From the NCBI GenBank assembly GCA_964472295.1, contig CAYYJQ010000009.1, positions 244 through 64,243 of the forward strand: a stretch of 64,000 bases of DNA. The letters run 5' to 3'. The translations under genes were made by a program, and so were the position numbers. Numbering within the stretch: the stretch's first letter is position 1; the number at the start of each line of letters is the position of its first letter. Below are positions 1 to 64,000 of the stretch, piece by piece. The notes under the pieces were generated by a model. That model saw only the letters and a list, made by a program, of their open reading frames with translations, made no database searches and had not been told where the DNA came from. The DNA comes from an uncultured Thermodesulfobacteriota bacterium (lineage in GTDB: Bacteria > Desulfobacterota > GWC2-55-46 > JADFVP01).

Positions 1-1215
1 GTAATCAAAACCCTTGACGCGTTTTCGGGAGAGAAGCACTGTGGCCTTTTTTATGTTGTCAGGCAGGTCGTCTTCTTCCACCCTGCCCTTTTCTTTCAGC
101 ACTACTATGCGTTCCATGACGTTTTCCATCTCGCGCACGTTTCCGGGCCACTCATATTCCTCGAAGAGCCTCATGGCGTCGGGAGAGACGGTGGTAACGT
201 CTTTATTCTTCTTCTTGGAGATGGTCTTGAGGAAGTGTTTCACAAAGACTGGTATATCTTCTTTTCTATCTCTGAGGGGCGGCATCTCGATGGGTATGAC
301 ATTGAGCCTGTAGTAGAGGTCTTCACGGAACTTCTTCTCTTTAATGGCCTTCTTGAGGTCCTGGTTGGTGGCGGCAAGGACTCGTATATCGACCTTTATG
401 GTCTTTCTCCCCCCGACCCGCTCGAACTCCTTTTCCTGAAGGACACGGAGTATCTTTACCTGGAGTCCGGGGCTCATGTCTCCTACTTCATCAAGAAAGA
501 CGGTGCCGCCGTTCGCGGCCTCGAAGCGGCCTATCTTGGTGGCAATGGCCCCTGTGAAGGCGCCTTTTTCGTGGCCAAAGAGTTCGGATTCAAGGAGGTC
601 CTCGGGGATGGCTCCGCAGTTGATGGGCACAAAGGGCGCGCTTGCCCTGTTGCTCCCGAAATGCAGGGCCTTTGCGACTATTTCCTTTCCCGTGCCGCTC
701 TCGCCGAGTATGAGCACCGTGGAGTCAGTGTCAGCGACCTTTTTAATGACGCTTCTGACATGTTCTATCTTCGCGCTCGTGCCAAGGATGCGGTCCATGA
801 GTTTATGGCTTATGTTGAGTTTCAGGCGGAGGTTCTCTGCGGTGAGTTCGCTTACCTCAAAGGCCTTCTCTATGGTGACAAGTACCTCTACCTTGTTGAA
901 AGGTTTCTTGATGTAGGAGAAGGCCCCAGCGTTAAGGGCCTCCATTGCCCTCTTGATGGAGCCATCGCGCGGCACGACAATGGCGCTGGTATTGGGGCTT
1001 GCCTCTGTAATGGAGCGTACGAACTCTATCTCGTCGAGGCCGGATGTATTGAGGTCTACTATAACCACGTTGGGCCTGTTCCTGCGGATAAAACTCAGCG
1101 CAAGGTCGGGTTTCTTGATGGTATTGACGGAGTAATCCTCGGCGCGGAAGTTGTCCTTTATGAACCGGGAGAGAGAACCGTCCTCTTCAATGAGAAGCAC
1201 ATTCCTTTTCCTCAT
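1..1215 (-). CDS. Sigma-54-dependent response regulator of the NtrC/FlrC type. The REC and AAA+ domains are visible; the 3' end runs off the window start.
   Basis: I translated the minus strand by hand. It reads MRKRNVLLIEEDGSLSRF... (REC), then ...TVLILGESGTGKEIVAKALH (Walker A), then ELFGHEKGAFTGA (sigma-54 contact motif GAFTGA). It is not in the ORF track because it is open-ended. Start ATG at 1215-1213. Confidence 0.85.
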   Translation of the reverse strand, partial: MRKRNVLLIEEDGSLSRFIKDNFRAEDYSVNTIKKPDLALSFIRRNRPNVVIVDLNTSGLDEIEFVRSITEASPNTSAIVVPRDGSIKRAMEALNAGAFSYIKKPFNKVEVLVTIEKAFEVSELTAENLRLKLNISHKLMDRILGTSAKIEHVRSVIKKVADTDSTVLILGESGTGKEIVAKALHFGSNRASAPFVPINCGAIPEDLLESELFGHEKGAFTGAIATKIGRFEAANGGTVFLDEVGDMSPGLQVKILRVLQEKEFERVGGRKTIKVDIRVLAATNQDLKKAIKEKKFREDLYYRLNVIPIEMPPLRDRKEDIPVFVKHFLKTISKKKNKDVTTVSPDAMRLFEEYEWPGNVREMENVMERIVVLKEKGRVEEDDLPDNIKKATVLLSRKRVKGFDY

Positions 1216-1494
1216 ACATATCTCCTTCAGGCTAAAAGATGATGTCGAGGATGCGTGTCGCGGTGAGGTACGCGGGCACGAGACGGACCCGGACGAGTAT
1301 CAATATGGATAGAGGCCCGGCGGCCACTGCAAATGATGAACGTCGCGTTGGATTTTTTTAGGGGAACTTCCGAGGTGAGATTAGAGTATAGGGGAAAAAG
1401 GGGGAGATGTCAATATGGAAATTTAAATCGCGGGTTTACTGACTTCGCGGGCTGGAGACGTACAAAAACATGACCCTGCCCATGGTTTTTTCCA

Positions 1495-1521
1495 TAAAGT
1501 TTTATTGTCCTCCTCCGATGT
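1495..1521 (+). promoter_or_regulatory. Possible sigma-28 (FliA)-type promoter upstream of motAB.
   Basis: TAAAGTTT-N11-TCCGATGT against the consensus TAAAGTTT-N11-GCCGATAA. The -10 matches 5 of 8 with the CCGAT core. It lies ~100 nt upstream of the motA ATG. Confidence 0.3.
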
Positions 1522-1621
1522 GATAAGGAGAGCGGCTTCATTGAATGTCCAGGCGGAAAGGCGAAAACGAGATCAGTTTCAGTAGAGCGGAAGCGTCCAA
1601 TAATCAGACGAAAAGGTTGCC

Positions 1622-2479
1622 ATGTTTCCCATAATAGGATTAGCCGTTGTCTTCGGCTGCATTATCGGCGGGTTTCTCATGGAGGAGGGGAACCTCTTTG
1701 TCCTCATCCAGCCAGCCGAACTCGTAACAATAGGCGGGGCGGCCCTTGGCTCGCTCATACTCTCGTGCCCCCCCAACCTCCTGAAGGGCGTTGTAAAGGC
1801 CATTCCAGCGATATTAAAGGGCGGCACGCTCAAGAAGAGCCATTACATCTCGCTCCTCACGCTCCTTTATAATATCTTTACAAAGATAAAAAAAGAGGGG
1901 CTCCTATCCGTGGAAAAGGACGTTGAGAACCCCAAGTCCAGCCCGCTCTTCAAGTCCAACAAGGAACTCCTCAAGAACCACCATGCCCTCAACTTTCTCT
2001 GCGACAACCTCCGCGTCTTTATCATAGGCATAAAGCCCACGGAGATGGAGGATCTAATGGACATAGAGATGGACAGCCACCACGAAGAGGCCGGGGTCAC
2101 GCCGGGGATTATTACCAAGGTTGGCGACGCGCTACCGGGCTTCGGCATCGTGGCGGCGGTTCTCGGCATTGTCATCACAATGGGCAAGATGAGCGAGGGC
2201 CCCGAGGTCATCGGGCACAGCGTTGCCGCCGCGCTTGTGGGGACCTTTCTCGGCATCCTCCTGAGTTACGGCGTCATAGGCCCCCTTGGGAGCCACCTTG
2301 AGCACAAGAACCGCGAGGACTCGAAGTACATTGAGGCCATAAAGACAGCTGTACTGGCCTTTGCTAAGGACCTTCCGCCTCAGATGGCCGTGGAGGCAGG
2401 CAGGCGCACCATTTTCAGCGACGCGCGGCCCTCATTCAAGGACCTCGAAGACGCCATCAAGAAACAGAAGGGCAAGTAG
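1622..2479 (+). CDS. motA: Flagellar motor stator protein MotA/PomA.
   Basis: 285 aa with MotA-like N-terminal transmembrane helices (MFPIIGLAVVFGCIIGGFLME...) and the conserved C-terminal plug/TM3-4 region. It sits directly upstream of motB. Confidence 0.85.
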   Translation: MFPIIGLAVVFGCIIGGFLMEEGNLFVLIQPAELVTIGGAALGSLILSCPPNLLKGVVKAIPAILKGGTLKKSHYISLLTLLYNIFTKIKKEGLLSVEKDVENPKSSPLFKSNKELLKNHHALNFLCDNLRVFIIGIKPTEMEDLMDIEMDSHHEEAGVTPGIITKVGDALPGFGIVAAVLGIVITMGKMSEGPEVIGHSVAAALVGTFLGILLSYGVIGPLGSHLEHKNREDSKYIEAIKTAVLAFAKDLPPQMAVEAGRRTIFSDARPSFKDLEDAIKKQKGK

Positions 2480-2546
2480 CGGCGCGGCTTTGGAGAAAAT
2501 TCCGGGAAGCACGACTTGATGACCACAAAAAAAACCGGGGGCAGAC

Positions 2547-3344
2547 ATGGATAACAACGAAACTCAGCCCATAATAGTAAAGAAGGTAATAAAAAAGGGC
2601 CACAAAGGCGGTCACCACGGCGGGGCATGGAAGGTGGCCTATGCCGACTTCGTGACAGCCATGATGGCCTTTTTCATGGTCCTATGGCTTGTTGCCATGA
2701 TGTCCATAGAGGCGCGAAAGGGAGTGGCCGAGTACTTCAGGAGTTACACCATCTTCGAGGGCACGGAGGCCGGGGGCGGCAAAGGCATATCCGTCATGTC
2801 GGGCAACCCCATGATGCTCAACAAGGCGTCGTCAAAACCCAGGCCAACGCAGAACAAGAATAATAACATTACCCTCCAGATAAAAAAGACAGTCAATACC
2901 CGGCTTGGCGACCTCAAGAACCAGATACTCATCTTCACCACCACGAACGGCGTGAGGCTTGAACTCGTGGATCTTGACGACAGCCCCATGTTCGAGCCCG
3001 GAGGGGCAAGGCTCCTGAAACGAGGTAGAGAGATACTCCGTGTACTCGCCGCTTCCCTCAAGCACATGCCCTACAAGATAGCCATAGAGGGGCATACGGA
3101 CAGTTTCCGCTTTTCCGAGAAAGGCCGCTCGAACTGGGAGCTTGCCGCCTCGAGGGCTAACAGGGCAAGAAGGGAACTTGTAAGGGACGGCCTCTCCGAG
3201 AAACGCATCTCCCGCGTATCGAGTTTTGCCGACGCCGTGCCCCTTAACGGGAGAGACCCCTATGACCCCATAAACAGGCGCGTAAGCATCCTCATCGAGA
3301 GGAACAAGTTTCTAACTGACGCGGAAGCGGATATTCTGAAGTAG
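2547..3344 (+). CDS. motB: Flagellar motor protein MotB with an OmpA-like peptidoglycan-binding C-terminus.
   Basis: 265 aa. It has a single TM helix with the conserved Asp region (ADFVTAMMAFFMVLWLV) and an OmpA-family C-terminal block (EGHTDSFRF...NWELAASRANRARRELV). Confidence 0.8.
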   Translation: MDNNETQPIIVKKVIKKGHKGGHHGGAWKVAYADFVTAMMAFFMVLWLVAMMSIEARKGVAEYFRSYTIFEGTEAGGGKGISVMSGNPMMLNKASSKPRPTQNKNNNITLQIKKTVNTRLGDLKNQILIFTTTNGVRLELVDLDDSPMFEPGGARLLKRGREILRVLAASLKHMPYKIAIEGHTDSFRFSEKGRSNWELAASRANRARRELVRDGLSEKRISRVSSFADAVPLNGRDPYDPINRRVSILIERNKFLTDAEADILK

Positions 3345-3588
3345 AAAGACAAAAAAAAGAAAAGAAGAAAGGCGGGAGGGAAAGAGGGGGACGGCCTTGC
3401 CTGCAAGGAGACAATTAGGAAAGTCTGATTAATTCAGACTTTCCTGCGGCCCATGGATGTGCCGCCATTTTCAGGGCTGTAAGCCATTGAAAATGTGAGG
3501 GAAAGGGAAACCGCGTTTTTCCTTTCCCATCTCTCCTTAATTCAGGGACGAATTAAGGAGAGGTTCCTTAAGAGACAAAAAATATTCA

Positions 3589-3612
3589 ACTTTCTTTTGA
3601 AAAATGGAAAGT
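3589..3612. repeat. AT-rich palindrome family, copy P1 (imperfect): ACTTTCTTTTGAAAAATGGAAAGT, followed by TTTTGATTGG.
   Basis: It shares ACTTTCTTTT...AAAGT arms with six other copies (see findings). It lies in the noncoding gap between motB and the pilZ gene. Confidence 0.5.
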
Positions 3613-3751
3613 GTTTTGATTGGAAAGAGATGTCCTGCTTTACTCCTGGAGGACAGGGCCAAAAAAAAAAGAACTTCGCGGCCCAGGATACTGAGTCAAA
3701 GAAAACCAATCAGAAGATTAAAAACAAGAAAGTAAGACTAAAAAAGACCTA

Positions 3752-3965
3752 TCCCCACATACCCCTTGCGCCCCTTGCGCCCTGCCCTGTCCCCCTGGCC
3801 CGCTGACCGCACAAACCCTGCTATCCCCCTGCACCACTCCCCCCACTCCCTCATGCCCCCCTGCCCCTTTGCCCCCTATGCCTTGTGTGTGCACCCTCCC
3901 TGCCAGTGTGTCCTCCTTTTCCCCCTTTTCCCCCCCTGTCCCCCTTTAGGCCCCCTGGCCCCTAC
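3752..3965. repeat. ~210-bp low-complexity tract that is C-rich on the plus strand, so G-run-rich on the sense strand of the upstream minus gene. It carries GGGGCAAGGGGC-type motifs.
   Basis: Read directly: ccccttgcgccccttgcgccctgccctgtccccctggccc...cccccctgtccccctttaggccccctggcccc. It lies immediately 3' of the PilZ gene stop. No credible ORF. Confidence 0.6.
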
Positions 3966-4555
3966 TTGGCTCTGCCGGCGGCCTTCTTGCCCGACCTCAG
4001 CATCCTTCTCTGCCAGGCGAAGATATAGCGCACTATCCTCTCTCTCACGCGCTCGTCAATATCAACGAACTGTATCCCTACCTTGTATCCACCGTCGATA
4101 TTCTCGCAGGTCCAGACCACCTCGCCCATTACCTCGAGGTCCTGGGTCTGGTCCGGCAGGAAGAGGCGTATAACGAGCCTGTCGCCCTCGGCAAAGTCCT
4201 TGTTGCAGAGTATCTTGAGGCCCCCGCCGCTTATGTCCTCGATGCGGGCCTCGGGTATCTCGAAGCACCTCTCGGCCACGGTCTGGCTCATAAGGGCCTT
4301 GAGCCTCTGGTTTATCTCAAGGAGAAGGGAATACATCTCAGGGTTATCAGAGGAGGATATGGACTCCATCTTTCTTGAAAAGTGCTTGAGTTCGCGTATG
4401 TTCAGTGCGCTGTCCACGATATTGACGCCCTGCCTTGCGACATAGTATACAGGGATGCTGTCCTCAATTCGCACATACTCGCGGCTGTTTGAGATCATAC
4501 CAACCATGTACATTACCTCTTCGTTTACAGCGTCTTTATCTTCAATATCAGCCAT
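3962..4555 (-). CDS. PilZ-domain (c-di-GMP binding) protein, possibly a YcgR/flagellar-brake type.
   Basis: The DISGGG (DxSxGG) PilZ signature is present, within 'EDISGGGLKILCNKDFAEGDRLVIRL'. I chose the start at MADIEDKD (4555) so it does not overlap the upstream gene ending at 4548. It lies at the end of the flagellar cluster. Confidence 0.55.
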   Translation of the reverse strand: MADIEDKDAVNEEVMYMVGMISNSREYVRIEDSIPVYYVARQGVNIVDSALNIRELKHFSRKMESISSSDNPEMYSLLLEINQRLKALMSQTVAERCFEIPEARIEDISGGGLKILCNKDFAEGDRLVIRLFLPDQTQDLEVMGEVVWTCENIDGGYKVGIQFVDIDERVRERIVRYIFAWQRRMLRSGKKAAGRAK

Positions 4556-4907
4556 CTCTGGAACACCTCTCTCCAAGTGAAATCAGCGGCCTCGGCTCAT
4601 ATGCCCTTCGTGCCATGTTACAGTGTAACAGCCTCTCAAGTTCCTTTCCCGTCTCCTGAAGTTCCCCTTCAAGCAGGGTCCTGAGATCCGCCTCAAGGTC
4701 CCTTATCCGCCCTGCAAGGGCCTTTTCCGCGGGACCCGGCCCTGGACCGGCCCCGGGGGGCGTGATGCGGCTTAATATCTCTTCGCGCTCCTTCATCGAC
4801 GCGGCAAGGGCATGAAGGCGGTTTTCCGACAAGAGTTTTTTCTGCTCCTCTGTTATCTCAAGGACCCTCTGAAGCAGGGGCAGGCGGCCTTTCTTCCTAT
4901 CTCCCAT
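4548..4907 (-). CDS. Small coiled-coil protein following fliS; a possible FliT/FlgN-like export chaperone.
   Basis: 119 aa, helical and heptad-like (LLQRVLEITEEQKKLLSENRLHAL...). It sits in the fliD-fliS-X position. It contains a Gly-Pro-rich segment (PPGAGPGPGPAEK). No specific family was recognised. Confidence 0.3.
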   Translation of the reverse strand: MGDRKKGRLPLLQRVLEITEEQKKLLSENRLHALAASMKEREEILSRITPPGAGPGPGPAEKALAGRIRDLEADLRTLLEGELQETGKELERLLHCNMARRAYEPRPLISLGERCSRDG

Positions 4908-5310
4908 GGGCCACCCTTGCCGGGCTATCAGCGGCCCTGCCGGGGACCCCGGACCTTGCTATCTCGTCCCAGCCCGACTTTATCTCGACAAAGAGGGCCG
5001 TAACCTCCTTGATAACGGCAGGGGAGTTCTTCATGTTGGCCTCGGTAAGACGGGTCATTGAGTAGAGATAGAGGTCCCGGAGGTTAGCGGCTACCTCGCC
5101 GCCGCGCTCCATGTCAAGGGAGTTGTAGAGTTCGCTTATTATGGCCGCGGACCTGTTTATATAATAGGTCCTCTTCTCGATGTCGCGCTCTTTAATGGAC
5201 TCCACGGCAAGGCCGTTGAACTTGATGACGCCCTCGTAGAGCATGACAACAAGGCGGACGCCGTCCGCCGTCATTACCTGGACCTTCTGATAGGCCTGAA
5301 CACCTTTCAT
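4897..5310 (-). CDS. fliS: Flagellar export chaperone FliS.
   Basis: 137 aa with the FliS-type N-terminus MKGVQAYQKVQVMTADGVRLVVMLYEG. It lies immediately downstream of fliD. Confidence 0.8.
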   Translation of the reverse strand: MKGVQAYQKVQVMTADGVRLVVMLYEGVIKFNGLAVESIKERDIEKRTYYINRSAAIISELYNSLDMERGGEVAANLRDLYLYSMTRLTEANMKNSPAVIKEVTALFVEIKSGWDEIARSGVPGRAADSPARVAHGR

Positions 5311-5319
5311 TCACCCCCC

Positions 5320-6639
5320 CTAGAATCTGCCGAGATACTGGCTCTGTGCATTAAGGCCGGCAAGTGTGCTCTCAAGGAGAGAGAAACGCACCCTCAACGC
5401 GGCCTCGTAATCGGATATTTCCTGTTCCTTTGAATTAATATTACTGACAAGAGAGGCTATATTGTTGCCGAGACCTTCCTGTTTTTGTGTAATCCTCCCG
5501 TCAACGCTGTTGTTCATGGAGTCGGCAAGGTCATAGACGAGTTTACCAAAACCGCTGGTTGTCGTTCCCTCTACAAAGAGGTTTACAACGCCGTCAAAGT
5601 TCGTGTTGAGGGCATCGGTGAGTTTTGCGCTGTCAAGGGACATGACGCCTTCGCTGTCTCTTGTTACGCCCACGTGAAGGAGCCTGTTCATTGTGTCAGG
5701 AAGCCCTGTTATGGAAGAGGTCATTATTCTGCTGAGTTCATCGGCCACGCTCCTTGCCACGGGGTCTCCAAAGAGCGTGCCCCCTGTCTTTGTGTCAATA
5801 TCATATCGGTTGTTGCCCTTGATGTAACTCATTACAGCGTTATATCTATCGACAAGGGCGACTACTTTTTTCTCGATACTGCTTGTGTCGCGCGTGGTGG
5901 TGACGGTTACGGGCTTTGCGGCGTCAGCGCTCTGGAGCGTAAGGGTCACGCCTGTAAGGACATCGCTGATAACGTTGGAAGAGCGCGTCACAGCAAGGCC
6001 GTCCACGGTAAAGGAGGCGTCCTGCGCGGCCTGAAGGGTAGTATTGAATAATAACGACGTATCGTTCTGATTGATGGTTATCTGGTTGGCCGTTCCCGTG
6101 GACTCTGCCGTAAGGACAAGGCGGTATGATGTTCCGTCATTTACCACCGAGGCCGAAACACCGGCGTTAAGGGCGTTTATGGCGTCGCTGAGCCCGGTGA
6201 CAGTAGTTGTGGAGTCCACGGCCACGGACTGCATCGTACCCGTACCCACGGTAAAGTTAAAAGAGCCGGGGGCCGATGCCACGACCGTTGTCGCCGAGGC
6301 CACTCCATCGGCGGCAATCTTATGGGACTTTGCAAGGGCGCTGACGACAATGGTGGAGGTCCCGGCAATGGCCGAGGTCGAGGCCGAGGCGTCAAGGATA
6401 GCGGTGTCACTGCTTGAGGTGGTGAAGTTGTCAAAGGCAGAGGTGGTGCGAAGGTCATCGGCGGCGGCCATGAGGTCGGATACACGAGATGAGAGGGTGG
6501 TATAGGTGGACTGAATATCCTCGAGGCGCTTTTTGTCGGAGTAGAGCCGGTCCACGGGGACCCTCTTGACGCTTACAAGTTGCTGAATAATGGAGTCGTA
6601 GTTGATGCTCGATACAAGACCCGTTGCCGTAATTGTCAT
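5320..6639 (-). CDS. fliD: Flagellar filament cap protein FliD (HAP2).
   Basis: 439 aa with a FliD N-terminal helix (MTITATGLVSSINYDSIIQQLVSVKRVPVDRL) and a Thr/Ser-rich central domain. It lies between fliC and fliS. Confidence 0.8.
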   Translation of the reverse strand: MTITATGLVSSINYDSIIQQLVSVKRVPVDRLYSDKKRLEDIQSTYTTLSSRVSDLMAAADDLRTTSAFDNFTTSSSDTAILDASASTSAIAGTSTIVVSALAKSHKIAADGVASATTVVASAPGSFNFTVGTGTMQSVAVDSTTTVTGLSDAINALNAGVSASVVNDGTSYRLVLTAESTGTANQITINQNDTSLLFNTTLQAAQDASFTVDGLAVTRSSNVISDVLTGVTLTLQSADAAKPVTVTTTRDTSSIEKKVVALVDRYNAVMSYIKGNNRYDIDTKTGGTLFGDPVARSVADELSRIMTSSITGLPDTMNRLLHVGVTRDSEGVMSLDSAKLTDALNTNFDGVVNLFVEGTTTSGFGKLVYDLADSMNNSVDGRITQKQEGLGNNIASLVSNINSKEQEISDYEAALRVRFSLLESTLAGLNAQSQYLGRF

Positions 6640-6730
6640 GGCGTCCTCCTCATTACGTAATATTCAAGATTGGCCCGGCCATGCTCCGAGTGCGCGTCTC
6701 TTCCATTCCGCCCCCTCGCTCCATAGGCAG

Positions 6731-6762
6731 AGGGCGGGAGGATAAAAGGGTCCTCCCGCCCT
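6731..6762 (-). terminator. GC-rich stem-loop 3' of fliC: an 11-bp perfect stem AGGGCGGGAGG / CCTCCCGCCCT without a U-run. It could be an attenuator or an mRNA-stabilising hairpin.
   Basis: Inverted repeat read directly at 6731-6741 and 6752-6762, about 35 nt downstream of the fliC stop. No T-tract follows on the minus strand, so termination is probably partial at most. Confidence 0.35.
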
Positions 6763-6796
6763 TCAGAAGGAGACAGTTTGCCTATGTCCTGCCTGA

Positions 6797-7639
6797 TTAT
6801 CTCAGGAGTTGGAGCGCGCTCTGCGGCAGTGTGTTGGCCTGCGCGAGCACGGATATGCCGGCCTGAACCATAATCTGATTCTTCGTGAATGTGGCCGTCT
6901 CTGTGGCGAAGTCCGCGTCCCTTACCCTGGACTCGGCGGCCTGGAAGTTGGTGAATGTAACCTGGAGGTTGGAAATGGCCACGTTTAGCCTGTTGGTGGT
7001 GGCGCCGTATATGGCCCGCGCGCTGTTTACCCTTGCAAGGGCCGCGCTTACGGAATCAAGGGCCGCAAGGGCTCCCGTTACGCTGGAAAGGGCCCCGGAC
7101 TGGAGGCTGAGGCCCACGTTGCCCGTGGCGCCCGCGCTCGTAAGGGCCACGAGGCTTACGCTGAGCTGGTTGTCCGTTGAGTTCTTGAAACCAATGAACA
7201 TGGTCATCGAGGTGATGGACCCGTTCAGGAGTTTGTAACCGCCGAACTCCGTTGTCTGCGCTATACGGTCAATCTCGTTTATGAGTTTGTCATACTCATC
7301 CTTGTAAAAGCCCCTTGTGCTGCTATCAAGGGTTCCCTGTGCCGCGCTCGCGGCAAGTTCGCCCATCCTTGTGATGATGTTAGTGACCTGCTCGGCGGCC
7401 TTGTCGCTGATTTCCATGGCGCTCACGCCGTCATTGACGTTGCGTATGGCGGCCTGAATCATCCGCGACTGGCTCCGGAGCTGGTCGGCGCGGGCAAGGC
7501 CCGCGGCGTCGTCCGCCGAACTATTCACCCTGTGGCCCGAAGACAGCCTCTGAACGCTTATCTTCAACTGGGCGTTTGACGTGCTGAGGTTCTGCTGGGC
7601 CAGTAGTGACGCAATATTTGTGTTGATTACCAATGCCAT
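6797..7639 (-). CDS. fliC: Flagellin.
   Basis: 280 aa with a conserved flagellin N-terminus (MALVINTNIASLLAQQNLSTSNAQL...) and C-terminus (...NQIMVQAGISVLAQANTLPQSALQLLR). A perfect sigma-28 promoter lies upstream. Confidence 0.9.
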   Translation of the reverse strand: MALVINTNIASLLAQQNLSTSNAQLKISVQRLSSGHRVNSSADDAAGLARADQLRSQSRMIQAAIRNVNDGVSAMEISDKAAEQVTNIITRMGELAASAAQGTLDSSTRGFYKDEYDKLINEIDRIAQTTEFGGYKLLNGSITSMTMFIGFKNSTDNQLSVSLVALTSAGATGNVGLSLQSGALSSVTGALAALDSVSAALARVNSARAIYGATTNRLNVAISNLQVTFTNFQAAESRVRDADFATETATFTKNQIMVQAGISVLAQANTLPQSALQLLR

Positions 7640-7664
7640 GTTCTTACCCTCCTTAGTATGTTAC

Positions 7665-7676
7665 GGCATCCATGCC
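7665..7676 (-). promoter_or_regulatory. Predicted high-affinity CsrA binding hairpin in the fliC 5' leader, GGCAUGGAUGCC with GGA in the loop. A second GGA site overlaps the SD (UAAGGAGGG).
   Basis: The leader RNA reads ...AAGGCAUGGAUGCCGUAACAUACUAAGGAGGGUAAGAAC-AUG, and further GGA motifs lie upstream (AAAGGAGGGAGAUGGAAG). csrA and fliW are encoded in the same cluster. Confidence 0.35.
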
Positions 7677-7764
7677 TTGAAGATTATCCGTCCAGACGGC
7701 AGGGGGCTTGTCTTCCATCTCCCTCCTTTCGCGCCAAACTCTCCGCCGGACCCTTACTAACCTT

Positions 7765-7792
7765 ATCGGCACAGGGGTAAGAACCTTTAGAA
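7765..7792 (-). promoter_or_regulatory. Sigma-28 (FliA) promoter of fliC.
   Basis: The minus strand reads CTAAAG-GTTCTTACCCCTGT-GCCGATAA, an exact TAAA-N15-GCCGATAA match. It lies ~125 nt upstream of the fliC ATG. Confidence 0.65.
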
Positions 7793-7796
7793 ACCC

Positions 7797-8402
7797 TTAC
7801 ATATCTTTTCTGTAAAAGACCTTTTCCATCATATCCCTCAGGAGCGGCCCAAGCTCATACTCGAGCATGTCGGCAAGGAGTATGTTGTCGCGCGAGATAC
7901 GGGCGTCACGCAGGCCGGAGAGGTTTCTGAGAATCTTCTCGTAATACTCGCCTGGGTCATGCCGGAAGACGTCCATGCCATAGGAGAGGCCGCACTTGTA
8001 GAGCGAATCCATTGTCTTTACCACCTCTCCCGTGGACTCGATGATGGAGGCAAGGGTCTTGTCCACCTTGAAGGAACCGCGCCTGAGAGAATCAGAGGCG
8101 CTCTCCAGAAGGCCCTCTATGAAGGCGATGTACTCGTTCACCGTGTATATGCCCTTGAGGACGAGATGGTCCACGCCCTCGGTAAAGAGCCTCAATTCGC
8201 CAACGTTGATAACAGGCTCGCAGAGTTCGACGGCCTCCTTCCACGCATAACCCCTCCTGTCGCCGTCCACCCAGAGTTCCTGTATGAAGCGCCTGAGGGG
8301 CCGAAGGTCTGTCTCCACGGCGTTTATCACATCGCCAATGGTCGAGGCCGGGCCAAGGCCCGTGAGTTCGAGTCTCGCGTCATCAAGGTATACTTCCGTC
8401 AT
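7797..8402 (-). CDS. Hypothetical protein between maf and fliC. No family recognised.
   Basis: I chose the start at MTEVYLDD because a strong SD (AAAGGAG) lies 7 nt upstream of that ATG. The ORF track extends it by 34 aa through a Cys-rich segment (CAVCPLKILCGRECPVKKTC) that is probably 5' UTR. Confidence 0.45.
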   Translation of the reverse strand: MTEVYLDDARLELTGLGPASTIGDVINAVETDLRPLRRFIQELWVDGDRRGYAWKEAVELCEPVINVGELRLFTEGVDHLVLKGIYTVNEYIAFIEGLLESASDSLRRGSFKVDKTLASIIESTGEVVKTMDSLYKCGLSYGMDVFRHDPGEYYEKILRNLSGLRDARISRDNILLADMLEYELGPLLRDMMEKVFYRKDM

Positions 8403-8570
8403 GAGGGGCTCCTTTATGCATGTTTTTTTAACCGGGCACTCTCGCCCGCAGAGTATTTTCAGGGGACAAACAGCACACCGTCCCTTTAAGCCATTTTTTG
8501 TCATCCACGGCTGACTCCCTGCTCCCGCGGGTGTTATTCAGGGGAAAAGGGCCATTCATCCCCAATTCAA

Positions 8571-10490
8571 TCACTTCTCGTTAACAACGGCGCGCCCGCC
8601 GCTGTCCGGGCCGTCAACGAGCCCGCGCGCCACTTCGAGTCCGTGACCTATCATGGGCTTAAAGAGAAGGCACATCTTCCTTACCTCGCTGTAAGTGCGA
8701 ATTGTCCTCTCAATGTCCTTCTCGAACTGTATCCTCGCGGACCCGTCCTCTTCCTCGCGGAGGTAGCCCTTCAGGTCATAGGTATACTCCACAAGCGCCT
8801 CCCAGAGGAACGAGACCTTGAGGGCGGCTTTGAAAAGTTTTTTTTCCTTTTTCCTTATCCTCTCTATGGGTCCTGAGAGTTCAAGAGAGAGTCCTTTTTC
8901 GAGAAAGGCCCTCTTAAGCCTTCCCGCCTCTCTGATAATCTCCGAGGAGAGGTTCAGGACAAGCCCCACGTGTTTTTCAAGTCCCCTGAAGGCCTCCAGA
9001 AGACCGCCCGCGTTGACATCGGGGCGCACGGCCCCGGCCTCGTCCAGTATCTTCTCGACTGGAACCGGCCCCTTCAAGTGTTGCTCAATGACCTCGGCAA
9101 GGGGCAGGTGCTCCATGCCCTTTATATAAGCGCCGCCCTCTGTTGAGTTGTAGACGCGGAGGCCGGGAAACTGCTCCTTCAGAAGGACCATGTACCTCTC
9201 GAACCACTGGTGAAATGTCACCCAGTCGTATTTACTGGCAACGGGCCGCCCGTCAAGGCCTGTAAGCCACTGGAGTTTATGGGTCATGGTGCGCCGGTGG
9301 CCTGAGATGTAGTGTTCCCGCACCAGAATAAGCCCCTTCTCCTCGTCTATCTCCACCCTCTGCCTGTCATAGACGCCTCCCTCGGCGTGGCTCTGTCCGT
9401 TCTCAAAGGCAAGGTCCTGACCAATGAAGATAATGGGGTCGCAACCGAATGTGACGCCCATGTCGAACATGGCCGTGGTTACGGAGCCGCCTATGGATAC
9501 AAAGGAACTGCTCCCCCAGAGCCCGGCCTGCTCAAGGCTGAGGGCGATGTAGGGGCTGTAGAAGATGAACTTTCCACGGGCCCGTCTTCTGAACATCTCA
9601 GGGTGAGAGACCTCGGAGAGTATGAGGCGTATATTCTCATCGGCCACGCCTCCGTCGAAGTACTCCTTGAGGTCCACCTTTTCTCCGGCTATGACGGCGT
9701 GGGGGGTAACGCCGTACTTGAGGAGGCTCTTGTAGGCCGTGATGGCCGATACGATAAAGGCCCTGTCCTTTATGCCGGAAAGTAGGGCGGCGTTCTTTTT
9801 TAGCGACGGTCCGGCCCCGACTATAACAAGGGGCACGCCCCTGAGCCTGTTATTCAGGACGCCGACAGATGGATAGGCGGCGAAATTCTCGAGGTTTGCG
9901 AAGTAGTTCTTCAGCCAGTCAAGGCGCGAGTCTATCTCTGTCCTTATGCCGACCTTCTGGGACGTATGGGCGTTCTCGACCTTTATGACAAAGTTACGGA
10001 GTTCCTCGGGAAAGGCAAGGCTGTAGGCAAGGGTATGATAGCCGAGGATATTATCGAGTCCATCGGTAAAACGCTGGACCCAGGCGATGAAGGGGCCTAT
10101 GTAGTTGGCAAGGAATACTCCGGGCAGGGAGAGTTCACGGCTCAGGTCAACTTCCATGAGCACGCCCTTTAGTATCTCCATGGAGGGCTCAAGGACAAAG
10201 ACCTTCTTCATGCCCTTCTTGAGGAGCGTACGGAGGAGATAGGCGCAGCCAAGACCAAAGATGACAACGCAGTCAGGTTTTTTCTTGAGTATTTCCCCTG
10301 CCTGAACCTCGGCCTCTTTCCATGGGGCGTACTGGCTGTTAAATAAACGGCCCCTGTACGAGAGGACTGGTTCGCCCTTCTTTGATACGCCAAGTTTAAC
10401 GGCCTTCTCAATATCAAAGGCCCTCAGCCTCTCGGCAAGGATGCTGTCTTTTTTCGCGATTGCCGTGATGTTTTTTTCAAATATTTTCAT
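8571..10490 (-). CDS. maf: Motility accessory factor (Maf) family protein. Maf proteins act as flagellin nonulosonic-acid glycosyltransferases in Campylobacter and Helicobacter.
   Basis: 639 aa. The central region matches the Maf/DUF115 (MptE-like) fold, with LNNRLRGVPLVIVGAGPSLKKN... and GDxxAAxN-type segments. It is co-located with the pse genes and flagellin. I take the start as the ATG at 10490, with GGAG 6 nt upstream; the track began at a TTG. Confidence 0.6.
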   Translation of the reverse strand: MKIFEKNITAIAKKDSILAERLRAFDIEKAVKLGVSKKGEPVLSYRGRLFNSQYAPWKEAEVQAGEILKKKPDCVVIFGLGCAYLLRTLLKKGMKKVFVLEPSMEILKGVLMEVDLSRELSLPGVFLANYIGPFIAWVQRFTDGLDNILGYHTLAYSLAFPEELRNFVIKVENAHTSQKVGIRTEIDSRLDWLKNYFANLENFAAYPSVGVLNNRLRGVPLVIVGAGPSLKKNAALLSGIKDRAFIVSAITAYKSLLKYGVTPHAVIAGEKVDLKEYFDGGVADENIRLILSEVSHPEMFRRRARGKFIFYSPYIALSLEQAGLWGSSSFVSIGGSVTTAMFDMGVTFGCDPIIFIGQDLAFENGQSHAEGGVYDRQRVEIDEEKGLILVREHYISGHRRTMTHKLQWLTGLDGRPVASKYDWVTFHQWFERYMVLLKEQFPGLRVYNSTEGGAYIKGMEHLPLAEVIEQHLKGPVPVEKILDEAGAVRPDVNAGGLLEAFRGLEKHVGLVLNLSSEIIREAGRLKRAFLEKGLSLELSGPIERIRKKEKKLFKAALKVSFLWEALVEYTYDLKGYLREEEDGSARIQFEKDIERTIRTYSEVRKMCLLFKPMIGHGLEVARGLVDGPDSGGRAVVNEK

Positions 10491-10805
10491 CAATCACTCC
10501 AACATTTTTTTACCGCGACTCAATGCCCCCCTCTTTTAAGCCGCCACAGAGCCAATAAAAAATATCTTCAATCTCTCCGGCATTTTTTTATCCGCGGCTC
10601 AAAGGCCGGTTCCTTTAAGCCGCGCAAGAGCGGGTAAAAAATCTTGTCAATCACTCCAACATTTTTTTATCCGCGGCTCGATGCCCCCCTCTTTTAAGCC
10701 GCCCCAGAGCGGGTAAAAAATCTCGTCAATCACTCCTATGTTTTTTTGCCCGCACCTTGAAGGTCAGTTCGTTTACGCCGCGCCAGACCCAGTAAGAGGT
10801 GTCGT
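10491..10805. repeat. Tandem direct repeat of period 78-79 bp, 3 full copies plus a degenerate 4th. It starts at the maf start codon and extends into the 3' end of the upstream GH57-like gene.
   Basis: The unit is caatcactcc-aacattttttta-ccgcggctc-Natgcccccctcttttaagccgcc-cagagcgggtaaaaaatct-gt. Copies begin at 10491, 10569, 10648 and 10727. Each carries T7-8 and A6-7 runs, and R1 and R3 carry C7 runs. The SD-like GGAGTGATTGA of maf is reiterated in every unit. Confidence 0.8.
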
Positions 10806-12840
10806 CAATCTCCCCGGCGCTGTGGTAGAGACGGAGAAAAAAAGTCGAGCCCCTCTCCCTGTAATCAACCATGGGCACGGGCAGTGCGTCTCCATGGTCC
10901 GAACTTATGGTAATCTTCTTCTCGTTATCTCCCATGCTCACCCAGCCCTCCGTGGCCCCGAGACACGACGAGGCCGAGATGGCCTGACTTACGGGGCTTG
11001 AGTGCGATACGGCGTGCCCCTGGAGCATGAACCTCTCGGGACGGGTCCCGCCGTTCACGGTCTCGTAGTAGAGTTGGTCTCTCTGAAAGGCCTCTGGCAT
11101 GAGCGTGAAGATACCGAGCCGCAGGGAAGAGGCCATGAGCCCCCGAAGCCTTAGCCTGTAGTGAAGGGTAAAGGAGCTATTTGAAAATGGGATGCGATAG
11201 GTCTTCTCGATTATTCCAATGGGCGACTCAATAGCGGCGAAGACGGATACGCCGTCATTGTCTTCAGTAACAGTGGGCGCAACGGGCAGGAGGTCCGTGG
11301 TCTTCCGGCCATGGCGGCTCGTCTGTATGAGGTGACCCGAGAAAAAGTCCGCGCCAAGGTCAATGGACTCGTAGTGTCCGTGGCTGATGGTGCCAATGAG
11401 GGGTTCTGGTGAGACAAGGGGAAAAGAGGCCGAACCAAGGGCAAGCCCCCTGTCCTTGAGGAGTTCAATCTCCACGGCCCCGGTGCATACCCTTAGCCGG
11501 GTCTCCGTCTCCTCTGTCTGGACCATGGGCATTAGCCCGGACCTCATTACAGCGCCTGCGCCGATATAGGGGCCGGCAAGGCAGAGGAGGTTGGCCTCCT
11601 GGTCTCTCCCGTTCATATCCTCATCTTCAGTCCCCTCTCCTGTTACTTCCACCAGTGCGTCCGTAAGGCCCGCTTCTCTCATGCGCCGCTCCGTCTCCAT
11701 TGAGAGCCAGCCCATGCCCTCGTTAAAGCGGGCGAATTTTTCATCCGTGGTATTTGTCCTGAAGTCCGAGGCCCAGAGTTCCGTGAGCGTCTCGCGCATC
11801 CTGTCCCAATCCCCTTCGCCTATTACCCCCGCCTTTCCAAGTCCGCGAAACCTCCTGTAGAGCCCCCTGCACCTCGCGTTTATATGGGCGCTGTCGCGGC
11901 CCGTGACCGACCACCTCAGGGGGTTGTACTTTTCCTGCTTCTTGCAGACAATGGGCGTCTCCACGGATTCGAGGCAAAGGGCCGGGGCCTCCCTGTCACT
12001 CTCAAACTTCTTGATAATCTCCACGGGCCGCATGAGTTCAAGCCCCCTCTCGCACCTTATGAGTTCAAGTATTCGCCTTATCCTCGAAAAGTCGCCGCGC
12101 CCGGTCCCGCCCCTTCCAGGGGTAAAGTCAAATATCTCGGCGTCATTGGAGTAGGCCGTGAAGGCGCGGTCCTCGGCGCGGCTGTAATGGGAGCGCAGGT
12201 ACTCCATGTATTCGTCCATGGGGACCTCGCCGCGCGCGGCGCGGGCGAACTTCTGAAAACCAATGGAATGAGACCAGAGGAGCCCTACTTCATCGCCGGG
12301 AACGAGCCCGGCGGCCCTCCGGGGCCTGTAGAGGAGGTCCTTCTCAAAACCGTTATGACGCGCCGAGTTGTTCCAGTCCATGATAATGGCCCTGTAGCCC
12401 GCTTCTTTATATAGTCCCGTAAGTCCTGCTGAATAGGTCTGCTCGTTCACAAGGGCAATCCCGGGGCGTCTTCCAAGTATCTCCTCATAGCCCCTGCACC
12501 CAAGTTCAAGGTTCCACCTGTTCACCTCTGCCGGGATAAGGGGCATGATGCACTGGGCATGGCCAGAGCCGATAAAGTCGAGGGCGCCCTCGGCCCAGAG
12601 TTCGCGGAGGCGGAGCGTAAAGGCGGGGTCAAGGTCCCGCACCCTCTGAAGGGTCCAGGCCGTCATCTCAATGGCCACGGCCAGCCCGGACTCGGCAAGG
12701 CGAAGTATGGGCCAGTAGCAACTCTTTATTACAGAGGGAAAGTCGCGGCTGTCTATGAGCGAGAAGGCGAGATTGCAGTGAAAGAGGGCATAGACCGAGA
12801 GCCCTGGCAGGGGCTTCTCCTCAAAGGAATTTTTTCTCAC
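10726..12840 (-). CDS. Large (704 aa) GH57-like member of the glycoside-hydrolase/deacetylase superfamily. Function unknown; presumably sugar processing in the glycosylation island.
   Basis: The N-terminal ~300 aa resembles the GH57 catalytic barrel, with a FIGSGHAQCIMPLIP block like the GH57 'yyHpIlPL' motif. The canonical HxHQP motif is replaced by FHCNLAF. The C-terminal half is unrecognised. The stop codon lies inside the tandem repeat. Confidence 0.35.
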   Translation of the reverse strand: MRKNSFEEKPLPGLSVYALFHCNLAFSLIDSRDFPSVIKSCYWPILRLAESGLAVAIEMTAWTLQRVRDLDPAFTLRLRELWAEGALDFIGSGHAQCIMPLIPAEVNRWNLELGCRGYEEILGRRPGIALVNEQTYSAGLTGLYKEAGYRAIIMDWNNSARHNGFEKDLLYRPRRAAGLVPGDEVGLLWSHSIGFQKFARAARGEVPMDEYMEYLRSHYSRAEDRAFTAYSNDAEIFDFTPGRGGTGRGDFSRIRRILELIRCERGLELMRPVEIIKKFESDREAPALCLESVETPIVCKKQEKYNPLRWSVTGRDSAHINARCRGLYRRFRGLGKAGVIGEGDWDRMRETLTELWASDFRTNTTDEKFARFNEGMGWLSMETERRMREAGLTDALVEVTGEGTEDEDMNGRDQEANLLCLAGPYIGAGAVMRSGLMPMVQTEETETRLRVCTGAVEIELLKDRGLALGSASFPLVSPEPLIGTISHGHYESIDLGADFFSGHLIQTSRHGRKTTDLLPVAPTVTEDNDGVSVFAAIESPIGIIEKTYRIPFSNSSFTLHYRLRLRGLMASSLRLGIFTLMPEAFQRDQLYYETVNGGTRPERFMLQGHAVSHSSPVSQAISASSCLGATEGWVSMGDNEKKITISSDHGDALPVPMVDYRERGSTFFLRLYHSAGEIDDTSYWVWRGVNELTFKVRAKKHRSD

Positions 12841-14459
12841 GGATACCTCTCCTTGAGTCCGAGGATGTCGTACTTTACGAACATGGCCGAGGTCTCAAGG
12901 AGGACGTTCATGAAGATTGGCCGCTTTCTCCGCCATACATCGCCTATGTAACGGAGCGCGCGCATGGGGTCTGACCTTATGAGGTGATGGGTCCTGTCGG
13001 CCTCGACAATGGTCTCTATGTACTCCGGGGTAAAGTCCCGCGTCTTTATATTGGGTTTTACCACCTCCACGCGGTCGTAACTGAACCCATCGGCAAAGAG
13101 GCCCTCGTCGCGACACCTCTCGAATAGTTCACTTCCCGGTAAAGGCGTGGCTATATAGACCTCTCTGCTGTCAAAGAGGCCGCTGTAGTTAGCCATGTAG
13201 AGAGAGCGCCGAATGTCATCTTTTGTCTCTCCCGGCAGGCCTATGACAAAGGTCCCTGTAAGGCGAACGCCCTTATTGCGGGCATAGCGCAGGACCTCCA
13301 TGGCGCGGTCGAGTTTAAGGGGTTTTTTGACTATATTTGTAAGTACCTCCTGAACCCCGGACTCGATGGCAAAGCCCATGGAGACGCATCCCATCTCAAC
13401 GAGTTCATCTATCAGTTCCTCGTCCATGCACCATAGGGCAAGGACCATGAAGTGTATCTCAAGGTCATAGCCCCGGCGTCTGAACCCGCGGCAGAACTCC
13501 TTTGCCCGCTTCCTGTCGTGGGTGAAGTTATCGTCAATTATCATGAGTTTTTTTATGCCGTAATTCTCGACAAGAAAATCTATCTCGCGAAAGACCTCTT
13601 CAAGGCAACGCGCCCGGAACTTGCGTCCCATGGTCCTGTGCACGGAGCAGAAGACGCACCTTCCGGCGCAGCCCCGAGTGGTGAGCACAGTGGGCATGGC
13701 CTGAGGCCAGCCCCATGTCACGGCCCGGGGCTCGTAGTTTTTGGAGTATTTTTCGTATGGAAAGAGGTGCCACGCCGGAAAGGGCAGGGCATCGAGGTCG
13801 TTTATGAAATCGCCCCTCGGGTTAACGGTAACACGCCCGTCCTCCCGCCAGACAAGGCCCGGCACAGAGGCATAGGCAGGGCCTTTTGCCGCGGCCCCGG
13901 CCTCTTCCATGTCTTTTTTCCCTTCTCCATCCTTACCCTCTTTGCACGTGCAGTTGTCGCAGGACTCTCCGTCGCCGCACCTGCCATCTTCTCTCTCAAT
14001 GGCGTCTATCAGGGCTGGAAGGGACTCCTCGGCCTCGCCCATGAGGACAAAATCAATGGCAGGGTTCTCCATGACCTCTTCGGGCATGGATGTGGGGTGG
14101 TTTCCGCCGACTACTACAGGGGAATCTGGGTAGATGGATTTCACGATACGGGCCGTCTCGTTCATGGAGCCCACCATTACTGAAAAGTTACAACTTATTC
14201 CAACCATATCTGGCTCAAAATCCCTTATCCTCTTTGAGACCTCGTCCATGGGAATACCCACCTCCACATAGTTGTCCCTTAGCGGCGCGTCCCTGTCGAG
14301 CCCCTCGGTCTGGCAGTCCAGAATGGCCACCTCACGGCCCCTCTTTTCAAGGACAGCCGCAAGGTACATTATGCCCATTGGGGGGTATACTATCCTCTGC
14401 CCTGATGTGGCTATCCTCATGCCCGGCTGTATAAGGAGTATCTTCTCTATTTTCTTCAT
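12837..14459 (-). CDS. B12-binding radical-SAM enzyme; probably a methyltransferase/rearrangement enzyme acting on the flagellin sugar.
   Basis: An N-terminal cobalamin-binding Rossmann domain (ILLIQPGMRIATSGQRIVYPPMGIMYLAAVLEKRG) precedes a radical-SAM CxxxCxxC cluster (CAGRCVFCSV). A Cys-rich linker (CGDGESCDNCTC) separates them. The start is at MKKIEKIL, with AAGGGA 6 nt upstream. Confidence 0.75.
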   Translation of the reverse strand: MKKIEKILLIQPGMRIATSGQRIVYPPMGIMYLAAVLEKRGREVAILDCQTEGLDRDAPLRDNYVEVGIPMDEVSKRIRDFEPDMVGISCNFSVMVGSMNETARIVKSIYPDSPVVVGGNHPTSMPEEVMENPAIDFVLMGEAEESLPALIDAIEREDGRCGDGESCDNCTCKEGKDGEGKKDMEEAGAAAKGPAYASVPGLVWREDGRVTVNPRGDFINDLDALPFPAWHLFPYEKYSKNYEPRAVTWGWPQAMPTVLTTRGCAGRCVFCSVHRTMGRKFRARCLEEVFREIDFLVENYGIKKLMIIDDNFTHDRKRAKEFCRGFRRRGYDLEIHFMVLALWCMDEELIDELVEMGCVSMGFAIESGVQEVLTNIVKKPLKLDRAMEVLRYARNKGVRLTGTFVIGLPGETKDDIRRSLYMANYSGLFDSREVYIATPLPGSELFERCRDEGLFADGFSYDRVEVVKPNIKTRDFTPEYIETIVEADRTHHLIRSDPMRALRYIGDVWRRKRPIFMNVLLETSAMFVKYDILGLKERYP

Positions 14460-14469
14460 GAAATATCCC

Positions 14470-15720
14470 TTATTGGACCATCCTGAGGCGTCCCTCGACC
14501 GTGAAATCAACGCCCTCGATGGCCTCGCGCGCCCTCATGGAGGCCTCTTCGGGCGTAACGCCCGTTGTAATGACCATGCCCGCCCTTCCGGGGTGAGATA
14601 CCACGGGGCCAAGGGTATCCCCTGGCTTCACGTTTATCTCCATCTCCTCAAGGCCGGGCATCATTTTTATATGCGGCGGTATGCGAATGGAGCGCACGAC
14701 TCCTGGCCCGGGGAACCAGAACCTCTGCGATACAAAGCGCGATTTCCATGGCCTGTAATCCCCTGCCCTTACCTTGACGCCAAGGGCAAGGAGGATTGCC
14801 GCCTCCACAATATCAACGCCCAATGAGAGGGGTATGGTATGGGTGCAGAAAAACCCGCCGCTTAGCCTCGGGGCGGCCTCTATGACCACGGGGCCGCAAT
14901 CGCCCATCACGATGTCGCCCTTTATAGTCCAGTCGTCAATACCAAGGGCCCTCCCTACCCTGCCTATTACCTTGTCCACGGCCTTGCGCTCATCATCTGT
15001 GAGGCGCGCCGGAAGGTCCCCTCCGTTCTCTATCACATAGGGCGAGAACCGCTCTATATACTCGTAATTTCTCTCCGAGAGCCCCGGCGTGGCCACCACC
15101 CCGCCCGTGAGCACGGACTCCGTACTTATCTGTAGCCCCTCCACCCATTCCTCCGCCATTACGCGGCCAGAGGGCGAGTTTTTCTCTGCCTCGAAGAAGG
15201 CCCACGAGGGGTCAACGCCCCCGGTAAGACGTATGACGCCGCGCGCGCCCCGGCTGTCCACTGGTTTTATTACAAGGGTTTTCTTTCGCTCAAAGATAAT
15301 TTTCTTTAGTTCCATGGGTCCCATTACCATGGAGTACCACGGCACTGGGACCCCGGCGCCTCTCATGGCCTCTTTCATGAGGAATTTATCGGACGCAAGG
15401 CGCGCCGACTCGATTGAGGGGCCGGGTAGACCGAGGCCCTCTGCCACGGTAGCCACTGTAAGGGGCACGTCAGCGGCGGCGGAGAGAACGCCGTCAATGG
15501 GACTTACACTGTGCATGGCCCGTGCGAGCCTCAGGGACTTTTCCGCGTCATAGGTGCTCGAAAGCATGGCCTCATGGGCAAGGGCAAGGCCCGGGGCCTT
15601 TTCATCGCCGTCAGAGACGATTACATGGAGCCCCATGGCAATGGCCTTCTCAATGATGGGCAGGGCCTCTCTTCCGCCGGAAATTATGAGTATGGTCTTT
15701 CCCGCAACGCTCATGGACAT
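14470..15720 (-). CDS. ATP-grasp family ligase.
   Basis: 416 aa with a pre-ATP-grasp N-domain and an ATP-grasp central domain (LASDKFLMKEAMRGAGVPVPWY...KTLVIKPVDSRGARGV...AEEWVEGLQISTESV). Confidence 0.7.
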   Translation of the reverse strand: MSMSVAGKTILIISGGREALPIIEKAIAMGLHVIVSDGDEKAPGLALAHEAMLSSTYDAEKSLRLARAMHSVSPIDGVLSAAADVPLTVATVAEGLGLPGPSIESARLASDKFLMKEAMRGAGVPVPWYSMVMGPMELKKIIFERKKTLVIKPVDSRGARGVIRLTGGVDPSWAFFEAEKNSPSGRVMAEEWVEGLQISTESVLTGGVVATPGLSERNYEYIERFSPYVIENGGDLPARLTDDERKAVDKVIGRVGRALGIDDWTIKGDIVMGDCGPVVIEAAPRLSGGFFCTHTIPLSLGVDIVEAAILLALGVKVRAGDYRPWKSRFVSQRFWFPGPGVVRSIRIPPHIKMMPGLEEMEINVKPGDTLGPVVSHPGRAGMVITTGVTPEEASMRAREAIEGVDFTVEGRLRMVQ

Positions 15721-16757
15721 ACGATCACCTTTACGGCCCCTGAGGCCTCCTTGTGAGAGGCGATTGAGAACCCTTCCATAATGTCTTCAAGGGCCACCCT
15801 GTGTGTTATGAGCCCCCTTGCCCGCGCCCTGCCCTCTGCAAAGAGGCCGAGGGCCCGCACAAAGTCTTCCCTGCTGTATCGCTGTGCCCCGCGCACCTCG
15901 ATTTCCTTCTCTGTAAGGTCCTTGAGGTTCATCTCGGGCGTCCTGTAATGAACGCCTGAGAGGACCAATACCCCGCCCGGCAAAAGGGCCTCGATGGCCG
16001 TTGTAATGGAGGCGCTCCCAAAGCCCCCGGAAGTATCAAAAACAATGTCAAAGGGTTTATGGTGTGAAAGGGGGCCGCATCCTGCAGGGTCAAGGGCCTC
16101 ATCGGCGCCCATCTTCAGGGCAATCTCCCTCTGAAAGGGGTACTTTCCAAGGACCGAGACCATTGACGCCCCTATTATGGAGAGGGCCCTTGTGATGAGA
16201 AGCCCAAGGGTTCCACAGCCTATGACAAGGGCCCTCTTTCGGGCCACTGGACCGCCCATGGACACTGCGTGAAGTGCCGCCCCAAGGGGCTCGACAAGGA
16301 CGGCCTCTTCAGGGTCAAGATTGGTCGGGAGTTCAAAGACATTGGAAGAAGGCACGGTAACAAACTCGGCAAAGCCTCCCGGGCGGTCGAAACTTACAAA
16401 AGAGCCCTTTTTGCAGAGATTTGCGCGCCCCGAAGCGCAGGCATGACAACTCCCACAGGGCACAAGGGGAGATACCACGACCCCTGCGCCCCTCTTTATA
16501 CCCCTGACCCCCTCTCCCAGTTCTTCCACCACGCCGCCTATCTCATGGCCTGCCCAGAACCTCGGCACAGGCGGGTCGCAATGAAAGATATTAAGGTCTG
16601 AGCCGCATATGCCGCAGGCCCTTACGCGCAGAAGGACCTCTCCGGTCGATGGCAGCGTGACCGCGCGCTCTCTTACAACGAGCCTCCCCGGCCCATCGAA
16701 GACAGCGGCCCTAAGCCCCGGCGGCCTTTCTGATATTTTCTCTAAAGGCATGTTCAT
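15711..16757 (-). CDS. Zinc-dependent alcohol dehydrogenase (MDR family; threonine/sorbitol dehydrogenase-like).
   Basis: Catalytic and structural Zn motifs are present (RACGICGSDLNIFH; GHEIGGVVEELG; a CGSCHAC cluster). A Rossmann GxGxxG follows. I chose the start at MNMPLEK, where AGGAGG lies 9 nt upstream. Confidence 0.75.
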   Translation of the reverse strand: MNMPLEKISERPPGLRAAVFDGPGRLVVRERAVTLPSTGEVLLRVRACGICGSDLNIFHCDPPVPRFWAGHEIGGVVEELGEGVRGIKRGAGVVVSPLVPCGSCHACASGRANLCKKGSFVSFDRPGGFAEFVTVPSSNVFELPTNLDPEEAVLVEPLGAALHAVSMGGPVARKRALVIGCGTLGLLITRALSIIGASMVSVLGKYPFQREIALKMGADEALDPAGCGPLSHHKPFDIVFDTSGGFGSASITTAIEALLPGGVLVLSGVHYRTPEMNLKDLTEKEIEVRGAQRYSREDFVRALGLFAEGRARARGLITHRVALEDIMEGFSIASHKEASGAVKVIVCP

Positions 16758-17403
16758 GGCCAGGCACCTCCTTCCAGTCAGAGAGGAACTTCTCAAGGTC
16801 CATGTCAGTCATTGTGTTAAGGAGCATCTTCTCAAGGACTATGAAAGGCACCGTGGCTATATGCACCCCAGCCCTTGCCACCTCCACAATCTGATGGGGG
16901 TCCCGTATGCTCGCGGCTATGACCTCTGTCTTGAGGTCATGGTGAGAGAAGGTCTCCATTAGTTCGCGCACAAGGCCAAGGCCGTTATACCCCCTGTCCT
17001 CGAGCCTGCCGATAAAGGGGCTTATATAATCAGCGCCCGCCATTGCCGCAAGGAGGGCCTGCGTGGGGGAGAATATGAGCGTGAGGTTGGTCTTCACGGA
17101 CTCGCCGCGAAGGAGCGTAAGGGCCTCCATTCCCGCGGGGTTTGCCGGTAGTTTTACTACAACGTTGCGGGAAACCTCGGCAAGGACACGCGCCTGTCCG
17201 GCCATGTCTTCGGGAGACCTTGCCGTTACCTCGAGGCTTACGGGATGGGGATAGACGACCTCGCATATCTCGGAAGCGACCTCGATAAAGTCCCTCTTCT
17301 CTCTCGCGATGATAGAGGGGTTCGTGGTGACGCCGCTCAGGACCCCCCAGGCTTTTGCCTTTTTTATCTCTTTAATATCAGCGGTATCGAGAAATAACCT
17401 CAT
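16711..17403 (-). CDS. Transaldolase-family protein of the fructose-6-phosphate aldolase / TalC type.
   Basis: MRLFLDTADIKEIKKAKAWGVLSGVTTNPSI is the FSA/TalC signature; the protein is ~230 aa. I chose the start at MRLFLD, with GAGGAGG upstream. Confidence 0.75.
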   Translation of the reverse strand: MRLFLDTADIKEIKKAKAWGVLSGVTTNPSIIAREKRDFIEVASEICEVVYPHPVSLEVTARSPEDMAGQARVLAEVSRNVVVKLPANPAGMEALTLLRGESVKTNLTLIFSPTQALLAAMAGADYISPFIGRLEDRGYNGLGLVRELMETFSHHDLKTEVIAASIRDPHQIVEVARAGVHIATVPFIVLEKMLLNTMTDMDLEKFLSDWKEVPGHEHAFRENIRKAAGA

Positions 17404-17430
17404 AATCGTCCTCCTCTTTTTAGGTGTCAC

Positions 17431-18642
17431 TTAACTGCCTTGCATAGACCTCTCAAGCCCCACGGCCCCGTTGCCAAAGTTGCCAAAGTTAATAGATACC
17501 CTGCCCCCTTTCCTGCCAAGCGCTGTTATGGCCGCGTTTATATCTTGAAGTTCAAAGGAACGTCCCTCGGCAGTATCGAGTTCCACAAGGCCCTGCTCAT
17601 GAAGCCCCAGTATCCATGGTATGGCAAGAGAGGGGTTTGACGATCCGTATAGCGAGCCCAGGAGTCTCTTCTCAAGGTGAAAGTCCACGGCAGGGAGGGT
17701 GAGGTCCTGAAGGGGGTGGGGCGAGCCCACCATGACTACCGTGCCTCCCCTTCGAGTCGCTTCCAGTGAAGACCGCACCGTCTCACCAGTGGCAACACAG
17801 TCAAATGCAATGTCCACGCCAATGCCGCCTGTAAGTTGCAATATCTCGTTCCTATCAATGCGTTCCGCGTAGTGGTCAACGCCATTCTTATTCCACCTGC
17901 TCCTCTCGCGCTCAACGAGCATGACCATGCCAGCGCCCCTGTGCCTCAGTGCCTCCACAACCGCGCGCCCAACGTTCCCCCCGCCAACAACAAGTGCCCT
18001 CTCACCCCCTCTCATGTATGGAGCGGCTGTGCGGAAGACAGCCCCAAAGGCAGTTACAACAGGGCAGCCCGCAAGGGCGGCCTCTTCTGGACCAAGGCCA
18101 TCCGGGACCTTGACACAGCCCGTCCTGTATACGACGGTATACTCACTGAAGGACGATACGCCGTTAAAATGGAAAATTACGCCCCCGTCTTCGCCCCCTC
18201 CGCTCCCTTTGGCCCCTTTGCCCCCCTTGGCCCCCTTGGCCCCCTTGCCAAGTCCGCCATCTTTAAACCTTGTTGTCCCGTCGGGAAGAAGCCCCCTGCC
18301 CCGTGGCCAGGCAATGGAACTGCATAATTGAGTCTCGCCTCGGGCGCAAAAGTAGCACCTCCCGCAGAAGGCCGCCCAACTGAGGGCCACGCGCTGGCCC
18401 GGCCTTAGGTCATGGACACCAGCGCCTGTCTCCACCACCGTGCCGACTCCCTCGTGGCCCAGGACAAGGGGCATCTCATACCTTGTGTGGCCGCTAATGG
18501 CGTTGAGGTCGCTCCTGCAGAGCCCGGCTGTCTCCATCTTCACAAGGACCTCTTCAGGTCCCGGCGGGGCGAGAGTAATCTCTCTAACCTCAAGGGGCGT
18601 GTCTTTTCTTGTGAGCACTGCGGCCCTTGTCTCTATGGCCAA
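17431..18642 (-). CDS. Zinc-dependent alcohol dehydrogenase (MDR family) carrying an in-frame Gly-Lys-rich insertion (GKGAKGAKGGKGAKGSGGGEDGG).
   Basis: LCRSDLNAISGH...GHEGVGTV...CGRCYFCARGETQLC are ADH Zn motifs. The insertion at 18170-18260 is encoded by the same GGGGCAAGGGGC repeat seen in intergenic tracts. Confidence 0.7.
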   Translation of the reverse strand: MAIETRAAVLTRKDTPLEVREITLAPPGPEEVLVKMETAGLCRSDLNAISGHTRYEMPLVLGHEGVGTVVETGAGVHDLRPGQRVALSWAAFCGRCYFCARGETQLCSSIAWPRGRGLLPDGTTRFKDGGLGKGAKGAKGGKGAKGSGGGEDGGVIFHFNGVSSFSEYTVVYRTGCVKVPDGLGPEEAALAGCPVVTAFGAVFRTAAPYMRGGERALVVGGGNVGRAVVEALRHRGAGMVMLVERERSRWNKNGVDHYAERIDRNEILQLTGGIGVDIAFDCVATGETVRSSLEATRRGGTVVMVGSPHPLQDLTLPAVDFHLEKRLLGSLYGSSNPSLAIPWILGLHEQGLVELDTAEGRSFELQDINAAITALGRKGGRVSINFGNFGNGAVGLERSMQGS

Positions 18643-18645
18643 GGT

Positions 18646-19995
18646 TCAGGACTCCTTTCTTGCCGTAACGTTATAGGAGGCCGCCGAGAAGCATGGGTCG
18701 CGTTCGGTGGAAAGTCCGAAATCCAGTATATCCCAACGTATAATCTCGCACGTACCCTCGATGAGATCGTAAAAACCATCTCTCAAGAGCGCGTCTTTCA
18801 GTCTCGCTCCTATCTCACGGCCCCTGACATAGGTAATGTAGTTCTTCTCCTCAAGGGTGAAGCCCGCTTCCTTGAGCATGGGAAGCATTCGCGCCTCTCC
18901 GAGGGCCTGAATGTGCCAGGGCCATATGGCGTCTTCAATCAGTCTTGCTTCATCTTCGCCCCTGCGTTCAGGCGGGCATACCCTGTAGGGATAGTAGTCT
19001 TCTTCAGGCGTACTCAAGACAAGGAGCCCGCCGGGCCGAAGTAGACGGCGGGCATGGGCCAAGATGCTCTCAGGGTCAGGGGCGTGCTCTATTACGTCCA
19101 TGAGAAAGACCACGTCAAAGTAGCCTTCTCTATCAACAAGGCCTTTGGCCTCGCCGCAGATGGCGGTGAGATTTTGCGCAAGGGGAGACCACGTCTTTCT
19201 TACAAAATCCGCGGCCCCTTGTGATTTATCGAGATACACGACCTCTTCGGCTGTCCTTGAGAGAAGAAAGGCCCCGTACCCAAGCCCACCTCCTATATCG
19301 AGAACCTTCCGGCCCCGTGCCTTTTCCATGCCAGAGGCATACTTCATGAATATCTCGAGGTCATGGCCAAAGCCGCCAAGAAGGCCGAGGTTCGGCCTCT
19401 CGCCAGAGACCTTGAGCCCCCCTTTATCAAGGGAACTCATGACCCTTGAGATGCTTTTGAGGGTAGAGCGTATCTCCTGAATATCACTTAGCCAGGGCAG
19501 GGTGAACTCCGGGGTCCTCTCTGCATCGAGGGAATAGGCTATCTCCTTTGGAGGAAGGCCGGCCCTGAGGAGCGACGCGTTTATTGCCACGGCCTCTTGT
19601 GCCACAATGGCCCCGAAGAGATAGGCGTTCGCCCGAAAGGTATTGAAGGGAAAGAAGACCCTCGCATAGCGATGGGCGGCCTTGTCCAGAAGAAATGCCC
19701 TTGAGGCGGGCCTGGTGATTCCGCCGTAATACTCCTCGTCAAGGACATGGACAGCCTGAAACCCGAAATCAGCGATTATAGGGGCAAGGACCTTTCGTTG
19801 TTTCTCAAGTATGAGCAGTTCAATATTATCACCCCGGCCCCGGGGGCCGCCCATGGCAAGGCTACCGCCGCCCACGGCCACCTTCGCGGCCCCAGATGTT
19901 GCCGCCGCCTCTCTGGCCAGCCTATCAAATACATACTCGATGAGCGGTCTCGCCAACGGCGCTGACTCTGGGAGCATTATCAGGGTTCCTCTCAT
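18646..19995 (-). CDS. Two-domain protein: an unknown N-terminal domain followed by a C-terminal class-I SAM-dependent methyltransferase.
   Basis: Motif I VLDIGGGLGYGAFLLS and post-I DVVFLMDVIEHAPDP are present. 449 aa. Confidence 0.65.
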   Translation of the reverse strand: MRGTLIMLPESAPLARPLIEYVFDRLAREAAATSGAAKVAVGGGSLAMGGPRGRGDNIELLILEKQRKVLAPIIADFGFQAVHVLDEEYYGGITRPASRAFLLDKAAHRYARVFFPFNTFRANAYLFGAIVAQEAVAINASLLRAGLPPKEIAYSLDAERTPEFTLPWLSDIQEIRSTLKSISRVMSSLDKGGLKVSGERPNLGLLGGFGHDLEIFMKYASGMEKARGRKVLDIGGGLGYGAFLLSRTAEEVVYLDKSQGAADFVRKTWSPLAQNLTAICGEAKGLVDREGYFDVVFLMDVIEHAPDPESILAHARRLLRPGGLLVLSTPEEDYYPYRVCPPERRGEDEARLIEDAIWPWHIQALGEARMLPMLKEAGFTLEEKNYITYVRGREIGARLKDALLRDGFYDLIEGTCEIIRWDILDFGLSTERDPCFSAASYNVTARKES

Positions 19996-21032
19996 TGGTC
20001 CTCCTTTATGTCCTTTACTCCAAAGATAACGGCCTCGCGTCCTATGCCGTTCTCAGCCATAAGGGCGTACATCTCGTCCTTGAAGGCCCGAAGGCGCTTT
20101 TGGGATAACATGATGTCGAGCCTTGCGCGCATATGGTGGCACCTTCTCCCAAGGGCGTCGTCACCAACGTAGTCCTCTCCCATGAGGAGAAAAAAATCCA
20201 TGGGAAAGGTGGAAGTTGTCTTTAATATTGAGAACCCCGCCCTCTCCATGAGGGCCTTTATTGAGTCAAAGGAGAAATAATTTATATGGTGAGGCACTGC
20301 GACCCAGTAATCTTCGTAACCCCGTCTTTCGCGAAGCGCCTCCTGCACGGGACTGAAGTCATTTGGCACGACAACACAGGCAATGCCGCCGGGTTCAAGG
20401 AGCCCAAAGGCGCCGGAGAGGACCTTTTGGGGGTCGCGCACATGCTCGAGGACCTCGGAGATATGTACGGCGTGGAATGAGCGCCCCTCTTTTTCAAGGG
20501 CCATTGCGTCAAAAAAGCCCCTTATCACCTCCACGCCGCTGGAAAGGGCCGTCCTTGCGGCCACTTTTGATGGCTCCACGCCAAGGCCCTTCCAGCCGCG
20601 CTCCGTGGCGCGTTTCAGAAAAAACCCCGGCCCACAGCCAATATCGAGAAGCCTTCTACTGCCTGCAAAAAGGTTTTTCTCCATGAATTCGAGCCTCTCG
20701 TCAAAGACAGTCTTCCACCACTCTTCGTCCTCGCGGACGCGCTCTATGAAGGCGGGTTTTTCAGAGGTGAAGTACTCGTCCCTGTAAATCCTCTCAAGTT
20801 CTTCTTCCGCTGGAATGGGGTCAATGTGAATAAAACCGCATGGCCGGCAATCAATGACTTCATAGCCGTCCTTTTCCGCAAGGAGAGGCCCTTGATGAAC
20901 GGCCTTGCCATCAAAAAGACGCCCGCTCTCTGCCTCTCTCATGGCCCCCATGCCCTTCTCCCGCCTTGCCTCCGCGCATCCCCTGCCTACCCCGCGCGCG
21001 CCTTTTTCGCACCTTGCCCCACCTGGTCTCAC
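19992..21032 (-). CDS. Class-I SAM-dependent methyltransferase (Methyltransf_23-like) with an N-terminal zinc-ribbon-like CxxC.
   Basis: LLDIGCGPGFFLKRA (motif I) and HAVHISEVLEHVRDP are present. The exact start is uncertain; the first ~30 aa of the ORF may be UTR. Confidence 0.65.
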   Translation of the reverse strand: MRPGGARCEKGARGVGRGCAEARREKGMGAMREAESGRLFDGKAVHQGPLLAEKDGYEVIDCRPCGFIHIDPIPAEEELERIYRDEYFTSEKPAFIERVREDEEWWKTVFDERLEFMEKNLFAGSRRLLDIGCGPGFFLKRATERGWKGLGVEPSKVAARTALSSGVEVIRGFFDAMALEKEGRSFHAVHISEVLEHVRDPQKVLSGAFGLLEPGGIACVVVPNDFSPVQEALRERRGYEDYWVAVPHHINYFSFDSIKALMERAGFSILKTTSTFPMDFFLLMGEDYVGDDALGRRCHHMRARLDIMLSQKRLRAFKDEMYALMAENGIGREAVIFGVKDIKEDQ

Positions 21033-22024
21033 GACCTGCCCCGTCTCTTGTATAGTTCGGCTATGATTGTGGCGATACGCCAGGCCCCGCGCCCGTCGCT
21101 GAGCCTCTTTGCCTGCGCCGAGACCTCGCGCCAGTAGGAGGCGTCTTCCACAAACCTTGCGGTGGCACCCCTTATGAGTTCTTCCGATAGAGCGCCATGA
21201 AAACCGAGGGATACGCCGACCTTGAGCTCTCGGAGGGCCGCGAGGTCTTTTTCGTCTTCTCTATAGTTTGATATGATTAGCGGAGGGACTCCCATGAAGG
21301 CGAGTTCATACACAGTGGTGCCAAGGGCCGTAAAGGCGATGTGCGACGATGCCATAAGCGGCGCCATGTCCTTGACAGACCTGCGAAAGGTGATGGCCGG
21401 GTTATGGAGGAAGGGTTCAAGCGTCTCGTAATGCCCATAATCAGGACCAAGGACAACGGTAAATTTTATGTCCTCCATGCCCGAGAGGGCCTTCAAGACC
21501 TTCAGTGTGATGTTATTGGCGTCGCACCAGCCCATGGTGACAAGAATCTTTAGGGGAAGGTCGTGGCCAATAGGCTTCATGGCCTTTCTGGCGCGAAAGA
21601 AGTTATCGCCTATGATGACGAACTTGCTCCCCGCGTAGGCCTCGCCTTTTTTTCTCCTGTCCATGAATGCCGATGGTGTTATGGAGAGGTCCGCCATCAT
21701 GGAGGCCCTTGTGGAGTTGTCTATGAGGAGGACCTTTGAGCCCTTCTCCTTGAAGGACCTTATCTGCTCAGTCACGTCCTCTTCCGTGTCCATTACGACC
21801 ACGCCAGAAGGCCCCTCGGCAAGGGCCGGCCTTCCGGGACGGTATCTGCACCATGTAAAGCCGTTCTCCTCTACAAGATCAGTGGCCGAGCTCTCGTTGT
21901 CAAATAGAAAGTACACAGGCATGTCCATCTCCTTCAAGGCCCGGGCCACGTTGAGGCTCCTCATAACATGGCCCATGCCCCTTGGGCCGCCGCCCTTTGC
22001 AAGTATCTTTATGTATTCTGACAT
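21029..22024 (-). CDS. pseG: PseG-like UDP-2,4-diacetamido-2,4,6-trideoxy-beta-L-altropyranose hydrolase (GT28-like fold).
   Basis: ILAKGGGPRGMGHVMRSLNVARAL matches the PseG N-terminal G-rich/GHxxR motif. It is ~330 aa and sits in a pse cluster. Confidence 0.6.
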   Translation of the reverse strand: MSEYIKILAKGGGPRGMGHVMRSLNVARALKEMDMPVYFLFDNESSATDLVEENGFTWCRYRPGRPALAEGPSGVVVMDTEEDVTEQIRSFKEKGSKVLLIDNSTRASMMADLSITPSAFMDRRKKGEAYAGSKFVIIGDNFFRARKAMKPIGHDLPLKILVTMGWCDANNITLKVLKALSGMEDIKFTVVLGPDYGHYETLEPFLHNPAITFRRSVKDMAPLMASSHIAFTALGTTVYELAFMGVPPLIISNYREDEKDLAALRELKVGVSLGFHGALSEELIRGATARFVEDASYWREVSAQAKRLSDGRGAWRIATIIAELYKRRGRS

Positions 22025-23034
22025 ATCTTCAGCTCCTTTTTTCCTCTCACATCAACGGCCGATTCCCTCACCTTCATGGCGAGCCTCAGCGTCTCAAGCC
22101 CCTCGTCAAGACCCGGGTCCGCCGGGACGCCCGTGCCCATGGAAGAGAGAAAGTGCTTTATCTCCCTTAGATACATATCATTGACCTCAAAGAGAATGTC
22201 CCTTCTTCGCCATTCGCTTCCCGCTGGGCCGCATATCTCTTCCACGCCCCTCATGATGTCGAACCTCATGGTCCCCCGCTCGCCCACGATTACAAGCCTG
22301 TGCTGGCCCGCGCGCTGGAGAAAGTCCGTCTGCCAACTCACATATGCCCCGGAAGAGAGCCTCATGACGGCAAGGGCCATGTCCTCTACGTCCATCTCAA
22401 GGGGGCTTACCCTGTCCATGAAGGCCTTTACCTCTTCCACCTCGCCAAAGAGCCACCTCAGCGTATCAAGGCCGTGTATGCTCGTAAGGAGCACCCCGCC
22501 GCCAAGGTCCCTTCGCGCCGCGTAGCCTCTTCTGTAGTCTTCCTTCCCGTGCCAGTAGGGAAGATAATGCCCGCCAAAATAATTCACGTGATAGACCCGC
22601 CCGATGACTCCCGATGCGAGGCGCTCCTTTACTGCAAGGAGCACGGGGTGGAACCTGTAGCACATGGCCATCATGGCGTTAAGGCCCCTCATCCTGACAA
22701 TGTCCATGAGCCTTGCCACGCCGTCCATCTCACTTGAGAGGGGTTTTTCGATAAAGAGGTGCGCCCCCTTTGAGGCGGCCATGGCGGCGTGCCTCGTGTG
22801 AAGGCTTGTCGGGGTGCATATGAGGGCCGCCGCCGGACAAGCCCTCAGGGCCTCTTCCATTGTAGTGGCGATGACAGGGCCTGTAAGCCCCTCTCCGGCA
22901 GACCTTGCGCGGGCAGGGTCCCGGTCGAGGAGGACAAAGTCTTTCGCTCCGAGGGCGCGGAGGTTTACAAGGTGTCTTCTCCCTATGGAGCCGCATCCGG
23001 CTATGAGGAATTTCTTTTTTATCGTATTTTTCAT
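22009..23034 (-). CDS. Gfo/Idh/MocA-family NAD(P)-dependent sugar oxidoreductase.
   Basis: FLIAGCGSIGRRHLVNLRALG is the N-terminal Rossmann motif. 341 aa. Confidence 0.7.
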   Translation of the reverse strand: MKNTIKKKFLIAGCGSIGRRHLVNLRALGAKDFVLLDRDPARARSAGEGLTGPVIATTMEEALRACPAAALICTPTSLHTRHAAMAASKGAHLFIEKPLSSEMDGVARLMDIVRMRGLNAMMAMCYRFHPVLLAVKERLASGVIGRVYHVNYFGGHYLPYWHGKEDYRRGYAARRDLGGGVLLTSIHGLDTLRWLFGEVEEVKAFMDRVSPLEMDVEDMALAVMRLSSGAYVSWQTDFLQRAGQHRLVIVGERGTMRFDIMRGVEEICGPAGSEWRRRDILFEVNDMYLREIKHFLSSMGTGVPADPGLDEGLETLRLAMKVRESAVDVRGKKELKICQNT

Positions 23035-23038
23035 GGCA

Positions 23039-24352
23039 TCAGTCCCTGCTCCTGAAGACCTCGCCCACTATCTCTCCGTCGAGAAAAGATGCCGGGCTCG
23101 CGCTCTCGAAGGCGTTTCGCACCACGGAGAGGGCCTCATAAGAGACCTCTATGGTGCGGTCTATATCCACCTCGCTGTGCGAGTAACTCGTAAAGACGGG
23201 CCCGCCAAAGAGCACGCCGCGTTTAACCGTCTCCTGCAAAAAGAGGCTCCTCATGAGGGGGTCGGCCTCGCCAAGGTCGTTCCTGAAGATAAGTCCGGCG
23301 CGCGGGGGCCGGCCGGAGACCTCCATCTCAAGGCCCCACTCGTGGGCCGCGAGCCTCAGGCCCTCGTGGAGCCTTGCGCCCATCTTCCAGATATGCTCAA
23401 TTACAGGTTCCCTCATGATGGTCTCAATAGTGGCCTTTGCCGCGGCAAGCCCGGTGGTCTCTCCAGAGAAGGTCATGGAAAAGAAGACCTCGTCAAGGGA
23501 GTTCATGAACTCGCGCTTGCCCACAAGGGCCGAGACAGCCATGCCGTTGGCCATGCCCTTTCCAAAGCATGACAAATCCGGCTCCACGCCAAAGAGTTCC
23601 TGCGCCCCGCCAAGGGAGTACCTGAACCCCGTGACCATCTCGTCAAGGATAAAGAGGGCGCCGTTCTTCCTGCAGAGGAGCGCCGCGTCCTGAAGAAAGT
23701 TGCGCTTTGTCCTGAGGTTTATGACAGGATCTGCGCCCGGAACCTCCATTATGACGCAGGCTATCTGCCCGTAGAACTCATCAAATAGGGTCTCGAGGGT
23801 CTCGAGCCTGTTGTACTCGAAGGCGTGTATGAGTTCTCTGTTGAAATCAGGTATGCCGCGGTTACGCGGCGTTGTAACGGCGTACCAGTCCTGACACCCG
23901 TGATACCCTGAATAGGCTATATGCTCTCTACCGGTGCAGGCGCGGGCCAGGCGCACCGCCGCGCTCGTCACATCAGAGCCGTTCTTAGCGAAGCGGACCA
24001 TCTCGGCAGAGGGTATGACCTCTGTAAGTAATTCGGCGAGTTCCACCTCAAGGGGGTGCATGAGCGTGAAGGTCGTCCCGAGGCCAAGCCTGTCCATTAC
24101 CGCCTCCATGACGGGCCTGTACCCATAGCCAAGGAGTATGGGACCAAGTGCCATGGGGTAATCAATGTACTCGTTTCCGTCAACATCCCAGACGTGGGCC
24201 CCCCTGCCGCGCTCAAGATACCTGGGCGTCACGCCGAAGACAAACTGGTCGGGCCCCTTGCTAAGTGTCTGCGTGCCCGCTGGTATGACCCTCGCGGCCC
24301 TTGCCCAGAGGGCCTCAGATGCCGGGTGTATCTTCTTCCTCATAAGCGCCAT
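23039..24352 (-). CDS. Class-III (PLP) aminotransferase, glutamate-1-semialdehyde aminomutase-like.
   Basis: 437 aa. ...RVIPAGTQTLSKGPDQFVFGVTPRYLERGRGAHVWDVDGNEYIDY... is the GSA-AT family N-terminal pattern, and a 'DEMVTGFRYSLGGAQE' PLP-lysine region follows. Confidence 0.7.
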   Translation of the reverse strand: MALMRKKIHPASEALWARAARVIPAGTQTLSKGPDQFVFGVTPRYLERGRGAHVWDVDGNEYIDYPMALGPILLGYGYRPVMEAVMDRLGLGTTFTLMHPLEVELAELLTEVIPSAEMVRFAKNGSDVTSAAVRLARACTGREHIAYSGYHGCQDWYAVTTPRNRGIPDFNRELIHAFEYNRLETLETLFDEFYGQIACVIMEVPGADPVINLRTKRNFLQDAALLCRKNGALFILDEMVTGFRYSLGGAQELFGVEPDLSCFGKGMANGMAVSALVGKREFMNSLDEVFFSMTFSGETTGLAAAKATIETIMREPVIEHIWKMGARLHEGLRLAAHEWGLEMEVSGRPPRAGLIFRNDLGEADPLMRSLFLQETVKRGVLFGGPVFTSYSHSEVDIDRTIEVSYEALSVVRNAFESASPASFLDGEIVGEVFRSRD

Positions 24353-24417
24353 TGGGTAATCCTCCTATTACTTGTCCTTGAGCGCGTCCGGGTGCCTAAT
24401 GACCGGACCGTAAGCCC

Positions 24418-25440
24418 TCACCGGTGGGGAAGCCCTGAAAAGGGCATGTCCCCGGCAAGGGATCTAAGATAGCCCTCGTTTCTGATGGTCGATGAATTTA
24501 TCTTTAATAATTCAGGTATTCTGTCAATAAGTTCAAGTATCTCCTCCATATAGAAGACCCTCAGCGGACAGGCAAAACTCTGGAAGACCTTACGGGCAAA
24601 CTCAAGGTCGCGGCCATCGTCCACTGTCCAGCGCATATGGGAGAGGTCTTCTATATTAGGAATGGAACGCACTCTGAACCTCTGCCTGTTTTTCCATATA
24701 TGGGGCGTGACGTGCTCTCTCTCCGAGGGCAGAATTGCTTCTTTAAAGGCACGGTCAAGTGCATGGAAGGTGAAGACCTCTGTGTCGAGGCCATCTGGAA
24801 AGGTTCCGTCAAGGCCCATGTAATCGAGGTCAGGGGCGTTGAGGAACTCCTCGACAACCCTCTCCACAAGTATGGGGTCTATCATGGGGCAATCGGCTGT
24901 AACGCGCACCACGGTTCGTGCTCCATGCTCTTTTGCCGCGCCATGATAGCGGGAGAGCACATCAGAGAGCGCACCCCTGTAAGAGGCCACGCCCTCAGAT
25001 GAGCACCAGCGCGAGATAATGTCATCGGAAGAGTGTGTGCTCGTGGCGACCACTATTTCATCAATGGCCCTTACATACCTCAGGCGGTTTATAACGTGCC
25101 AGAGCATGGGCCGTCCGCAGATTTCCCGCATCACCTTTCCGGGAAGCCTCGTGGAACTCATCCTTGCCTGCACTATGGCGACAACGGGCCTTCGCGGTGT
25201 TTGCGCGCCAAAGGGCCTCTTCGCGCCCTCCGCGCCTCGCGTCCCCCTTCTTGCATACCTCTCTCCCCCTGTCTCCCTATCTCCCATCTCCCCCCTTGGC
25301 CCCGTCGCCCCCATCGCCCCCGTCGCCCCCTCTCCCCCTGTGCCACTCGCCCCCTCTGCGATCTTCAACCCCTTTGCCCCCATCGCCCTCTCTCCCCTTG
25401 GCCCCCCTGGGCGCATGTCTCTCAACATAGGTCCTCCCAC
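24418..25440 (-). CDS. pseF: CMP-pseudaminic acid synthetase / acylneuraminate cytidylyltransferase (PseF-like) with an N-terminal collagen-like Gly-X-Y extension.
   Basis: The core reads VVAIVQARMSSTRLPGKVMREICGRPMLWHVI..., the CMP-NeuAc-synthetase family motif. At least 35-90 aa of Gly-rich sequence precede it (GAKGLKIAEGASGTGGEGATGAMGATGPRGEMGDRETGGERYARRGTRGAEGAKRPFG). The true start lies somewhere between 25440 and the MGDRE codon. Confidence 0.65.
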   Translation of the reverse strand: MGGPMLRDMRPGGPRGERAMGAKGLKIAEGASGTGGEGATGAMGATGPRGEMGDRETGGERYARRGTRGAEGAKRPFGAQTPRRPVVAIVQARMSSTRLPGKVMREICGRPMLWHVINRLRYVRAIDEIVVATSTHSSDDIISRWCSSEGVASYRGALSDVLSRYHGAAKEHGARTVVRVTADCPMIDPILVERVVEEFLNAPDLDYMGLDGTFPDGLDTEVFTFHALDRAFKEAILPSEREHVTPHIWKNRQRFRVRSIPNIEDLSHMRWTVDDGRDLEFARKVFQSFACPLRVFYMEEILELIDRIPELLKINSSTIRNEGYLRSLAGDMPFSGLPHR

Positions 25441-26462
25441 ATAAGGGGCATGTCTCTTGGCAGGTCCCGCGCCGCCCTCTTGCCGATGACGCTCTTCATC
25501 TCGCCCGGCCTTAGTCCAAGGGCGTGGCGCACCACCTTGAGCATGTCCCCGGTTATAAGCGTGTCTTTCTTTATGTTCACATCGGCATATACGCCGCGCC
25601 TCGCCCCTGTCCTCTCGCGCGCCTCCTCTGTCGAGGGCTCCTTTACAGGGCTCCCGAGCGCGGCCTCGAGGTTACGGACCTCGCGCGACATGAGGGCGAA
25701 CTCCCCTGGCTCCATGGAATGGCCATGGTCAGGGCCATCCATGGACCTTGAAAGGGTAAGGTGTTTTTCAACTATGGCCCCGCCCAAGGCAACGGCCCCG
25801 AGGGCCACGGCCATGCCGGGCGTGTGGTCCGAGATTCCCACAGGACAGCGGAACCTTTTCGAGAGCGTCTTCATGGCGCGGAGGTTTACGTCGCTGAACC
25901 TTGGCGGATAGAGGGCCGTGCACTGGAGAAGGGCGACTTCCGTAGCCCCTGCACCCTGCAAGATGGAGGCGGCCTCCTCGACCTCTTCCATGAAGGAAGC
26001 CCCGGTGGAGAGGATTACGGGCCTGCCAAGGGAGCCGACAAGACGCAGGAGGGGTTCGTTGGTAATGTCGCCCGAGGCTATCTTGAAGGCCTTTATGCCG
26101 GCGAGCCCAAGGAGTTCGGCGGCACGCGGGCTGAAGGGCGTAGAGAGAAAATCCATGCCAAGGGACTCGGCATGTTCTTTCAGTTCCGGGTGCCAGGGCC
26201 AGGGCAGGCTCAGCCGCTCAAGTGCGCCATAGGCGGGGTTCTCTTCCCAGCCGCCCCTGTTATCGGGCCTCAGGGGGTTGAGGAGGCCGTGGGCCGTGAA
26301 GGACTGGAACTTCACGGCATCGGCCCCGGCCTTGGCCGCGGCGCTTATGAGGTCCAACGCCGTCTCAAGGCTCCCGTTGTGGTTGGAGCCGGCCTCGGCT
26401 ATGATATAGGCCCTGTGCCCCCTGCCAAGACGCCTCTTTCCTATGGTCAAGACCTTCTTCAT
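25422..26462 (-). CDS. pseI: Pseudaminic acid synthase (NeuB family) with a C-terminal SAF domain.
   Basis: AYIIAEAGSNHNGSLETALDLISAAAKAGADAVKFQ is the NeuB signature. I chose the start at MKKVLTIGKRR (26462), which overlaps the pseC stop as ATGA. The track's 83-aa N-terminal extension is rejected. Confidence 0.8.
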   Translation of the reverse strand: MKKVLTIGKRRLGRGHRAYIIAEAGSNHNGSLETALDLISAAAKAGADAVKFQSFTAHGLLNPLRPDNRGGWEENPAYGALERLSLPWPWHPELKEHAESLGMDFLSTPFSPRAAELLGLAGIKAFKIASGDITNEPLLRLVGSLGRPVILSTGASFMEEVEEAASILQGAGATEVALLQCTALYPPRFSDVNLRAMKTLSKRFRCPVGISDHTPGMAVALGAVALGGAIVEKHLTLSRSMDGPDHGHSMEPGEFALMSREVRNLEAALGSPVKEPSTEEARERTGARRGVYADVNIKKDTLITGDMLKVVRHALGLRPGEMKSVIGKRAARDLPRDMPLMWEDLC

Positions 26463-27673
26463 CCTGCTCTCTTCTCCTTGAGTCTCATGGACCCCCGAAG
26501 GGTCTTTATTACGGCATTTGCCACGAACCTTACGTCCTGATCTGAAAGGGACGGGTATATGGGGAGGCTCGCCTCGGAGGCGTAAAAGGCCTCTGCCGAG
26601 GGATATTCTCCGCCGCGGAAACCAAAATTGGCCCTGTAATAGGGCTGGAGATGCACGGGTATGTAATGGACCTGAAGGGCTATACCCTCGCTTAGCATGG
26701 AGTTGAACCACCCGGCCTTGTCAATGCCGAGCCTCGCGAAGTCCACTCGCAGGGGGTAGAGGTGCCATGCGCTCCCGCTTCCATGGGGCGCGGAAGGGAT
26801 GGCGAGCATCTCGCCATGACAGGCGAAGAGCCTCGTGTAGAGGGCGGCAATCTCTCTACGCCTCTCCATGAAGGAGCCGATCTTTCTGAGTTGGCTGAGA
26901 CCCAGGGCGCACTGTATGTCTGAAATCCTGTAATTAAAGCCCAGGGAACGCATCTCATACTTCCAGGGCGCCCAGCGTTCGCCCTGTTGAGGCGTCTTTG
27001 TAATCCCATGAGAGCGGATTTCAAGAAGTTTCCTGTAGAGGTCCTCGTCATTGGTGGTTACGGCCCCTCCCTCGCCCGTTGTGATGGACTTTACGGGGTG
27101 GAAACTGAAGACCGTCATGTCGGAATAATCACAGCCGCCAACCATGCGCTTTCTGCCCCTTGAGTCCAGAAAGGACGCCCCAAGGGCGTGGCAGGCGTCT
27201 TCTATTACAACGGCCCCGGACCTTGAGGCCATGGCCCCAAAGGTCTCCATGTCAAGGGGCGCGCCGCCGTAATGCACGGGGATAACGGCGCTCACACCGC
27301 CCTTGAGAGCCTCGGCTGTCTTCTCAAGGTCCATGACCCCTGTCTCCTCAACAACGTCCACGAAAAGAGGAGTCGCGCCCGTGTAGAGCGCGGCGTTGGG
27401 AGTGGCCACAAAGGTATTGGGCGTTGTAAGGACTCTTTTACCCCCTTCAAGGCCCGCGGCAAGACAGGCCATGTGCAGGGCCGCCGTGCCGCTTGAGCAG
27501 GCAACTGCGTATCTCGCGCCAACGTACGCCGACAGCGCCTCCTCAAAGGCCCCTACAAGGGGTCCCTGCGTAAGATACTGGGACTCAAGGACCTCAAGTA
27601 CAGACCTTGTATCTTCCACGCCTATTGTCTGACCTCCGTAAGCGATAGGTCTTTTTCTTCTCACCCCTGTCAA
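26459..27673 (-). CDS. pseC: DegT/DnrJ/EryC1-family PLP aminotransferase, PseC-like (UDP-4-amino-4,6-dideoxy-AltNAc aminotransferase).
   Basis: ...GQTIGVEDTRSVLEVLESQYLTQGPLVGAFEEALSAYVGARYAVACSSGTAALHMA... is the typical DegT N-terminus. 404 aa. The start may be slightly downstream of 27673, since it overlaps the pseB 3' end. Confidence 0.75.
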   Translation of the reverse strand: MTGVRRKRPIAYGGQTIGVEDTRSVLEVLESQYLTQGPLVGAFEEALSAYVGARYAVACSSGTAALHMACLAAGLEGGKRVLTTPNTFVATPNAALYTGATPLFVDVVEETGVMDLEKTAEALKGGVSAVIPVHYGGAPLDMETFGAMASRSGAVVIEDACHALGASFLDSRGRKRMVGGCDYSDMTVFSFHPVKSITTGEGGAVTTNDEDLYRKLLEIRSHGITKTPQQGERWAPWKYEMRSLGFNYRISDIQCALGLSQLRKIGSFMERRREIAALYTRLFACHGEMLAIPSAPHGSGSAWHLYPLRVDFARLGIDKAGWFNSMLSEGIALQVHYIPVHLQPYYRANFGFRGGEYPSAEAFYASEASLPIYPSLSDQDVRFVANAVIKTLRGSMRLKEKRAG

Positions 27674-28640
27674 ACTCCCTTATTATCTTGTGAAGTTGAA
27701 ATCTGTCGAGTTTCATCTCATTGGTATCGCTGGAATAGTAAAAGCCCTCGGGCACACGCTCGCCGCCAACGTCTTTCTCCGCGCCCCACCAGGGAAAGTG
27801 GGGCTGAACAACATAGTGGTCATCAAACTCCAGAGTGAGCCTGCCGTCTTCCCGTGATATGAGGACCTCGTGGAGTTTCTCACCGGGCCTGATGCCTATG
27901 AGGTTGAAGGAGCACTCTGGAGAGATGGCCCGGGCAACGTCGGCGATGGAAGAACTCGCTATCTTTGGGACGAATATCTCGCCGCCGCGCATCCGCTCAA
28001 GGGACTTGATGACAAAGATGGCGCTCTCATCAAGGGTTATCCAGAAACGGGTCATGCGCATATCCGTAATGGGCATGACGCCCGCCTTTTTATTCTTCAG
28101 AAAGAGGGGGATGACGCTTCCACGGCTTCCGGCCACGTTGCCGTAGCGCACGACGGAAAAGCGTGTGGGCTTTGGACCGGCGTAGGAGTTGCCGGAAATG
28201 AAGAGTTTATCGGAACAGAGTTTCGTGGCGCCGTAGAGGTTCACGGGGTTTACGGCCTTGTCCGTGGAGAGGGCCACGACCTTCCTCACGCCAGTGTCCA
28301 TGGATACGTCGATTATGTTCTTTGCCCCGAGGATATTTGTCTTTATGACCTCAAAGGGGTTGTACTCCGCGGCAGGGACCTGCTTCAGGGCCGCGGCGTG
28401 TATGACGTAATCAACACCCTCGAAGGCCCTGTAAAGACGCTCCTTGTCGCGAACATCGCCGAGAAAGAACCTTAGAAGCGAACTCCCGAACCGTGCGTTC
28501 ATCTCGTACTGCTTGAGCTCGTCGCGGCTCAAGATGATGAGTTTCTTCGGTCTGTGCCTCGACAGTATTATCTCCGTGAGTTTGTTTCCAAGTGAACCTG
28601 TGCCGCCGGTTATTAAGATGGTCTTGTCTTCAAGATACAT
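27594..28640 (-). CDS. pseB: UDP-GlcNAc 4,6-dehydratase (inverting), PseB-like.
   Basis: MYLEDKTILITGGTGSLGNKL...YGATKLCSDKLF has the Rossmann motif plus the YxxxK catalytic pair. I chose the start at MYLEDK because the track's upstream extension would overlap the sigma-54 promoter. Confidence 0.8.
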   Translation of the reverse strand: MYLEDKTILITGGTGSLGNKLTEIILSRHRPKKLIILSRDELKQYEMNARFGSSLLRFFLGDVRDKERLYRAFEGVDYVIHAAALKQVPAAEYNPFEVIKTNILGAKNIIDVSMDTGVRKVVALSTDKAVNPVNLYGATKLCSDKLFISGNSYAGPKPTRFSVVRYGNVAGSRGSVIPLFLKNKKAGVMPITDMRMTRFWITLDESAIFVIKSLERMRGGEIFVPKIASSSIADVARAISPECSFNLIGIRPGEKLHEVLISREDGRLTLEFDDHYVVQPHFPWWGAEKDVGGERVPEGFYYSSDTNEMKLDRFQLHKIIREFDRGEKKKTYRLRRSDNRRGRYKVCT

Positions 28641-28672
28641 GGGCAATCCTCCTTTTCTCCCATACTTGTAAT

Positions 28673-28687
28673 GCAACTTGTATGCCA
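28673..28687 (-). promoter_or_regulatory. Sigma-54 promoter of the pseB-led glycosylation operon.
   Basis: The minus strand reads TGGCATACAAGTTGCA, which is TGGCAC-N5-TTGCA with one mismatch. It ends ~33 nt upstream of the pseB ATG. Confidence 0.55.
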
Positions 28688-28930
28688 TGGAAAATCAAGG
28701 GGCCATTAAGGCGCAACACCCCCCTGAAGGCGCGTAGCCTCGGGAAAAAATGCGGTGTGACAAAAAAATGACAGGATATTGGAGTGTAAAAAAAAGATTA
28801 ACGAGAAAGGGAAAGCGGAAAAGAATCAACTGCCGTGGATGTAACCTGCCAGCGGCCAATGGCCGGTGTAAGGGAAAAACCCCCTTGAGAGAGACCTTGT
28901 AGAGGAGATAAAAAAAGGGCGTAAAACAAA

Positions 28931-28970
28931 TCCCCGCCCCCCCTGCCCCTACTTGCCCCCTAAGCCCCCT
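28931..28970. repeat. G-run tract on the minus sense strand (GGGGCTTAGGGGGCAAGTAGGGGCAGGGGGGGCGGGG) around the fliW stop codon, overlapping its last ~11 nt.
   Basis: Read directly. Same motif family as 3752-3965. Confidence 0.55.
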
Positions 28971-29457
28971 TTGCGGCGTCCTCACGGGCCGCGTCAAGAC
29001 CCGCAAGTTCCACGGCAAACCGGCACTCGTATTCGTCTCTGTCTATTATGCACTGCATGGCGAGCATGGACCCGGTATTCAGCAAGACCGGCGCCTTGAG
29101 GTTCAGGCTCACGCTACCCTTTACCTCCGAGGCCGATACCATGACAAAGACCACAATGGAATCAACTGAAGAGGCCCCAAGGTCTTGAAGATAATTATCC
29201 CTCAAGGGCACGGTGTACCCTGACTTGAAGAGACGGGGATATGTGAGAAGAAAGGCAACCCCGGGGTCCTCAATGGACTGAAGCCACTTGAAGACCCCGT
29301 CACTGTCATGATCAAGAAGGACAAAATCCCTCAGACCCTCGAAACCGGGCATGCCGCGAACAAGCCGTATCACCTTCGCGCCCTCCACCCGTATCACCCC
29401 AAAACGCGAAGACTCGAACTCAATCATCCCTGCGGAGATCTCATCTCTTTCCCTCAT
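28960..29457 (-). CDS. fliW: Flagellar assembly factor FliW, the CsrA antagonist.
   Basis: 165 aa of DUF180/FliW type (MIEFESSRFGVIRVEG...GMPGFEGLRDFVLL...). It is adjacent to csrA. AAGGAGA lies 9 nt upstream of the ATG at 29457. Confidence 0.75.
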   Translation of the reverse strand: MRERDEISAGMIEFESSRFGVIRVEGAKVIRLVRGMPGFEGLRDFVLLDHDSDGVFKWLQSIEDPGVAFLLTYPRLFKSGYTVPLRDNYLQDLGASSVDSIVVFVMVSASEVKGSVSLNLKAPVLLNTGSMLAMQCIIDRDEYECRFAVELAGLDAAREDAAKGA

Positions 29458-29683
29458 TTTTCCCTATCTCCTTGAGCCGGCTTGTTATAGCCACGGCATC
29501 CACCATCGACGCGCTCCTGTTCTCTTCCTCTATCCTCAGGTAAATCTCTTCCCTGTGAATGGAACGCCCACGAGGGGCTTCTATGCCCAACTTTACCTGA
29601 TTGTCACGTATCTCAATGACAACAACCCTAATATCGTCGTCTACCCTGATGCCCTCATCAACCCTCCTCGTAAGAACAAGCAC
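29441..29683 (-). CDS. csrA: Carbon storage regulator CsrA, the FliW-partnered type.
   Basis: (V)LVLTRRVDEGIRVDDDIRVVVIEIRDNQVKLGIEAPRGRSIHREEIY is a canonical CsrA. The start is GTG at 29683, with AGGGAGGG 3 nt upstream. The track's 52-aa N-terminal extension is rejected. Confidence 0.8.
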   Translation of the reverse strand: MLVLTRRVDEGIRVDDDIRVVVIEIRDNQVKLGIEAPRGRSIHREEIYLRIEEENRSASMVDAVAITSRLKEIGKNEGKR

Positions 29684-29722
29684 ACGCGCCCTCCCTGGCA
29701 TAAAAAAAGAAGAAAACCTTCC

Positions 29723-29746
29723 GCTTTCTTTTGGAAAAAAGAAAGT
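29723..29746. repeat. AT-rich palindrome family, copy P2: GCTTTCTTTTGGAAAAAAGAAAGT, followed by TTTTTGATTGAAG.
   Basis: It lies 40 nt upstream of the csrA GTG start. Same arms as P3-P7. Confidence 0.6.
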
Positions 29747-29862
29747 TTTTTGATTGAAGCGCATTGTCCCTCTGGTTTTTTGGAACCTGTAGCATAACAG
29801 GCACTTTTCAAAAGTAGAAACATCGCCAGAGAAAACCAATATTCAAAGGTCCTATTTCTCTG

Positions 29863-29942
29863 CCGCCCCCCCACTCAAATCCCCTGTCGCCCCCCCTTTG
29901 GTCCCCCCCATGCCCTCTTGGCCCCCATGCCCCCATGGCCCC
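29863..29942. repeat. G-run tract on the minus sense strand immediately 3' of the flgL stop.
   Basis: On the plus strand: ccgcccccccactcaaatcccctgtcgccccccctttggtcccccccatgccctcttggcccccatgcccccatggcccc. Confidence 0.55.
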
Positions 29943-30823
29943 TAAAGGAAATCAAGGATACTCTGGCGTAGTATCTTTGCCGAGGAGTTCATGGCCGCCT
30001 GAAGGGCCGTGTTTCCAAGTTGAAGTTCGGATATGACCTTCGTAATATCCGCGTCCTCCATATTGGATATGCTTATCCTGAGGTCCAGTTTAAACCTTGA
30101 TATGGCGTCAGCGGCGCTCTTTAGACGAAGCGTCCTTCCGCCCACATCTGAAATTGCGTTGGATATCTGCGTCGAGGCGGTCTCGAGCGATGTTATGGAG
30201 GCCCTGATGCCTGCCGTGTCATTTGCGTCAAGGGCGGTTATCATGTCCGAGACTATCTGAAATACGTCCACACCTCCTCCCGTGCCCTTGAAGACCTTGC
30301 CTCCGTTCATGCCAAGGGTCATGGAACTCTGGTTATTGATGTTTATTACCCTCTCGCCGCTGTCTCCGTTATAGGCGCCCGTGGAGTCAAAGGGCGGCGT
30401 ATCGGTCTTGTTGCCGGCAAAGATGTGCCCGCCCTCGAAACTCGTATCAGCAAGGGTGACAAGGCTTCCAAAGAGGCTCCTGGCCTCTGTCGAGGCGGCC
30501 TTCCTCGACTCGGGGTTGGCCGTCTCCGTGGCGTTGAGCACGGCGAGTTCCTTGAGACGGCCAAGTATGCCGTTACTCTCCGAGAGGGCGTTCTCCGCCA
30601 CACCGAGATAGGACTGGCCAGAGCCTATGTTCCTCTCATACTGCGTAAGTCTCGAGAGGAAGGACTTTGAGTCAAGGAGTTTGCCCACCCGGGCAGGGTC
30701 GTCCGAGGGGGTCGAGAGTTTCTTTCCCGTGGAGAGTTGGCTCTGTGTCTTGAAAAGGGCCTGGTACTGCCGCGTGATGTCGTTCATGTAGGACCGGAAA
30801 AGTATATTACTGGTTACACGCAC
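29942..30823 (-). CDS. flgL: Flagellar hook-associated protein 3 (FlgL).
   Basis: 293 aa. MRVTSNILFRSYMNDITRQYQALFKTQSQLSTGKKLSTPSDDP is the flagellin-like N-terminus typical of FlgL. It follows flgK. Confidence 0.75.
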   Translation of the reverse strand: MRVTSNILFRSYMNDITRQYQALFKTQSQLSTGKKLSTPSDDPARVGKLLDSKSFLSRLTQYERNIGSGQSYLGVAENALSESNGILGRLKELAVLNATETANPESRKAASTEARSLFGSLVTLADTSFEGGHIFAGNKTDTPPFDSTGAYNGDSGERVININNQSSMTLGMNGGKVFKGTGGGVDVFQIVSDMITALDANDTAGIRASITSLETASTQISNAISDVGGRTLRLKSAADAISRFKLDLRISISNMEDADITKVISELQLGNTALQAAMNSSAKILRQSILDFL

Positions 30824-30836
30824 CCTTCTTTTCCCC

Positions 30837-32477
30837 CTATCTTATTGCAAGAAGCGTATCGAACATCTCGTTGGCAGTTGTCATGAGTTTTGCCGCGGCC
30901 TCGAAGGCCTTCTGGAGTTTGATCATGTTCACTGTCTCTTCGTCCATGGAGACGCCGGAGATGGAATCTCTCCGCGTTGTTATCTGGTCCACAACGGCCT
31001 GACTGGCCTGAAGGTTGTTCTCCGTCTCATTGGCCTTTGTGCCTGTCTCTGATATAAGGCCCTGATAAAAGCCCGAGAAGGTCGAACCATTAACGCTTGC
31101 CGCGTCGCGAAGCCCTGAGAGCAGGAGGGCGTTGGAGTTGTCGCCCGGAAGGCCAGAGGATGTGCCCGAGGCCGCTATCTGTGCCGTGTCCGCAAGGGCA
31201 ACGCCAATGTGCATGGCCGCGCTCTTCGTGGCGCTGACGCTGAAGGCGTCTCCGGCAAGGGGCCCCGCGGGGCTGTCCGTTATGGTGACGCTCAGGCCGT
31301 CAAATGTTATGGCAGAGCCCGATGTATATGCCCCGCTCGTCACAACGGAGTTATCACCCATGTTTACCACCACGTAGTTCGAGGGCCCAGAGAACCGTAT
31401 CTCATAATCATCGAGCGTTAGAAGCGAGGGGTCTGTAATGGCGCCCCCTGATATGAGGGCCCCGCCCGTGTTCCGGCTCTTCTTCGCGGTCTCCACGTTC
31501 ATGGGCGTGAAAAAATCAAGGCCAGTGCTCGAATCAAGGCCAAAACCGGCCCTGTGCCGGACATTGACCTCTTTTATGACAGCGGCGCCGAGGGTATTCA
31601 GACTATCAAGGGCTGACGTGAGGTCACTCCTTCCGTCTATATACCCCTTGAGGCTCCCAGAGGTTATCCTTCCCGTAAGGTCCGCGCCCTTGTATGTAAC
31701 CTCTGTAAGGAGGTTATTGTCCTTGTTCACGCGGACCCCGAGGGACGTGCTCGTAACGCCTGATACGAGGGAGAAGCCCCCGTCCGTTACCACGTCAATG
31801 ACCCCGGGGGAAGACTCTATGGTGGTGACGCCAATCTTTCCGGCAAGTTCAGAGATAAGGTTGTCCCGCCTGTCCTTAAGGTCGTTGCTCGAGGCGCCGC
31901 CAATGTCAAGGGCCTGTATCTCCTTGTTAAGACCGGCTATCTCGGCGGTAAGGTTGTTTATGCCGTCTACCATGCCGGCTATGCCGCTGTTCACGTTGCC
32001 GATGCCGCGCCTCAGGCGGGCGTCCATGTTGGCGAAGGCGTCGGAGAGCACGGCGCCGCTCGATAGCACGGCCTGACGCGCCAGCCTTGAGGCAGGGTCG
32101 GTGGAGAGTTCCTCGAAGGAGTTGAAAAAGTCGTCAAGGGGTTTACTGAGCCCGGCGCCGCCAAGGTCGTTGAGTATGCCTTCGAGGTCCTGAAGAATGC
32201 CCGCGCGGGAGGTATCGGCGGAGAGGCCGCTCTTTGCGTCGTTTAGTTGAAGCCCAATGAAGCGGTCATAGACCCTCTCGACGTTGCTTACGTCCACGCC
32301 GGTCCCGAAGAACTGATTGCCGAATTTCACCGCGTCCCTGGCCCTGAGTTCGGCCCTCTGGCGCGTGTACCCCGGTGTATTTACATTCGCGATATTATGC
32401 GATGTTACGTCAAGGGCCTCCTGCGAGGCATTAAGGCCTGTCCTCGCTATACTGAATATTCCGTTAAGAGACGGCAT
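30837..32477 (-). CDS. flgK: Flagellar hook-associated protein 1 (FlgK).
   Basis: MPSLNGIFSIARTGLNASQEALDVTSHNIANVNTPGYTRQ is the FlgK N-terminus. The C-terminal end is ...EETVNMIKLQKAFEAAAKLMTTANEMFDTLLAI. I chose the start at MPSLNG, overlapping the flgN stop. Confidence 0.85.
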   Translation of the reverse strand: MPSLNGIFSIARTGLNASQEALDVTSHNIANVNTPGYTRQRAELRARDAVKFGNQFFGTGVDVSNVERVYDRFIGLQLNDAKSGLSADTSRAGILQDLEGILNDLGGAGLSKPLDDFFNSFEELSTDPASRLARQAVLSSGAVLSDAFANMDARLRRGIGNVNSGIAGMVDGINNLTAEIAGLNKEIQALDIGGASSNDLKDRRDNLISELAGKIGVTTIESSPGVIDVVTDGGFSLVSGVTSTSLGVRVNKDNNLLTEVTYKGADLTGRITSGSLKGYIDGRSDLTSALDSLNTLGAAVIKEVNVRHRAGFGLDSSTGLDFFTPMNVETAKKSRNTGGALISGGAITDPSLLTLDDYEIRFSGPSNYVVVNMGDNSVVTSGAYTSGSAITFDGLSVTITDSPAGPLAGDAFSVSATKSAAMHIGVALADTAQIAASGTSSGLPGDNSNALLLSGLRDAASVNGSTFSGFYQGLISETGTKANETENNLQASQAVVDQITTRRDSISGVSMDEETVNMIKLQKAFEAAAKLMTTANEMFDTLLAIR

Positions 32478-32478
32478 C

Positions 32479-32937
32479 TCATACCCCCCTGCTAAGGCGC
32501 GCTCCCTTGAGAGACAGGCCCGATCTGTGGCCCGTCGCGCCGTAGGCGCCGCCCGAAAAAAAGGACTCCATGAGGTCAAGGGCCTGATTTACCCTCTCAA
32601 GGGAGGCGCTCATGATGAGACGGTTCTGCCTGTTCATCTCACGCGCCCGCTCCATCTCACGCGCAAGCCCCTTGATGGACGCGCCAAGGGCCGGGCCTTT
32701 ATCAGCCACCCCGGCCGGGCCTGTTTCATGCGCCGAACCGAGGCCCTTGAGGCCGTCCCTTCTGGAGGCAAGGCCCTCGATACGGACAAGAATGGCGTCC
32801 TTTCGGGCAAGGACCTTGTAAAGGGTCCGGTAATCTCTCTCTATAATCGTTTTTCGCTCCTCTTCAAGGACCGCCTGAAGCTCAACATAGGCACTGGTCT
32901 CCATTGAGAGGCGCTCGGCAAGGGATGCGCGGGCCAT
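32479..32937 (-). CDS. flgN: FlgN-like export chaperone for FlgK/FlgL.
   Basis: 152-aa helical protein directly upstream of flgK and downstream of flgM. Weak FlgN-like pattern. Confidence 0.45.
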   Translation of the reverse strand: MARASLAERLSMETSAYVELQAVLEEERKTIIERDYRTLYKVLARKDAILVRIEGLASRRDGLKGLGSAHETGPAGVADKGPALGASIKGLAREMERAREMNRQNRLIMSASLERVNQALDLMESFFSGGAYGATGHRSGLSLKGARLSRGV

Positions 32938-32942
32938 GTGTC

Positions 32943-33260
32943 TTAAGCGAGGTAACGGTGGGTCTTGTTGAAGTCAATGGCCTTTTTTATGATGGATTCC
33001 GCCACTTTGGCGGCCTTGACGCTGTACTTTCCGTCTTTGACGTCCTCTTTTATCTGGTCAATCTTCTCGGCCCTCACGTCAGGCGAGGCCTCTATGAGTT
33101 TTCTGAGGTGCGCCAGTCTCTTGGCCTTGTGCGAGACATTGACCTTGTCCATGATGACGCCCTTGTTAATGGCCGGGCGCTGTCTTGTCTTGAGTTCCTT
33201 TGTCGTGTTCTGAAGTTTTACCTGTGCGTCAACCGCCGGATTCTTTCCAGTAATCTTCAT
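32943..33260 (-). CDS. flgM: Anti-sigma-28 factor FlgM.
   Basis: 105 aa. The C-terminus EKIDQIKEDVKDGKYSVKAAKVAESIIK matches the conserved sigma-28-binding helix of FlgM. Confidence 0.75.
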   Translation of the reverse strand: MKITGKNPAVDAQVKLQNTTKELKTRQRPAINKGVIMDKVNVSHKAKRLAHLRKLIEASPDVRAEKIDQIKEDVKDGKYSVKAAKVAESIIKKAIDFNKTHRYLA

Positions 33261-33301
33261 ACCTCTGCCTCCATCTTTGTCTAAGGTTTGCCTTGTTTTA
33301 T

Positions 33302-33340
33302 TTAACGGTAATGGCCAGAAAAAACTTTAGTATTTTTTTT
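33302..33340 (-). promoter_or_regulatory. Possible sigma-28-type promoter for flgM.
   Basis: The minus strand reads CTAAAG-N15-ACCGTTAA, which matches 6 of 8 to GCCGATAA. It lies ~45 nt upstream of the flgM ATG. Confidence 0.3.
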
Positions 33341-33450
33341 ATTTTTCAAGGGGCCTGTTTTTTGGTGGGCAGTGCGCACCCTGCTATTTGTCGGGCTTCG
33401 CTTTGCTCTACCCGACCTTCTTTCTTCTTTTAGCGGGCAGTGCCTGTCCT

Positions 33451-33768
33451 CTACTTTTCATGCAGAAAGTCTTTAAGGAGCATCTTTCCAAGTCCCACGC
33501 CGCCCGCGGCGGCCATGTCCTTTGAGATCTCCCAGTCAAAGAGCGAGGTATATATGTCTTCTCTCATGCCGCCCTTGAAGAGGCCGCTCTTCAGGACTGT
33601 TGAGCGCATGGTCTTGAGCATATGGTTGATAAAGAGGGCCTCGAATTCATTTACAGCCTTTTTGAGCCTTTTCTTATCACTCCCGCCCTCCCCTGCCTCT
33701 GCCACGGGCACGCGGTCAGGTTTTAAGCCATCCCTTAAGGTTTTATTCATAACTATTTGAGTTTTCAT
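33451..33768 (-). CDS. flgJ: Rod-binding protein (FlgJ N-terminal domain homologue).
   Basis: KKAVNEFEALFINHMLKTMRSTV is the Rod_binding motif. It is ~105 aa with no muramidase domain. I chose the start at MKTQIVMNK. Confidence 0.55.
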   Translation of the reverse strand: MKTQIVMNKTLRDGLKPDRVPVAEAGEGGSDKKRLKKAVNEFEALFINHMLKTMRSTVLKSGLFKGGMREDIYTSLFDWEISKDMAAAGGVGLGKMLLKDFLHEK

Positions 33769-33769
33769 C

Positions 33770-34882
33770 TTAAATAACCTCAAGTTCGGCATGGAGCGCC
33801 CCGGCGGCCTTTATGGCCTCGAGTATTGCCACAAGGTCTCTTGGCGTTACTCCCACGAGGTTCAGGGCCCTGACAACGTCCTTTAGTCTCACCGCCTCGG
33901 GCAGGACTATGAGGCGCGCCTCTTTTTCCTTTACGCCAAGGGTTGCCTTTGGCTGGACCACGGTCTTTCCGGCGGCGAACTCGTTTGGCTGGGAGATTAG
34001 ATACTGGGTCTTTATCTCAACGCTTATGTCACCGTGGGATACGGCGACTTCCGAGATGGTTACGTTCTCTCCGAGGACCACCGTGCCCGTGCGCTCGTTT
34101 ATGATGACCTTTGATACGGCGTCCGTGGAGACATGGAGTTGCTCTATGAGTGACATATAGGAGTAGAGCCCCCGGCCCTTACCATCGGCGGGGAGGTCTA
34201 TCCTGAGCGTGCCGGCGTCAAGGGGCTGTGCCGCGCCCTCTCCGAGGTTCTTGTTTATGACCCCTGCCACGTGCTCCATGGTGGTAAAATCGGGCTCGCG
34301 GAGGGTAAGGAGTATGGACCCGTCATGGCCCATTTCAAGGGCCACCGCCCTCTCGACAAGGGCCCCGCCGGGTATCTTTCCCGCTGTCTGGTGATTTTTC
34401 TTAAGAGAGACCCCGGAGCCGCTGGCAAGAAAACCTCCGAGCGAGACGGCTCCCTGCGCTGTTGCGTATACGCGGCCATCGGGACCACGGAGCGGCGTCA
34501 TTATGAGCGTGCCGCCGTTAAGGGATTTGGCGTCTCCAAGGGATGATACGAGGACATCGAGCCTGCTTCCGGGGCGGAGAAAGGGCGCGAGTTCAGCGGT
34601 GACGAGGACGGCGGCGGTATTTTTTACCTTTATCTTGGCAGGGTCGAGTTTTATGCCCATCTTGACGAACATGTTGGCAACGCTCTGCCTTGTAAAGACC
34701 GAGCCGCCCTTGTCGCCCGTGCCGTCAAGGCCCACGACAAGGCCGTATCCAACAAGGTGGTTTGCGCGCACTCCCTCGAAGAAGGCGATGTCCTTTATCC
34801 TCGAAGCCAGTGCAGGGCCTGAGAGGAGCAATAAAATAATGAGGGGCATTACGCCCTTTTTAAAAAGGCCAGACATTATCAA
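33770..34882 (-). CDS. flgI: Flagellar P-ring protein FlgI.
   Basis: A signal peptide precedes IKDIAFFEGVRANHLVGYGLVVGLDGTGD, the FlgI signature. 370 aa. Confidence 0.85.
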   Translation of the reverse strand: MIMSGLFKKGVMPLIILLLLSGPALASRIKDIAFFEGVRANHLVGYGLVVGLDGTGDKGGSVFTRQSVANMFVKMGIKLDPAKIKVKNTAAVLVTAELAPFLRPGSRLDVLVSSLGDAKSLNGGTLIMTPLRGPDGRVYATAQGAVSLGGFLASGSGVSLKKNHQTAGKIPGGALVERAVALEMGHDGSILLTLREPDFTTMEHVAGVINKNLGEGAAQPLDAGTLRIDLPADGKGRGLYSYMSLIEQLHVSTDAVSKVIINERTGTVVLGENVTISEVAVSHGDISVEIKTQYLISQPNEFAAGKTVVQPKATLGVKEKEARLIVLPEAVRLKDVVRALNLVGVTPRDLVAILEAIKAAGALHAELEVI

Positions 34883-35576
34883 GTATCCTCATCATCCATC
34901 CAGGTCTCTGTTCATCGGCTATCACGCCCTTGCCGGAGTATTCTATTCGCGCGTCTGATATGAGGTTCGAGTCCACGTGGTTATCAACGCTAAGGTCTTC
35001 TGGTCTTATGATGCCGCTAAGCACGAGGTACTGGTGTTCGTTATTGAGTATGGTGTCTTTCTTGCCCTCTATTACGAGGTTTCCGTTACCGAGGACCTCC
35101 ACCACCCTTGCCGTGATGCTCGCCGAGAACTGTCCCGAGCGCTTTGTTGTGCCCGAGCCGTCAAAGGCGGAGTCGTAGTTGCTTGCCACCTCGGGGCTGA
35201 AGGGCTGGCCCTGACCGAGAAAGTCGCTCATGCCGAACTTGAGCGGAAGGCCGAGGAACTTCTTGATGGCTATGTCATTATTGGAGGTACGCGCCGTGCT
35301 CGTTGTGGCCTCCTTCGTGGCGCTCGTCTTCTCGGAGATTGTGACAGTTACCGTGTCTCCCACGTTACGGGCGCGCAGATCCTGAAAGAAACTGTTCCTC
35401 GTAGTCTCCCCCGGCCATATTGAGCCCGCTGTGTAGGCGTGGTGAGAACCCTGCATGGGTATGTTCGAGGTGTCTATCTTTACGGGCCTCGGAGTCGCGC
35501 ATCCCGCGGCAAGAAAGAGTGCCATGAGGACGATTCCCTTGAGTACACGCCCGTTTATGCGCATTGTTTTTCTCAT
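34860..35576 (-). CDS. flgH: Flagellar L-ring lipoprotein FlgH.
   Basis: It has a lipobox LFLAAGC. ...SFDGSGTTKRSGQFSASITARVVEVLGNGNLVIEGKK is FlgH-type. Confidence 0.8.
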   Translation of the reverse strand: MRKTMRINGRVLKGIVLMALFLAAGCATPRPVKIDTSNIPMQGSHHAYTAGSIWPGETTRNSFFQDLRARNVGDTVTVTISEKTSATKEATTSTARTSNNDIAIKKFLGLPLKFGMSDFLGQGQPFSPEVASNYDSAFDGSGTTKRSGQFSASITARVVEVLGNGNLVIEGKKDTILNNEHQYLVLSGIIRPEDLSVDNHVDSNLISDARIEYSGKGVIADEQRPGWMMRILDNVWPF

Positions 35577-36280
35577 CTTACTCCCATTGCCATGCGGCCA
35601 GGGCCCGTGACAACGCCGGATATGACCCTTCCACCAGTGGTTCGGGCCTTTACAGGGGAATCAAGACCCCCGTCCGAGAGGGCCGTGGCCCTCGAGCGCA
35701 CCATGATATGACCCACCTTTGCAAGGACAAGAAGACTCTGCCCCTTTCGTACCATTAGCGGCCTCTTTAGATAATCAGCCCTGACTATCCTTCCAGCGGT
35801 TATGGGCCTTGCCGCGGCCATGCCCATTACAGAGTCGAGACCCCGGGCGGCCTCCCCTGGGACAAGACGCCTGTCCACGCGACGCATTTCCACGTCACCC
35901 TCTCCTATCACCTCGCCCATCCTTATGGAGCGGAGGGCGCGCACCACGTAACAAAAGACCTTTACGCGGGTAGTTACGATAATGGTCCTTAGACGGCGCC
36001 CGTTCCTCATGAGTTCCACGTTAAAGGAGACCCTTCCCGTTATATGCCCCTTCCGTCGAGGCGAGACATGGAATGAAAAACCGCTCCCCTCGGGAATACT
36101 GCCCGTTGAGACTAAAAGGTCGCCTATCAGGACGTCCCCTGCCTTGAGGGTGTTGAAGTTGGCATGTGAGAGGACGTACTCCCTGATGGCGTCCTCAAGA
36201 GAGCCCACGCCTCCTCCCTTGCCAAGGGCCGGAATTGTTGAGAAGAGAAGGATTAATGTCGTTAAGGTAATTTTTTTCAT
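35573..36280 (-). CDS. flgA: FlgA, the P-ring assembly chaperone.
   Basis: It has a signal peptide and a SAF-like C-terminus (RPITAGRIVRADYLKRPLMVRKGQSLLVLAKVG). I chose the start at MKKITLTT. Confidence 0.65.
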   Translation of the reverse strand: MKKITLTTLILLFSTIPALGKGGGVGSLEDAIREYVLSHANFNTLKAGDVLIGDLLVSTGSIPEGSGFSFHVSPRRKGHITGRVSFNVELMRNGRRLRTIIVTTRVKVFCYVVRALRSIRMGEVIGEGDVEMRRVDRRLVPGEAARGLDSVMGMAAARPITAGRIVRADYLKRPLMVRKGQSLLVLAKVGHIMVRSRATALSDGGLDSPVKARTTGGRVISGVVTGPGRMAMGVR

Positions 36281-36370
36281 TATCACCACCTTCAAGAGGG
36301 CCTGGGTTGGCGAAGGATTTTCAAATATAATAAATGGGCCTCCCATCCCCTGTCTCCTGCCTGCCTGCGC

Positions 36371-36390
36371 CGCTGGAAGGTCTGAATTAA
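36371..36390. repeat. Palindrome GTCTGAATTAATCAGAC, family 2, between flgG and flgA.
   Basis: It is the reverse complement of the copy at 3424-3442, within GGAAAGTCTGATTAATTCAGACTTTCC. Confidence 0.5.
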
Positions 36391-36427
36391 TCAGACTTTT
36401 CTCAGAGCAATGGGCCTTCTCCCCCCC

Positions 36428-37216
36428 TTACCTCTTCATTGAGTTAGATGCCTGGAGCATCTCGTCGGCTGTCTGAATGGCCTTGGAGTTTATCTCATAG
36501 GCACGCTGGGCCACTATCATGTCCACCATCTCCTCCACCACGCTCACGTTGGAGGTCTCCACAAAGCCCTGGGCCAGGGTGCCGAGGCCGTCTGTGCCAG
36601 GGGCCGCGGTCACGGCATCGCCTGACGAGGCCGTGGCGGTAAAGAGGTTCTTGCCTATTGGTTTCAGGCCCCCGGGGTTTATGAAACGGGCAAGTTCCAT
36701 GTTGCCAACCTCTGTTGGGGCGCTGGAGCCGGGCTCGGTTACGGAGACTATGCCGTCGGCGCTTATTGTTATGGTAAGGGCCGTGTCGGGTATGCTTATC
36801 TCGGGGGTTACGGTGTATCCATCGGAATTAACGAGTCGCCCGGAACTATCGATCTTGAACTCGCCGTTTCGAGTATAGGCCGTCTCGCCATCAGGTTTGA
36901 GAATCTGAAAGAACCCGGCTCCCTCTACGGCAAGGTCAAGGGGATTTTCCGTCTTCTGGAGGTTACCCTGCGTGAAGAGGTGCTCTGTTGCCACGGTCCT
37001 TACGCCCTGGCCCACGTTAAGCCCTGTTGGGACCACTGTGGAGGGCGAGGAAGAGGCCCCTGCGGAGCGCAGTTCTTCATATAAAAGGTCCTGATAATCG
37101 GGCCGCGACTTCTTGAAGCCAACGGTATTGACGTTGGCAAGGTTATGGGCAATCATGTCCACGTGCAACTGCTGGGCCTCCATGCCCGTGGAGGCCGTCC
37201 ATAGGGCCCTCAGCAT
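36428..37216 (-). CDS. flgG: Flagellar distal rod protein FlgG.
   Basis: MLRALWTASTGMEAQQLHVDMIAHNLANVNTVGFK ... VSVVEEMVDMIVAQRAYEINSKAIQTADEM. 262 aa. Confidence 0.85.
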   Translation of the reverse strand: MLRALWTASTGMEAQQLHVDMIAHNLANVNTVGFKKSRPDYQDLLYEELRSAGASSSPSTVVPTGLNVGQGVRTVATEHLFTQGNLQKTENPLDLAVEGAGFFQILKPDGETAYTRNGEFKIDSSGRLVNSDGYTVTPEISIPDTALTITISADGIVSVTEPGSSAPTEVGNMELARFINPGGLKPIGKNLFTATASSGDAVTAAPGTDGLGTLAQGFVETSNVSVVEEMVDMIVAQRAYEINSKAIQTADEMLQASNSMKR

Positions 37217-37253
37217 TTCATACCTCCCCTGAATATCATGGTTTTGAGGTCCA

Positions 37254-37967
37254 TCATCCTACCCTTCCCACCTCTTCAATGGCCTTTCTGCTCATCTCGT
37301 CAATAGTCTGTATCATCTTGACCTGCGTCTGGTAGGCCCGGAGGTTGTCCATCATGGTGGCCATCTCTCCTACGGGGCTTACGTTCGAGGCCTCTATGAA
37401 CCCCTGAAGCACGGCTGTCTTCCCCTCATCAACGAGCATGGGCCGGGCAGGGCCGCCTGCCCTGTAGACGCCCCCCTCGTATACAAGGCCAGATGTGTCG
37501 GAGAACCTCACCACCTTGAGTTTCCCCACGACAGCGCCCCCTTCAGAGACCGTGCCTGAGGAATCAACAGAGGCATCGGGGCGGGTAAGGGCAATGGGGC
37601 CGTTCTCGCCGAGCACGGTAAAACCCGTCTTTGTGGCGAGCCTGCCCGACCTGTCTATCATGAAGTCGCCCTGACGGGTGTACCGAGGGCCGCGCTGGGT
37701 GCGCACCACGAAGAAACCCTCTCCCTCGATGGCAAGGTCAAGGGGCCTCCCGCTCCTTGAGACCACGCCCGGAGAGGGGTCCATGCGGGGCTTTCCAGCG
37801 GCCACGAAGGCGCGTGTCGAGCCTGCCGTGGGCTCTACCACGGTAAATACGGGCCTGAACTTTCTAAAGCCAGGGGTTCCCATGTTGGCCATGTTGTTGC
37901 TCTGCCTGTTAAGCCTCTCAAGGCCGGCCTTGAGGCCCGTAAGGGCCACGAATATAGACCTGTCCAT
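37254..37967 (-). CDS. flgF: Flagellar proximal rod protein FlgF (or a second FlgG-type rod protein).
   Basis: MDRSIFVALTGLKAGLERLNRQSNNMANMGTPGFR ... VSPVGEMATMMDNLRAYQTQVKMIQTIDEM. 237 aa. Confidence 0.75.
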   Translation of the reverse strand: MDRSIFVALTGLKAGLERLNRQSNNMANMGTPGFRKFRPVFTVVEPTAGSTRAFVAAGKPRMDPSPGVVSRSGRPLDLAIEGEGFFVVRTQRGPRYTRQGDFMIDRSGRLATKTGFTVLGENGPIALTRPDASVDSSGTVSEGGAVVGKLKVVRFSDTSGLVYEGGVYRAGGPARPMLVDEGKTAVLQGFIEASNVSPVGEMATMMDNLRAYQTQVKMIQTIDEMSRKAIEEVGRVG

Positions 37968-38007
37968 TCACTCACCTCCGCGCAAAAGACTACGCAAGGT
38001 CTGAATC

Positions 38008-38022
38008 GCAACAACTGTGCCA
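38008..38022 (-). promoter_or_regulatory. Sigma-54 promoter of the flgF-led rod/ring operon.
   Basis: The minus strand reads TGGCACAGTTGTTGC, which is TGGCAC-N5-TTGC. The -12 element lies ~40 nt upstream of the flgF ATG. Confidence 0.6.
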
Positions 38023-38278
38023 GTTACACTGTAGAGGGTAGGGGAAAAAACAGGGACCCCTTGAGGAGTCCCTTCATGTGGAGGGAAAAGGGCCGTAAAA
38101 TGAGGATTATCCCGTAATGGACGTATCCTGAACAAGGTAGCGCCTGCGCTGGCCTACGTAGAGAAAGGCCGGCGCCTTGTTGTACGCGGTGAGGAGGCGC
38201 TCCAGGGGCGGCTTGGCAGGGGACAAACCGTTCTGGAAGATTGTGCCTCTTCCCAAGAGAGGAAGGGGCAATTTTTAC

Positions 38279-39181
38279 CTATGCGAAGACGACCCTGTCG
38301 CGGCCCCGCTCCTTTGCCATGTAAAGGGCCTTGTCCGCCGCGGCAATAAGACGGTCAACGTCTTCCCTGCCGCTCCATGTGGCAAGACCCGCGCTAAGGG
38401 TAAACCTTATCTCAACTCCATTGTATATAAAGGGCTCGAACCGCACCTCATCGAGTATCCTCTCGCAGATAATGGCGGCATCCTGTTCATTGGCCCCTGG
38501 AAGGACAAGAACGAATTCTTCTCCTCCGTAGCGCCCAAGAAAGTCATAAGGCCTTACGGACGAGGATATACGCGCCACGCATTCTCTTAACACAGCGTCT
38601 CCGGTCTGGTGGCCGTAGGTGTCATTAACGGACTTGAAGTGATCTATGTCGAGCATGGCGATGCTGATACTCTTTTTCTCTCTCTCCGCTCGGTTGAGCT
38701 CGGCGTCAAGGTGCTCGAAGAGGGCCCTCCTGTTGGGAACTCTCGTAAGGGCGTCTGTACGGGACTGGACGCGTATCATCTCCTTTGCCTCGAGGAGCTC
38801 ACTCTGAAGTCCTATTATCCTCGCCCCTGCCTTGACGCGGACCTCGAGTTCCTGCCGGTTGTATGGTTTTACGATATAATCATCGGCCCCGGTCTTGAGA
38901 CCTTCCACTATATCTTCCTGCGCGCTGTTGGAGGTAAGGAGTATGATATACGTATACTCCTCGTCGCCCTTTTCTCTTACCTTTTTGCAGAGTTCAAGGC
39001 CGCTGAGGCCCGGCATCATCCAGTCAAGGACAGCGATACGCGGGGGGTCTTCTTGCTTGAACTCCTCCCAGGCCGCGTCTCCGTCGGCTACGGCCGAAAC
39101 TTTATAACCGAGTTTTTCAAGGACAGCGCCGAGTATGCGCCTTGAGGTGGTATCGTCCTCTGCCACAAGTATCTTCATCAC
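38279..39181 (-). CDS. Response regulator with a GGDEF diguanylate cyclase output (PleD/WspR-like).
   Basis: REC domain (MMKILVAEDDTTSRR...DWMMPGLSGLEL) followed by GGDEF (...RYGGEEFVLVL...). Confidence 0.85.
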   Translation of the reverse strand: MMKILVAEDDTTSRRILGAVLEKLGYKVSAVADGDAAWEEFKQEDPPRIAVLDWMMPGLSGLELCKKVREKGDEEYTYIILLTSNSAQEDIVEGLKTGADDYIVKPYNRQELEVRVKAGARIIGLQSELLEAKEMIRVQSRTDALTRVPNRRALFEHLDAELNRAEREKKSISIAMLDIDHFKSVNDTYGHQTGDAVLRECVARISSSVRPYDFLGRYGGEEFVLVLPGANEQDAAIICERILDEVRFEPFIYNGVEIRFTLSAGLATWSGREDVDRLIAAADKALYMAKERGRDRVVFA

Positions 39182-39206
39182 AAACTCCTTTATTCATGTG
39201 CGCTCT

Positions 39207-42872
<3,666 letters not shown>

Positions 42873-43121
42873 CAGGCGCGGTGATGCGGCCCTCTGGCAA
42901 GGCGGCCCTTTTTCTTCTTATCGCTGCATAGGGGCCGTTCCTTTAACCTTTTATAAGAGGAAGGTCTGATTTATTCAAGCCTTCACTCTGCAAGAGAGAC
43001 GCCGTTACTCTTGAAAAATGTAAGTCCTTAAAAATATGAAAAAATAAAGGCCTGGTTTTTTTCCCTTATCTCTCCTTATTCAGAGAGTAATCAAGGAGTG
43101 GTTCCCAAGAAAAAAGGGGTT

Positions 43122-43517
43122 ATGATGAAAAAGGTTCAGAAGACAGAAGACCAGTGGCGCGAAGTCCTCTCAGAGGAAGAATTTATGGTAACGCGTGAAA
43201 AGGGCACGGAACGCGCCTTTACGGGCAGGTACTGGGATTGCCATGAAGAGGGCGTGTATCACTGCATCTGCTGTGGGGCCGCGCTCTTTGAATCTGCCTC
43301 AAAGTTCGACTCAGGAACGGGCTGGCCAAGTTTCACAGGGCCAGTTACGCCGGATAGCGTTGATACGGCCACGGACAAAAGCCTTGGCATGGTCCGCGTA
43401 GAAGTCCTCTGCCCCTCCTGCGGGGCACACCTCGGCCATGTCTTTGACGATGGGCCGGGGCCAGGGGGAAAGAGGTACTGTATCAACTCCATTGCCCTCA
43501 GCCTCAAGAAAAAATAG
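43122..43517 (+). CDS. msrB: Peptide-methionine (R)-S-oxide reductase MsrB.
   Basis: CxxC...CxxC zinc motifs and the catalytic region GTGWPSF...RVEVLCPSCGAHLGHVFDDGP are present. I chose the start at ATGATGAAAAAG, with AAGGGG upstream. The track's GTG start lies directly after the SD. Confidence 0.8.
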   Translation: MMKKVQKTEDQWREVLSEEEFMVTREKGTERAFTGRYWDCHEEGVYHCICCGAALFESASKFDSGTGWPSFTGPVTPDSVDTATDKSLGMVRVEVLCPSCGAHLGHVFDDGPGPGGKRYCINSIALSLKKK

Positions 43518-43556
43518 GGCCGCCCAAGTTTGGGCCACGGCCCATTAAGGTCTAAA

Positions 43557-44435
43557 ATGAAAGAGAAAAAAATTACCCTGAGACAAGCCCTGTCTCTCAC
43601 AGAGTCATCCCTTGCCCGTGCGGGCATAGAAGGGGCAGTGACGGAGGCCGAGTGGATACTTGAGGAGATACTTGGCCTTAAGAGGTTTGAACTTTACCTG
43701 GAGGCCGGCAGGAGGCTTACACAGGAGGAGAGGGAGAGGCTCGGGGATATTATCCGTAGACGGGTAAGAAGGGAGCCCCTTGCCCATATCCTGGGAGCCG
43801 TTGACTTCCGGGGGCAGAGGATAGGGGTCTCGGGAGACGTACTCATACCGCGACCCGAGACCGAGGTCCTCGTGGAGGAGGCCCTCGGTGTACTGAAAAA
43901 AGAAGGCGGACCATGGCTGGTCCTTGAGCCCTGCACAGGCTCCGGGTGCGTAAGCGTGGCCCTTGGGGCGGAATACGGAGATATAAGGATAATAGCCCTT
44001 GATATAAGCATGGCCGCCCTTGACATAGCACAGAAGAACGCCCGCGCCTGCGGGGTGAAGGAGAAGATAGATTTTCTCCGGGCTGATATTAATTGCCCGC
44101 CCCTGAAGGAACGACCTGTATTTGACATGATAATTTCCAACCCTCCCTATGTGCCAAGTGGCGTGATTGGGGGCCTTGCGCCTGAGGTAAGGGACTATGA
44201 GCCCGCAATCGCCCTTGACGGCGGCCCCACTGGGCTGGACTGTGTCAAGGGGATTATCCGGGTCTCGGCGGCACTCCTCAGGCCAGGAGGGCACTTGCTT
44301 CTTGAGTTTGGCGTGGGGCAGGGTAATGAGATTATGGAGTTTTCCAAAAGGACGCAGGCATTTGAGTCTATTGAGATAAAAAAAGACCTCTCTGGCATGG
44401 AGAGGATCTTGGTGGCAAGAAGGAAGACCCTTTAG
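43557..44435 (+). CDS. prmC: Release-factor glutamine N5-methyltransferase PrmC (HemK).
   Basis: NPPYV motif (MIISNPPYVPSG) plus LEPCTGSGCVSVAL motif I. I chose the start at MKEKKITLRQAL. Confidence 0.8.
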   Translation: MKEKKITLRQALSLTESSLARAGIEGAVTEAEWILEEILGLKRFELYLEAGRRLTQEERERLGDIIRRRVRREPLAHILGAVDFRGQRIGVSGDVLIPRPETEVLVEEALGVLKKEGGPWLVLEPCTGSGCVSVALGAEYGDIRIIALDISMAALDIAQKNARACGVKEKIDFLRADINCPPLKERPVFDMIISNPPYVPSGVIGGLAPEVRDYEPAIALDGGPTGLDCVKGIIRVSAALLRPGGHLLLEFGVGQGNEIMEFSKRTQAFESIEIKKDLSGMERILVARRKTL

Positions 44436-44522
44436 ACAGACCGTTATACCTATTGGCCAATCTAATGGTGATGAGGGCGGATACCTGCCCGGCCAGACCG
44501 TCAGTCAGGTGAAACCCCAATG

Positions 44523-44566
44523 AGCAAAAAAAACGCCCTTTCGCTCCATTGAGCGAAAGGGCGTTT
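44523..44566 (-). terminator. Rho-independent terminator for narK. A 16-bp perfect stem is followed by U8 on the minus strand, and it may also act on plus-strand prmC transcripts.
   Basis: AAACGCCCTTTCGCTC-catt-GAGCGAAAGGGCGTTT, with the A8 run at 44524-44531 giving U8 on the minus-strand RNA. Confidence 0.7.
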
Positions 44567-44648
44567 GATTGTGCTTTCTGGCAGGGCTTTTTTTCAGAAC
44601 TCCTGGGGAGATTTTATAAAGGGTCTCTTTATATGCCCTGTTTTTTAC

Positions 44649-44733
44649 GCCCCATCTCTTTTTACGCCCCTTTGCCCCTTTGTCCCATTGCCCCATATAC
44701 CCCTACACCCCCTTGCCCCTTCTTGCCCCCCTG
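44649..44733. repeat. G-run tract (GGGGCAAGGGG-type) on the minus sense strand immediately 3' of the narK stop.
   Basis: cgccccatctctttttacgcccctttgcccctttgtcccattgccccatatacccctacacccccttgccccttcttgcccccctgcc. Confidence 0.55.
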
Positions 44734-44741
44734 CCGCCAGA

Positions 44742-46229
44742 TTAAGAGGCGTGACCAGCCTCTCTCTCTATCTCCCTGTCCACGCTGGACATGTGGTATT
44801 CCTCTCCAAAGGCGCCTTCGGGCTCCTTAAGGAAGAGGAAGCAGAAGACGAAACTGAAGAAAGCACCGGCTGAGATGATAAAGAAGAAGGTGTTGGGTTC
44901 GACCATAGTAAGGATGGTGAGATAGAAGACAGCGCCTACGTTACCATAGGACCCGGCCATACCCGAGACCTGCCCTGTAAGACGCCTCTTGACCATTGGG
45001 ATAATGGCAAATGTTGCGCCCTCGGCCCCCTGCACGAACATGGAGCAGGAGATGGTGAGCACCACGGCCAGGACTATTGGCCAGTGGGAGTTTATCATGC
45101 CCATGCCGAAGAAGCCTGCGGCAATACCGAACATGTAGATGAGCATGATGACCTTTCTGCTCTTGAGCATGTCGGAAAGAACACCGCCGAGGGGCCTTGC
45201 GAAGAGGTTGACAAAGGCGAATGAGGCCGCTATGAGACCGGCCCTCTCAGGGGTAAGTTCGAAGATACCCTGGAAAAAGGACGGAAGCATGGATATAACG
45301 GCGAGCTCGGCGCCAAAGTTACAGAAGTAGGTGGTGTTGAGGCTCGCCACCTGGTTGAAGTTGTATTTATCGTCCTCTGGCACGCCCTTCTTGAGTATGG
45401 GCAGGTTAACCTTGAAGGCCTGGTATATCTGGTAAAGGACGACGATGGCGATGACAGCGTAGCAGATAACGGCGCCCGTATTACCAAGGAAGCCCAGAGA
45501 GTTTATCCTCCATACAAGGATACTGATGATACCAACGCATGGTATGGTGAAGATGATGAGTTTAACGAGGTCGCCCCAAGTGCTTACCTCCATGGCCGCG
45601 ACCTTGCGGGGTTTGTGCTGAGGTGTTCCTGGCGGGCCGTCAGTGATTACGAACCAGTAGAAGATACCGTAAATGAGCATGATACCGCCGGTTATGGCGA
45701 TGGCGTAGCGCCAACCGTTTGCCCCGCCGAACCACCCAAGGGCTATTGTTGGTATGGTCATGGCGGCAGCGGCGGACCCGAAGTTGCCCCATCCGGCGTA
45801 GAAACCCTCGGCAAAACCAATGTCACGTGGCTTGAACCAGAGGGCTGTCATGTGGATACCAACGACAAAGCCGGCTCCAACGGAACTGAGTACGAGTCTT
45901 GATACGAGGAGCACTGAAAAGGTGTTACCAAAGGCAAAGACAAAGGTAGGTATGGCCATTAGGACCATGAGAATGGAAAAGACCCTTCGGGGCCCGTATT
46001 TATCGAGGAGCATACCGACAAGAAGACGGGCCGGTATGGTCAGGGCCACGTTGCTGATAGCAAAGAGTTTGATTTCTTTTTTGGTAAGCCAGCCAACCTC
46101 CTTGACCATTGTGGTGGCCAGAGGCGCCATATTGAACCATACGTAAAAGGTGATGAAGAACGCAATCCAGGTAAGATGCAAAGCCCTGATGTCTGGATCT
46201 GTGACTTTAAAAAGCCTTGAGACCTTCAT
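44742..46229 (-). CDS. narK: MFS nitrate/nitrite transporter (NarK/NasA family).
   Basis: 495 aa with 12 predicted TM helices. The NarK signature AGWGNFGSAAA and a second GxxxNxG-like region are present. Confidence 0.7.
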   Translation of the reverse strand: MKVSRLFKVTDPDIRALHLTWIAFFITFYVWFNMAPLATTMVKEVGWLTKKEIKLFAISNVALTIPARLLVGMLLDKYGPRRVFSILMVLMAIPTFVFAFGNTFSVLLVSRLVLSSVGAGFVVGIHMTALWFKPRDIGFAEGFYAGWGNFGSAAAAMTIPTIALGWFGGANGWRYAIAITGGIMLIYGIFYWFVITDGPPGTPQHKPRKVAAMEVSTWGDLVKLIIFTIPCVGIISILVWRINSLGFLGNTGAVICYAVIAIVVLYQIYQAFKVNLPILKKGVPEDDKYNFNQVASLNTTYFCNFGAELAVISMLPSFFQGIFELTPERAGLIAASFAFVNLFARPLGGVLSDMLKSRKVIMLIYMFGIAAGFFGMGMINSHWPIVLAVVLTISCSMFVQGAEGATFAIIPMVKRRLTGQVSGMAGSYGNVGAVFYLTILTMVEPNTFFFIISAGAFFSFVFCFLFLKEPEGAFGEEYHMSSVDREIEREAGHAS

Positions 46230-46303
46230 TTAATGTACACCCTCCTTCTCCTTGAGTTGACACATTTAACTCTACCTGTTCTTCCTCCCCCCGGAATCAA
46301 TGA

Positions 46304-46717
46304 TTACGAAGGCCCCATGATAAAGAGATGACACCCCGCATTCTTTACAAGGTAGGCGCTTATACTCTTCTGGAAAACAGACTCCAGGGCGCTCCTTTCC
46401 TTACGCGCCACGATCACGATGTCCGGAGACTTCTTTTCTATGGCCTTGAGTATCATCTTTCTCGGCTCGCCGGTAGCCACCATGACGTCGACATCAAGGC
46501 CATTATTCGAGACCCATTCCGCCGCCTTTCTTAGCGCGGCGCTCTTTTCCGCTTCATACTCCTTGGTAATAGTCTCATCCTCGAGGCTCGCGTCAAGGAC
46601 ATCCTCGGCCACAGAGACGAGTATCAACTCGGGCTTGAGTTCTTTAAAAAGATTAACAGCCCGCTCCAACGCCGCTTGCGCACTATCAGTCCCATCGTGA
46701 CAGTACATGATTTTCAT
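46304..46717 (-). CDS. Universal stress protein (UspA family).
   Basis: 137 aa. MKIMYCHDGTDSAQAALERAV...DVDVMVATGEPRKMILKAIEKKSPDIVIVA is the Usp ATP-binding fold. Confidence 0.75.
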   Translation of the reverse strand: MKIMYCHDGTDSAQAALERAVNLFKELKPELILVSVAEDVLDASLEDETITKEYEAEKSAALRKAAEWVSNNGLDVDVMVATGEPRKMILKAIEKKSPDIVIVARKERSALESVFQKSISAYLVKNAGCHLFIMGPS

Positions 46718-46831
46718 TAGGACACCTCCATAGTTCCCGTTAGTAACAACTTGCCGCCGAGTTCAATCAGGAAAAACCAAAATCCGCGAAACATGGAAAT
46801 GAAAAAGGACTACTAAAAAAAACCTCTAACC

Positions 46832-46930
46832 GTACCCCCTACGTATCCCCCTCCTCCCCACACTCCCCTTCTTACCAATCGCCAACCTTCAATTCGGCCC
46901 CTTCCCAACCCTTGCGCACCCCCCTTCCGC
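46832..46930. repeat. C-rich low-complexity tract on the plus strand (G-runs on the minus strand) upstream of usp.
   Basis: ccgtaccccctacgtatccccctcctccccacactccccttcttacc...ggccccttcccaacccttgcgcaccccccttccgc. Confidence 0.45.
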
Positions 46931-47182
46931 ATCGACTATGTTCAAGATGCACTGAAAGAAACAGATGACAGGACCGAACCACTTGAAATCAGGACGCACC
47001 TGTAGACACGACCCGAAACCTCTATTTAAACAAGACGCCCATATCAGGTTTGAGGAGATTGATATGGTAAATCCAATGTATGTGGCGATTAAATTTATGC
47101 TATTATATCAATAGATTAAATAATGTCAAGTAAAACCATTAATTTTTGCATCATTTTTGATTAACGAGCCATTAATAATTCA

Positions 47183-47395
47183 ATGGCAAGCTATGGGAAG
47201 GGAATGAGGGATGGGGAAATGGGCAGTTTTGTGTCATGCCCGGGACGATATTCGGCAGCCCTCGCTACAGTGGGCCACTCTTGGGAGTTTAAAACGCTTC
47301 ATAATAAGACCTCCTTTTTATGTAGACGTTGGGGTTCAAGTATATTTTACCACACTCAGGGCCTTTTTGGCCCTGAAATCATTTTTTAAAGCGCC
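47183..47395 (+). ncRNA. Candidate small RNA. It is a GGA/G-run-rich transcript with a weak intrinsic terminator, possibly a CsrA-titrating RNA.
   Basis: It is preceded by a ~150-bp AT-rich island (47040-47180). It begins AUGGGAAGGGAAUGAGGGAUGGGGAAAUGGG, with 4 GGA motifs in 30 nt, and carries 2 more (CGGGACG, UGGGAGU). It ends in hairpin CAGGGCC-UUUUU-GGCCCUG followed by aaatcaUUUUUU. Only short, low-quality ORFs overlap it. Confidence 0.25.
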
Positions 47396-47480
47396 CCGGC
47401 CTCCCCCCCCTTTTTTCATGCCCTTTCGCCCCTCCACTCACCTTCCCTAACGCCCCTGTATTCCGTCCCATGGGCCCCTT
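47391..47480. repeat. G-run tract on the minus sense strand immediately 3' of the geranylgeranyl reductase gene.
   Basis: gcgccccggcctccccccccttttttcatgccctttcgcccctccactcaccttccctaacgcccctgtattccgtcccatgggcccc. Confidence 0.5.
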
Positions 47481-47481
47481 C

Positions 47482-48669
47482 TCAGGCCGAGACAAGCCTA
47501 CTCTGGAGCCAGCCCCGGAGGACCTTCCATGGCTTGGAGCGTATCTTCGAGCATATCCACTCGTAGAAGTTCTCATTGGACTCCCTGCCACGAATCACGT
47601 CATAGTACCTTCGCATTATGTTGGGTTCTTTCTCAAGGAGTTTATACCATAACCTCGGATAGTTATAGACAAGGCTTCCCATCTTGTCAGCGGCCATGAA
47701 CTCGGGGTAGAGTTCCTTCTCAACCCAGTTCTGGTATGCGCCAAGGTCGGCGGAACCCGTCTTCACGCACTCTGCTATGGCCCCTGCCGCGGCCTTTGCA
47801 GTGCGTATGGCGTAGTATATGCCCTCTCCAAGGAAGGGGTCCACAAGGTGACCCGTGTCGCCCGCAAGGGCCACCCTGCCCTTTACGGCGCGAAGAGAGG
47901 CCGCCTTTTCGTAAAATATGGGCACGGTCCAGCCGCTTCGCTCATCCACATGAAGGCCCTTGAGGAGCGGATGTGTCTTTATAAAGGTATTGAAGTAATC
48001 CTTGATGCCGCCTCTCACCTTCATGGCCTCTCCGGCAAGTCCCACTGAGAGGTACTTTTCCTTGGGAAATATCCAGCCATAACCAAAGGGAACAAGGCCG
48101 AAGTCTATGAAGAGTTTTCCCTCGATGTCCTTTGCGAGGCTCCTGTCATAGGGGACCTCGGCGGTTATGGAGACTGCGGCTTCTCTGGGATCAAAACCAA
48201 AATAATCTCTTCCCACAAGGCCGGCGGCCCCGTCAGCGCCCACAAGGAACCTTGCCCTGTAAGTCTGCCCAGATTCGGTAATTACTGAGACAGAGCCCTC
48301 TTCCTCGGAAATTTTCCTTATCCTGCACCCGTCAAAGAGCTCGGCGCCGGCGTCAGCGGCCCTTCTGAAGATAAGGTCATCGAAGCGGTCCCGCATGACA
48401 TTATAGCCAACGGTCTTCTCGGAGAGTATCTCCATCTCGCGGCCAGATCTGAAGGTAAAAACAGCGCCGCGGACCGTATCCTCCACCACAGGGGATATAT
48501 CAAAACCCAGAAGCCCCTCGACCTTTGTCGAGATGCAACCGCCGCATGGCTTGTACCTTGGAAATCTGGCCTTGTCAAAGCCTGCTACCTTGAGGCCCTC
48601 TCGCGCGAGTTCATACGCAGCGGTGGAACCGGCCGGGCCAAGGCCTACCACAATTGCGTCATATAACAT
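47482..48669 (-). CDS. FAD-dependent geranylgeranyl reductase family oxidoreductase.
   Basis: MLYDAIVVGLGPAGSTAAYELAREGLKVAGFDKARFPRYKPCGGCIS is the GGR-family N-terminus with the PCGG motif. 395 aa. Confidence 0.7.
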   Translation of the reverse strand: MLYDAIVVGLGPAGSTAAYELAREGLKVAGFDKARFPRYKPCGGCISTKVEGLLGFDISPVVEDTVRGAVFTFRSGREMEILSEKTVGYNVMRDRFDDLIFRRAADAGAELFDGCRIRKISEEEGSVSVITESGQTYRARFLVGADGAAGLVGRDYFGFDPREAAVSITAEVPYDRSLAKDIEGKLFIDFGLVPFGYGWIFPKEKYLSVGLAGEAMKVRGGIKDYFNTFIKTHPLLKGLHVDERSGWTVPIFYEKAASLRAVKGRVALAGDTGHLVDPFLGEGIYYAIRTAKAAAGAIAECVKTGSADLGAYQNWVEKELYPEFMAADKMGSLVYNYPRLWYKLLEKEPNIMRRYYDVIRGRESNENFYEWICSKIRSKPWKVLRGWLQSRLVSA

Positions 48670-48672
48670 GGA

Positions 48673-49215
48673 TTATTTCTCCCCCTCCACTGTGTATTCC
48701 ATCTTGTCGCAACAAAAACCAGTCTCCCTCAGGGCGTCGCTCTCCCACTGGAGGAGTTTAAGATGCCCCTCTTCCATCTTGAGGAGTTCTCCGAGGAGTT
48801 GCTTCTGAAGGTCGTCATCGGCGTTGTCAAGAAGACGAGAGTAAAACTCAACGGCCTTCTCCTCGTTCTCAATGCCTATCTCTATGGCGGTTATGTCCGA
48901 CTGGTTGGCGTCAAAACGGTCAAGAAGGTCGTTCTTGCCCTGAAAGATGGGAAGCCCCTCTTTTGTATCTTCCGAGCCCTGTTTCACGGCATCAGAGTAG
49001 TTCATCCAGCCAAGGCCTTCCTTCAGGGAAGAGGCTATGGCCTTGATGGCCCTGATGTGGTCTATCTCGTCAGATGCGAGATGTGAAAAGACATCCCTGC
49101 CTTTCTCATCACTCATCATCTCAGCCGCGGCCTTGTAGAAGTAATACCCCTTTAGCTCCGTATTGTGAGCCAGGCTGAGTTCATCGGCCAGTTCCTGCAT
49201 CTCTCTCTCACCCAT
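48673..49215 (-). CDS. Rubrerythrin/ferritin-like di-iron protein.
   Basis: Two ExxH sites (SDEIDHIRA; MEEGHLKLL) sit in a four-helix-bundle pattern. I chose the start at MGEREMQ, with GGAGGAGAG upstream. The longer track start overlaps the upstream gene. Confidence 0.55.
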   Translation of the reverse strand: MGEREMQELADELSLAHNTELKGYYFYKAAAEMMSDEKGRDVFSHLASDEIDHIRAIKAIASSLKEGLGWMNYSDAVKQGSEDTKEGLPIFQGKNDLLDRFDANQSDITAIEIGIENEEKAVEFYSRLLDNADDDLQKQLLGELLKMEEGHLKLLQWESDALRETGFCCDKMEYTVEGEK

Positions 49216-49261
49216 AACTCTCTCCTCCATTATCAGGCAGTAGTGAAGATGACTGTCCTCG

Positions 49262-49462
49262 TTATCTGCGCCCCGTGTCTGTCCTTCCGGCCTTATTGAC
49301 CTCGTGCTGATGCTCAAGGACCTCGCCCCGCACCTTGTCCTCGCAGGCGTGACAGATGGTCATGGGCGAGGGCCTCCCGCAGAGCGTACAGACGTGCTCT
49401 TTTTTTTCTTCCTGCTTCTCTTCTTTTTCCTTTTTTTCCTTGTCCTTGACCTCTTCTTCCAT
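49262..49462 (-). CDS. Small zinc-ribbon protein with an acidic/lysine-rich N-terminal tail.
   Basis: 66 aa. CTLCGRP...CHAC CxxC-X10-CxxC. Low complexity upstream. Confidence 0.4.
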   Translation of the reverse strand: MEEEVKDKEKKEKEEKQEEKKEHVCTLCGRPSPMTICHACEDKVRGEVLEHQHEVNKAGRTDTGRR

Positions 49463-49587
49463 CGTCGCCTCCTCAAGTATGGCCTGAATTGCCGCCGCAA
49501 GGCTTGAGCGCCGGTTTTGTATTGACTGTCAACGGGTTAAGGCAAACCATCAAACCACTTAATAAGGGGCCTCTCCTGAGAAATCAT

Positions 49588-49650
49588 GCCCCACCCGCGC
49601 CTAACCCCCTCCCACCTTGCCGCCTTTACCGGCCCATGGAATACCCCCCC
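49588..49650. repeat. G-run tract on the minus sense strand immediately 3' of the MidA-like gene.
   Basis: gccccacccgcgcctaaccccctcccaccttgccgcctttaccggcccatggaataccccccccta. Confidence 0.5.
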
Positions 49651-50781
49651 CTAAAGGTAGCGGCTCATGTCACGGAAGGAAAAACCCTTCAATTGAGCGG
49701 CCTCTTCGCCGCCCTTCTCCTGCACAAGGACCTTGAAGGTATCACCCATGCCGCCAGGGGATATAAGGCTGGCGATGGCCCTGTTATGCTCTATCTTCTC
49801 GTAGTCCTTGAGCCCAGCGGCCTCTGTCTCTATTAGTTCCTCAAGGACACCGAGGCCAAGGAGAAAATTCTTCTGAGTCGTAAAACCAGAGAGCCTGAGC
49901 CCAGCCTCATTGCCGCAACGAACAAGGCGCGTAAAATCAATGTGGCTCGTAATGTCCTGCCTGCCTATCTTCTCATAGGGCTCGAAATTGGGCCTGTGGC
50001 GATAGTGGCACATGAGCGTCCCGCCTATCCTGTCAGGGCCGTATAGCTCGCGGGCAGGCAGACCGTAATCTATGGTGATTATAAAGCCCCTCTTGAGTAT
50101 CTCCGCGGCCCGCTCTATCCAGGGGCCGGCCATAAGGTTTACCTCGGCCCTCTGGCCCTCAAGAAGGGTTATGCCGGCATCTCTGAAGTAGTCCGAAAGG
50201 GCTGGGTCCGAGAGCTCACCCTCCACGTCCTTGAGGCGCCCGTACTCACTGCCAACATAAATTTCCCTGAGTTCCCCTTCGCTGAAACGCAGGCGGTGGA
50301 AGGGGAAACTGTCAATCAGTTCGTTGGAGATGATTACGCCGTGCTCCAGGCTCGCGGCCAACGGAAGGTCGCCCTGCCAGGTGACCTTCTCTCTCCTCTC
50401 CCCTTGAAGCCCAGGGTTCCTCTCTACAAGGACAACGCTAATGGCCTCATAAAGCCGAGGGGCAGTCTCCTTGATGGTATCGAGTATCCCCGTGGCCAGG
50501 TGACCCCTTCCTGCCCCGGCCTCTATAAGGACAAAATCATCTGGCGCGCCAAGGGTCTCCCACATCTCCATGATCGAGGCGGCCATAACCCTTGAAAATA
50601 CAGGGCTTACATCTATGCTCGTAATATAATCGCCGCCCTCGCCCCATGGGCCGCGGCTTGATGTGTAATAACCGCCATCTGGCCAGTAGAGCGCAACTTC
50701 CATGAACTCCGCAAAGGTAATGGGGCCTTTTTTCTCAATCCTTCTAAGAATCTCGGCCCTTGGGCCGTCCTTCTCACTCAT
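49651..50781 (-). CDS. MidA/NDUFAF7-family (DUF185) SAM-dependent methyltransferase.
   Basis: ITFAEFMEVALYWPDGGYYTS and FVLIEAGAGRGHLATGIL match the MidA family N-terminal and SAM-binding motifs. 376 aa. Confidence 0.75.
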   Translation of the reverse strand: MSEKDGPRAEILRRIEKKGPITFAEFMEVALYWPDGGYYTSSRGPWGEGGDYITSIDVSPVFSRVMAASIMEMWETLGAPDDFVLIEAGAGRGHLATGILDTIKETAPRLYEAISVVLVERNPGLQGERREKVTWQGDLPLAASLEHGVIISNELIDSFPFHRLRFSEGELREIYVGSEYGRLKDVEGELSDPALSDYFRDAGITLLEGQRAEVNLMAGPWIERAAEILKRGFIITIDYGLPARELYGPDRIGGTLMCHYRHRPNFEPYEKIGRQDITSHIDFTRLVRCGNEAGLRLSGFTTQKNFLLGLGVLEELIETEAAGLKDYEKIEHNRAIASLISPGGMGDTFKVLVQEKGGEEAAQLKGFSFRDMSRYL

Positions 50782-50838
50782 GACAGGGCCTTCCTCGTCA
50801 CTGCCCCCTCTGCCCCTCCCGCGCCAACTGTAACATCC

Positions 50839-50973
50839 GCCGCCTTACTCTTCAACAAAGGCCTCTCTTGGGGCGTAACACTCGGGACAACTCTCAGGAG
50901 GCTCATAGGCCTCGCATACATAGCCGCACACAGTGCACCGCCACTTCTTCTTGAGTCTCATGGTCTCTGCCAT
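50839..50973 (-). CDS. Unlisted 44-aa rubredoxin-like CxxC-X17-CxxC mini-protein.
   Basis: By hand: ATG GCA GAG ACC ATG AGA CTC AAG AAG AAG TGG CGG TGC ACT GTG TGC GGC ... TAA gives MAETMRLKKKWRCTVCGYVCEAYEPPESCPECYAPREAFVEE. It is below the ORF-track size cut-off. Confidence 0.45.
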
Positions 50974-51269
50974 ATTCCAAGACCTCCGTTTTTACAGTAT
51001 AAAAGCAGGGCAAAACCCCTATGGCCTGAAAAATACAGGCCCACTCAATACATGACCCGGATTTCAGATCTCTTTCTTTATGGGAAATCCTATTTTATAC
51101 GTTTTTACAGGCAGGTGCAACATAAAACTACAGCATGGTATCAGCGAAAGCCTGATTAACAAGGCACACTCAAAGACAAAGGATGAAGATTAGAGCATTG
51201 ACAATACAGACCACTATGCTCTAATGGAAAGAAGAGAGGGAAAGGGAAAGAGAGAAAAAAAAGATTTTC

Positions 51270-51299
51270 CTTACTTTCTTTTAGAAAAAAGAAAGTAAG
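51270..51299. repeat. AT-rich palindrome family, copy P3: CTTACTTTCTTTT-AGAA-AAAAGAAAGTAAG, with 13-bp perfect arms. The AAAGAAAACCAAT box follows.
   Basis: Read directly; identical over 48 nt to copy P4. It lies ~125 nt upstream of the aconitase-family gene. Confidence 0.7.
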
Positions 51300-51422
51300 A
51301 CAAAGAAAACCAATAGGAGGCGAGGTTTTTTTGTATCTCTGAGCCGCACCTCCGCCCTACACGGCAGCGCGGTTTTGAAAAAGTAAGACAGGGAAAACCA
51401 ATGGCCCGGACGTGAGTGAAAG

Positions 51423-53369
51423 ATGAAAAGGCCTCTTGCCAGAAAAATAATAGAAGACCATCTTGAGAGCGGCAGATGGGAACCAGGCACAGAAGCGGCC
51501 ATGAGGGTCGACCAGACCCTCACGCAGGACGCCACGGGCACGCTCGCCTATCTTGAACTCGAGGCCCTGGGCATTGACAGAATCTCCACCGAACTCTCTG
51601 TCAGCTACGTGGACCACAACCTTCTTCAGACAGACTTCAAGAACGCCGACGACCACCGCTTTCTTCAGACCTCGGCAATGCGCTATGGCCTTTATTTCTC
51701 GCCTCCCGGCAACGGCGTATCACACCCCGTACACATGGAGCGCTTTGGCGTGCCGGGAAAGACCCTCCTTGGCTCGGACAGCCACACATCCACTGCCGGA
51801 GCCCTCGGCATGATAGCCATAGGCGCCGGCGGACTTGACGTGGCACTTGCCATGGCTGGAGAACCCTTTCACCTGAAGATACCAGAGGTCTTTGGCGTAA
51901 GGCTCACCGGAAGACTCAGTCCCTGGGTCTCGGCAAAGGACATTATACTCGAGATGCTCCGGCGCCACAGCGTAAAGGGCGGTGTGGGTTATATTATAGA
52001 GTACTTCGGCCCCGGCGTCCGCGCACTCTCGGCCACAGAACGGGCAACCATAGCAAACATGGGCGCGGAACTCGGGGCCACGACAAGCATATTCCCCTCG
52101 GACGAAAGGACACGGGAATTTCTAAGAAGACAGGGCCGTGGTGACGCGTGGCGACCGATCCATGCGGACCCTGGCGCGCCTTATGACAAGGTGGATGAAA
52201 TAGACCTCTTGGCCCTTGAACCCCTTGCCGCGCGGCCCGGTTCACCTGACGATGTAGTTCCTGTCGGAGAACTCAAAGACATAGAAGCCGCGCAGGTCAT
52301 CATCGGCTCTTCCGTGAATTTTTCCTTCCACGACCTCATGATAGTGGCCCGCGCCCTTGAAGGCCGGACCATTCACCCCGGCATTAGCCTTGAGATAAAC
52401 CCCGGCTCTCGAAACGCCCTTGAAAACGTCGAGCGTGCCGGTGGGACGCGGCTACTCACCCACGCGGGCGCCCGCATAAACCAGTCAGGATGCCTTGGAT
52501 GCATAGGCATGGGGCAGGCCCCGGCAACAGGCACGGTCTCGGTGCGCACCTTTCCTCGAAACTTCAAGGGCAGAAGCGGCACGGAAGACGATCAGGTCTA
52601 CCTCGTAAGCCCCGAAACCGCCGTCGCGACGGCAATCACTGGCCGCATTACAGACCCGCGCACCCTTGGCCCCTTACCCCGCGTTATCGAACCCAAAAAA
52701 TACATATATAATGACTCGATAATCATTAAACCCCTGCCCGAGAAAGAACGGAGAAAAGTCCGGGTAGCAAGGGGCCCCAATATAAAACCCTTCCCAAGGT
52801 TCACGCGCCTCCCGGCAAACTTCAGCGGCAAGGTCCTCCTGAAGATGGGCGACAACGTGACAACTGACCATATCCTGCCGGCAGGTAACCGCATACTGCC
52901 CTTCAGGAGCAATATACCGAGCATAAGTGAATTCGCCTTCGAGCGTATTGACAGAACCTTTGCCGCGCGTTGCAAGGCCGCTGGAGGCGGCATTGTAGTA
53001 GGGGGAGAGAACTACGGACAGGGCTCGTCGCGCGAACACGCCGCCATAGCCCCACGATACCTCGGCATAAGGATAAAAATAGCAAAATCCTTTGCCCGCA
53101 TTCACCGCGCAAACCTCATAAACATGGGCATCATACCCCTCACCTTTGCCTCCCCCTCGGGATACAATAAGATAAAAGAAGGAGACACCGTAGACTTCCC
53201 GAATATAAGAGAGGCCTTAAAAAAAGGACGTGACTCCGTAATAGCCGTAATCAGAAAGAAAAAACCTGTAAACATAACCCTGAAGATGGACCTCGGCAAG
53301 AGAGAGAGAAAAAATATCCTCGCCGGAGGACTCCTTAACGCAGTAAGAAAAAGACGAGAAAAGAAGTAA
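51423..53369 (+). CDS. Aconitase-family hydratase (aconitase/homoaconitase-like). The large and swivel domains are fused.
   Basis: 648 aa. ...GSDSHTSTAGALGMIAIGAGGLDVALAMAG... is the aconitase Fe-S ligand region. Cys ligands lie in CLGCIGMG, and the C-terminus is a swivel domain. Confidence 0.75.
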   Translation: MKRPLARKIIEDHLESGRWEPGTEAAMRVDQTLTQDATGTLAYLELEALGIDRISTELSVSYVDHNLLQTDFKNADDHRFLQTSAMRYGLYFSPPGNGVSHPVHMERFGVPGKTLLGSDSHTSTAGALGMIAIGAGGLDVALAMAGEPFHLKIPEVFGVRLTGRLSPWVSAKDIILEMLRRHSVKGGVGYIIEYFGPGVRALSATERATIANMGAELGATTSIFPSDERTREFLRRQGRGDAWRPIHADPGAPYDKVDEIDLLALEPLAARPGSPDDVVPVGELKDIEAAQVIIGSSVNFSFHDLMIVARALEGRTIHPGISLEINPGSRNALENVERAGGTRLLTHAGARINQSGCLGCIGMGQAPATGTVSVRTFPRNFKGRSGTEDDQVYLVSPETAVATAITGRITDPRTLGPLPRVIEPKKYIYNDSIIIKPLPEKERRKVRVARGPNIKPFPRFTRLPANFSGKVLLKMGDNVTTDHILPAGNRILPFRSNIPSISEFAFERIDRTFAARCKAAGGGIVVGGENYGQGSSREHAAIAPRYLGIRIKIAKSFARIHRANLINMGIIPLTFASPSGYNKIKEGDTVDFPNIREALKKGRDSVIAVIRKKKPVNITLKMDLGKRERKNILAGGLLNAVRKRREKK

Positions 53370-53406
53370 AAAATAAGAAGAAAGAAGAGATAAGAAAAGA
53401 TATTTC

Positions 53407-53436
53407 CTTACTTTCTTTTAGAAAAAAGAAAGTAAG
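53407..53436. repeat. AT-rich palindrome family, copy P4 (identical to P3), followed by ACAAAGAAAACCAAT.
   Basis: It lies ~100 nt upstream of the putative cpgS start. Confidence 0.7.
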
Positions 53437-53533
53437 ACAAAGAAAACCAATGGGTTTTCACTCTACCCTCTCTTTCCTCCTCCCCCAGGGCCTCTCTCTT
53501 GATTTCGACTGACAATCAGTATATGCTCATAAC

Positions 53534-54865
53534 ATGAAGAAAAAAATCATCATAATGGGCGCCGCGGGCCGTGATTTTCATAACTTCAATGTCCTCATGA
53601 GGGATAACCCTGAATATGAGGTAAAGGCCTTTACAGCCGCGCAGATACCGTTCATCGAAGAACGCACATATCCCGCGGAACTCGCGGGTCCGCTCTACCC
53701 CGGGGGCATCCCCATATACTCTGAAGACAGGCTCGAAGCCCTCATAAAAGACCTCGCCATAGACGAGGTCCTCTTCTCATACAGCGACATCTCCTACACC
53801 GGGCTCATGCATAAGGCCTCGCTCGTGAACGCCGCCGGCGCCGCCTTTACCCTCCCTGACCCCTCACGCACCATGCTCGCTTCAACAAAGCCCCTAATAT
53901 CCGTATGCGCCGTAAGGACGGGCTGCGGAAAGAGCGCCGCGACAAGATACATCGCGGGCATTATTAAGAATTCCGGCCTCCGGCCCGTTGCCATACGCCA
54001 CCCCATGCCCTACGGGATACTCAATAAAGAACGGGCAATACAGCGCTTTGCCGCCCTCGAAGACATTAGAGAACAGGAATGCACCATCGAGGAGATGGAA
54101 GAATATGAGCCCCTCGTGGAGGCGGGCATTGTAGTCTACGCGGGCATAGACTACGAGGCCATCCTCAGAAGGGCCGAAGAAGAGGCGGATGTAATAATCT
54201 GGGACGGCGGCAATAACGACACGCCCTTTTACCGCCCAGACCTCGCCGTAACCATAGCCGACCCACTTCGCCCCGGTGATGAGCGCGCCTATTACCCCGG
54301 AGAGACGAATGTGCGCCTCTCTGACTGCGTAATAATAAACAAGGCCCGCTCGGCAACAGCGCCCGCCATCAAGGACGTTGTTGAGAGCGTCAAGGACATA
54401 AACCCCGGCGCTCTAATACTCCGCACCGCCTTTACCCTGACCATAACAGGAGAACTCGAACCACATAAAAAGGTCCTCGTCGTCGAGGACGGCCCAACGC
54501 TCACACACGGGGGCATGACCCTTGGCGCTGGAGTAGCCGCCTGCAGGGAGCATGGCTGGGTCCCGGTGGACCCCCGGCCACATGCCGTTGGCTCCATAAG
54601 GGATACCTTTAATAAATACCCCCATGTAAGAGGGCTCCTCCCTGCCATGGGATACTCGCCGGAACAGGTCCGTGAACTTGAAGAGACTATTAACGCCGCG
54701 CCCGCGGACGCCGTGGTAATAGCCACCCCCATTGACCTTGGCCGGATTACGAGGATAAAAAAACCAGTCATAAGGGTAACCTACGAGATTGACGACTTCG
54801 ATGACCATGGCCTCAGGGCACTTATAGAGGGCTTTATAAAAAAAATCTCCGAGGTGAAAGGATGA
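53534..54865 (+). CDS. cpgS: Putative cyclic 2,3-diphosphoglycerate synthetase (CpgS family).
   Basis: 443 aa. The N-terminus MKKKIIIMGAAGRDFHNFN and a P-loop-like RTGCGKSAATRYIA fit my recollection of the archaeal cDPG synthetase family. This rests on memory and needs confirming by search. Confidence 0.45.
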   Translation: MKKKIIIMGAAGRDFHNFNVLMRDNPEYEVKAFTAAQIPFIEERTYPAELAGPLYPGGIPIYSEDRLEALIKDLAIDEVLFSYSDISYTGLMHKASLVNAAGAAFTLPDPSRTMLASTKPLISVCAVRTGCGKSAATRYIAGIIKNSGLRPVAIRHPMPYGILNKERAIQRFAALEDIREQECTIEEMEEYEPLVEAGIVVYAGIDYEAILRRAEEEADVIIWDGGNNDTPFYRPDLAVTIADPLRPGDERAYYPGETNVRLSDCVIINKARSATAPAIKDVVESVKDINPGALILRTAFTLTITGELEPHKKVLVVEDGPTLTHGGMTLGAGVAACREHGWVPVDPRPHAVGSIRDTFNKYPHVRGLLPAMGYSPEQVRELEETINAAPADAVVIATPIDLGRITRIKKPVIRVTYEIDDFDDHGLRALIEGFIKKISEVKG

Positions 54866-55710
54866 AGGGGTTTACCGCATACCTTGCCAAACGCTACATC
54901 GCCGGTGATGAGCGAAGCGATGCGCTGAAGGTCTGCCGCGCTCTTAACGAACTCGGCATCACCGCCACAGTGGACGTGCTCGGCGAGGGCGTCACTGACG
55001 AGGCCCATGCCCGCGCCGCCGTGGAAGAATACACTGCCCTCCTCCATGATATAAAAGAGACGGGCGTTGAAGCCTCCATCTCGCTGAAACTCACTCACCT
55101 TGGCCTTGATATTTCTCATGCCCTTACAGAAGAAAACCTCTCGGCCATACTCAGAGAGGCCCGGCGCTTGAAGATATTCACGCGGCTTGACATGGAGCGC
55201 TCCCAGTACACGGAAGACACCCTGAGTATCTTTTTGAAGGTCCACGAGGACTACCCAAACTCTGGAATTGCCATACAGAGCGCGCTTGTGAGGAGCGAAA
55301 GAGATGTAAAACGCCTCATCGATGCCAGGGCCAGCGTCCGCCTTGTAAAAGGGGCCTACATGGAACCCCCTGGCGTGGCCTTTCAGGAAAAAAAACTCGT
55401 TGACATAAACTACGTCACCATCATGAAAGAATTACTCACAGGCGGCAGCCGCCCGGCCATAGCCACACACGACGAGGCAATAATCAACGAGGCAAAGGAA
55501 TTCATAATCGAGAAGAAGATAAAAAAGGACGCCTTTGAGTTCCAGATGCTACTTGGAATAAAGAGGTCGCTTCAAAAAGAACTTGCAAAAGAAGGCTTCA
55601 GGGTGCGCGTCTACGTTCCCTATGGAAAGGACTGGCTTGCCTATGTGCTACGGCGTCTCAAGGAGCGAAAGGAAAATATCTTTTTCGTGGTGAGAAATAT
55701 TCTGGACTGA
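54862..55710 (+). CDS. Proline dehydrogenase (small monofunctional PRODH family).
   Basis: RLVKGAY motif (ASVRLVKGAYMEPPG) and C-terminal RVYVPYGKDWLAYVLRRLKERKENIFFVVRNIL are characteristic of PRODH. 282 aa. Confidence 0.65.
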   Translation: MKGFTAYLAKRYIAGDERSDALKVCRALNELGITATVDVLGEGVTDEAHARAAVEEYTALLHDIKETGVEASISLKLTHLGLDISHALTEENLSAILREARRLKIFTRLDMERSQYTEDTLSIFLKVHEDYPNSGIAIQSALVRSERDVKRLIDARASVRLVKGAYMEPPGVAFQEKKLVDINYVTIMKELLTGGSRPAIATHDEAIINEAKEFIIEKKIKKDAFEFQMLLGIKRSLQKELAKEGFRVRVYVPYGKDWLAYVLRRLKERKENIFFVVRNILD

Positions 55711-55721
55711 AAAGATTGGAT

Positions 55722-55768
55722 GGTGGGCACAGCCCACCCGGCTGACCGCCCTGCAAGGCGCTTTTTCA
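55722..55768 (+). terminator. Possible terminator region of the cpgS-prodh operon: hairpin GGTGGGCACAGCCCACC, then a weak CGCC-ctgcaa-GGCG stem followed by CTTTTTC.
   Basis: Read directly. There is no strong contiguous U-run, so confidence is low. Confidence 0.3.
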
Positions 55769-55885
55769 ACGACGTATATATTGCGCCAATATTGGTTTTC
55801 TTTGATGTGGTTTCTTTCTGGTAAAGTGTGTCTATTATGCGCCAGGTCCAAAAAATCCAGAGGGACATAACAGCCCAATAAAAAA

Positions 55886-55909
55886 ACTTTCTTTTTTCTA
55901 AAAGAAAGT
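55886..55909. repeat. AT-rich palindrome family, copy P5: ACTTTCTTTT-TTCT-AAAAGAAAGT. A half-site TTTACTTTCTTTTAG lies at 55927-55941 and abuts the mogA SD.
   Basis: Read directly; it lies 45-70 nt upstream of the mogA ATG. Confidence 0.65.
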
Positions 55910-55954
55910 GGGAAATTTTCTTTTGCTTTACTTTCTTTTAGAGGAGAGGCACCC

Positions 55955-56446
55955 ATGATTACAGCGGCCATACTTACAATAAGCGACAAGGGTTCCCGCG
56001 GCGAGCGCGAGGACCTGAGCGGAGCGGAGATCCGCGCCATGCTCGCCACCCTGCCTGCCGAGATAAGCGCCTACGAGATCGTACCCGACGAGACAGAGCA
56101 AATCAGCGCTAAAATCATTCATTTCACAGACGAACTTGGCGTGGACCTTGTTGTGACCACAGGCGGCACTGGCGTGACGCCCCGCGACGTTACCCCCGAA
56201 GCCACGCGGGCAGTTATTGAACGGGAACTTCCGGGCATGAGCGAGGCCATGCGCGCTGAAAGCCTCAAGAAGACTCCCCACGCCATGATCTCACGGGCCG
56301 TCTGCGGAACAAGAGGCCAGTCGCTCATAATAAACCTCCCCGGAAGCCCGCGCGGGGTGCGCGAAAACCTCGAGGTTCTCATGCCGGCGCTCATGCATAC
56401 CATAAAAAAAATTAAAGGCTCCACCGAAGAATGCGGCGGTAAATAA
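55955..56446 (+). CDS. mogA: Molybdopterin adenylyltransferase MogA/MoaB family.
   Basis: MITAAILTISDKGSRGEREDLSG...LVVTTGGTGVTPRDVTPEATR is the MogA signature. 163 aa. Confidence 0.8.
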   Translation: MITAAILTISDKGSRGEREDLSGAEIRAMLATLPAEISAYEIVPDETEQISAKIIHFTDELGVDLVVTTGGTGVTPRDVTPEATRAVIERELPGMSEAMRAESLKKTPHAMISRAVCGTRGQSLIINLPGSPRGVRENLEVLMPALMHTIKKIKGSTEECGGK

Positions 56447-56530
56447 GAGAAGAAAGAAGAGAAGAAAAAGATTGAGGAGGGCGGGCTCCGCCCGCAAAAA
56501 GAAAAAACAAAAGAAAAAGAAAGAGAATTT

Positions 56531-56557
56531 CTTACTTTCTTTTAGAAAAAAGAAAGT
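56531..56557. repeat. AT-rich palindrome family, copy P6: CTTACTTTCTTTT-AGAA-AAAAGAAAGT, followed by CTTTTGATTGGG.
   Basis: It lies in the convergent mogA/moaE intergenic region. An AAAGAAAACCAAT box (56639-56652) and a GGGTGGGCTGTGCCCACC hairpin follow. Confidence 0.65.
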
Positions 56558-56731
56558 CTTTTGATTGGGCGGCGAAGCCCATCTCAATTCTTTGGTCATT
56601 ACGCATGACAGGCAAATTTTGCCAGAAAGAAAGCGCGTCAAAGAAAACCAATAGTGGAGTAGGGTGGGCTGTGCCCACCAAAAAAAATATTGCAAGATGG
56701 GTGGAACGTAGTGAAACCCAACAAAATCACC

Positions 56732-57175
56732 TTACGGCGTTTCCGAGACCCATACCTCGCCCGAGGATGTTGTCTCGCGTTTCCAGATGGGTGTGGTGCG
56801 CTTTAAATCCGTAATGGCCCACTCGCAGGCCATGAAGGCGTCGTTACGGTGCGCCGAGGCCGCCACGATAAGCACAATGTCCTCGCCTATATCAATATGA
56901 CCCGTCCTGTGGATAATGGCCATCTCGATTATATTAAAATTCTCGAGGGCGCGCCTCCTTATGTCTTCGAGTTTTTTTTCGGCCATGCCGGGATAGTGCT
57001 CGAAGTCCAGTCCGCTTATCTCCACGCCCTTTGAGAGGTCACGGGCCGTGCCCACAAAACTCACGAGCGCGCCAATGCCCTTTGAGGCCTTCTTTACCTC
57101 ATCCTGCACGGCCTCAATGGAAAAAGGCCCTTCCTGAATCCTTACAAGATTTTTCATAATTGCTTTTCTCTGCAC
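56732..57175 (-). CDS. moaE: Molybdopterin synthase catalytic subunit MoaE.
   Basis: ...GALVSFVGTARDLSKGVEISGLDFEHYPGMAEKKL...IIHRTGHIDIGEDIVLIVAASAHRNDAF is MoaE-type. The start is uncertain: the GTG at 57175 or the ATG at 57157. Confidence 0.75.
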   Translation of the reverse strand: MQRKAIMKNLVRIQEGPFSIEAVQDEVKKASKGIGALVSFVGTARDLSKGVEISGLDFEHYPGMAEKKLEDIRRRALENFNIIEMAIIHRTGHIDIGEDIVLIVAASAHRNDAFMACEWAITDLKRTTPIWKRETTSSGEVWVSETP

Positions 57176-57188
57176 ACTCTTTCAAGGA

Positions 57189-57390
57189 GGCATTGAGACG
57201 CCTTGCGTGGTCTATATTTGATGACGCATACCATGCGTTACTATTGGTTTTCTTTGACGCAACGTTTTAATGCCGAACCGAACCCATTGAGCCCCATGCT
57301 GTTTTAGTCAAACTGACCAGGGAGCATTGAGACGCCTTGCATGGTCTATATTTGGTGACGCATACCATGCGTTACTATTGGTTTTCTTTG
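57189..57390. repeat. Two ~72-bp direct repeats (57189-57262 and 57316-57390) in the moaD-moaE spacer. Each ends in an inverted AAAGAAAACCAAT box.
   Basis: CATTGAGACGCCTTGCRTGGTCTATATTTGRTGACGCATACCATGCGTTACTATTGGTTTTCTTTG occurs twice with only 2 mismatches. Palindrome P7 follows the second copy. Confidence 0.75.
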
Positions 57391-57392
57391 CT

Positions 57393-57420
57393 CCACTTTC
57401 TTTTTTCTAAAAGAAAGTGG
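57393..57420. repeat. AT-rich palindrome family, copy P7: CCACTTTCTTTT-TTCT-AAAAGAAAGTGG, with 12-bp arms.
   Basis: Read directly; it lies between moaD and moaE. Confidence 0.65.
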
Positions 57421-57467
57421 AAAAAAATACTCTTTTTCTCTTCTCTTTTCTTACTCTTTCCCGTCTT

Positions 57468-57716
57468 CTACCCGCCGGAAAAGGGCGGCAGGAGTCCCAC
57501 CACGTCTCCGTCGGCAACGAGTTCATCGTCACGGGCGAACTCTTCGTTCACCGAGACGAGGACGCTTCTGCTGCCAAGGACCTCGGCAAGGGCCGGGATG
57601 TCCTCGGAGAGCATTTCCTTCAATTCGCCAACTGTCATGGGTTCTCTTATCTCATACTCCTTGCTCGGAGCACCAGAGAGCCTCTTCAGCATGGCGAAGA
57701 ACCTTACCTCTACCAT
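57468..57716 (-). CDS. moaD: Molybdopterin synthase sulfur-carrier subunit MoaD (ThiS/MoaD fold, C-terminal GG).
   Basis: 82 aa ending ...GDVVGLLPPFSGG. Confidence 0.75.
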   Translation of the reverse strand: MVEVRFFAMLKRLSGAPSKEYEIREPMTVGELKEMLSEDIPALAEVLGSRSVLVSVNEEFARDDELVADGDVVGLLPPFSGG

Positions 57717-57838
57717 GGATGTTTCCTGTCTTCAAACCGAGTGAAATACAAAGCAATTGAGGCGCAAAGACGCCCTTGCAGTGAATATCTCTCAAAAAAA
57801 TGCAAGAGAGAAAAGAGGGGGGAGAGATTCCCTTACCG

Positions 57839-60151
57839 CTACTTGACTTTCTGCTCAAAGGCGCTCTCAAGGTCAATAATATCACGTCTTGCGGCCTTTG
57901 AAAAGAGGGCGGTAAAGGAATCTCCATCTGCGGGGAATTGTGCGGAGCCATAGTAGGCTGTAAGGTGTTCTTCAAGGAAGGATTTAGTGAGGAGGGGATT
58001 GTCTTTTATGGCCTTTATGACCGCGTCAACAACGCGCGTCACATCGCCGCCGGTCTCTGGATAAAGAAGTGCGAATACATCATCATCGAGCCTTGTCACG
58101 TAGTCGAAGTTCCGCGTCTCATTTTTTATTATATCGAAGAACTTGGCTGAGATGGCCTTCATCTTGTTCGGTGATATTCCCTCTGGCCCCATTATCCTGA
58201 GGCTTGAGAGCACAAAATGCTTGTCCTGGCGCCTCGCCCTGTTGAGTTCCTGTTCAACTGTCTTCTCAAGGGCCTCCATGGGGGAAAGCTCCCTTATACC
58301 CTTTGCCTTGCCGGTCTCGCCTGTCTGGGGCTTGAAGATGGTGATACCAAGGGCCCTCTCGGCAAAGATGAGGAACCTCTGGAGTATATCCGCGTCTTCG
58401 TCAGAGAAGGCCCCGGAGTACTGTGTGTCCTCATATATTTTATGAAAGAGTGTGAGGACGCCTTTTATCTCTCCGTCAACGTAAAGGGGGATGGAGAAGA
58501 CGCACTTTATGACAGGAGAGGCCTCTCTGGTGAACTCCCTTGATACGGGTTCATGCCTTCTCAGGACCTCAAGCACTGTCTCCTTCTCGATATAATGGAG
58601 TTCCTGCCTGATGCCCATATCATCGAGGCCATAGGTAGCGACTGTCTGAAAGCGTTTTTCGCCCTGCTCAAGCCTCAGAAGGGCGCCGTCAGCGGCTATG
58701 GCGTTGGCGGCCTTAGTGGCTATAAGGCGGGTAAGTTGCGCGGGGTCTGTTATGGTAATGAGTTCAAGGCCCACATCGTCTATACTCGTAACCTTCCTGC
58801 CCATGCGGTTATCGCGCTCAGACTCCATGGAGCGGTAAATGCTCTGAGCGACAAGGGTCCTAATATCCTTTAAAAACCCCTCGTGGTAGGCCGAGAGGCC
58901 TCCGGGGTTTACCACCTGTCCGCTGAGAGTGCCCACAAAGCGGTTGTTGCAGACCATGGGAAGCGATATATAGAGCTTCTTTATAATATCCTCCTCGGTC
59001 CTGTCCACGAGGAAGACGTCTTTTCTCGTCTCCATGGAGTAGCCCTCAATGCCCTGGCCCTTCCTGATGCCCCCGAATATGCCGAGCCCTCCCGTGCCGC
59101 CCGCGCTCGAGGCCTTGAGGACCAGGCTCCTGGTCTTGTCGTTATAGAGATAGAGAAGGCACGTCATTCCCGGAACCTCTCCGGCCACCTTTCTTGCGAG
59201 GGAGGCGAGGTTCTTGTCAAGGGGCGTCTCCGAGTTCATCATGCCGTCTATCTCCTTCCAGAAGGAGAACTTGGCCGCGTCAGAGCGTATGCCCTCGTAC
59301 TCAAGGGATTTATGGATTACCTCAGAGGCGAGGGCGGCGAACCTGGTGAGGAACTTGAGGTCATCATCAGAGTACAGGTCCGGCGACTCGCTGGAACTCA
59401 CGTTTATGACACCAAAGACCTTGCGGTCAACCATGAGGGGCACGCACATGGCGCTCTTGGCGTCATCACGCTCCATGGGCTTGAGGTATTTGCCCGGGTC
59501 CGCCCTGCCGGATATGATTACGGCCTTGCCCTTCTGCGCTACATGACCAGAGACACCTGTGCCAATGGGCACGCGTATCTTGCGGATAACCTCTTCGTCC
59601 ATGCCGCTTGCAGACTCCACGCGAAGGGCGTTCGCGGCCTCATCAAGAAGCATGATGGAAGAACGCTGTGCGCCCGTGAACTCTATTACAAGCTTCATTA
59701 TCACTGAGACGAGTTCTTTCCTGTCGGTTATAAGGTAGAGAGAATCCACTATTTCTCGAAGAGATGAGAATATGGCGTCCCTGTTGCCGCCCTTTTCCCC
59801 TTCCATGAAGGATCCGCGGACCTCCCATAGAAGCCTCGCGCCAAGGGGGCCGAACCTCTCCATTGATATAAAGTGCGGTGATTTGAGGAACTCCGAACTC
59901 TCGCTATCCTGAAGCGCGTCTATTACAGTATTGACATAGGGGTCGGCCTTTATCTCCTCAAGGTCATTAGTGGTCTTTATGTTGAGCCTTGGCGAGAGTC
60001 TGTAACCCAGTTCGTCAAGTTTGAATATCATGGCGTCCCTGTTGGGGTCGGCGATTATCCTAATATCGGTCTTGCCGTCCCCAAGGAGTATGGGAAGGAG
60101 TTTCAATGCCTCTTTGTTGGCCCCTATTATGGCAACGTGCTTGACGCCCAT
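57839..60151 (-). CDS. Large multi-GAF-domain signalling protein with an N-terminal Rossmann-like segment and a degenerate C-terminal GGDEF-like region.
   Basis: 770 aa. Repeated GAF-like blocks (SIMLLDEAANALRVESASG...VPIGTGVSGHVAQKGKAVII; CLLYLYNDKTRSLVLKASSAGG...) and a C-terminal ...RLDDDVFALLYPETGGD. Confidence 0.55.
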   Translation of the reverse strand: MGVKHVAIIGANKEALKLLPILLGDGKTDIRIIADPNRDAMIFKLDELGYRLSPRLNIKTTNDLEEIKADPYVNTVIDALQDSESSEFLKSPHFISMERFGPLGARLLWEVRGSFMEGEKGGNRDAIFSSLREIVDSLYLITDRKELVSVIMKLVIEFTGAQRSSIMLLDEAANALRVESASGMDEEVIRKIRVPIGTGVSGHVAQKGKAVIISGRADPGKYLKPMERDDAKSAMCVPLMVDRKVFGVINVSSSESPDLYSDDDLKFLTRFAALASEVIHKSLEYEGIRSDAAKFSFWKEIDGMMNSETPLDKNLASLARKVAGEVPGMTCLLYLYNDKTRSLVLKASSAGGTGGLGIFGGIRKGQGIEGYSMETRKDVFLVDRTEEDIIKKLYISLPMVCNNRFVGTLSGQVVNPGGLSAYHEGFLKDIRTLVAQSIYRSMESERDNRMGRKVTSIDDVGLELITITDPAQLTRLIATKAANAIAADGALLRLEQGEKRFQTVATYGLDDMGIRQELHYIEKETVLEVLRRHEPVSREFTREASPVIKCVFSIPLYVDGEIKGVLTLFHKIYEDTQYSGAFSDEDADILQRFLIFAERALGITIFKPQTGETGKAKGIRELSPMEALEKTVEQELNRARRQDKHFVLSSLRIMGPEGISPNKMKAISAKFFDIIKNETRNFDYVTRLDDDVFALLYPETGGDVTRVVDAVIKAIKDNPLLTKSFLEEHLTAYYGSAQFPADGDSFTALFSKAARRDIIDLESAFEQKVK

Positions 60152-60153
60152 CT

Positions 60154-60549
60154 CTATATCCTCTCAAGAATATTAAGGTCCAGAAGTTTCCTTATAAGCC
60201 CCACGGAATCTCCCGCAAAGTCAACGGGGGCCCTGTCACTCTCCATGGAGGGCTCTCCTGCCCCCTCACACACACCCTCGGCAAAGGTCTCCTCTTCAAT
60301 GGAATGCTCCGGGGCCTGAGCGCCTGGCTCCACCTCGAACTCGCCCTCTTTCCATGTAAGGAGTTCCTTGAGGGCGTCCTCGCCCGACACGTCACGGTAC
60401 TGGGCATGTACGACAGCGCCGTCTTTTATATATATATGTCCAAAACCACGGGGAGAGCTTAAATGAACGGCAGCGGTCTTGGCCTCTGCCACGAAAATCT
60501 GCAGTATGTCCCTTGGTCTTATATCAACAAGCCTGCCCTTGACGCTCAT
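60154..60549 (-). CDS. DUF4388-domain protein.
   Basis: 131 aa. GRLVDIRPRDILQIF...HIYIKDGAVVHAQYRDVSGEDALKELLTWKEGEFEVE matches the DUF4388 pattern. It is translationally coupled to the GAF gene. Confidence 0.5.
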   Translation of the reverse strand: MSVKGRLVDIRPRDILQIFVAEAKTAAVHLSSPRGFGHIYIKDGAVVHAQYRDVSGEDALKELLTWKEGEFEVEPGAQAPEHSIEEETFAEGVCEGAGEPSMESDRAPVDFAGDSVGLIRKLLDLNILERI

Positions 60550-60632
60550 GGAGTCCCCTTGGATGAAGTTACAATGTCCCTCTCAATAAGAATATCGCCC
60601 AACAATGCCAAACATATGTCCTACATAGAAAG

Positions 60633-60646
60633 CAAAAGGCGTGCCA
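60633..60646 (-). promoter_or_regulatory. Sigma-54 promoter of the DUF4388-GAF operon.
   Basis: The minus strand reads TGGCACGCCTTTTGC, an exact TGGCACG-N4-TTGC. It lies ~90 nt upstream of the ATG at 60549. Confidence 0.6.
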
Positions 60647-60862
60647 AAACTAACTTATTGATTTATAAGGTTTTTTTTAAAACGCCCCATAAAAATAGCG
60701 CATTTTTTTCATAATGTTGTAACTTTTGTCATATGCAGGGCAAAGAAATAAACTCAGGAGAGGCCAGAAGGTAGTAATCGCGGGAGCATGAACAGGAGAA
60801 AGAGAGGAGAAAAGATGCGGCAGGGGCCAGCCCCTCCCACCAGCGAATAGGCGGGTCCGGGC

Positions 60863-62122
60863 CTACACCCGGACCTGCCCCTCGCCATAGACAATGAACT
60901 TCTGCGTCGTAAGTTCCTCAAGGCCCATGGGGCCAAAGGCGTGCAATTTGGTGGTGGATATGCCGATTTCAGCGCCAAGGCCAAGTTCGAACCCGTCGGA
61001 GAACCTCGTAGATGCGTTCACCATTACAGTAGACGAGTTCACCTCTCTTAAGAACCTCTGGGCATTGGCGTAACTCTCTGTAACAATGGACTCCGTATGT
61101 AGCGAGCCGTATTTTTCGATGTGAGAGACAGCCTCGCTGAACCCGTCAACAACCTTCACGGCAAGGACAAGGGATAGAAACTCCGCGCCCCAGTCCTCTT
61201 CGGTCGCGGCCTTTGCCTTATCGCCAAGTATGCGGACCGTCTCGGCGCAACCCCGTATCTCCACCCCTGCTTCTTTATATTTATCATAGACAAGGGGCAG
61301 GAACTCCCCTGCCACGGCCTCGTGCACAAGGAGGGTCTCCATGGCGTTACAGACCCCGGGGCGGGCCACCTTGGCGTTATAGGCAATCTCAACGGCCATC
61401 TCCATATCCGCGAACTCGTCCACATAGACATGGCAGACGCCCTTGTAGTGTTTTATAACGGGTATCTTCGAGTTCTCGACTACAAAGCGTATGAGGCCCT
61501 CGCCACCACGTGGTATGATTACGTCTATATAGTCCTCGAGTTTCAGCATCTCAAGGACGGCCTCGCGGTCAGTGGTGGTGACCACCTGTATGGCGTCCCC
61601 GGGCACCCCGGAGGCCCTGCAGGCCTCGTTCAGGACCTTGGCCACGGCCATGTTCGAGTGTATGGCCTCGGAGCCTCCGCGAAGCACAACGGCATTACCT
61701 GATTTAAGGCAGAGGGCCGCGGCGTCGCTCGTGACGTTTGGCCTTGATTCATATATTATGCCCACAACGCCAAGGGGTATGCGCTGGCGTCCCACAAGAA
61801 GCCCGTTGGGCCTCTTCCACATTCCCGTAACCTCGCCCACCGGGTCGGTAAGGGCCGCCACCTCGCGAAGGCTCGTAGCCATGGACCTGAGCACCTTGTC
61901 CGAGAGGCAGAGCCTATCCACCATGGCAGGGGCCATGCCCTTATCGCGCGCCGCGCTGAGGTCTTTTTCGTTCTCGGACTGCAAGAAGGCAGAATTTTTT
62001 TCCATGCCCTCGGCCATGGCCATGAGGGCGCTGTTCTTAACGGTGGTACTTAGCCTTGAGACAAGGCGTCCAGCGGCCCGGGCCCTCTCGCCAAGTTTCC
62101 TCATGTCATCAACAATACTCAT
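60863..62122 (-). CDS. proA: Gamma-glutamyl phosphate reductase ProA.
   Basis: 419 aa. ...[39 protein letters not shown]... is the ProA signature. Confidence 0.9.
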
Positions 62123-62152
62123 AACCTCTCCTCCCCGTTTTAGTTGAGAGAC

Positions 62153-63280
62153 CTAAATTACCACGAGGTTATCCCTGTGAATGACCTCGTCATATACCTT
62201 GTATCCGAGTTTTCGCTCTATCTCCGCGCTTCTTGCGCCCTTGATGAGCCTTATCTCGGCGGAACTGTAGTTAGTGAGCCCCCTTGCGAACTCCATGCCC
62301 CCTGAGTCCACGCAGTGCACCACCTCGCCAGACTCGAACTCTCCATCCACGTCCACTATGCCCGAGGGCAGGAGGCTTTTTTTCCCCTCAAGGAGGGCCT
62401 TTCTCGCGCCGTCATCGACAAAGACCCTGCCCGTGGGACGGGATGAGAAGGCTATCCAGTGCTTACGGCTCGTAAGGCTCTGCTCCATGGGCATGAAGAA
62501 GGTCCCCGGGCTCTTGCCCTCGAATATTTTTTTTATTACCTCGTGGTCAAGACCGCTGGCGACAACGGTTGGCACTCCAAAGTGCGCCGCCGTGCGCGCG
62601 GAAAGGGTCTTTGTCCTCATGCCGCCCGAGCCAAGGGGACCGGCCTCGGAGCAGAAGGAGTCGCCGCAGAGGGCGTCAACATCCGTAACAATGGGTATCC
62701 GCCGGGCCTCTCTGTCAACGCGGGGGTCCCTGTCATGGAGGCCGTCAATATCTGTCAGAATTACAAGGAGGTCGGCGTTAACGAGGTTTGTCACAAGGGC
62801 CGAGAGTTCGTCATTGTCGCCGAGTTTTATCTCTTCCGTGGCAACGGTGTCGTTCTCGTTTATAACTGGCACAATGCCCATGCCAAGGAGCGTAAGCGCC
62901 GTGTTCCTGGCGTTCAGGAACCTCTTTCTGTCGGAAAAATCATCGTGCGTGAGGAGGACCTGCCCCATGAGGAGGCCGGCGCTTGAAAAGGCCTTCTTGT
63001 AGTTGAACATGAGGTTCAGCTGGCCGGCAGAGGCAACGGCCTGTATCTCCGGTATGGTGGCGGGCCGTTCGTTGAGACCAAGGGCCTTCATGCCAAGGGC
63101 AACGGCTCCGCTCGTTACGATGACCACCTCGCGTCCCGTGGCCTTTAGAAACTTTACATCCCCGGCGACACGCTCGAAGACACCGGGACTACCGGCAAGG
63201 ACCGCGCTCCCAATCTTTATGACAACGCGGCGGGCCGACTTTATCAGTTCTTTTTCATGAGAGAGATTTGTATCGTGCAT
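62153..63280 (-). CDS. proB: Glutamate 5-kinase ProB with a C-terminal PUA domain.
   Basis: RVVIKIGSAVLAG...VPVINENDTVATEEI are kinase motifs. 375 aa. Confidence 0.9.
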   Translation of the reverse strand: MHDTNLSHEKELIKSARRVVIKIGSAVLAGSPGVFERVAGDVKFLKATGREVVIVTSGAVALGMKALGLNERPATIPEIQAVASAGQLNLMFNYKKAFSSAGLLMGQVLLTHDDFSDRKRFLNARNTALTLLGMGIVPVINENDTVATEEIKLGDNDELSALVTNLVNADLLVILTDIDGLHDRDPRVDREARRIPIVTDVDALCGDSFCSEAGPLGSGGMRTKTLSARTAAHFGVPTVVASGLDHEVIKKIFEGKSPGTFFMPMEQSLTSRKHWIAFSSRPTGRVFVDDGARKALLEGKKSLLPSGIVDVDGEFESGEVVHCVDSGGMEFARGLTNYSSAEIRLIKGARSAEIERKLGYKVYDEVIHRDNLVVI

Positions 63281-64000
63281 CAGAATTCCTCGGCGCGCCC
63301 CTTGCCAGGGGGGACCTCCTGCCTGAGCCTCTCGAGCTCCGCGCCTATGAACTTTACGAGGGGGTCAATGCCCTGCCCTGAAACGGCTGATATGGAAAAG
63401 ACCTTTATACCTGAAGAGCGGAAGAAAGGCAAGACCTCACCGGCTCGGTCCTCCGCGCCCGTTAGGTCCATCTTGTTAAGGGCCACCACCTGGGGCCGTC
63501 CGGCAAGGGCGGAATCAAAGGCCTTTAATTCCCTCATTATCATCTTGAAGTCCTCAATGGGGTCGCGCCCGGTCATGGGCGACATGTCAACGAGGTGCAG
63601 GAGAAAACTCGTCCTCTCAACGTGCTTTAAAAAGCGTATGCCAAGGCCCTTTCCCCTGTGAGCGCCCTCCACAAGGCCCGGTATGTCCACGATGACGAAT
63701 TCCGAGAAGTCCTTCCACTTTACCACACCGAGTTTGGGCGTAAGCGTTGTAAAGGGATAGTCTGCTATCCTCGGCCTTGCCGCGGATATGCGCGATATGA
63801 GCGTGGACTTTCCGGCGTTGGGCATCCCTATGATGGCCACATCGGCAAGGAGCCGGAGTTCAAGCCTTATATCCATCTCAGAGCCCTCCTCGCCGGGCTG
63901 GGCGAACTTCGGGGCCTGATGCGTCGCGCTCTTGAAGTGGGCGTTGCCCTTGCCGCCGCGTCCGCCCTTCAAAAGCCGTATCTCCTTCTCAAGGTCCGTA
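63280..64000 (-). CDS. obg: GTPase Obg/CgtA. The N-terminal part is beyond the window end.
   Basis: G-domain motifs GMPNAGKST, DIPGLVEGA and NKMD are present. The ORF is open at 64000. Confidence 0.85.
   Translation of the reverse strand, partial: TDLEKEIRLLKGGRGGKGNAHFKSATHQAPKFAQPGEEGSEMDIRLELRLLADVAIIGMPNAGKSTLISRISAARPRIADYPFTTLTPKLGVVKWKDFSEFVIVDIPGLVEGAHRGKGLGIRFLKHVERTSFLLHLVDMSPMTGRDPIEDFKMIMRELKAFDSALAGRPQVVALNKMDLTGAEDRAGEVLPFFRSSGIKVFSISAVSGQGIDPLVKFIGAELERLRQEVPPGKGRAEEF

Follow-up and report, generated by a model that had tools for sequence, protein, structure and literature searches.

The role that a transaldolase and a pair of alcohol dehydrogenases may play inside an operon for flagellin sugars is the question raised by this locus. 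The window (the whole analyzed stretch of 64,000 nucleotides) carries five co-directional open reading frames which encode, in order of transcription, the methyltransferases MT-A and MT-B, the Zn-dependent dehydrogenase ADH-2, a TAL_FSA protein (Tal), and the Zn-dependent dehydrogenase ADH-1. All five were found at the positions given in the original prediction, which listed them in the reverse order. It regarded them as one sub-module of a pse operon and tentatively assigned to them the formation of a (di-O-methyl)glyceroyl-type acyl group for a flagellar nonulosonate. These genes and all others whose coordinates are given below lie on the minus strand.

Operon Structure and Conservation

The five genes are bounded by a PseG-like gene and an ATP-grasp ligase gene, and their predicted location within a flagellar pseB/pseC operon is borne out by the neighborhood. 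NeuB/PseI-like, CTP_transf_3, and PseG-like genes lie upstream; ATP-grasp, B12-binding radical SAM, GH57-like, and Maf genes follow downstream, with maf as the last gene of the operon, and flagellar genes flank the operon on either side. Adjacent genes overlap or are separated by a few bases, and no terminator signals above chance were found across the operon. Uncultured Thermodesulfobacteriota MAGs provide more than 20 independent loci in which the whole operon is kept, with 40-85% protein identity; all carriers of this Tal/ADH-type operon are such uncultured MAGs. All five genes are genuine as well as conserved, and their arrangement is not a chance juxtaposition, because synteny extends over more than 20 loci, persists where the gene order is altered (locus L023), and persists where Tal has been replaced (L020 and L023). 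The predicted function of the module, dedicated to flagellin nonulosonate tailoring, is supported.

Genes for the Nonulosonate Sugar

PseB, the inverting UDP-GlcNAc 4,6-dehydratase (27594..28688; TIGR03589, 489 bits, cutoff 407.75), and the aminotransferase PseC (26459..27673; TIGR03588, 459.2 bits, cutoff 423.5) both exceed the cutoffs of their models. The NeuB-family nonulosonate synthase (25422..26711; Pfam NeuB, 3.4e-80), which probably starts near 26465, reaches 342 bits with the NeuB model and 295 bits with the PseI model, each under its own cutoff. The CTP_transf_3 cytidylyltransferase (24418..25440; Pfam), with a probable true start near 25230, scores 128 bits against PDB 6oew and only 26 bits against the PseF model. 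It is followed by a class-III aminotransferase resembling glutamate-1-semialdehyde aminomutase (23039..24352; NF004856, 429 bits, cutoff 486), whose PDB relatives include aminoglycoside C-6′ aminotransferases, and by a GFO/IDH/MocA oxidoreductase (22009..23034; Pfam), whose top PDB relative is WlbA (3q2k, 73.6 bits) and whose position is occupied by an aldo-keto reductase in the TPP-type loci L028 and L029. The PseG-like GT-B protein (21029..22024) obtains 106 bits with TIGR03590, under the PseG cutoff of 153.55. At the end of the operon, the Maf (MptE-like) flagellin nonulosonate glycosyltransferase (8571..10493; Pfam MptE-like, 8.3e-32) matches the NCBIfam PseD domain model with 111 bits.

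No PseH-type N-acetyltransferase or acetyltransferase domain was detected in the window's open reading frames up to about 53 kb, and no acetyltransferase domain was present in the annotated loci L001, L003, L005, L023, and L027-L029. A PseH gene could be located elsewhere in the genome.

Transaldolase and Dehydrogenases

Tal (16711..17430; Pfam TAL_FSA, 2.4e-51) is a short, TalC-type transaldolase which probably starts at ATG 17403 and scores 255.2 bits with TIGR00875, above the equivalog cutoff of 245.95. Its closest solved relative is the T. maritima transaldolase (PDB 1vpx, 224.7 bits, full-length), with which it shares the Schiff-base Lys, the Glu/Phe pair, and the phosphate-binding Arg/Ser/Arg. 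Differently from the T. maritima enzyme, it is encoded within a glycan-tailoring operon, and its acceptor may be noncanonical. Ten Tal-type residues, among them the Tal-specific Glu/Phe pair and the presumed phosphate site Arg-Ser-Arg, are invariant in the first set of module copies and in 6/7 of the second set; the Glu/Phe pair is found in 7/7 copies of the first set and 6/7 of the second, the exception having Trp. In L020 and L023, Tal is substituted by a paralogue only 36-41% identical. By these residues the module enzyme is of the transaldolase type, and transfer of a C3 ketol between sugar phosphates, not release of free dihydroxyacetone, should therefore be expected. Fructose-6-phosphate aldolase (FSA), for which the E. 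coli enzyme gives about 119 bits, has Gln and Tyr at the diagnostic positions where Tal has Glu and Phe, and an FSA identity was rejected.

Both dehydrogenases are Zn-dependent MDR enzymes. ADH-1 (15711..16796; ADH_N 4.7e-26, ADH_zinc_N 3.7e-15), with a probable start at ATG 16757 preceded by a GGAGG motif, falls in the polyol/threonine dehydrogenase clade; its top PDB relatives are the putative Zn dehydrogenase 4ej6, RspB, threonine 3-dehydrogenases, a ketose reductase, and galactitol-1-P 5-dehydrogenase. ADH-2 (17431..18642; ADH_N 7.4e-26, ADH_zinc_N 6e-18) belongs to the class I/III clade (liver ADH/formaldehyde dehydrogenase) and contains an insert rich in G/A/K, for which a 9-bp tandem repeat at 18189-18247 codes. 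Its orthologue group has about 28 members, followed by a sharp drop to generic ADHs at 40% identity; in size the group matches the small MT-B family, and it is restricted to the Tal/ADH-type operon.

Methyltransferases and the Radical SAM Enzyme

MT-A (19992..21032; Methyltransf_23, 6.4e-26) is a class I SAM methyltransferase, weakly similar to the sugar 3-C-methyltransferases TcaB9 and KijD1. Its true start may lie downstream of GTG 21032, since its orthologues measure 301-312 aa. MT-B (18646..19995) is a two-domain protein whose residues 223-382 form a class I SAM methyltransferase domain, ahead of which Pfam assigns nothing for about 220 residues. In the structural annotation proposed for this gene, the AF2 model has a pLDDT of 86.9. 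Residues 1-200 form an unassigned Rossmann-like alpha/beta domain, and this N-domain has no fold match in the PDB (best Foldseek E 0.14). Just 27 full-length homologues of MT-B occur among 5.8 billion proteins. The N-domain has nine matches among 1.84 billion representatives; eight are near full length (405-449 aa) with the methyltransferase domain in the C-terminal half, and the ninth is a 77-aa fragment. Locus L020 has an additional methyltransferase bearing a C-methyltransferase C-terminal domain.

The B12-binding radical SAM enzyme (12837..14510; Pfam) is probably of the methyltransferase class; its top NCBIfam match is the Sden_1168 P-methyltransferase family (248 bits, under the cutoff of 575). 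Its full orthologues (59-83% identity) are restricted to Tal/ADH-type loci, and the matches in L064 and L110 are weak (29%).

The five genes do not form one evolutionary unit, because orthologues of MT-A (42-47% identical) are found in transketolase-type clusters that have no MT-B, Tal, or either ADH. In these clusters they come after the cytidylyltransferase and class-III aminotransferase genes, with which MT-A belongs, while MT-B and ADH-Tal-ADH travel as one group.

The ATP-Grasp/GH57-Like Core

The ATP-grasp carboxylate-amine ligase (14470..15720; Pfam ATPgrasp_N, ATP-grasp_3, LAL_C2) is of the L-amino-acid-ligase type. Its homologues (45-57% identity) occur in more than 508 metagenomic stretches, with many instances in other nonulosonate or polysaccharide clusters. 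The GH57-like protein (10726..12840; 704 aa, Pfam E 1e-11) resembles GH57 in its first ~280 residues only and has no match in the PDB by sequence; in 39 of 44 loci its gene follows that of the ATP-grasp ligase within 5 kb. These two proteins are the constant core of a much wider module.

In the 38 informative loci, where 3.5 kb or more is available upstream of the ATP-grasp gene, a C-C bond-forming enzyme lies beside the core in 35 cases: a split transketolase in 16, an IlvB-like TPP enzyme in 15, Tal in 3, and both transketolase and Tal in 1 (L089), with none in the remaining 3. An SDR is adjacent in 32 of the 38, and the Zn-ADH pair is confined among them to the window-type locus. A simpler Tal-SDR-ATP-grasp arrangement is seen in L060, L084, and L091. 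In homologous clusters the position of ADH-Tal-ADH is taken by an SDR together with either transketolase or an IlvB-like TPP enzyme, which argues for chain extension on an aldehyde acceptor over a glycerate-specific route.

Related Flagellin Glycan Systems

The sfmABCDE genes of S. oneidensis MR-1 encode NeuB-like and ATP-grasp proteins, together with an IlvB-like TPP enzyme, an SDR, and a methyltransferase of 395 aa. They are needed for a glycan in which a nonulosonate with a single N-acetyl group (274 Da) is joined by a moiety of 236 Da that has 0-2 methyls (PMC3765264). As in the window, the flagellar locus has pseB/pseC and maf and no clear PseH, and by the described families both combine NeuB-like and ATP-grasp proteins with a C-C enzyme, a ketoreductase, and a methyltransferase about 400 aa long. 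Loci L066 and L068 have the same five families as sfmABCDE, with a GH57-like gene adjoining. The window differs in having a transaldolase and two Zn-ADHs in place of the IlvB-like enzyme and SDR, and in the further B12-radical SAM enzyme, GFO oxidoreductase, class-III aminotransferase, and MT-B. SfmE is reported with an ATP-grasp_4 domain (PMC3765264), whereas the window ligase scores on ATP-grasp_3 and LAL_C2.

Within the same phylum as the window's relatives, the cultured Solidesulfovibrio carbinolicus DSM 3852 carries the transketolase version on pDCAR1. This annotated cluster shares NeuB, cytidylyltransferases, the GH57-like "glycoside hydrolase," pseB, pseC, the MT-A orthologue (42% identity over 299 aa, E 8e-82), and the ATP-grasp ligase (47% identity). 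A FabG-type SDR and a split transketolase replace ADH-Tal-ADH, a different 415-aa methyltransferase stands at the MT-B position, and no maf lies within the stretch shown.

Methylated hydroxy-acyl chains on flagellar Pse are known. We know of no transaldolase or ATP-grasp enzyme in the Campylobacter route. In C. jejuni NCTC 11168, Pse5(2,3-di-O-methylglyceroyl)7Ac has such a group in place of an N-acetyl, and its formation depends on the aminopeptidase-like Cj1295 (PMC3068675), a domain absent from the window's operon. T. forsythia has an N-glyceroyl Pse without a known genetic basis (PMC5378307). For T. denticola flagellin, PMC13439194 (citing Kurniyati 2017) gives 2-methoxy-4,5,6-trihydroxyhexanoyl on a Pse-type nonulosonate; a product of this kind, with a Pse-configured flagellin sugar bearing a polyhydroxy acyl chain that is O-methylated, is predicted for the window. 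A TP0873_N/DUF8042-type protein adjoins maf in the window's relatives, which is a further likeness to T. denticola.

Proposed Pathway and Alternative Explanations

With moderate confidence, ADH-2, Tal, and ADH-1 are considered the lineage-specific C-C bond-forming and ketoreductase cassette of an ATP-grasp/GH57-core nonulosonate-tailoring module, whose product would be longer than glyceroyl. Beyond the family assignments, the transaldolase type, and the retained phosphate site, we infer the following steps. PseB, PseC, the PseG-like protein, the NeuB-family synthase, and the CTP_transf_3 enzyme would yield a CMP-activated pseudaminic-acid-type sugar, in which one amino group is proposed to remain free, as no PseH is encoded nearby. 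Tal would transfer a three-carbon dihydroxyacetone unit from fructose-6-P or sedoheptulose-7-P to an aldehyde acceptor; since canonical transaldolases normally take phosphorylated acceptors, a phosphatase step may be missing from this scheme. ADH-1 may then reduce the newly made keto group, while ADH-2, of the primary-alcohol clade, and the GFO-family oxidoreductase may adjust the terminal alcohol or aldehyde, possibly to a carboxylate. The chain would be methylated by MT-B, perhaps also by MT-A and the B12-radical SAM enzyme, and the ATP-grasp ligase would couple the polyhydroxy acid to the sugar, or to a nucleotide-linked precursor, at the free amine, after which Maf would transfer the decorated sugar to Ser/Thr of flagellin. 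The class-III aminotransferase and the radical SAM enzyme are given no definite step in this scheme. Alternatively, the aminotransferase might supply an amine with which the ligase amidates a carboxylate. An acyl-type decoration is the most plausible because the L-amino-acid-ligase-type enzyme directly follows the module, a PseH-type enzyme was not found, and analogous Pse derivatives are known; on these grounds the methylated hydroxylated acyl of the original prediction is retained, whereas its C3 specificity is not supported.

It is rather unlikely that Tal runs its ordinary reaction and boosts erythrose-4-P or sedoheptulose-7-P, which the dehydrogenases would convert to an attached tetronic or heptonic acid or polyol. 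Both intermediates are common to transaldolase and transketolase in established pentose-phosphate chemistry, transketolase yielding exactly the same products in one step, and the two enzymes coexist in L089. The match of Tal to the housekeeping T. maritima enzyme, its score above the equivalog cutoff, and the conserved putative phosphate-site residues point the same way, but the IlvB-like TPP enzymes found at this position in 15 of 38 loci make no pentose-phosphate intermediates, and there is no obvious reason for duplicating a housekeeping activity across so many clusters.

The C. jejuni-like route appears doubtful. Here an FSA-like aldolase would give free dihydroxyacetone or glyceraldehyde, the ADHs would form glycerate, and two methyltransferases would lead to 2,3-di-O-methylglycerate on Pse. 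Against the FSA-like start stand the Glu/Phe residues of nearly all module copies; oxidation of an aldehyde to an acid is not normal for Zn-ADHs, and none of the five genes obviously encodes an enzyme for the glycerate step, while glycolysis supplies glycerate or 3-phosphoglycerate without an aldolase. Such a product does exist in C. jejuni, N-glyceroyl Pse is known in T. forsythia, and both methyltransferases are encoded in the operon along with an amide ligase; a C2 (glycolyl) unit from transketolase would also have its parallel in a C3 unit from Tal. However, MT-A is part of another sub-module, no operon protein has a Cj1295-like aminopeptidase domain (Pfam), and the IlvB-like enzymes at the same position in sister clusters are incapable of making a glyceroyl unit.

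The transaldolase LmbR extends a sugar chain toward the lincomycin octose. This precedent suggests that the C-C enzymes might extend or branch the hexose or nonulosonate skeleton itself into a higher-carbon sugar, the ATP-grasp enzyme having a separate role, which we regard as improbable. The GFO and ADH enzymes could provide the sugar aldehyde needed, and the additional L020 enzyme and the weak likeness of MT-A to sugar C-methyltransferases would fit this reading; yet Pse is a 9-deoxy sugar that lacks a primary alcohol for oxidation, the tight pairing of C-C enzyme and ligase suggests that both handle the same small molecule, and the S. oneidensis glycan core is an ordinary 274 Da nonulosonate (PMC3765264). 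Finally, that Tal and the ADHs are central-metabolism genes in the operon by chance is barely credible: Tal closely resembles short transaldolases of the housekeeping kind, but the position is kept across rearrangements, divergent Tal paralogues were recruited independently, the ADH-2 group is operon-specific, and the junctions are tight, with internal terminator signals not above chance.

The most likely product is a Pse-type sugar bearing an amide-linked, methylated polyhydroxy chain, which is expected to be longer than glyceroyl. Such a product would be analogous to the flagellin glycans of S. oneidensis and T. denticola. The five genes are best read as the lineage-specific transaldolase and dehydrogenase version of a widespread, uncharacterized set for an unusual decoration of flagellin Pse.

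Organization of the operon

The five genes lie on the minus strand within a flagellar pse operon, as the original prediction had it, and ORF and Pfam scans recover all of them. In order of transcription they encode MT-A, a Methyltransf_23 protein (19992-21032); MT-B, with a class I methyltransferase domain after about 220 unassigned residues (18646-19995); ADH-2, the second of two Zn-dependent alcohol dehydrogenases (17431-18642); Tal, a TAL_FSA protein (16711-17430; Pfam TAL_FSA 2.4e-51); and ADH-1, the other Zn-dependent alcohol dehydrogenase (15711-16796). Upstream on the same strand are PseB and PseC, which score above their equivalog cutoffs (489 bits vs 407.75 and 459.2 bits vs 423.5, respectively), together with a NeuB-family synthase, a CTP_transf_3 cytidylyltransferase, a class-III aminotransferase with likeness to glutamate-1-semialdehyde aminomutase, a GFO/IDH/MocA oxidoreductase, and a PseG-like protein. 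Downstream follow an L-amino-acid-ligase-type ATP-grasp protein, a B12-binding radical SAM protein, a 704-aa GH57-like protein, and Maf. Adjacent genes of the operon overlap or are separated by a few bases, and a scan for internal promoters and terminators gave no signal above chance. The island is flanked by flgK, a flagellin-family gene, and fliW on one side and by a flagellin gene and fliD on the other.

The other nonulosonate enzymes fall below the cutoffs of the Pse models. The PseG-like protein reaches 106 bits vs 153.55, and the synthase reaches 295 vs 340.25 with the PseI model and more with the NeuB model (342 vs 399.65). The cytidylyltransferase scores 26 bits vs 205.7 with the PseF model and matches CTP_transf_3 at 2.1e-29. 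No acetyltransferase domain that could indicate a PseH N-acetyltransferase was found in the scanned ORFs of the window, which reach to about 53 kb, nor in the annotated syntenic loci.

Near fliW, small ORFs at 28695-29018 and 29441-29839 (both minus strand) are ambiguous; relatives encode a CsrA of 76-78 aa between a flgL-like gene and fliW, and a 107-aa ORF downstream of the window fliW has no Pfam match. At 38279-42872 and 3962-4576 (both minus strand), flagellar genes are flanked by genes for a hybrid histidine kinase (Cache, PAS, HisKA, two receiver domains, and Hpt), a receiver-GGDEF diguanylate cyclase, and a PilZ protein, which suggests that motility is under c-di-GMP control. Between maf and a flagellin gene, 7797-8504 (minus strand) encodes a 235-aa protein without a Pfam match, whose homologues (30-64% identical) are, at many loci, neighbours of maf and match DUF8042 / TP0873_N. 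According to bioRxiv 10.1101/2023.12.03.569772, Maf-type flagellin glycosyltransferases need an extra factor, and the 235-aa protein could be a GlfM-like factor of this kind.

Conservation among relatives

Full-length homologues of MT-B are rare, numbering only 27 among 5.8 billion proteins (41-63% identity), and every long contig examined among them carries the same operon. When each species was represented by a single genome, a scan yielded 16 loci, and every one of them belongs to an uncultured Thermodesulfobacteriota or "Deltaproteobacteria" MAG; to its closest GTDB representatives, uncultured Thermodesulfobacteriota MAGs, MT-B is at most 58% identical. From PseB through Maf the order is kept, with 40-85% identity in a tblastn matrix. 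Exceptions occur among the related loci, which are designated by L numbers: in L023, Tal is relocated between the two methyltransferases; in L020, the segment that runs from the aminotransferase gene to that of the GH57-like protein stands apart from the pse and flagellar genes; and in L024, the operon begins with GFO, MT-B, ADH-2, Tal, and ADH-1. Tal of L020 and L023 is only 36-41% identical to the window copy, compared with at least 60% for the other copies, so a different paralogue was recruited to the same place, which argues that a Tal activity is needed there. L020 also encodes, at 8407-9603, an extra 398-aa methyltransferase between MT-A and MT-B with a C-methyltransferase C-terminal domain (Methyltransf_14).

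The ATP-grasp ligase and its partners

The ATP-grasp ligase is far commoner than the five genes: its homologues at about 50% identity run into the hundreds. A metagenome scan with this protein returned more than 508 relatives and 80 loci, and collinear clusters surround its homologues in Terriglobales and other MAGs. A typical order is PseB, DegT, NeuB, cytidylyltransferase, class-III aminotransferase, aldo-keto reductase, PseG-like protein, methyltransferase, SDR, split transketolase, ATP-grasp, and GH57-like protein; one flagellar cluster reads NeuB, cytidylyltransferase, transketolase, SDR, ATP-grasp, Maf, GH57-like protein, and PseB.

The carbon-carbon enzyme beside the ligase is exchanged from locus to locus. 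Among 38 loci with at least 3.5 kb of sequence upstream of the ligase gene, a split transketolase is present in 16, an IlvB-like TPP enzyme in 15, Tal in three, and transketolase and Tal together in one, while three have none of these enzymes. An SDR is adjacent in 32 of the 38; the Zn-ADH pair occurs, among the counted loci, in the window-type locus only. Where downstream sequence sufficed, a GH57-like gene followed within 5 kb of the ligase in 39 of 44 loci. Simple Tal-SDR-ATP-grasp arrangements are found in L060, L084, and L091. Separately, L089 (6788-10001) combines two of these carboligases: its transaldolase and split transketolase genes are separated by an SDR gene and lie immediately upstream of the ATP-grasp gene. 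From the co-occurrence counts and the Tal-SDR-ATP-grasp loci, ADH-2, Tal, and ADH-1 fill the slot of a cassette made of a carbon-carbon bond-forming enzyme plus a ketoreductase, set on a constant core of ligase and GH57-like protein.

The five genes had been regarded as one sub-module, and this grouping did not hold. MT-A orthologues (42-47% identical) come after the cytidylyltransferase and aminotransferase in transketolase-type loci that have neither MT-B nor Tal nor the ADHs, and the five genes are thus not a single evolutionary unit.

A broader reading, which we advance tentatively and at less than an even chance, is that transaldolase, split transketolase, and the IlvB-like TPP enzyme, three carboligases unrelated to one another, can stand in for each other in one widespread pathway built on the ATP-grasp and GH57-like core. 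Such a pathway would build polyhydroxy-acyl chains of varied lengths onto the nonulosonic acids of flagellins and surface polysaccharides, and the window would hold its transaldolase / Zn-ADH / B12-radical SAM version. Across the Tal, transketolase, and TPP versions, the ligase keeps 45-57% identity. This similarity suggests that the ligase binds a substrate portion shared by all the versions and that the carboligase sets the chain length.

The large GH57-like protein (10726-12840, minus strand, in the window; also L025-L030 and L111) represents an uncharacterised family tied to nonulosonate clusters. Its members have 650-770 aa, with GH57 likeness limited to the N-terminal 150-280 residues; no PDB sequence match was found, and a lenient threshold brought up no further Pfam domain. 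As sugar deacetylases share the GH57 fold, it may be speculated that the protein is a deacylase. Another recurrent sub-module of nonulosonate clusters (22009-25440, minus strand; L027-L029) comprises the cytidylyltransferase, the aminomutase-like aminotransferase, an oxidoreductase, and the PseG-like protein, the oxidoreductase being GFO in the window and elsewhere an aldo-keto reductase that is sometimes fused to the cytidylyltransferase. The LPS / O-antigen genes of L. pneumophila serogroup 6 include PseG, a class-III aminotransferase, and a cytidylyltransferase without the ligase cassette (PMC3694923), which supports this trio as a separate sub-module.

Transaldolase type of Tal

Tal, a member of PF00923, scores above the curated TIGR00875 (fsa_talC_mipB) cutoff (255.2 bits vs 245.95). 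Among solved structures it comes closest to bona fide short transaldolases, with 224.7 bits for T. maritima 1vpx; in the same search, E. coli FSA structures reach about 119 bits and sulfofructose transaldolases about 125-128. According to the TalB, TacTal, and FSA literature, transaldolases have Glu and Phe where FSA has Gln and a catalytic Tyr, the diagnostic residues of E. coli FSA being the catalytic Y131 and Q59. In Tal, K84 (VVKLP), the Schiff-base lysine, and E58 (SLEV) and F130 (SPFIGR), the pair setting transaldolases apart from FSA, are invariant in seven aligned module copies, all with Glu in S-x-E-V and Phe in S-P/L-F-I-G-R. The putative phosphate site (R133, S165, and R167) is likewise conserved in the module copies, and six of seven further Tal copies adjoining ATP-grasp genes keep the same Lys/Glu/Phe and Arg/Ser/Arg residues. 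On residues and scores, the reading of this aldolase as an FSA is therefore rejected in favour of a transaldolase, and a sulfofructose transaldolase is rejected on its scores.

These residues and scores lead us to expect that Tal moves a dihydroxyacetone unit between sugar phosphates and does not release free dihydroxyacetone. In one alternative, which we consider unlikely, a canonical Tal feeds E4P or S7P into a tetronic- or heptonic-type unit. The route first proposed, from a free C3 fragment to di-O-methylglyceroyl, appears distinctly improbable. A 2,3-di-O-methylglyceroyl group does occur on flagellar Pse of C. jejuni, where it depends on Cj1295 (PMC3068675); unlike that system, no window operon protein has a Cj1295-type aminopeptidase-like domain by Pfam.

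Dehydrogenases and methyltransferases

Both ADHs have ADH_N and ADH_zinc_N domains (Pfam) and, as read from sequence, retain the catalytic Cys/His zinc ligands and the four-Cys structural zinc motif (CRSD...GHEG...CGRCYFCARGETQLC in ADH-2 and CGSD...GHEI...CGSCHACASGRANLC in ADH-1). ADH-1 belongs to the polyol / threonine dehydrogenase clade, with ketose reductase, galactitol-1-P 5-dehydrogenase, RspB, and Tdh as relatives. ADH-2 falls in the liver-ADH / class III clade; about 28 members make up its orthologue group, beyond which there is an abrupt fall to generic ADHs at 40% identity. At 18189-18247, the ADH-2 gene contains an in-frame 9-bp tandem repeat, CTTGGCCCC, in 6.4 copies, which encodes a Gly/Ala/Lys-rich insert (GKGAKGAKGGKGAKG...) and lengthens the protein to 403 aa, most orthologues having about 364 aa. 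Close to the 3' end of the gene (17470-17490), another short 9-bp repeat encodes FGNFGN.

MT-A shows weak likeness to sugar 3-C-methyltransferases. The N-terminal domain of MT-B, for which a structural check had been proposed, is confidently predicted to adopt a Rossmann-like alpha/beta fold; the check thus gave a fold class and no significant fold match in the PDB. Only nine relatives of this domain occur among 1.84 billion representatives, eight with the same layout and one a 77-aa fragment. Residues 28-57 of MT-B form a low-complexity Ala/Gly-rich insert (pLDDT <50) that is present only in the closest relatives of the window protein and absent in most family members. Comparison ruled out the methyltransferases of about 400 aa in the transketolase- and TPP-type loci as MT-B orthologues.

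Comparison with known flagellin-glycan systems

In S. oneidensis (PMC3765264), flagellin modification requires sfmABCDE, which is set between maf genes and codes for a NeuB-like protein, an IlvB-like TPP enzyme, an SDR, a methyltransferase of 395 aa, and an ATP-grasp protein. The glycan there combines a mono-N-acetyl nonulosonate of 274 Da with a moiety of 236 Da that bears 0-2 methyl groups, and no PseH is evident. By gene family, the window likewise combines maf and a NeuB-like synthase with an ATP-grasp ligase and a methyltransferase, but Tal and two Zn-ADHs stand in place of the IlvB-like TPP enzyme and the SDR. All five sfm families adjoin a GH57-like gene in L066 and L068, and plasmid pDCAR1 of a cultured organism, Solidesulfovibrio carbinolicus DSM 3852, bears the transketolase version.

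Among characterised decorations, the flagellar Pse derivative of T. denticola bears 2-methoxy-4,5,6-trihydroxyhexanoyl (PMC13439194). No genes are known for the N-glyceroyl group of T. forsythia, and the authors who worked on it are explicit that knowledge of nonulosonate-modifying enzymes is scarce (PMC5378307). A literature search returned nothing joining transaldolase to nonulosonic or pseudaminic acids or to flagellin glycosylation, and nothing joining glutamate-1-semialdehyde to flagellin.

Proposed pathway

Family assignments, transaldolase type, synteny, and the pattern of carboligase substitution are observed directly, and the following route may be set beside them. The Pse-type precursor would keep a free amino group, because PseH is not encoded nearby. 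Tal would transfer a C3 ketol from F6P or S7P onto an aldehyde acceptor, ADH-1 would reduce the keto group, and ADH-2 with the GFO enzyme would adjust the terminal alcohol or aldehyde, possibly as far as the carboxylate. The chain would be methylated by MT-B, perhaps also by MT-A and the radical SAM enzyme, and the ATP-grasp ligase would form the amide. The cytidylyltransferase would activate the sugar, and Maf would transfer it to flagellin. To this mechanism as a whole, which is inferred from gene content and sequence, we assign about an even chance.

Remodelling of the sugar skeleton itself, to which the likeness of MT-A could be related, seems very improbable. That these are incidental housekeeping genes is hardly credible in view of the retained gene order. 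The genes noted in the original prediction are thus as described, and its interpretation is borne out only in part.

Biological significance

Accessory gene sets that tailor flagellar nonulosonates are a known kind of system, and the transaldolase / Zn-ADH / radical SAM version is undescribed. How the N-acyl groups of flagellar pseudaminic and legionaminic acids are made is largely unexplained, as for glyceroyl, di-O-methylglyceroyl, methoxy-trihydroxyhexanoyl, and the 236 Da Shewanella moiety. The conserved ATP-grasp and GH57-like pair, with a swappable carbon-carbon enzyme and ketoreductase as the proposed tailoring machinery, offers a testable framework that ties the window to the experimentally studied sfm operon and to the cultured S. 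carbinolicus; if it is true, one should be able to tell from the carboligase type how long the chain of the decoration is. The enzymes of the module could find use in glyco-engineering. Filament assembly, motility, and phage or immune recognition are all influenced by flagellin glycans. If the pathway with interchangeable carboligases is true, it would give transaldolase its first role in protein-glycan biosynthesis, and the product of the window would be an undescribed methylated Pse derivative.

Follow-up and report, generated by a model that had tools for sequence, protein, structure and literature searches.

A G-rich repeat tract and the glycine-rich leader of an SpsF-like cytidylyltransferase in an uncultured Thermodesulfobacteriota bacterium

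The stretch of DNA that was analysed in this work (64,000 nucleotides from an uncultured Thermodesulfobacteriota bacterium, referred to below as the window) contains on its minus strand an open reading frame (24418..25440; 340 aa when read from a GTG codon), in which the conserved core of a cytidylyltransferase is preceded by a long glycine-rich segment. The question that this locus raises is how a segment of this kind came to be placed ahead of a conserved enzyme, and whether it forms a part of the protein. In an initial annotation the enzyme was named PseF and the segment, whose quoted peptide is included exactly in the translation of this ORF, was described as a collagen-like extension, which could represent either a repeat insertion co-opted as a tether or a mis-called start hiding a non-AUG initiation codon. 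The parts of the gene that are of importance for answering this question are as follows.

24418..25185, minus strand: cytidylyltransferase core, CTP_transf_3, SpsF-like (Pfam, alignment, AlphaFold2)
25186..25428, minus strand: 81-codon N-terminal leader MLRDMRPGG...AQTPRRP, counted from the conserved ATG
25285..25287, minus strand: last in-frame ATG ahead of the core, which sets the minimum length of the tail at 34 residues
25422..25424, minus strand: TGA stop of the upstream neuB/pseI-like gene (Pfam NeuB + SAF)
25426..25438, minus strand: Shine-Dalgarno sequence GGGAGGA (25438-25432) and coupled ATG (25428-25426) of the cytidylyltransferase

The enzyme, its gene cluster and its start codon

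Pfam searches match CTP_transf_3 (PF02348) from residue 87 of the 340-aa ORF with a score of 103.3 bits (gathering cut-off 22.6), and the residues Q87, A88, R89, S92, R94, L95 and K98 are invariant in 36 homologues, the window cytidylyltransferase being one of them. The core, which starts with VVAIVQAR, is 72-76% identical to its nearest orthologues and the nearest solved structure to it is PDB 6oew (6oew_A, E=6e-36, residues 3-239). No NCBIfam model reaches its cut-off on the cytidylyltransferase ORF, and the score of the PseF equivalog TIGR03584 is 26.1 bits versus a cut-off of 205.7, with the match confined to residues 87-137. The PseF label of the initial annotation is, in view of this score, not retained. 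Its sequence places the protein among the SpsF-like CTP_transf_3 enzymes, and the cluster in which its gene is found is Pse-like.

This cluster is one for flagellar glycosylation. It consists of a flagellin-family gene, the csrA region and fliW, which are followed by a pseB-like Polysacc_synt_2 gene (27594..28688), a DegT aminotransferase gene (26459..27673) and neuB (NeuB + SAF, from 25422), so that genes of the pseB, pseC and pseI kinds are found directly upstream of the cytidylyltransferase. The genes that come after neuB are, besides the cytidylyltransferase, a class-III aminotransferase, a GFO/IDH/MocA oxidoreductase, methyltransferases and Zn-dehydrogenases. The operon genes flanking the cytidylyltransferase are intact, and a promoter and terminator scan of the region 24300-29100 revealed nothing resembling a promoter or a terminator between neuB and the core. 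The relatives, which were found in a scan of genome contigs and show identity of at most 72%, are MAGs of uncultured Thermodesulfobacteriota / Deltaproteobacteria, and the order of the genes is kept in the relatives L001-L004.

The in-frame start codons upstream of VVAIVQAR are GTG 25440, ATG 25428, TTG 25425, ATG 25416, ATG 25383, TTG 25368, ATG 25314 and ATG 25287, and between the last of these and the first Val of the core (25185) none of the codons ATG, GTG, TTG, CTG, ATT, ATC or ATA is present in frame. Further starts (viz. GTG 25173 and ATG 25161) are located beyond the onset of the core, and their use would cost the enzyme its beta-1 strand or the invariant QAR motif. As there is no start near the core, the QAR..S.RLPGK motif can be retained in the enzyme only if at least 34 leader residues are translated, and when all in-frame starts are considered the possible length of the leader is 34-85 residues. 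The observation made in the initial annotation, that a Gly-rich extension (given there as 35-95 residues) precedes the core and that the nearest start is remote from it, is therefore borne out. A GTG or TTG immediately before RPVVAIV, by which the Gly-rich segment would become untranslated, does not occur in frame, the nearest start being ATG 25287, and a non-AUG start beside the core was rejected because no in-frame near-cognate codon exists there.

The position of the start is indicated by the relatives. The sequence tGGGAGGAcctATG, comprising the Shine-Dalgarno sequence and the ATG, is identical in the window and in L005, L006, L007, L009 and L010, in all of which the gene starts at the ATG within it, just before or overlapping the neuB stop, and more distant loci show a like arrangement with gaggacatATG. 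With the ancestral Shine-Dalgarno sequence and ATG at the neuB stop intact and in frame, the idea of a mis-called start hiding non-AUG initiation loses its ground, and for annotation the long start is probably the right one. The frame leading from ATG 25428 to the core is the sole stop-free frame (the two other frames have stops besides neuB's own stop), and taken alone this open frame is weak evidence, since the chance of the right frame is 1 in 3 and stops are rare in G-rich DNA. The protein of the window is 335 aa long, and among the best 120 homologues a length above 296 aa is otherwise seen only for P0014 and P0087 (fusion/longer). The 81 residues of the leader read from ATG 25428 include 21 Gly (26%), 13 Arg (16%) and 11 Ala (14%).

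In the relatives the leaders are of 9-12 aa (L005-L010, L036, L037), or of 20-29 aa in the closest sub-clade (P0002-P0005); they lack sequence conservation, and the tail of the window enzyme is common to no orthologue. As to whether the extension is conserved, a question raised by the initial annotation, the aligned orthologues thus have unrelated leaders of 9-29 residues instead. In a scan of metagenomes an exact 27-mer of the core gave 0 matches, and a degenerate clade-wide pattern gave 3 loci, 2 of them with readable leaders, which are short (9-10 aa). A conserved start that is followed in relatives by short and unrelated leaders indicates that the region from the start to AGG-CCC-GTT (R-P-V) is an expandable spacer. 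The Shine-Dalgarno-like words in the tract are many, and three in-frame ATGs are also present; shorter isoforms of the cytidylyltransferase from internal ATGs are possible. If the peptide IAEGASGTGGEGATGAMGATGPR of the tail is made, then initiation must occur upstream of ATG 25314.

The leader tract and other G-rich tracts of the window

The leader DNA contains two features of low complexity, which are listed below.

25219..25415, minus strand: G-rich low-complexity tract, 57% G and 14% C on the sense strand
25300..25338, minus strand: tandem repeat of 9-nt units (sense strand GGGGCGAYG), 4.4 copies with 87% matches (TRF)

The tract begins 7 nt after the neuB stop, and 13 runs of four or more G are present in the leader. 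The G-rich repeat occupies about 170-200 nt between the conserved ATG and the core and was gained in the window organism. The 9-nt unit CCCCGTCGC is repeated 4.4 times, and beside it there is a looser 8-nt periodicity (67% matches, TRF), both having a GGGGC core. Glycines in i, i+3 register number 7 compared with a shuffle mean of 2.9 (P~0.002), and this Gly-X-Y register arises because the GGG-GCG-AYG repeat of 9 nt is read in frame (GAT-GAM-GAT-GPR). Further, 62% of the Gly codons of the tail are GGG, versus 23% GGG and 49% GGC in 16 long genes, and this bias indicates that the DNA repeat, rather than selection on the protein, determines the composition of the tail. G-quadruplex motifs were located by regex at 25265-25338 and 25369-25407, and for the leader RNA three quadruplexes are predicted by ViennaRNA, the MFE being -123 kcal/mol with and -66 without quadruplexes; stable RNA G-quadruplexes of this predicted kind, lying just past the start, might hinder elongation from 25428. 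A 122.8-kb JGI contig and a Logan assembly of SRR9849936 both contain the tract DNA with 100% identity, which makes an assembly artefact unlikely, the samples behind the three assemblies (NCBI, JGI, Logan) being ones that may overlap.

DNA of this type is also found at no fewer than 8 other sites in the window, each of them G-rich on the sense strand. The sequence GGGGCNNNNGGGGC, when one mismatch or less is allowed, has 48 matches in comparison with 16.7 expected, a number reached in none of 100 shuffles, and the minus strand accounts for 43 of them. Identical 14-mers are shared between these sites, viz. GGGGCCAAGGGGGG at 25290 and 18221, and GGGGGCAAAGGGGC at 18212 and at the noncoding position 3863, while GGGGCGATGGGGGC at 25307 is one base off the noncoding GGGGCCATGGGGGC at 29929. 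The initial annotation had stated that the extension is encoded by the same low-complexity repeat as noncoding tracts, and the GGGGCNNNNGGGGC enrichment and the common 14-mers confirm this; its proposal of an origin by repeat insertion likewise agrees with the sharing of this G-rich DNA with noncoding tracts. The minus-strand G-rich clusters comprise the leader tract, those at 18176-18249 and 46819-46924, and the following ones; none of the clusters is G-rich on the plus strand.

3746..3970, minus strand: noncoding G tract from the TAG stop of a PilZ-domain gene
28920..28986, minus strand: G tract overlapping the TAG stop of fliW
29856..29943, minus strand: G tract from the TAG stop of a flagellin-family gene, upstream of csrA
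44650..44741, minus strand: G tract about 8 nt past the TAA stop of an MFS transporter gene
47390..47478, minus strand: G tract 3 nt past the TGA stop of a FAD-oxidoreductase gene
49584..49650, minus strand: G tract from the TAG stop of the gene 49651..50781

Most of these tracts have their onset at, or at most 10 nt from, a stop codon of the sense strand. A G content of at least 50% in the 40 nt after the stop is seen for 7 of about 40 minus-strand genes, versus 1.8% of minus-strand windows (binomial P~8e-6), and GGG directly follows the stop in 10 of 49 genes where 1.0 is expected. The minus strand carries 14 canonical G-quadruplex motifs and the plus strand 2, compared with a mean of 3.2 and a maximum of 8 in block shuffles, and quadruplexes are predicted in every tract when quadruplex energies are used in ViennaRNA. 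The genes bearing the tracts (PilZ, FliW, flagellin-family, MFS, FAD-oxidoreductase) are functionally unrelated, and a gathering scan of the whole window with Rfam gave no match, no known RNA family thus lying over any tract. In relatives, G-rich tracts after stops are rare (2 of 155 genes) and occur at other spacers, and in the flgL-csrA spacer a tract is present in the window and L010 only. This sporadic distribution, as read from the sequences of the spacers, points to repeated and lineage-specific gains.

A second tract that is in frame is found within the same cluster, in a Zn-dehydrogenase gene (17431..18642).

18193..18258, minus strand: second in-frame tract, a 22-aa insertion GGLGKGAKGAKGGKGAKGSGGG in a loop of a Zn-alcohol dehydrogenase

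The GGLGKGAKGAKGGKGAKGSGGG segment is located in the loop between ...TTRF and IFHFNGVSSFSEYTV. The same loop in orthologues has a different Gly/Arg-rich insertion of 14 aa in L001, about 70 extra residues in L034 and no insertion in L005-L013. As this insertion lies mid-way in a conserved enzyme and cannot be skipped in translation, it indicates that the tracts are tolerated as Gly-rich surface insertions in the genome of the window and in sister lineages. The example of the dehydrogenase, as far as the reading of its gene goes, shows that G-rich tracts are translated and tolerated.

Three other regions, which are C-rich as the window is written, were flagged by their composition and considered for membership of the tract family. 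The one at 16481-16538 was rejected, its translation being ordinary Gly-rich coding sequence of a dehydrogenase; that at 17936-18013 is not a clean member and by eye represents an ordinary GxGxxG nucleotide-binding segment within a dehydrogenase coding region; and that at 20933-21004, a less repetitive G/R-rich leader, is also not a clean member. As a separate observation, the methyltransferase leaders of the window, L001 and L035 show a behaviour similar to that of the dehydrogenase loop.

Origin of the leader and alternative explanations

The explanation of the extension that we favour, and consider probable, is a lineage-specific, in-frame expansion of a G-quadruplex-prone G-rich tract, which is read as a disordered and tolerated passenger tail (81 residues, with a minimum of 34). 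It takes as its basis the anatomy of the leader, the conserved start and its frame, the repeat family with its post-stop bias, the parallel offered by the dehydrogenase and the lack of the tract in orthologues, all of which are observed. According to this explanation, the leader tract would be one copy of a class of G-rich tracts that lie on the sense strand, mostly straight after stop codons, and it probably originated by slippage of units of 8-9 nt. Because the start of the next gene overlaps the neuB stop, a tract placed 7 nt past this stop falls in coding sequence, and the length of the tract would have left the conserved start in frame with the core. Initiation at ATG 25428 with its Shine-Dalgarno sequence, and perhaps at the internal ATGs as far as 25287 too, would then yield a cytidylyltransferase whose N-terminus bears a disordered tail, rich in Gly, Arg and Ala, of 81 residues (at least 34). 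The N-terminus of this enzyme appears to be permissive and poorly conserved, and the tail is most likely a tolerated passenger, non-conservation being what suggests its neutrality.

The same tract can also be viewed as being mainly a nucleic-acid element, viz. a G-quadruplex or Shine-Dalgarno-like spacer after the neuB stop, in which case the enzyme would start at an internal ATG (25287, 25314 or 25383) with a tail of 34-66 residues, and the rest would be a regulatory leader tuning the downstream genes. The three stable quadruplexes predicted in the leader RNA, the strong enrichment of tracts right after stops on the sense strand, and the in-frame ATGs that occur within the repeat unit GGGGCGATG with G-rich Shine-Dalgarno-like words ahead of them are consistent with this explanation, as are the published analogous repeats within 50 bp after stops and the quadruplexes of E. 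coli, which change expression according to their position. However, the G-rich words are only 0-3 nt from the internal ATGs, and the conserved, coupled start (Shine-Dalgarno sequence plus ATG) has been preserved in frame with the core, so that ribosomes starting there would read through the tract. Further, the published analogues are without demonstrated function, and sporadic gains in spacers (window and L010 only) fit a mutational origin better than conserved regulation. We regard this explanation as rather unlikely. More speculative, and to be considered improbable, is the broader proposal that the G-rich tracts are lineage-specific functional elements, i.e. post-stop G-quadruplexes of the sense strand that set expression within operons (by ribosome hand-over, mRNA stability or Rho resistance), with the neuB junction being a dual-use sequence of RNA and protein which might modulate the enzyme. 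If the tract class has a nucleic-acid role, it could be to hold ribosomes (as a G-quadruplex or Shine-Dalgarno-like element), to protect against exonucleases or to avoid the loading of Rho.

If the tail had been co-opted for a function in the protein, as was the main idea of the initial annotation, then it could be a tether, collagen-like or flexible, by which the CMP-sugar synthetase is localised or oligomerised. The Gly-X-Y register of 7 Gly, which is above that of shuffles (P~0.002), the presence of the tail in frame and fixed in three assemblies, and the membership of the gene in a cluster for flagellar glycosylation, a setting in which localisation could be of importance, are in agreement with this. 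The properties of the tail, however, argue against it and against the collagen-like description. The triplets in register number just 6-7 in an interrupted array, in comparison with the 20 which the Pfam Collagen model PF01391 spans and the dozens that are present in genuine bacterial collagen-like proteins. Pro accounts for 6 of the 81 residues and occurs once in the registered run, and hmmscan of the isolated 81-aa tail against Pfam at E<=10 detected no family, Collagen included. An AlphaFold2 model (36-sequence alignment) has pLDDT >90 in the core and about 44 in the tail (about 41-46 for residues 1-78, which are without secondary structure); the tail is joined straight to the transferase strand beta-1 and an extra domain is absent from the model. 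Orthologues have unrelated leaders and none has the tail, the register is a direct product of a 9-nt DNA repeat which is also found in noncoding DNA, and the bias towards GGG codons (62%) points to an origin at the level of DNA. A functional tether is thus very unlikely. A signal or targeting peptide was separately rejected by eye, the tail having no hydrophobic segment. The possibility of pseudogene decay, or of an assembly artefact in the tract, with nothing meaningful being translated, has in its favour the difficulty of sequencing and assembling G-rich low-complexity DNA and the replacement by Arg in the window of the proximal Met found in some relatives (MRPVV in P0003, P0007 and P0019). 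Yet the three assemblies (NCBI, JGI, Logan) do not differ in the tract DNA, the core ORF is unbroken, has every invariant residue and is 72-76% identical to orthologues, and the flanking operon genes are intact as well, which leaves this explanation with hardly any probability. Our preference therefore remains with the in-frame expansion of a G-rich tract, and the labels PseF and collagen-like should not be propagated in annotation.

Comparison with known systems

The window enzyme resembles the SpsF-like CTP_transf_3 cytidylyltransferases in that its core matches PF02348 and 6oew_A and its gene adjoins pseB-, pseC- and neuB-like genes, and it differs from them in its leader, one of comparable length being found in no other of the best 120 homologues. 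PseF, NeuA and KdsB are cousins of this SpsF-like group, and the enzyme is below the cut-off of the PseF equivalog TIGR03584. With the bacterial collagen-like proteins (Scl1/Scl2, BclA; PF01391) the tail shares a Gly at every third residue (GAT GAM GAT GPR GEM GDR), but it has no Collagen match, no evident trimerisation domain and no conservation. A different parallel is provided by the PE_PGRS proteins of mycobacteria, in which polymorphic GC-rich repeats are translated as Gly/Ala-rich low-complexity protein of variable length, and where PGRS makes up the large C-terminal domain in proteins of a dedicated family, surface-located or secreted, that have a PE domain. The likeness in this case is that a GC-rich DNA repeat is read as Gly-rich protein; however, it should not be interpreted as implying homology, as the window has a short tail on an ordinary cytoplasmic enzyme.

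The closest published parallel of the window tracts is a group of simple repeats in Xanthomonas and Nostoc which form G-quadruplexes (Rehm et al. 2015, PMC4692102). These are perfect heptamers (GGGNATC / GGGGA(C/T)T), with four units being preferred, which favour the first 50 bp after stops, the coding strand and positions between co-oriented ORFs; they are variable among relatives and are without assigned function (PMC4692102). The same authors cite evidence for enrichment of simple repeats near the N-termini of genes and for the dependence of quadruplex effects on expression in E. coli upon position (PMC4692102), and a bacteria-wide survey found the placement of G-quadruplex motifs to be non-random (PMC6539912). 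The window tract is like these repeats in having four or more G-runs, being quadruplex-competent by regex and ViennaRNA, and in its location on the coding strand 7 nt past the neuB TGA, with the class as a whole enriched at such positions (P~8e-6). Further, neither group has a tie to gene function, and in both the length and sequence in the same spacer vary between relatives. The differences are that the unit in the window is an imperfect GGGGC-N3-4 of 8-9 nt and not a heptamer, that the tracts are of 40-220 nt and their host is an uncultured member of the Thermodesulfobacteriota, and that at two sites they are in frame. Based on these comparisons, the family of G tracts is mildly novel for the phylum, and the tail of the cytidylyltransferase is a clear but modest example of a protein segment made from a repeat. 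It illustrates how a new segment of low-complexity protein can arise in bacteria from simple-repeat DNA by way of the overlap of adjacent genes, and the unusually many G-quadruplex-prone tracts that are found after stop codons in this uncultured lineage of Thermodesulfobacteriota extend the pattern known from Xanthomonas and Nostoc.

Stop codons and the tracts that follow them

Among the long ORFs of the window, GGG is present immediately 3' of the stop codon in 10 of 49, compared to an expected number of 1.0, and the stops at these sites include those at 3962, 5320, 28960, 29942, 30837 and 49651, as well as others. TAG serves as the stop in 18 of these 49 ORFs, whereas only 2 of 18 use it in L001, a locus from a relative. 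As TAGGGG is a frequent word within the G tracts of the window (viz. low-complexity simple-repeat DNA that is G-rich on the sense strand), these tracts may be a source of stop codons or may capture them. Only one G tract lacks a preceding stop codon, and it lies in a presumed 5' leader:

47129-47102 (approximate), minus: promoter-like site, near-consensus TTGACA-16-TATAAT, recognized by eye
46819-46924, minus: G tract in the presumed 5' leader, upstream of gene 46304..46717

In this case, the G tract, a stretch of eight consecutive T and then the gene lie 3' of the promoter-like site. After genes on the plus strand, A/G tracts (AAAAAGAAGA, AAGAGAAGAAA) are found in place of G tracts:

3345-3385, plus: purine-rich tract after a gene
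53348-53402, plus: purine-rich tract after a gene
56445-56527, plus: purine-rich tract after a gene

Purine richness of the sense strand 3' of stops may be a general feature.

Low-complexity and repeated sequence in genes and leaders

17431-18642, minus: Zn-alcohol dehydrogenase gene, with an insertion at 18193-18258
19992-21032, minus: methyltransferase gene, downstream in the same gene cluster (orthologue at 4514-5659 of the relative locus L035)
10490-10787, minus: tandem repeat, 79-nt unit x 3.8, between two minus-strand genes

The dehydrogenase insertion is in-frame, consists of 22 aa (Gly/Lys/Ala) and is built from the same type of G tract; in the corresponding loop, the orthologues carry 0, 14 or ~70 additional residues. 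This protein also extends 16 aa past the ...INFG C-terminus of its relatives. The N-terminal leader of the methyltransferase is Gly/Arg-rich and variable, and its orthologue is 381 aa long in L035 versus 330 aa in the relative loci L001 and L034, the excess consisting of ~50 low-complexity residues. In each copy of the 79-nt unit, GGAGTGATTGA and a run of T occur together with the hairpin GCGGCTTAAAAGAGGGGGGCATCGAGCCGC and a run of A. Because the last unit provides both the Shine-Dalgarno sequence and the ATG of gene 8571..10493, the 5' leader appears to have been duplicated several-fold together with its ribosome-binding site.

G-rich tracts in related loci

L010 5615-5744: G-rich tract directly after the stop of a flagellin-family gene
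L007 12128-12242: G-rich tract directly after the dehydrogenase stop
L008 17483-17525: G-rich tract directly after the dehydrogenase stop

The unit sequences of the tracts in these three loci from relatives differ, which indicates that such tracts were gained independently across the clade.

Follow-up and report, generated by a model that had tools for sequence, protein, structure and literature searches.

An A/T-rich palindrome as the hairpin of a dispersed intergenic repeat with a probable intrastrand-triplex layout

Palindromes and tail motifs in the window

The window, a stretch of 64 kb from an uncultured Thermodesulfobacteriota bacterium, has a GC content of ~55%, not the ~60% given for the genome in a sequence-only reading of the same DNA. 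The neighboring genes named in that reading were recovered, i.e., those for MotB, PilZ, FliW/CsrA, flagellin, an aconitase-family protein, a MogA-like protein, MoaE and MoaD, except for "cpgS": the 443-amino-acid ORF that had received this name has no Pfam or NCBIfam match. Searching the window for ACTTTCTTTTNNNNAAAAGAAAGT with up to two mismatches yielded seven matches, compared to 0.00 expected from 100 shuffles, which bears out the recurrent AT-rich palindrome in seven copies. Its form is ACTTTCTTTT-N4-AAAAGAAAGT. The arms, previously described as perfect throughout, are perfect in five copies (51273, 53410, 55886, 56534 and 57395), while the copy at 29723 carries one mismatch and that at 3589 two. 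Likewise, the four central nucleotides are AGAA or TTCT, as claimed, in the five perfect copies, but GGAA in 29723 and ambiguous in the degenerate 3589. Allowing three mismatches revealed no additional copies in the window; two more perfect palindromes lie shortly past its end (L095, 18466 and 19743), giving ~9 copies in 66 kb. According to JGI gene calls for the source contig, where the coding fraction is ~0.88, all copies are intergenic.

A second motif, CAAAGAAAACCAAT, absent from the earlier reading, follows the palindrome and occurs 10 times in the window (0.5 expected). It is located ~4 nucleotides (nt) downstream in one group of copies (type A), in which the stem reaches 13 to 14 bp, and ~80 nt downstream in another (type B).

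The first type B copy (3589..3712, plus strand) lies between the convergent genes motB and pilZ; its degenerate hairpin (3589-3612) is followed by GTTTTGATTGG and, beyond a body of ~80 nt, by the tail CAAAGAAAACCAAT (3697-3710). A second one (29723..29842, plus strand) occupies the spacer between two minus-strand genes, those for flagellin and CsrA, and consists of a hairpin (29723-29746), TTTTTGATTG and the tail CAGAGAAAACCAAT (29827-29840). In the sense of csrA, this copy has the pyrimidine orientation and is placed 21 to 45 nt upstream of the ATG.

Two type A copies on the plus strand are associated with the aconitase-family gene. One (51265..51319), presumed to sit in the 5' leader, comprises a hairpin with a 13-bp stem (51270-51299) that the linker AAGA joins to the tail CAAAGAAAACCAAT (51301-51314); a conserved promoter-like pair, TTGACA-16-TCTAAT, is found upstream at 51198-51225. 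The other (53402..53454; hairpin 53407-53436, tail 53438-53451) lies 38 nt past the stop codon. The two copies (51273 and 53410) share ~49 identical nt, in agreement with the 48 nt noted before. A partial copy at 51373..51405 (plus strand) retains a remnant of the right arm and the tail, TTTTGAAAAAGTAAGACAGGGAAAACCAAT.

Around mogA, two type B copies form a 154-nt inverted pair that brackets the gene: a left arm at 55786..55939 on the minus strand (tail 55791-55804, hairpin 55886-55909) and a right arm at 56504..56657 on the plus strand (hairpin 56534-56557, tail 56639-56652), the latter between the convergent mogA and moaE. A GC hairpin, GGTGGGCACAGCCCACC, lies immediately outside the left arm at 55722-55738, and another beside the right arm at 56663-56679. 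The half-site reported near mogA, here confirmed at 55930-55939, is part of a truncated plus-strand copy, 55922..55942, with the structure TTTTCTTTTG-CTTT-ACTTTCTTTT-AGA, i.e., a third-strand-like segment and the pyrimidine arm without the purine arm. As read before, it runs directly into the Shine-Dalgarno sequence of mogA, GGAGAGG. Finally, the moaD/moaE spacer harbors a minus-strand type A copy (57375..57422; hairpin 57395-57418, tail 57377-57390) with the outer stem pairs TCC/GGA, and two direct repeats of 72 nt (57185..57390, minus strand; 57185-57256 and 57319-57390, 94% identical), each of which shows on the minus strand first the tail motif and then the hairpin TAACGCATGGTATGCGTCA.

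Hairpin pairing and the mirror tail are kept through sequence change

On its purine strand, the conserved core reads (C)CCTT-ACTTTCTTTT-loop4-AAAAGAAAGT-AAG(A)-C-AAAGAAAA-CCAAT, in which a loop joins a pyrimidine arm to its purine complement and a short linker leads to a purine tail. The two ends differ, with CCYCCTT, a flank consensus that belongs to the element, on the hairpin side and CCAAT on the other. The tail core AAAGAAAA mirrors the purine arm. In public genomes, AAAGAAA was found 3 to 6 nt past the 24-mer, on one side only, in 93 of 108 hairpins (background, 0.6% per 16-nt window). Watson-Crick pairing of the tail with the pyrimidine arm was excluded, since it would require a direct repeat. 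In the tail, 7-mers specific to the mirror image were counted 111 times and those specific to a direct copy 6 times; over all loci the respective counts were 141 and 11 downstream and 50 and 48 in the upstream control, all of them to be read in light of the low complexity of purine tracts with a single G.

Variants of the stem come with matched tails, as seen for Lentisphaerae (GAAAAGAAG with AAGAAAAG), Nitrospirota (GAAAGAAAAG with AAAAGAAAG) and Halarcobacter (AAAAAAAAG with AAAAAAA). One variant, ACTTCTTTTT-N4-AAAAAGAAGT, was predicted before it was searched for in metagenomes, where 22 of 113 contexts had the mirror tail CAAGAAAA and 4 had the direct word. Joint variation of stem and tail in mirror register is thus seen in four sequence families, and a fifth is compatible with it; as the loci were ascertained via an exact arm match, this covariation rests on ~4 independent variant families plus the canonical one.

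The hairpin itself is also maintained. At the three outer pairs, which are changed on both sides in 8, 15 and 13 of 53 copies, 94.7% of the cells are paired, compared to ~54 to 65% when the partner is slid. Folding predictions, which cover Watson-Crick pairs only, gave energies of -14 to -18 kcal/mol with z-scores of -3.4 to -5.3. Rfam gave no match that reached the gathering score, either for the window or for 18 loci of other phyla, and the single match within 51000-58000 (E = 0.55) is at chance level. The one-sided tail and the compensatory changes in the outer stem pairs already argue against the dimeric-regulator operator proposed earlier, given that a symmetric dimer site needs no such tail and that these changes point to a folded hairpin, not to a protein contact surface.

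Genomic context and spread

Among 38 classifiable related copies, 10 lie between convergent, 3 between divergent and 25 between tandem genes, with both orientations represented; in the tandem contexts, 17 copies are pyrimidine-sense and 8 purine-sense. The promoter association expected of an operator was not found, nor was an association with gene function, since no functional theme unites the neighboring genes. A tendency of the hairpin end to lie close to genes has only moderate support: the hairpin side is the nearer one in 26 of 38 copies (Wilcoxon p = 0.13), and distances of 16 nt or less occur in 14 of 38 on the hairpin side and in none of 38 on the tail side. Frequently, this end is 2 to 15 nt from a stop codon or provides AAGGAGG shortly upstream of a start codon.

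At three of four comparable orthologous sites of related genomes (moaD-moaE, moaE-mogA and upstream of the aconitase gene), the element is missing. The moaD-moaE spacer measures 292 nt compared to 45 nt in L091, and the 57395 copy together with the two 72-nt repeats accounts for the ~250 extra nt. Upstream of the aconitase gene, the promoter-like pair is shared by L030, where it lies ~10 nt ahead of the ATG and the element is absent. Moreover, mogA is inverted relative to L091. The sole copy with an orthologous counterpart is 53402..53454, whose core is identical to that of L030 at 47 of 48 positions while the flanks are unalignable; the aconitase-family coding DNA is ~72% identical there, a difference that points to constraint or gene conversion and not to neutral decay.

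The core was also present in Stenotrophomonas, Arcobacter, Lentisphaeria, Bacilli and Nitrospirota, and overall in at least eight phylum-level groups, identical within unrelated flanks. Modular variants and tandem arrays exist, and GC-rich hairpins alongside the element give it a mosaic structure. In Arcobacter, the copies are embedded in a conserved unit of ~230 nt that ends in a same-sense terminator-like hairpin and a T-run. The element is hence multi-copy, intergenic, present in both orientations, variable between relatives and tied to local rearrangement.

A probable triplex-type repeat and its alternatives

The closest described class is that of the potential intrastrand triplex (PIT) elements, known as BoxC/TMECO, from Proteobacteria including E. 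coli (Holder et al. 2015, PMC4666352; see also Hoyne et al. 2000, as cited there). These are intergenic, show no strand bias, have loops less conserved than their stems, and occur in inverted pairs and with local instability (PMC4666352). Class II of the ITxF scheme requires three consecutive blocks of 6 to 15 nt on one strand, i.e., a pyrimidine block, a complementary purine block and a third block that lies antiparallel to the purine block with A-A or G-G and no more than one mismatch, separated by loops of 1 to 6 nt (Holder et al. 2015, PMC4666352). Type A copies have this structure, with the blocks CTTTCTTTT / AAAAGAAAG / CAAAGAAAA, 8 of 9 triples (one mismatch, C opposite G9), a first loop of 4 nt and, with 9-nt blocks, a second one of 4 to 5 nt (TAAGA or TGGAG). 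In the four variant families with matched tails, the third block stays the mirror of the variant purine arm.

The element thus shares with BoxC/TMECO the one-strand class II layout (class IV, or pyrimidine motif, on the complementary strand), a length of ~37 to 45 nt, multiple and always intergenic copies, the lack of strand bias, less conserved loops, inverted pairs, and local rearrangement or deletion. In contrast to the G/C-rich TMECO consensus, CCCTCNCCC-N3-6-GGGNGAGGG-N3-GGGNGAGGG, which it does not match, it is A/T-rich and without sequence similarity. It further differs in three additional stem pairs that covary and are in steric competition with the triplex, in its ends (CCAAT versus the Shine-Dalgarno-like CCYCCTT/AAGGRGG), and in its long modular forms and distribution over at least eight phylum-level groups, TMECO having been reported from Proteobacteria. 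A/T-rich motifs were treated by Holder et al. mainly as possibly due to chance (PMC4666352).

We therefore consider it probable (roughly 0.6) that the palindrome represents one module, the hairpin, of an intergenic repeat that is dispersed and modular and has an intrastrand-triplex layout in an AT-rich version. In single-stranded DNA, or in RNA of the pyrimidine orientation, the hairpin would form and the tail could occupy its major groove, with T.A-T and C+.G-C triples on one strand and A.A-T and G.G-C triples on the other. Selection would then preserve the three-stranded fold and not a protein-binding palindrome. The likely consequences are REP-like: the element may act as structural punctuation at transcript ends, and its copies may serve as recombination substrates, as in the inversion of mogA. 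Its hairpin end abuts stop codons or provides an AAGGRGG Shine-Dalgarno sequence ahead of start codons. The layout resembles H-DNA in its mirror-symmetric purine tract (AAAAGAAAG ... AAAGAAAA), which is able to form Hoogsteen triples; H-DNA, however, needs the mirror repeat alone, duplex DNA and supercoiling, whereas the present element adds an inverted repeat that brings all three strands onto a single strand.

Several observations limit this assignment. Type B copies, with ~80 nt between arm and tail, fall outside the class, as this spacing precludes the triplex shown for type A. Triplexes of the A.A-T purine motif are weak. By steric reasoning, the 13-bp stem with its covarying outer pairs leaves a linker of 1 to 2 nt, so that the full stem and an 8-triple helix cannot coexist; either the element is two-state or one of the two signals has another cause. 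For TMECO of E. coli, the triplex was seen with isolated single strands only and was not detected in vivo, and the purine motif is unable to form in RNA (PMC4666352). Only one orientation could consequently form an RNA triplex, and yet both occur in sense.

This bears on a reading that overlaps the triplex-layout repeat and places the selected function in RNA. In the pyrimidine orientation, a hairpin capped by U.A-U/C+.G-C triples would stand 5' of a self-supplied Shine-Dalgarno sequence and stabilize or tune translation; in the purine orientation, a 3'-UTR hairpin past the stop codon would protect the mRNA end in the manner of a REP. From the sequence context, we give such a cis-acting role a minority chance. 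A start codon of a long ORF follows within 45 nt in 31 copies, of which ~20 were judged convincing, many with AAGGAGG, AAGGGGG or GGAAGG right after the hairpin and an ATG 10 to 27 nt downstream (e.g., L091, L090, L072, L027, L051, L052 and L063), and in 22 copies a stop codon precedes the hairpin by no more than 45 nt, in ~18 of them by 2 to 14 nt. The inclusion of CCYCCTT in the element, the often GNRA-like loops of the purine orientation (GGAA, GTAA and GTGA) and the terminator-like end of the Arcobacter unit fit as well. However, relative to transcription both orientations are represented among the tandem copies (17:8), the tail is no less intact in one than in the other, the Shine-Dalgarno sequence overlaps the stem by just 3 nt, and the type A copies 51273 and 53410 are purine-oriented relative to their flanking genes. 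As in the major-groove triple helices of the SAM-II and preQ1-II riboswitches and ENE elements, up to eight U.A-U/C+.G-C triples could be stacked beside the ribosome-binding site in pyrimidine-sense RNA, but the element is multi-copy, mobile-like and found in both orientations, with no ligand pocket, pseudoknot or Rfam match.

It is unlikely, in our view, that the fold serves recognition and not the host, as in a nonautonomous MITE/REP-like element mobilized as single-stranded DNA by a hairpin-recognizing transposase encoded elsewhere. The variable occupancy of orthologous sites, the copy density, the identical core within unrelated flanks, the cross-phylum distribution and the mosaics with adjacent GC-rich hairpins would all be expected of it. 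On the other hand, no recurring transposase-like ORF was present among 299 ORFs within 1.5 kb of copies (94 loci, genome fragments), the asymmetric element has no terminal inverted repeats, no target-site duplication was seen between filled and empty orthologous sites (whose junctions are much diverged), and the aconitase-downstream copy is far better conserved than the coding DNA beside it. REP/BIME elements, which are mobilized by RAYT transposases, are likewise short extragenic palindromes with many copies in both orientations, near stop codons and between convergent genes, and form mosaics. In contrast, the present element lacks the GTAG head (the 5' hairpin foot shows CCCTT/CCTCCTT), and no RAYT gene was found nearby in the genome fragments inspected; REPs are also imperfect, GC-rich, without a mirror tail and species-specific, whereas this core recurs across phyla. 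The earlier suggestion of a REP/MITE-like family hence stands in general terms, for copy number, intergenic location, orientation, modularity and presence/absence, and calls for refinement given that terminal inverted repeats, target-site duplication, a GTAG head and a recurring transposase-like neighbor were not found. A REP-like repeat, made more precise, is supported, its function being inferred.

Improbable, but of larger consequence, is a selected two-state module, as opposed to passive repeat DNA, in which the 13-bp hairpin excludes the 8-triple helix and vice versa, as the nucleotides of the linker are also those of the outer stem pairs. In pyrimidine-sense RNA, these pairs would include the AAG of the AAGGAGG Shine-Dalgarno sequence, and docking of the U-rich third strand would free or expose the ribosome-binding site, depending on temperature, Mg2+ and, through the single C+.G-C triple, pH. 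If true, the element would be a triple-helix cassette of the 5' UTR that is portable and has spread among bacterial phyla, and it would be the first RNA triple helix outside the riboswitches to play a general part in gene expression in bacteria.

An intrinsic, possibly bidirectional terminator is highly improbable. In type B, a T-rich run (CTTTTGATT, TTTTTGATT) starts right after the hairpin and an A-rich tract comes before it, two such copies are placed between convergent genes, and a pattern scan listed 51273 and 53410, read on the minus strand, as terminator-like; but the stem has only 2 to 3 G-C pairs instead of being GC-rich, type A is followed by an A-rich tail without a U-run, many related copies stand between promoter region and start codon, and terminator-like sites are not in excess (15 versus 10.9 ± 3.2 in shuffles). 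Weakest of all, an operator for a dimeric global regulator of molybdenum-cofactor synthesis, the aconitase-like enzyme, csrA and others, suggested by a perfect, sharply conserved palindrome with a variable 4-nt center in AT-poor surroundings and by several copies upstream of genes, is not supported and scarcely tenable, considering, besides tail and covariation, the copies between convergent genes (3589, 56534), the empty orthologous sites, the location of the sole conserved one downstream of a gene rather than at a promoter, the identical core in unrelated phyla and the mixed functions of the neighboring genes.

To our knowledge, bacterial intrastrand triplex repeats have been studied almost wholly through the G/C-rich BoxC/TMECO, whose function is still unknown. 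The triplex-layout repeat described here would add an A/T-rich family in which changes in the stem are matched by changes in the tail, in mirror register, across several sequence families and phyla, and this joint change is comparative evidence arguing for selection on the three-stranded fold itself. It also offers experimental handles, namely a 45-nt core, copies at stop codons and Shine-Dalgarno sequences, and a mogA gene inverted between two copies. For annotation, such palindromes should be treated as repeat elements and not as regulon markers.

Hairpin and tail in the window and in other genomes

A pattern search of the window for ACTTTCTTTT-N4-AAAAGAAAGT recovered all seven palindromes claimed in the sequence-only reading (at 3589, 29723, 51273, 53410, 55886, 56534, and 57395), with none expected in dinucleotide-preserving shuffles. 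The additional half-site near 55927-55941 is real, with its arm at 55930-55939, and the copies at 51273 and 53410, described as identical, match without a difference over about 49 bases. The arms had been called perfect throughout, which holds for five copies but not for 29723 (one mismatch) or 3589 (two mismatches, visibly degenerate), and the GC content of the window is about 55% rather than about 60%. The gene names motB, pilZ, fliW/csrA, flagellin, aconitase-family gene, mogA, moaE, and moaD were borne out, but cpgS was not verified; the 443-amino-acid open reading frame (ORF) given this name (53534-54865) had no Pfam-A or NCBIfam match at an E value of ≤0.001. Two further perfect copies lie just beyond the window end. 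The JGI gene calls (metagenome 3300023548, contig Ga0256727_1000008), by which the coding fraction is about 88%, place every copy between genes.

While the palindrome itself is real, an associated tail motif, CAAAGAAAACCAAT, had been missed. It occurs 10 times in the window against 0.5 expected, and every copy adjoins a palindrome or sits in a palindrome-derived unit. The tail starts about 4 nt past the hairpin in type A copies (51273, 53410, and, on the minus strand, 57395). Their stems measure 13 to 14 bp, and the predicted folding energies range from -14 to -18 kcal/mol, with z-scores between -3.4 and -5.3. The type A core in one piece is CCTTACTTTCTTTTAGAAAAAAGAAAGTAAGACAAAGAAAACCAAT, and a direct-repeat version of its tail would read AAAAGAAA. 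Type B copies (3589, 29723, 56534, and, on the minus strand, 55886) have NTTTTGATTGG after the hairpin, next a semiconserved body of some 80 nt, and last the tail; an nhmmer profile of this body gave only weak matches beyond the source contig. Partial copies were found at 51373-51405 (arm remnant and tail) and at 55922-55942, where a third-strand-like segment and a pyrimidine arm run directly into the mogA Shine-Dalgarno sequence, as had been noticed for the half-site.

Relative to the purine arm AAAAGAAAG, the tail core AAAGAAAA is a mirror image and neither a complement nor a direct copy. One strand thus carries, in this order, a pyrimidine arm, a loop, a purine arm, a linker, and a mirror purine block, and the other reads TTTTCTTT, linker, pyrimidine arm, loop, and purine arm, so that the two strands give class II and class IV intrastrand-triplex layouts.

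In a scan with one genome per species, the exact hairpin turned up at more than 94 loci. Carrier MAGs include CAYOVP01, JBHHUW01, JBHHUP01, CAZEBZ01, and JAJRZX01. Most listed loci belong to several Thermodesulfobacteriota MAGs (metagenome-assembled genomes) with many copies each; other listed carriers are Nitrospirota, Arcobacter/Halarcobacter, other Campylobacteraceae, Lentisphaeria, Bacilli, Clostridia, Bacteroidota, Stenotrophomonas (67% GC), and one Woesearchaeota MAG. A few carrier MAG contigs may be misbinned, but the cross-phylum spread is real, since isolates, a complete Halarcobacter genome, and loci with distinct flanks carry the hairpin. Although the search required only the two arms, AAAGAAA followed 3 to 6 nt past the hairpin, on exactly one side, in 93 of 108 hairpins among the matches listed (background, 0.6% per 16-nt window). 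The loop is free to vary in hairpins from other genomes. The consensus of 53 Thermodesulfobacteriota-type copies, whose flanks are unrelated, is (c)cCTT-ACTTTCTTTT-gGAA-AAAAGAAAGT-AAGaC-AAAGAAAACCAAT-a(t/g)GGG, and the C-rich flank CCYCCTT is part of the element itself. Viral contigs yielded four matches only, all on contigs of >340 kb or of unclear nature, and hence no evidence of phage carriage.

Larger units were seen in several of the other genomes. The Lentisphaerae MAG SIG97 has a tandem array with a 90-nt period (L033, 4560-5000; L003, about 3300-3450), each unit holding two distinct triplex-type hairpins (arms AAAAGAAAG and GAAAAGAAG) with their own mirror tails. At six Arcobacter/Halarcobacter loci (L002, L015, L055, L071, L085, and L089), hairpin and tail are embedded in a multicopy unit of about 230 nt, whose conservation extends to both sides of the element and which ends in a terminator-like hairpin and a T-run; it had no Rfam match and may be a multicopy small-RNA gene. 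In the Lentisphaeria genome RGIG5270 (L020, L035, L073, L075, and L086), the element stands in pyrimidine orientation 50 to 90 nt upstream of paralogous genes for pseudopilin-like proteins with an N-terminal methylation motif and DUF1559, which suggests that it belongs to a leader common to this gene family.

Stem covariation and mirror register

Beyond its 10-bp core, the stem has three more pairs, which vary by double substitution (CTT/AAG, TCC/GGA, CCT/AGG, CCC/GGG, and CTC/GAG). Double changes were seen in 8, 15, and 13 of the 53 copies at these pairs, with few unpaired cases, and 94.7% of the outer-pair cells are paired, compared with about 54 to 65% when the partners are slid. A dimeric protein site does not explain such compensatory changes, which argues against an operator.

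The tail follows the arm in mirror register. Among purine-arm hairpins of the fetched loci, arm-derived 7-mers in the tail were mirror-only in 111 cases and direct-only in 6. Stem variants come with matching tails: in Lentisphaerae, GAAAAGAAG is joined by AAGAAAAG; the Nitrospirota combination is GAAAGAAAAG and AAAAGAAAG, and that of Halarcobacter is AAAAAAAAG and AAAAAAA. For a hairpin with the G moved by one position, ACTTCTTTTT-N4-AAAAAGAAGT, we predicted before the search that AAGAAAA and not AAAAGAA would follow; across 113 distinct metagenome contexts, the mirror word (AAGAAAA) was counted 22 times, against 4 for the direct word. The mirror word, again with a C before it, occurred in two unrelated flank families at offsets of about 4 and 16 nt. 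Over all loci, mirror outnumbered direct words by 141 to 11 downstream, against 50 to 48 in the upstream control. Judged by these comparisons, the hairpin and the mirror relation are both maintained. No templated mutational process and no logic of protein recognition is known to us that would favor mirror repeats, and Hoogsteen pairing would be the one simple rationale for the tail.

The spacing limits how both structures could coexist. With all 13 stem pairs formed, only 1 to 2 nt remain between stem and tail, which is too short for the mirror register at stem levels 1 to 8, so that full hairpin and full triplex would exclude each other; a 10-bp stem leaves a linker of 3 to 6 nt in every family, a typical length for triplex loops. 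On this steric argument, the element would have two states, or else one covariation signal, that of the stem or that of the tail, would have another cause. The specific form of the former, a triple-helix/hairpin cassette in the 5' untranslated region that controls Shine-Dalgarno access, we consider improbable. An alternative hairpin, with the tail Watson-Crick paired to the pyrimidine arm, needs a direct repeat and is rejected by the 22-to-4 and 141-to-11 preference for the mirror register, and pairing of the tail to the left flank TTTTCC, present in the predicted fold of the window copies, involves a flank that is not conserved in other genomes.

Placement near genes and differences between relatives

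Of 38 classifiable related copies, 10 lie in convergent, 3 in divergent, and 25 in tandem contexts, with the pyrimidine strand as sense strand in 17 of the tandem cases and the purine strand in 8. The hairpin end tends to abut genes. A stop codon precedes the hairpin by ≤45 nt in 22 copies (about 18 of them at 2 to 14 nt), and a start codon of a long ORF was flagged ≤45 nt past it in 31, of which about 20 were judged convincing, with an AAGGAGG-like sequence directly after the hairpin and ATG 10 to 27 nt further on. The hairpin side is nearer to a gene in 26 of 38 copies, a moderate asymmetry (Wilcoxon P = 0.13); by our count, it lies ≤16 nt from a gene in 14 of 38, compared with 0 of 38 for the tail side. 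An all-against-all comparison of 299 ORFs near copies revealed no transposase-like or recurrent neighbor and small clusters only, such as the Lentisphaeria DUF1559/N-methyl pseudopilin paralogs and an ABC ATPase. Inspected by eye, sigma-54, sigma-28, IHF, and UP-element/-35 readings of the tail or the type B T-run had unfitting spacings or hexamers, and a pattern scan of the window showed no excess of sigma-70-like sites.

Other low-complexity sequences were observed in the region. Between the hairpin and a stop codon or promoter, the purine strand has polypurine (A/G) tracts of 25 to 45 nt (3345-3385, 51228-51262, 53370-53400, and 56447-56530, and 57423-57465 on the minus strand); copies of the MAG CAYOVP01 (L008, L021, L023, and L048) have them too. 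Four tandem AT-rich units of 79 nt (AAAWATWTTCRTCAATCACTCC...TTTTTTA) occupy 10479-10815 in the flagellar region, between two long minus-strand ORFs. C-rich plus-strand repeats with a 9-nt periodicity (CCCCCTTGG-like) were found at 3834-3970, 18182-18250, 25260-25413, 28934-28975, and 29899-29940; some are intergenic, and those inside minus-strand ORFs would encode glycine-rich low-complexity segments.

The window was compared with related MAGs (about 70 to 74% identity in coding DNA). In L030, TTGACA-16-TTTAAT (about 4125-4160, minus strand) lies about 10 nt before the ATG of the aconitase-family gene, without the element, and the mRNA may be nearly leaderless because the promoter-like pair is so close. 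The window keeps the corresponding -35/-10-like pair as TTGACA-16-TCTAAT (51198-51225), and its ATG is preceded by about 195 nt containing the element. The only shared copy is downstream of this gene, with a core 47/48 identical to that of L030 and unalignable flanks. Directly after it, L030 has four tandem units of about 75 nt (1880-2150, minus strand), each opening with the tail, AAGACAAAGAAAACCAATAGGGGAATATTACTGCGCTGATAA.

In L091, moaD, moaE, and mogA follow each other in the same direction at distances of 45 and 73 nt, without the element. The moaD-moaE spacer of the window is 292 nt, about 250 nt longer, and contains a type A copy and two 72-nt direct repeats upstream of moaE (57185-57256 and 57319-57390; 94% identical). 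On the minus strand, each repeat opens with the tail motif, followed by a perfect hairpin, TAACGCATGGTATGCGTCA; neither had an Rfam match, the Moco riboswitch included. The window mogA (55955-56446) is inverted relative to L091 and flanked by inverted type B copies, whose 154-nt arms (55786-55939 and 56504-56657) are 78% complementary. Outside them lie identical GC hairpins, GGTGGGC-N3-GCCCACC (55722-55738 and 56663-56679), a pattern with two matches when the loop is variable and none with a fixed 4-nt loop. The inversion looks like the result of recombination between repeat copies.

Relation to known repeats

The sequence-only reading had offered a REP/MITE-like repeat or the operator of a dimeric regulator, and the former holds: the element is multicopy, intergenic, and variable between relatives. 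The operator reading fails on five points: the tail is one-sided, stem changes are compensatory, copies sit where convergent genes end, orthologous promoters lack the element, and its range crosses phyla.

Among described classes, the nearest is the Escherichia coli family of potential intrastrand triplex repeats (BoxC/PIT/TMECO), which is always intergenic, shows no strand bias, has stems more conserved than loops, occurs also in inverted pairs, marks unstable loci, and showed no promoter or terminator activity; the triplex it forms was observed in vitro and not in vivo (Holder et al. 2015, PMC4666352). The block order is common to both, and the type A form conforms to the block and loop definitions of the ITxF motif of that study. 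The present family is distinct from BoxC: it is A/T-rich with extra covarying stem pairs, has CCAAT and Shine-Dalgarno-like termini and long modular forms, and is taxonomically far wider. Rfam gave no match in the whole window, in 18 loci from other phyla, or in 51-58 kb at a permissive E value, literature matches to the arm sequences were short hairpin RNAs and primers only, and we found no description of this family in Rfam or the searchable literature.

The initial observation is confirmed and extended beyond the palindrome, and the best account is a REP-like, triplex-type interspersed repeat. Its fold would form in single-stranded DNA or in pyrimidine-sense RNA and may punctuate transcripts, and its copies may be substrates for recombination, of which the mogA inversion would be a case.
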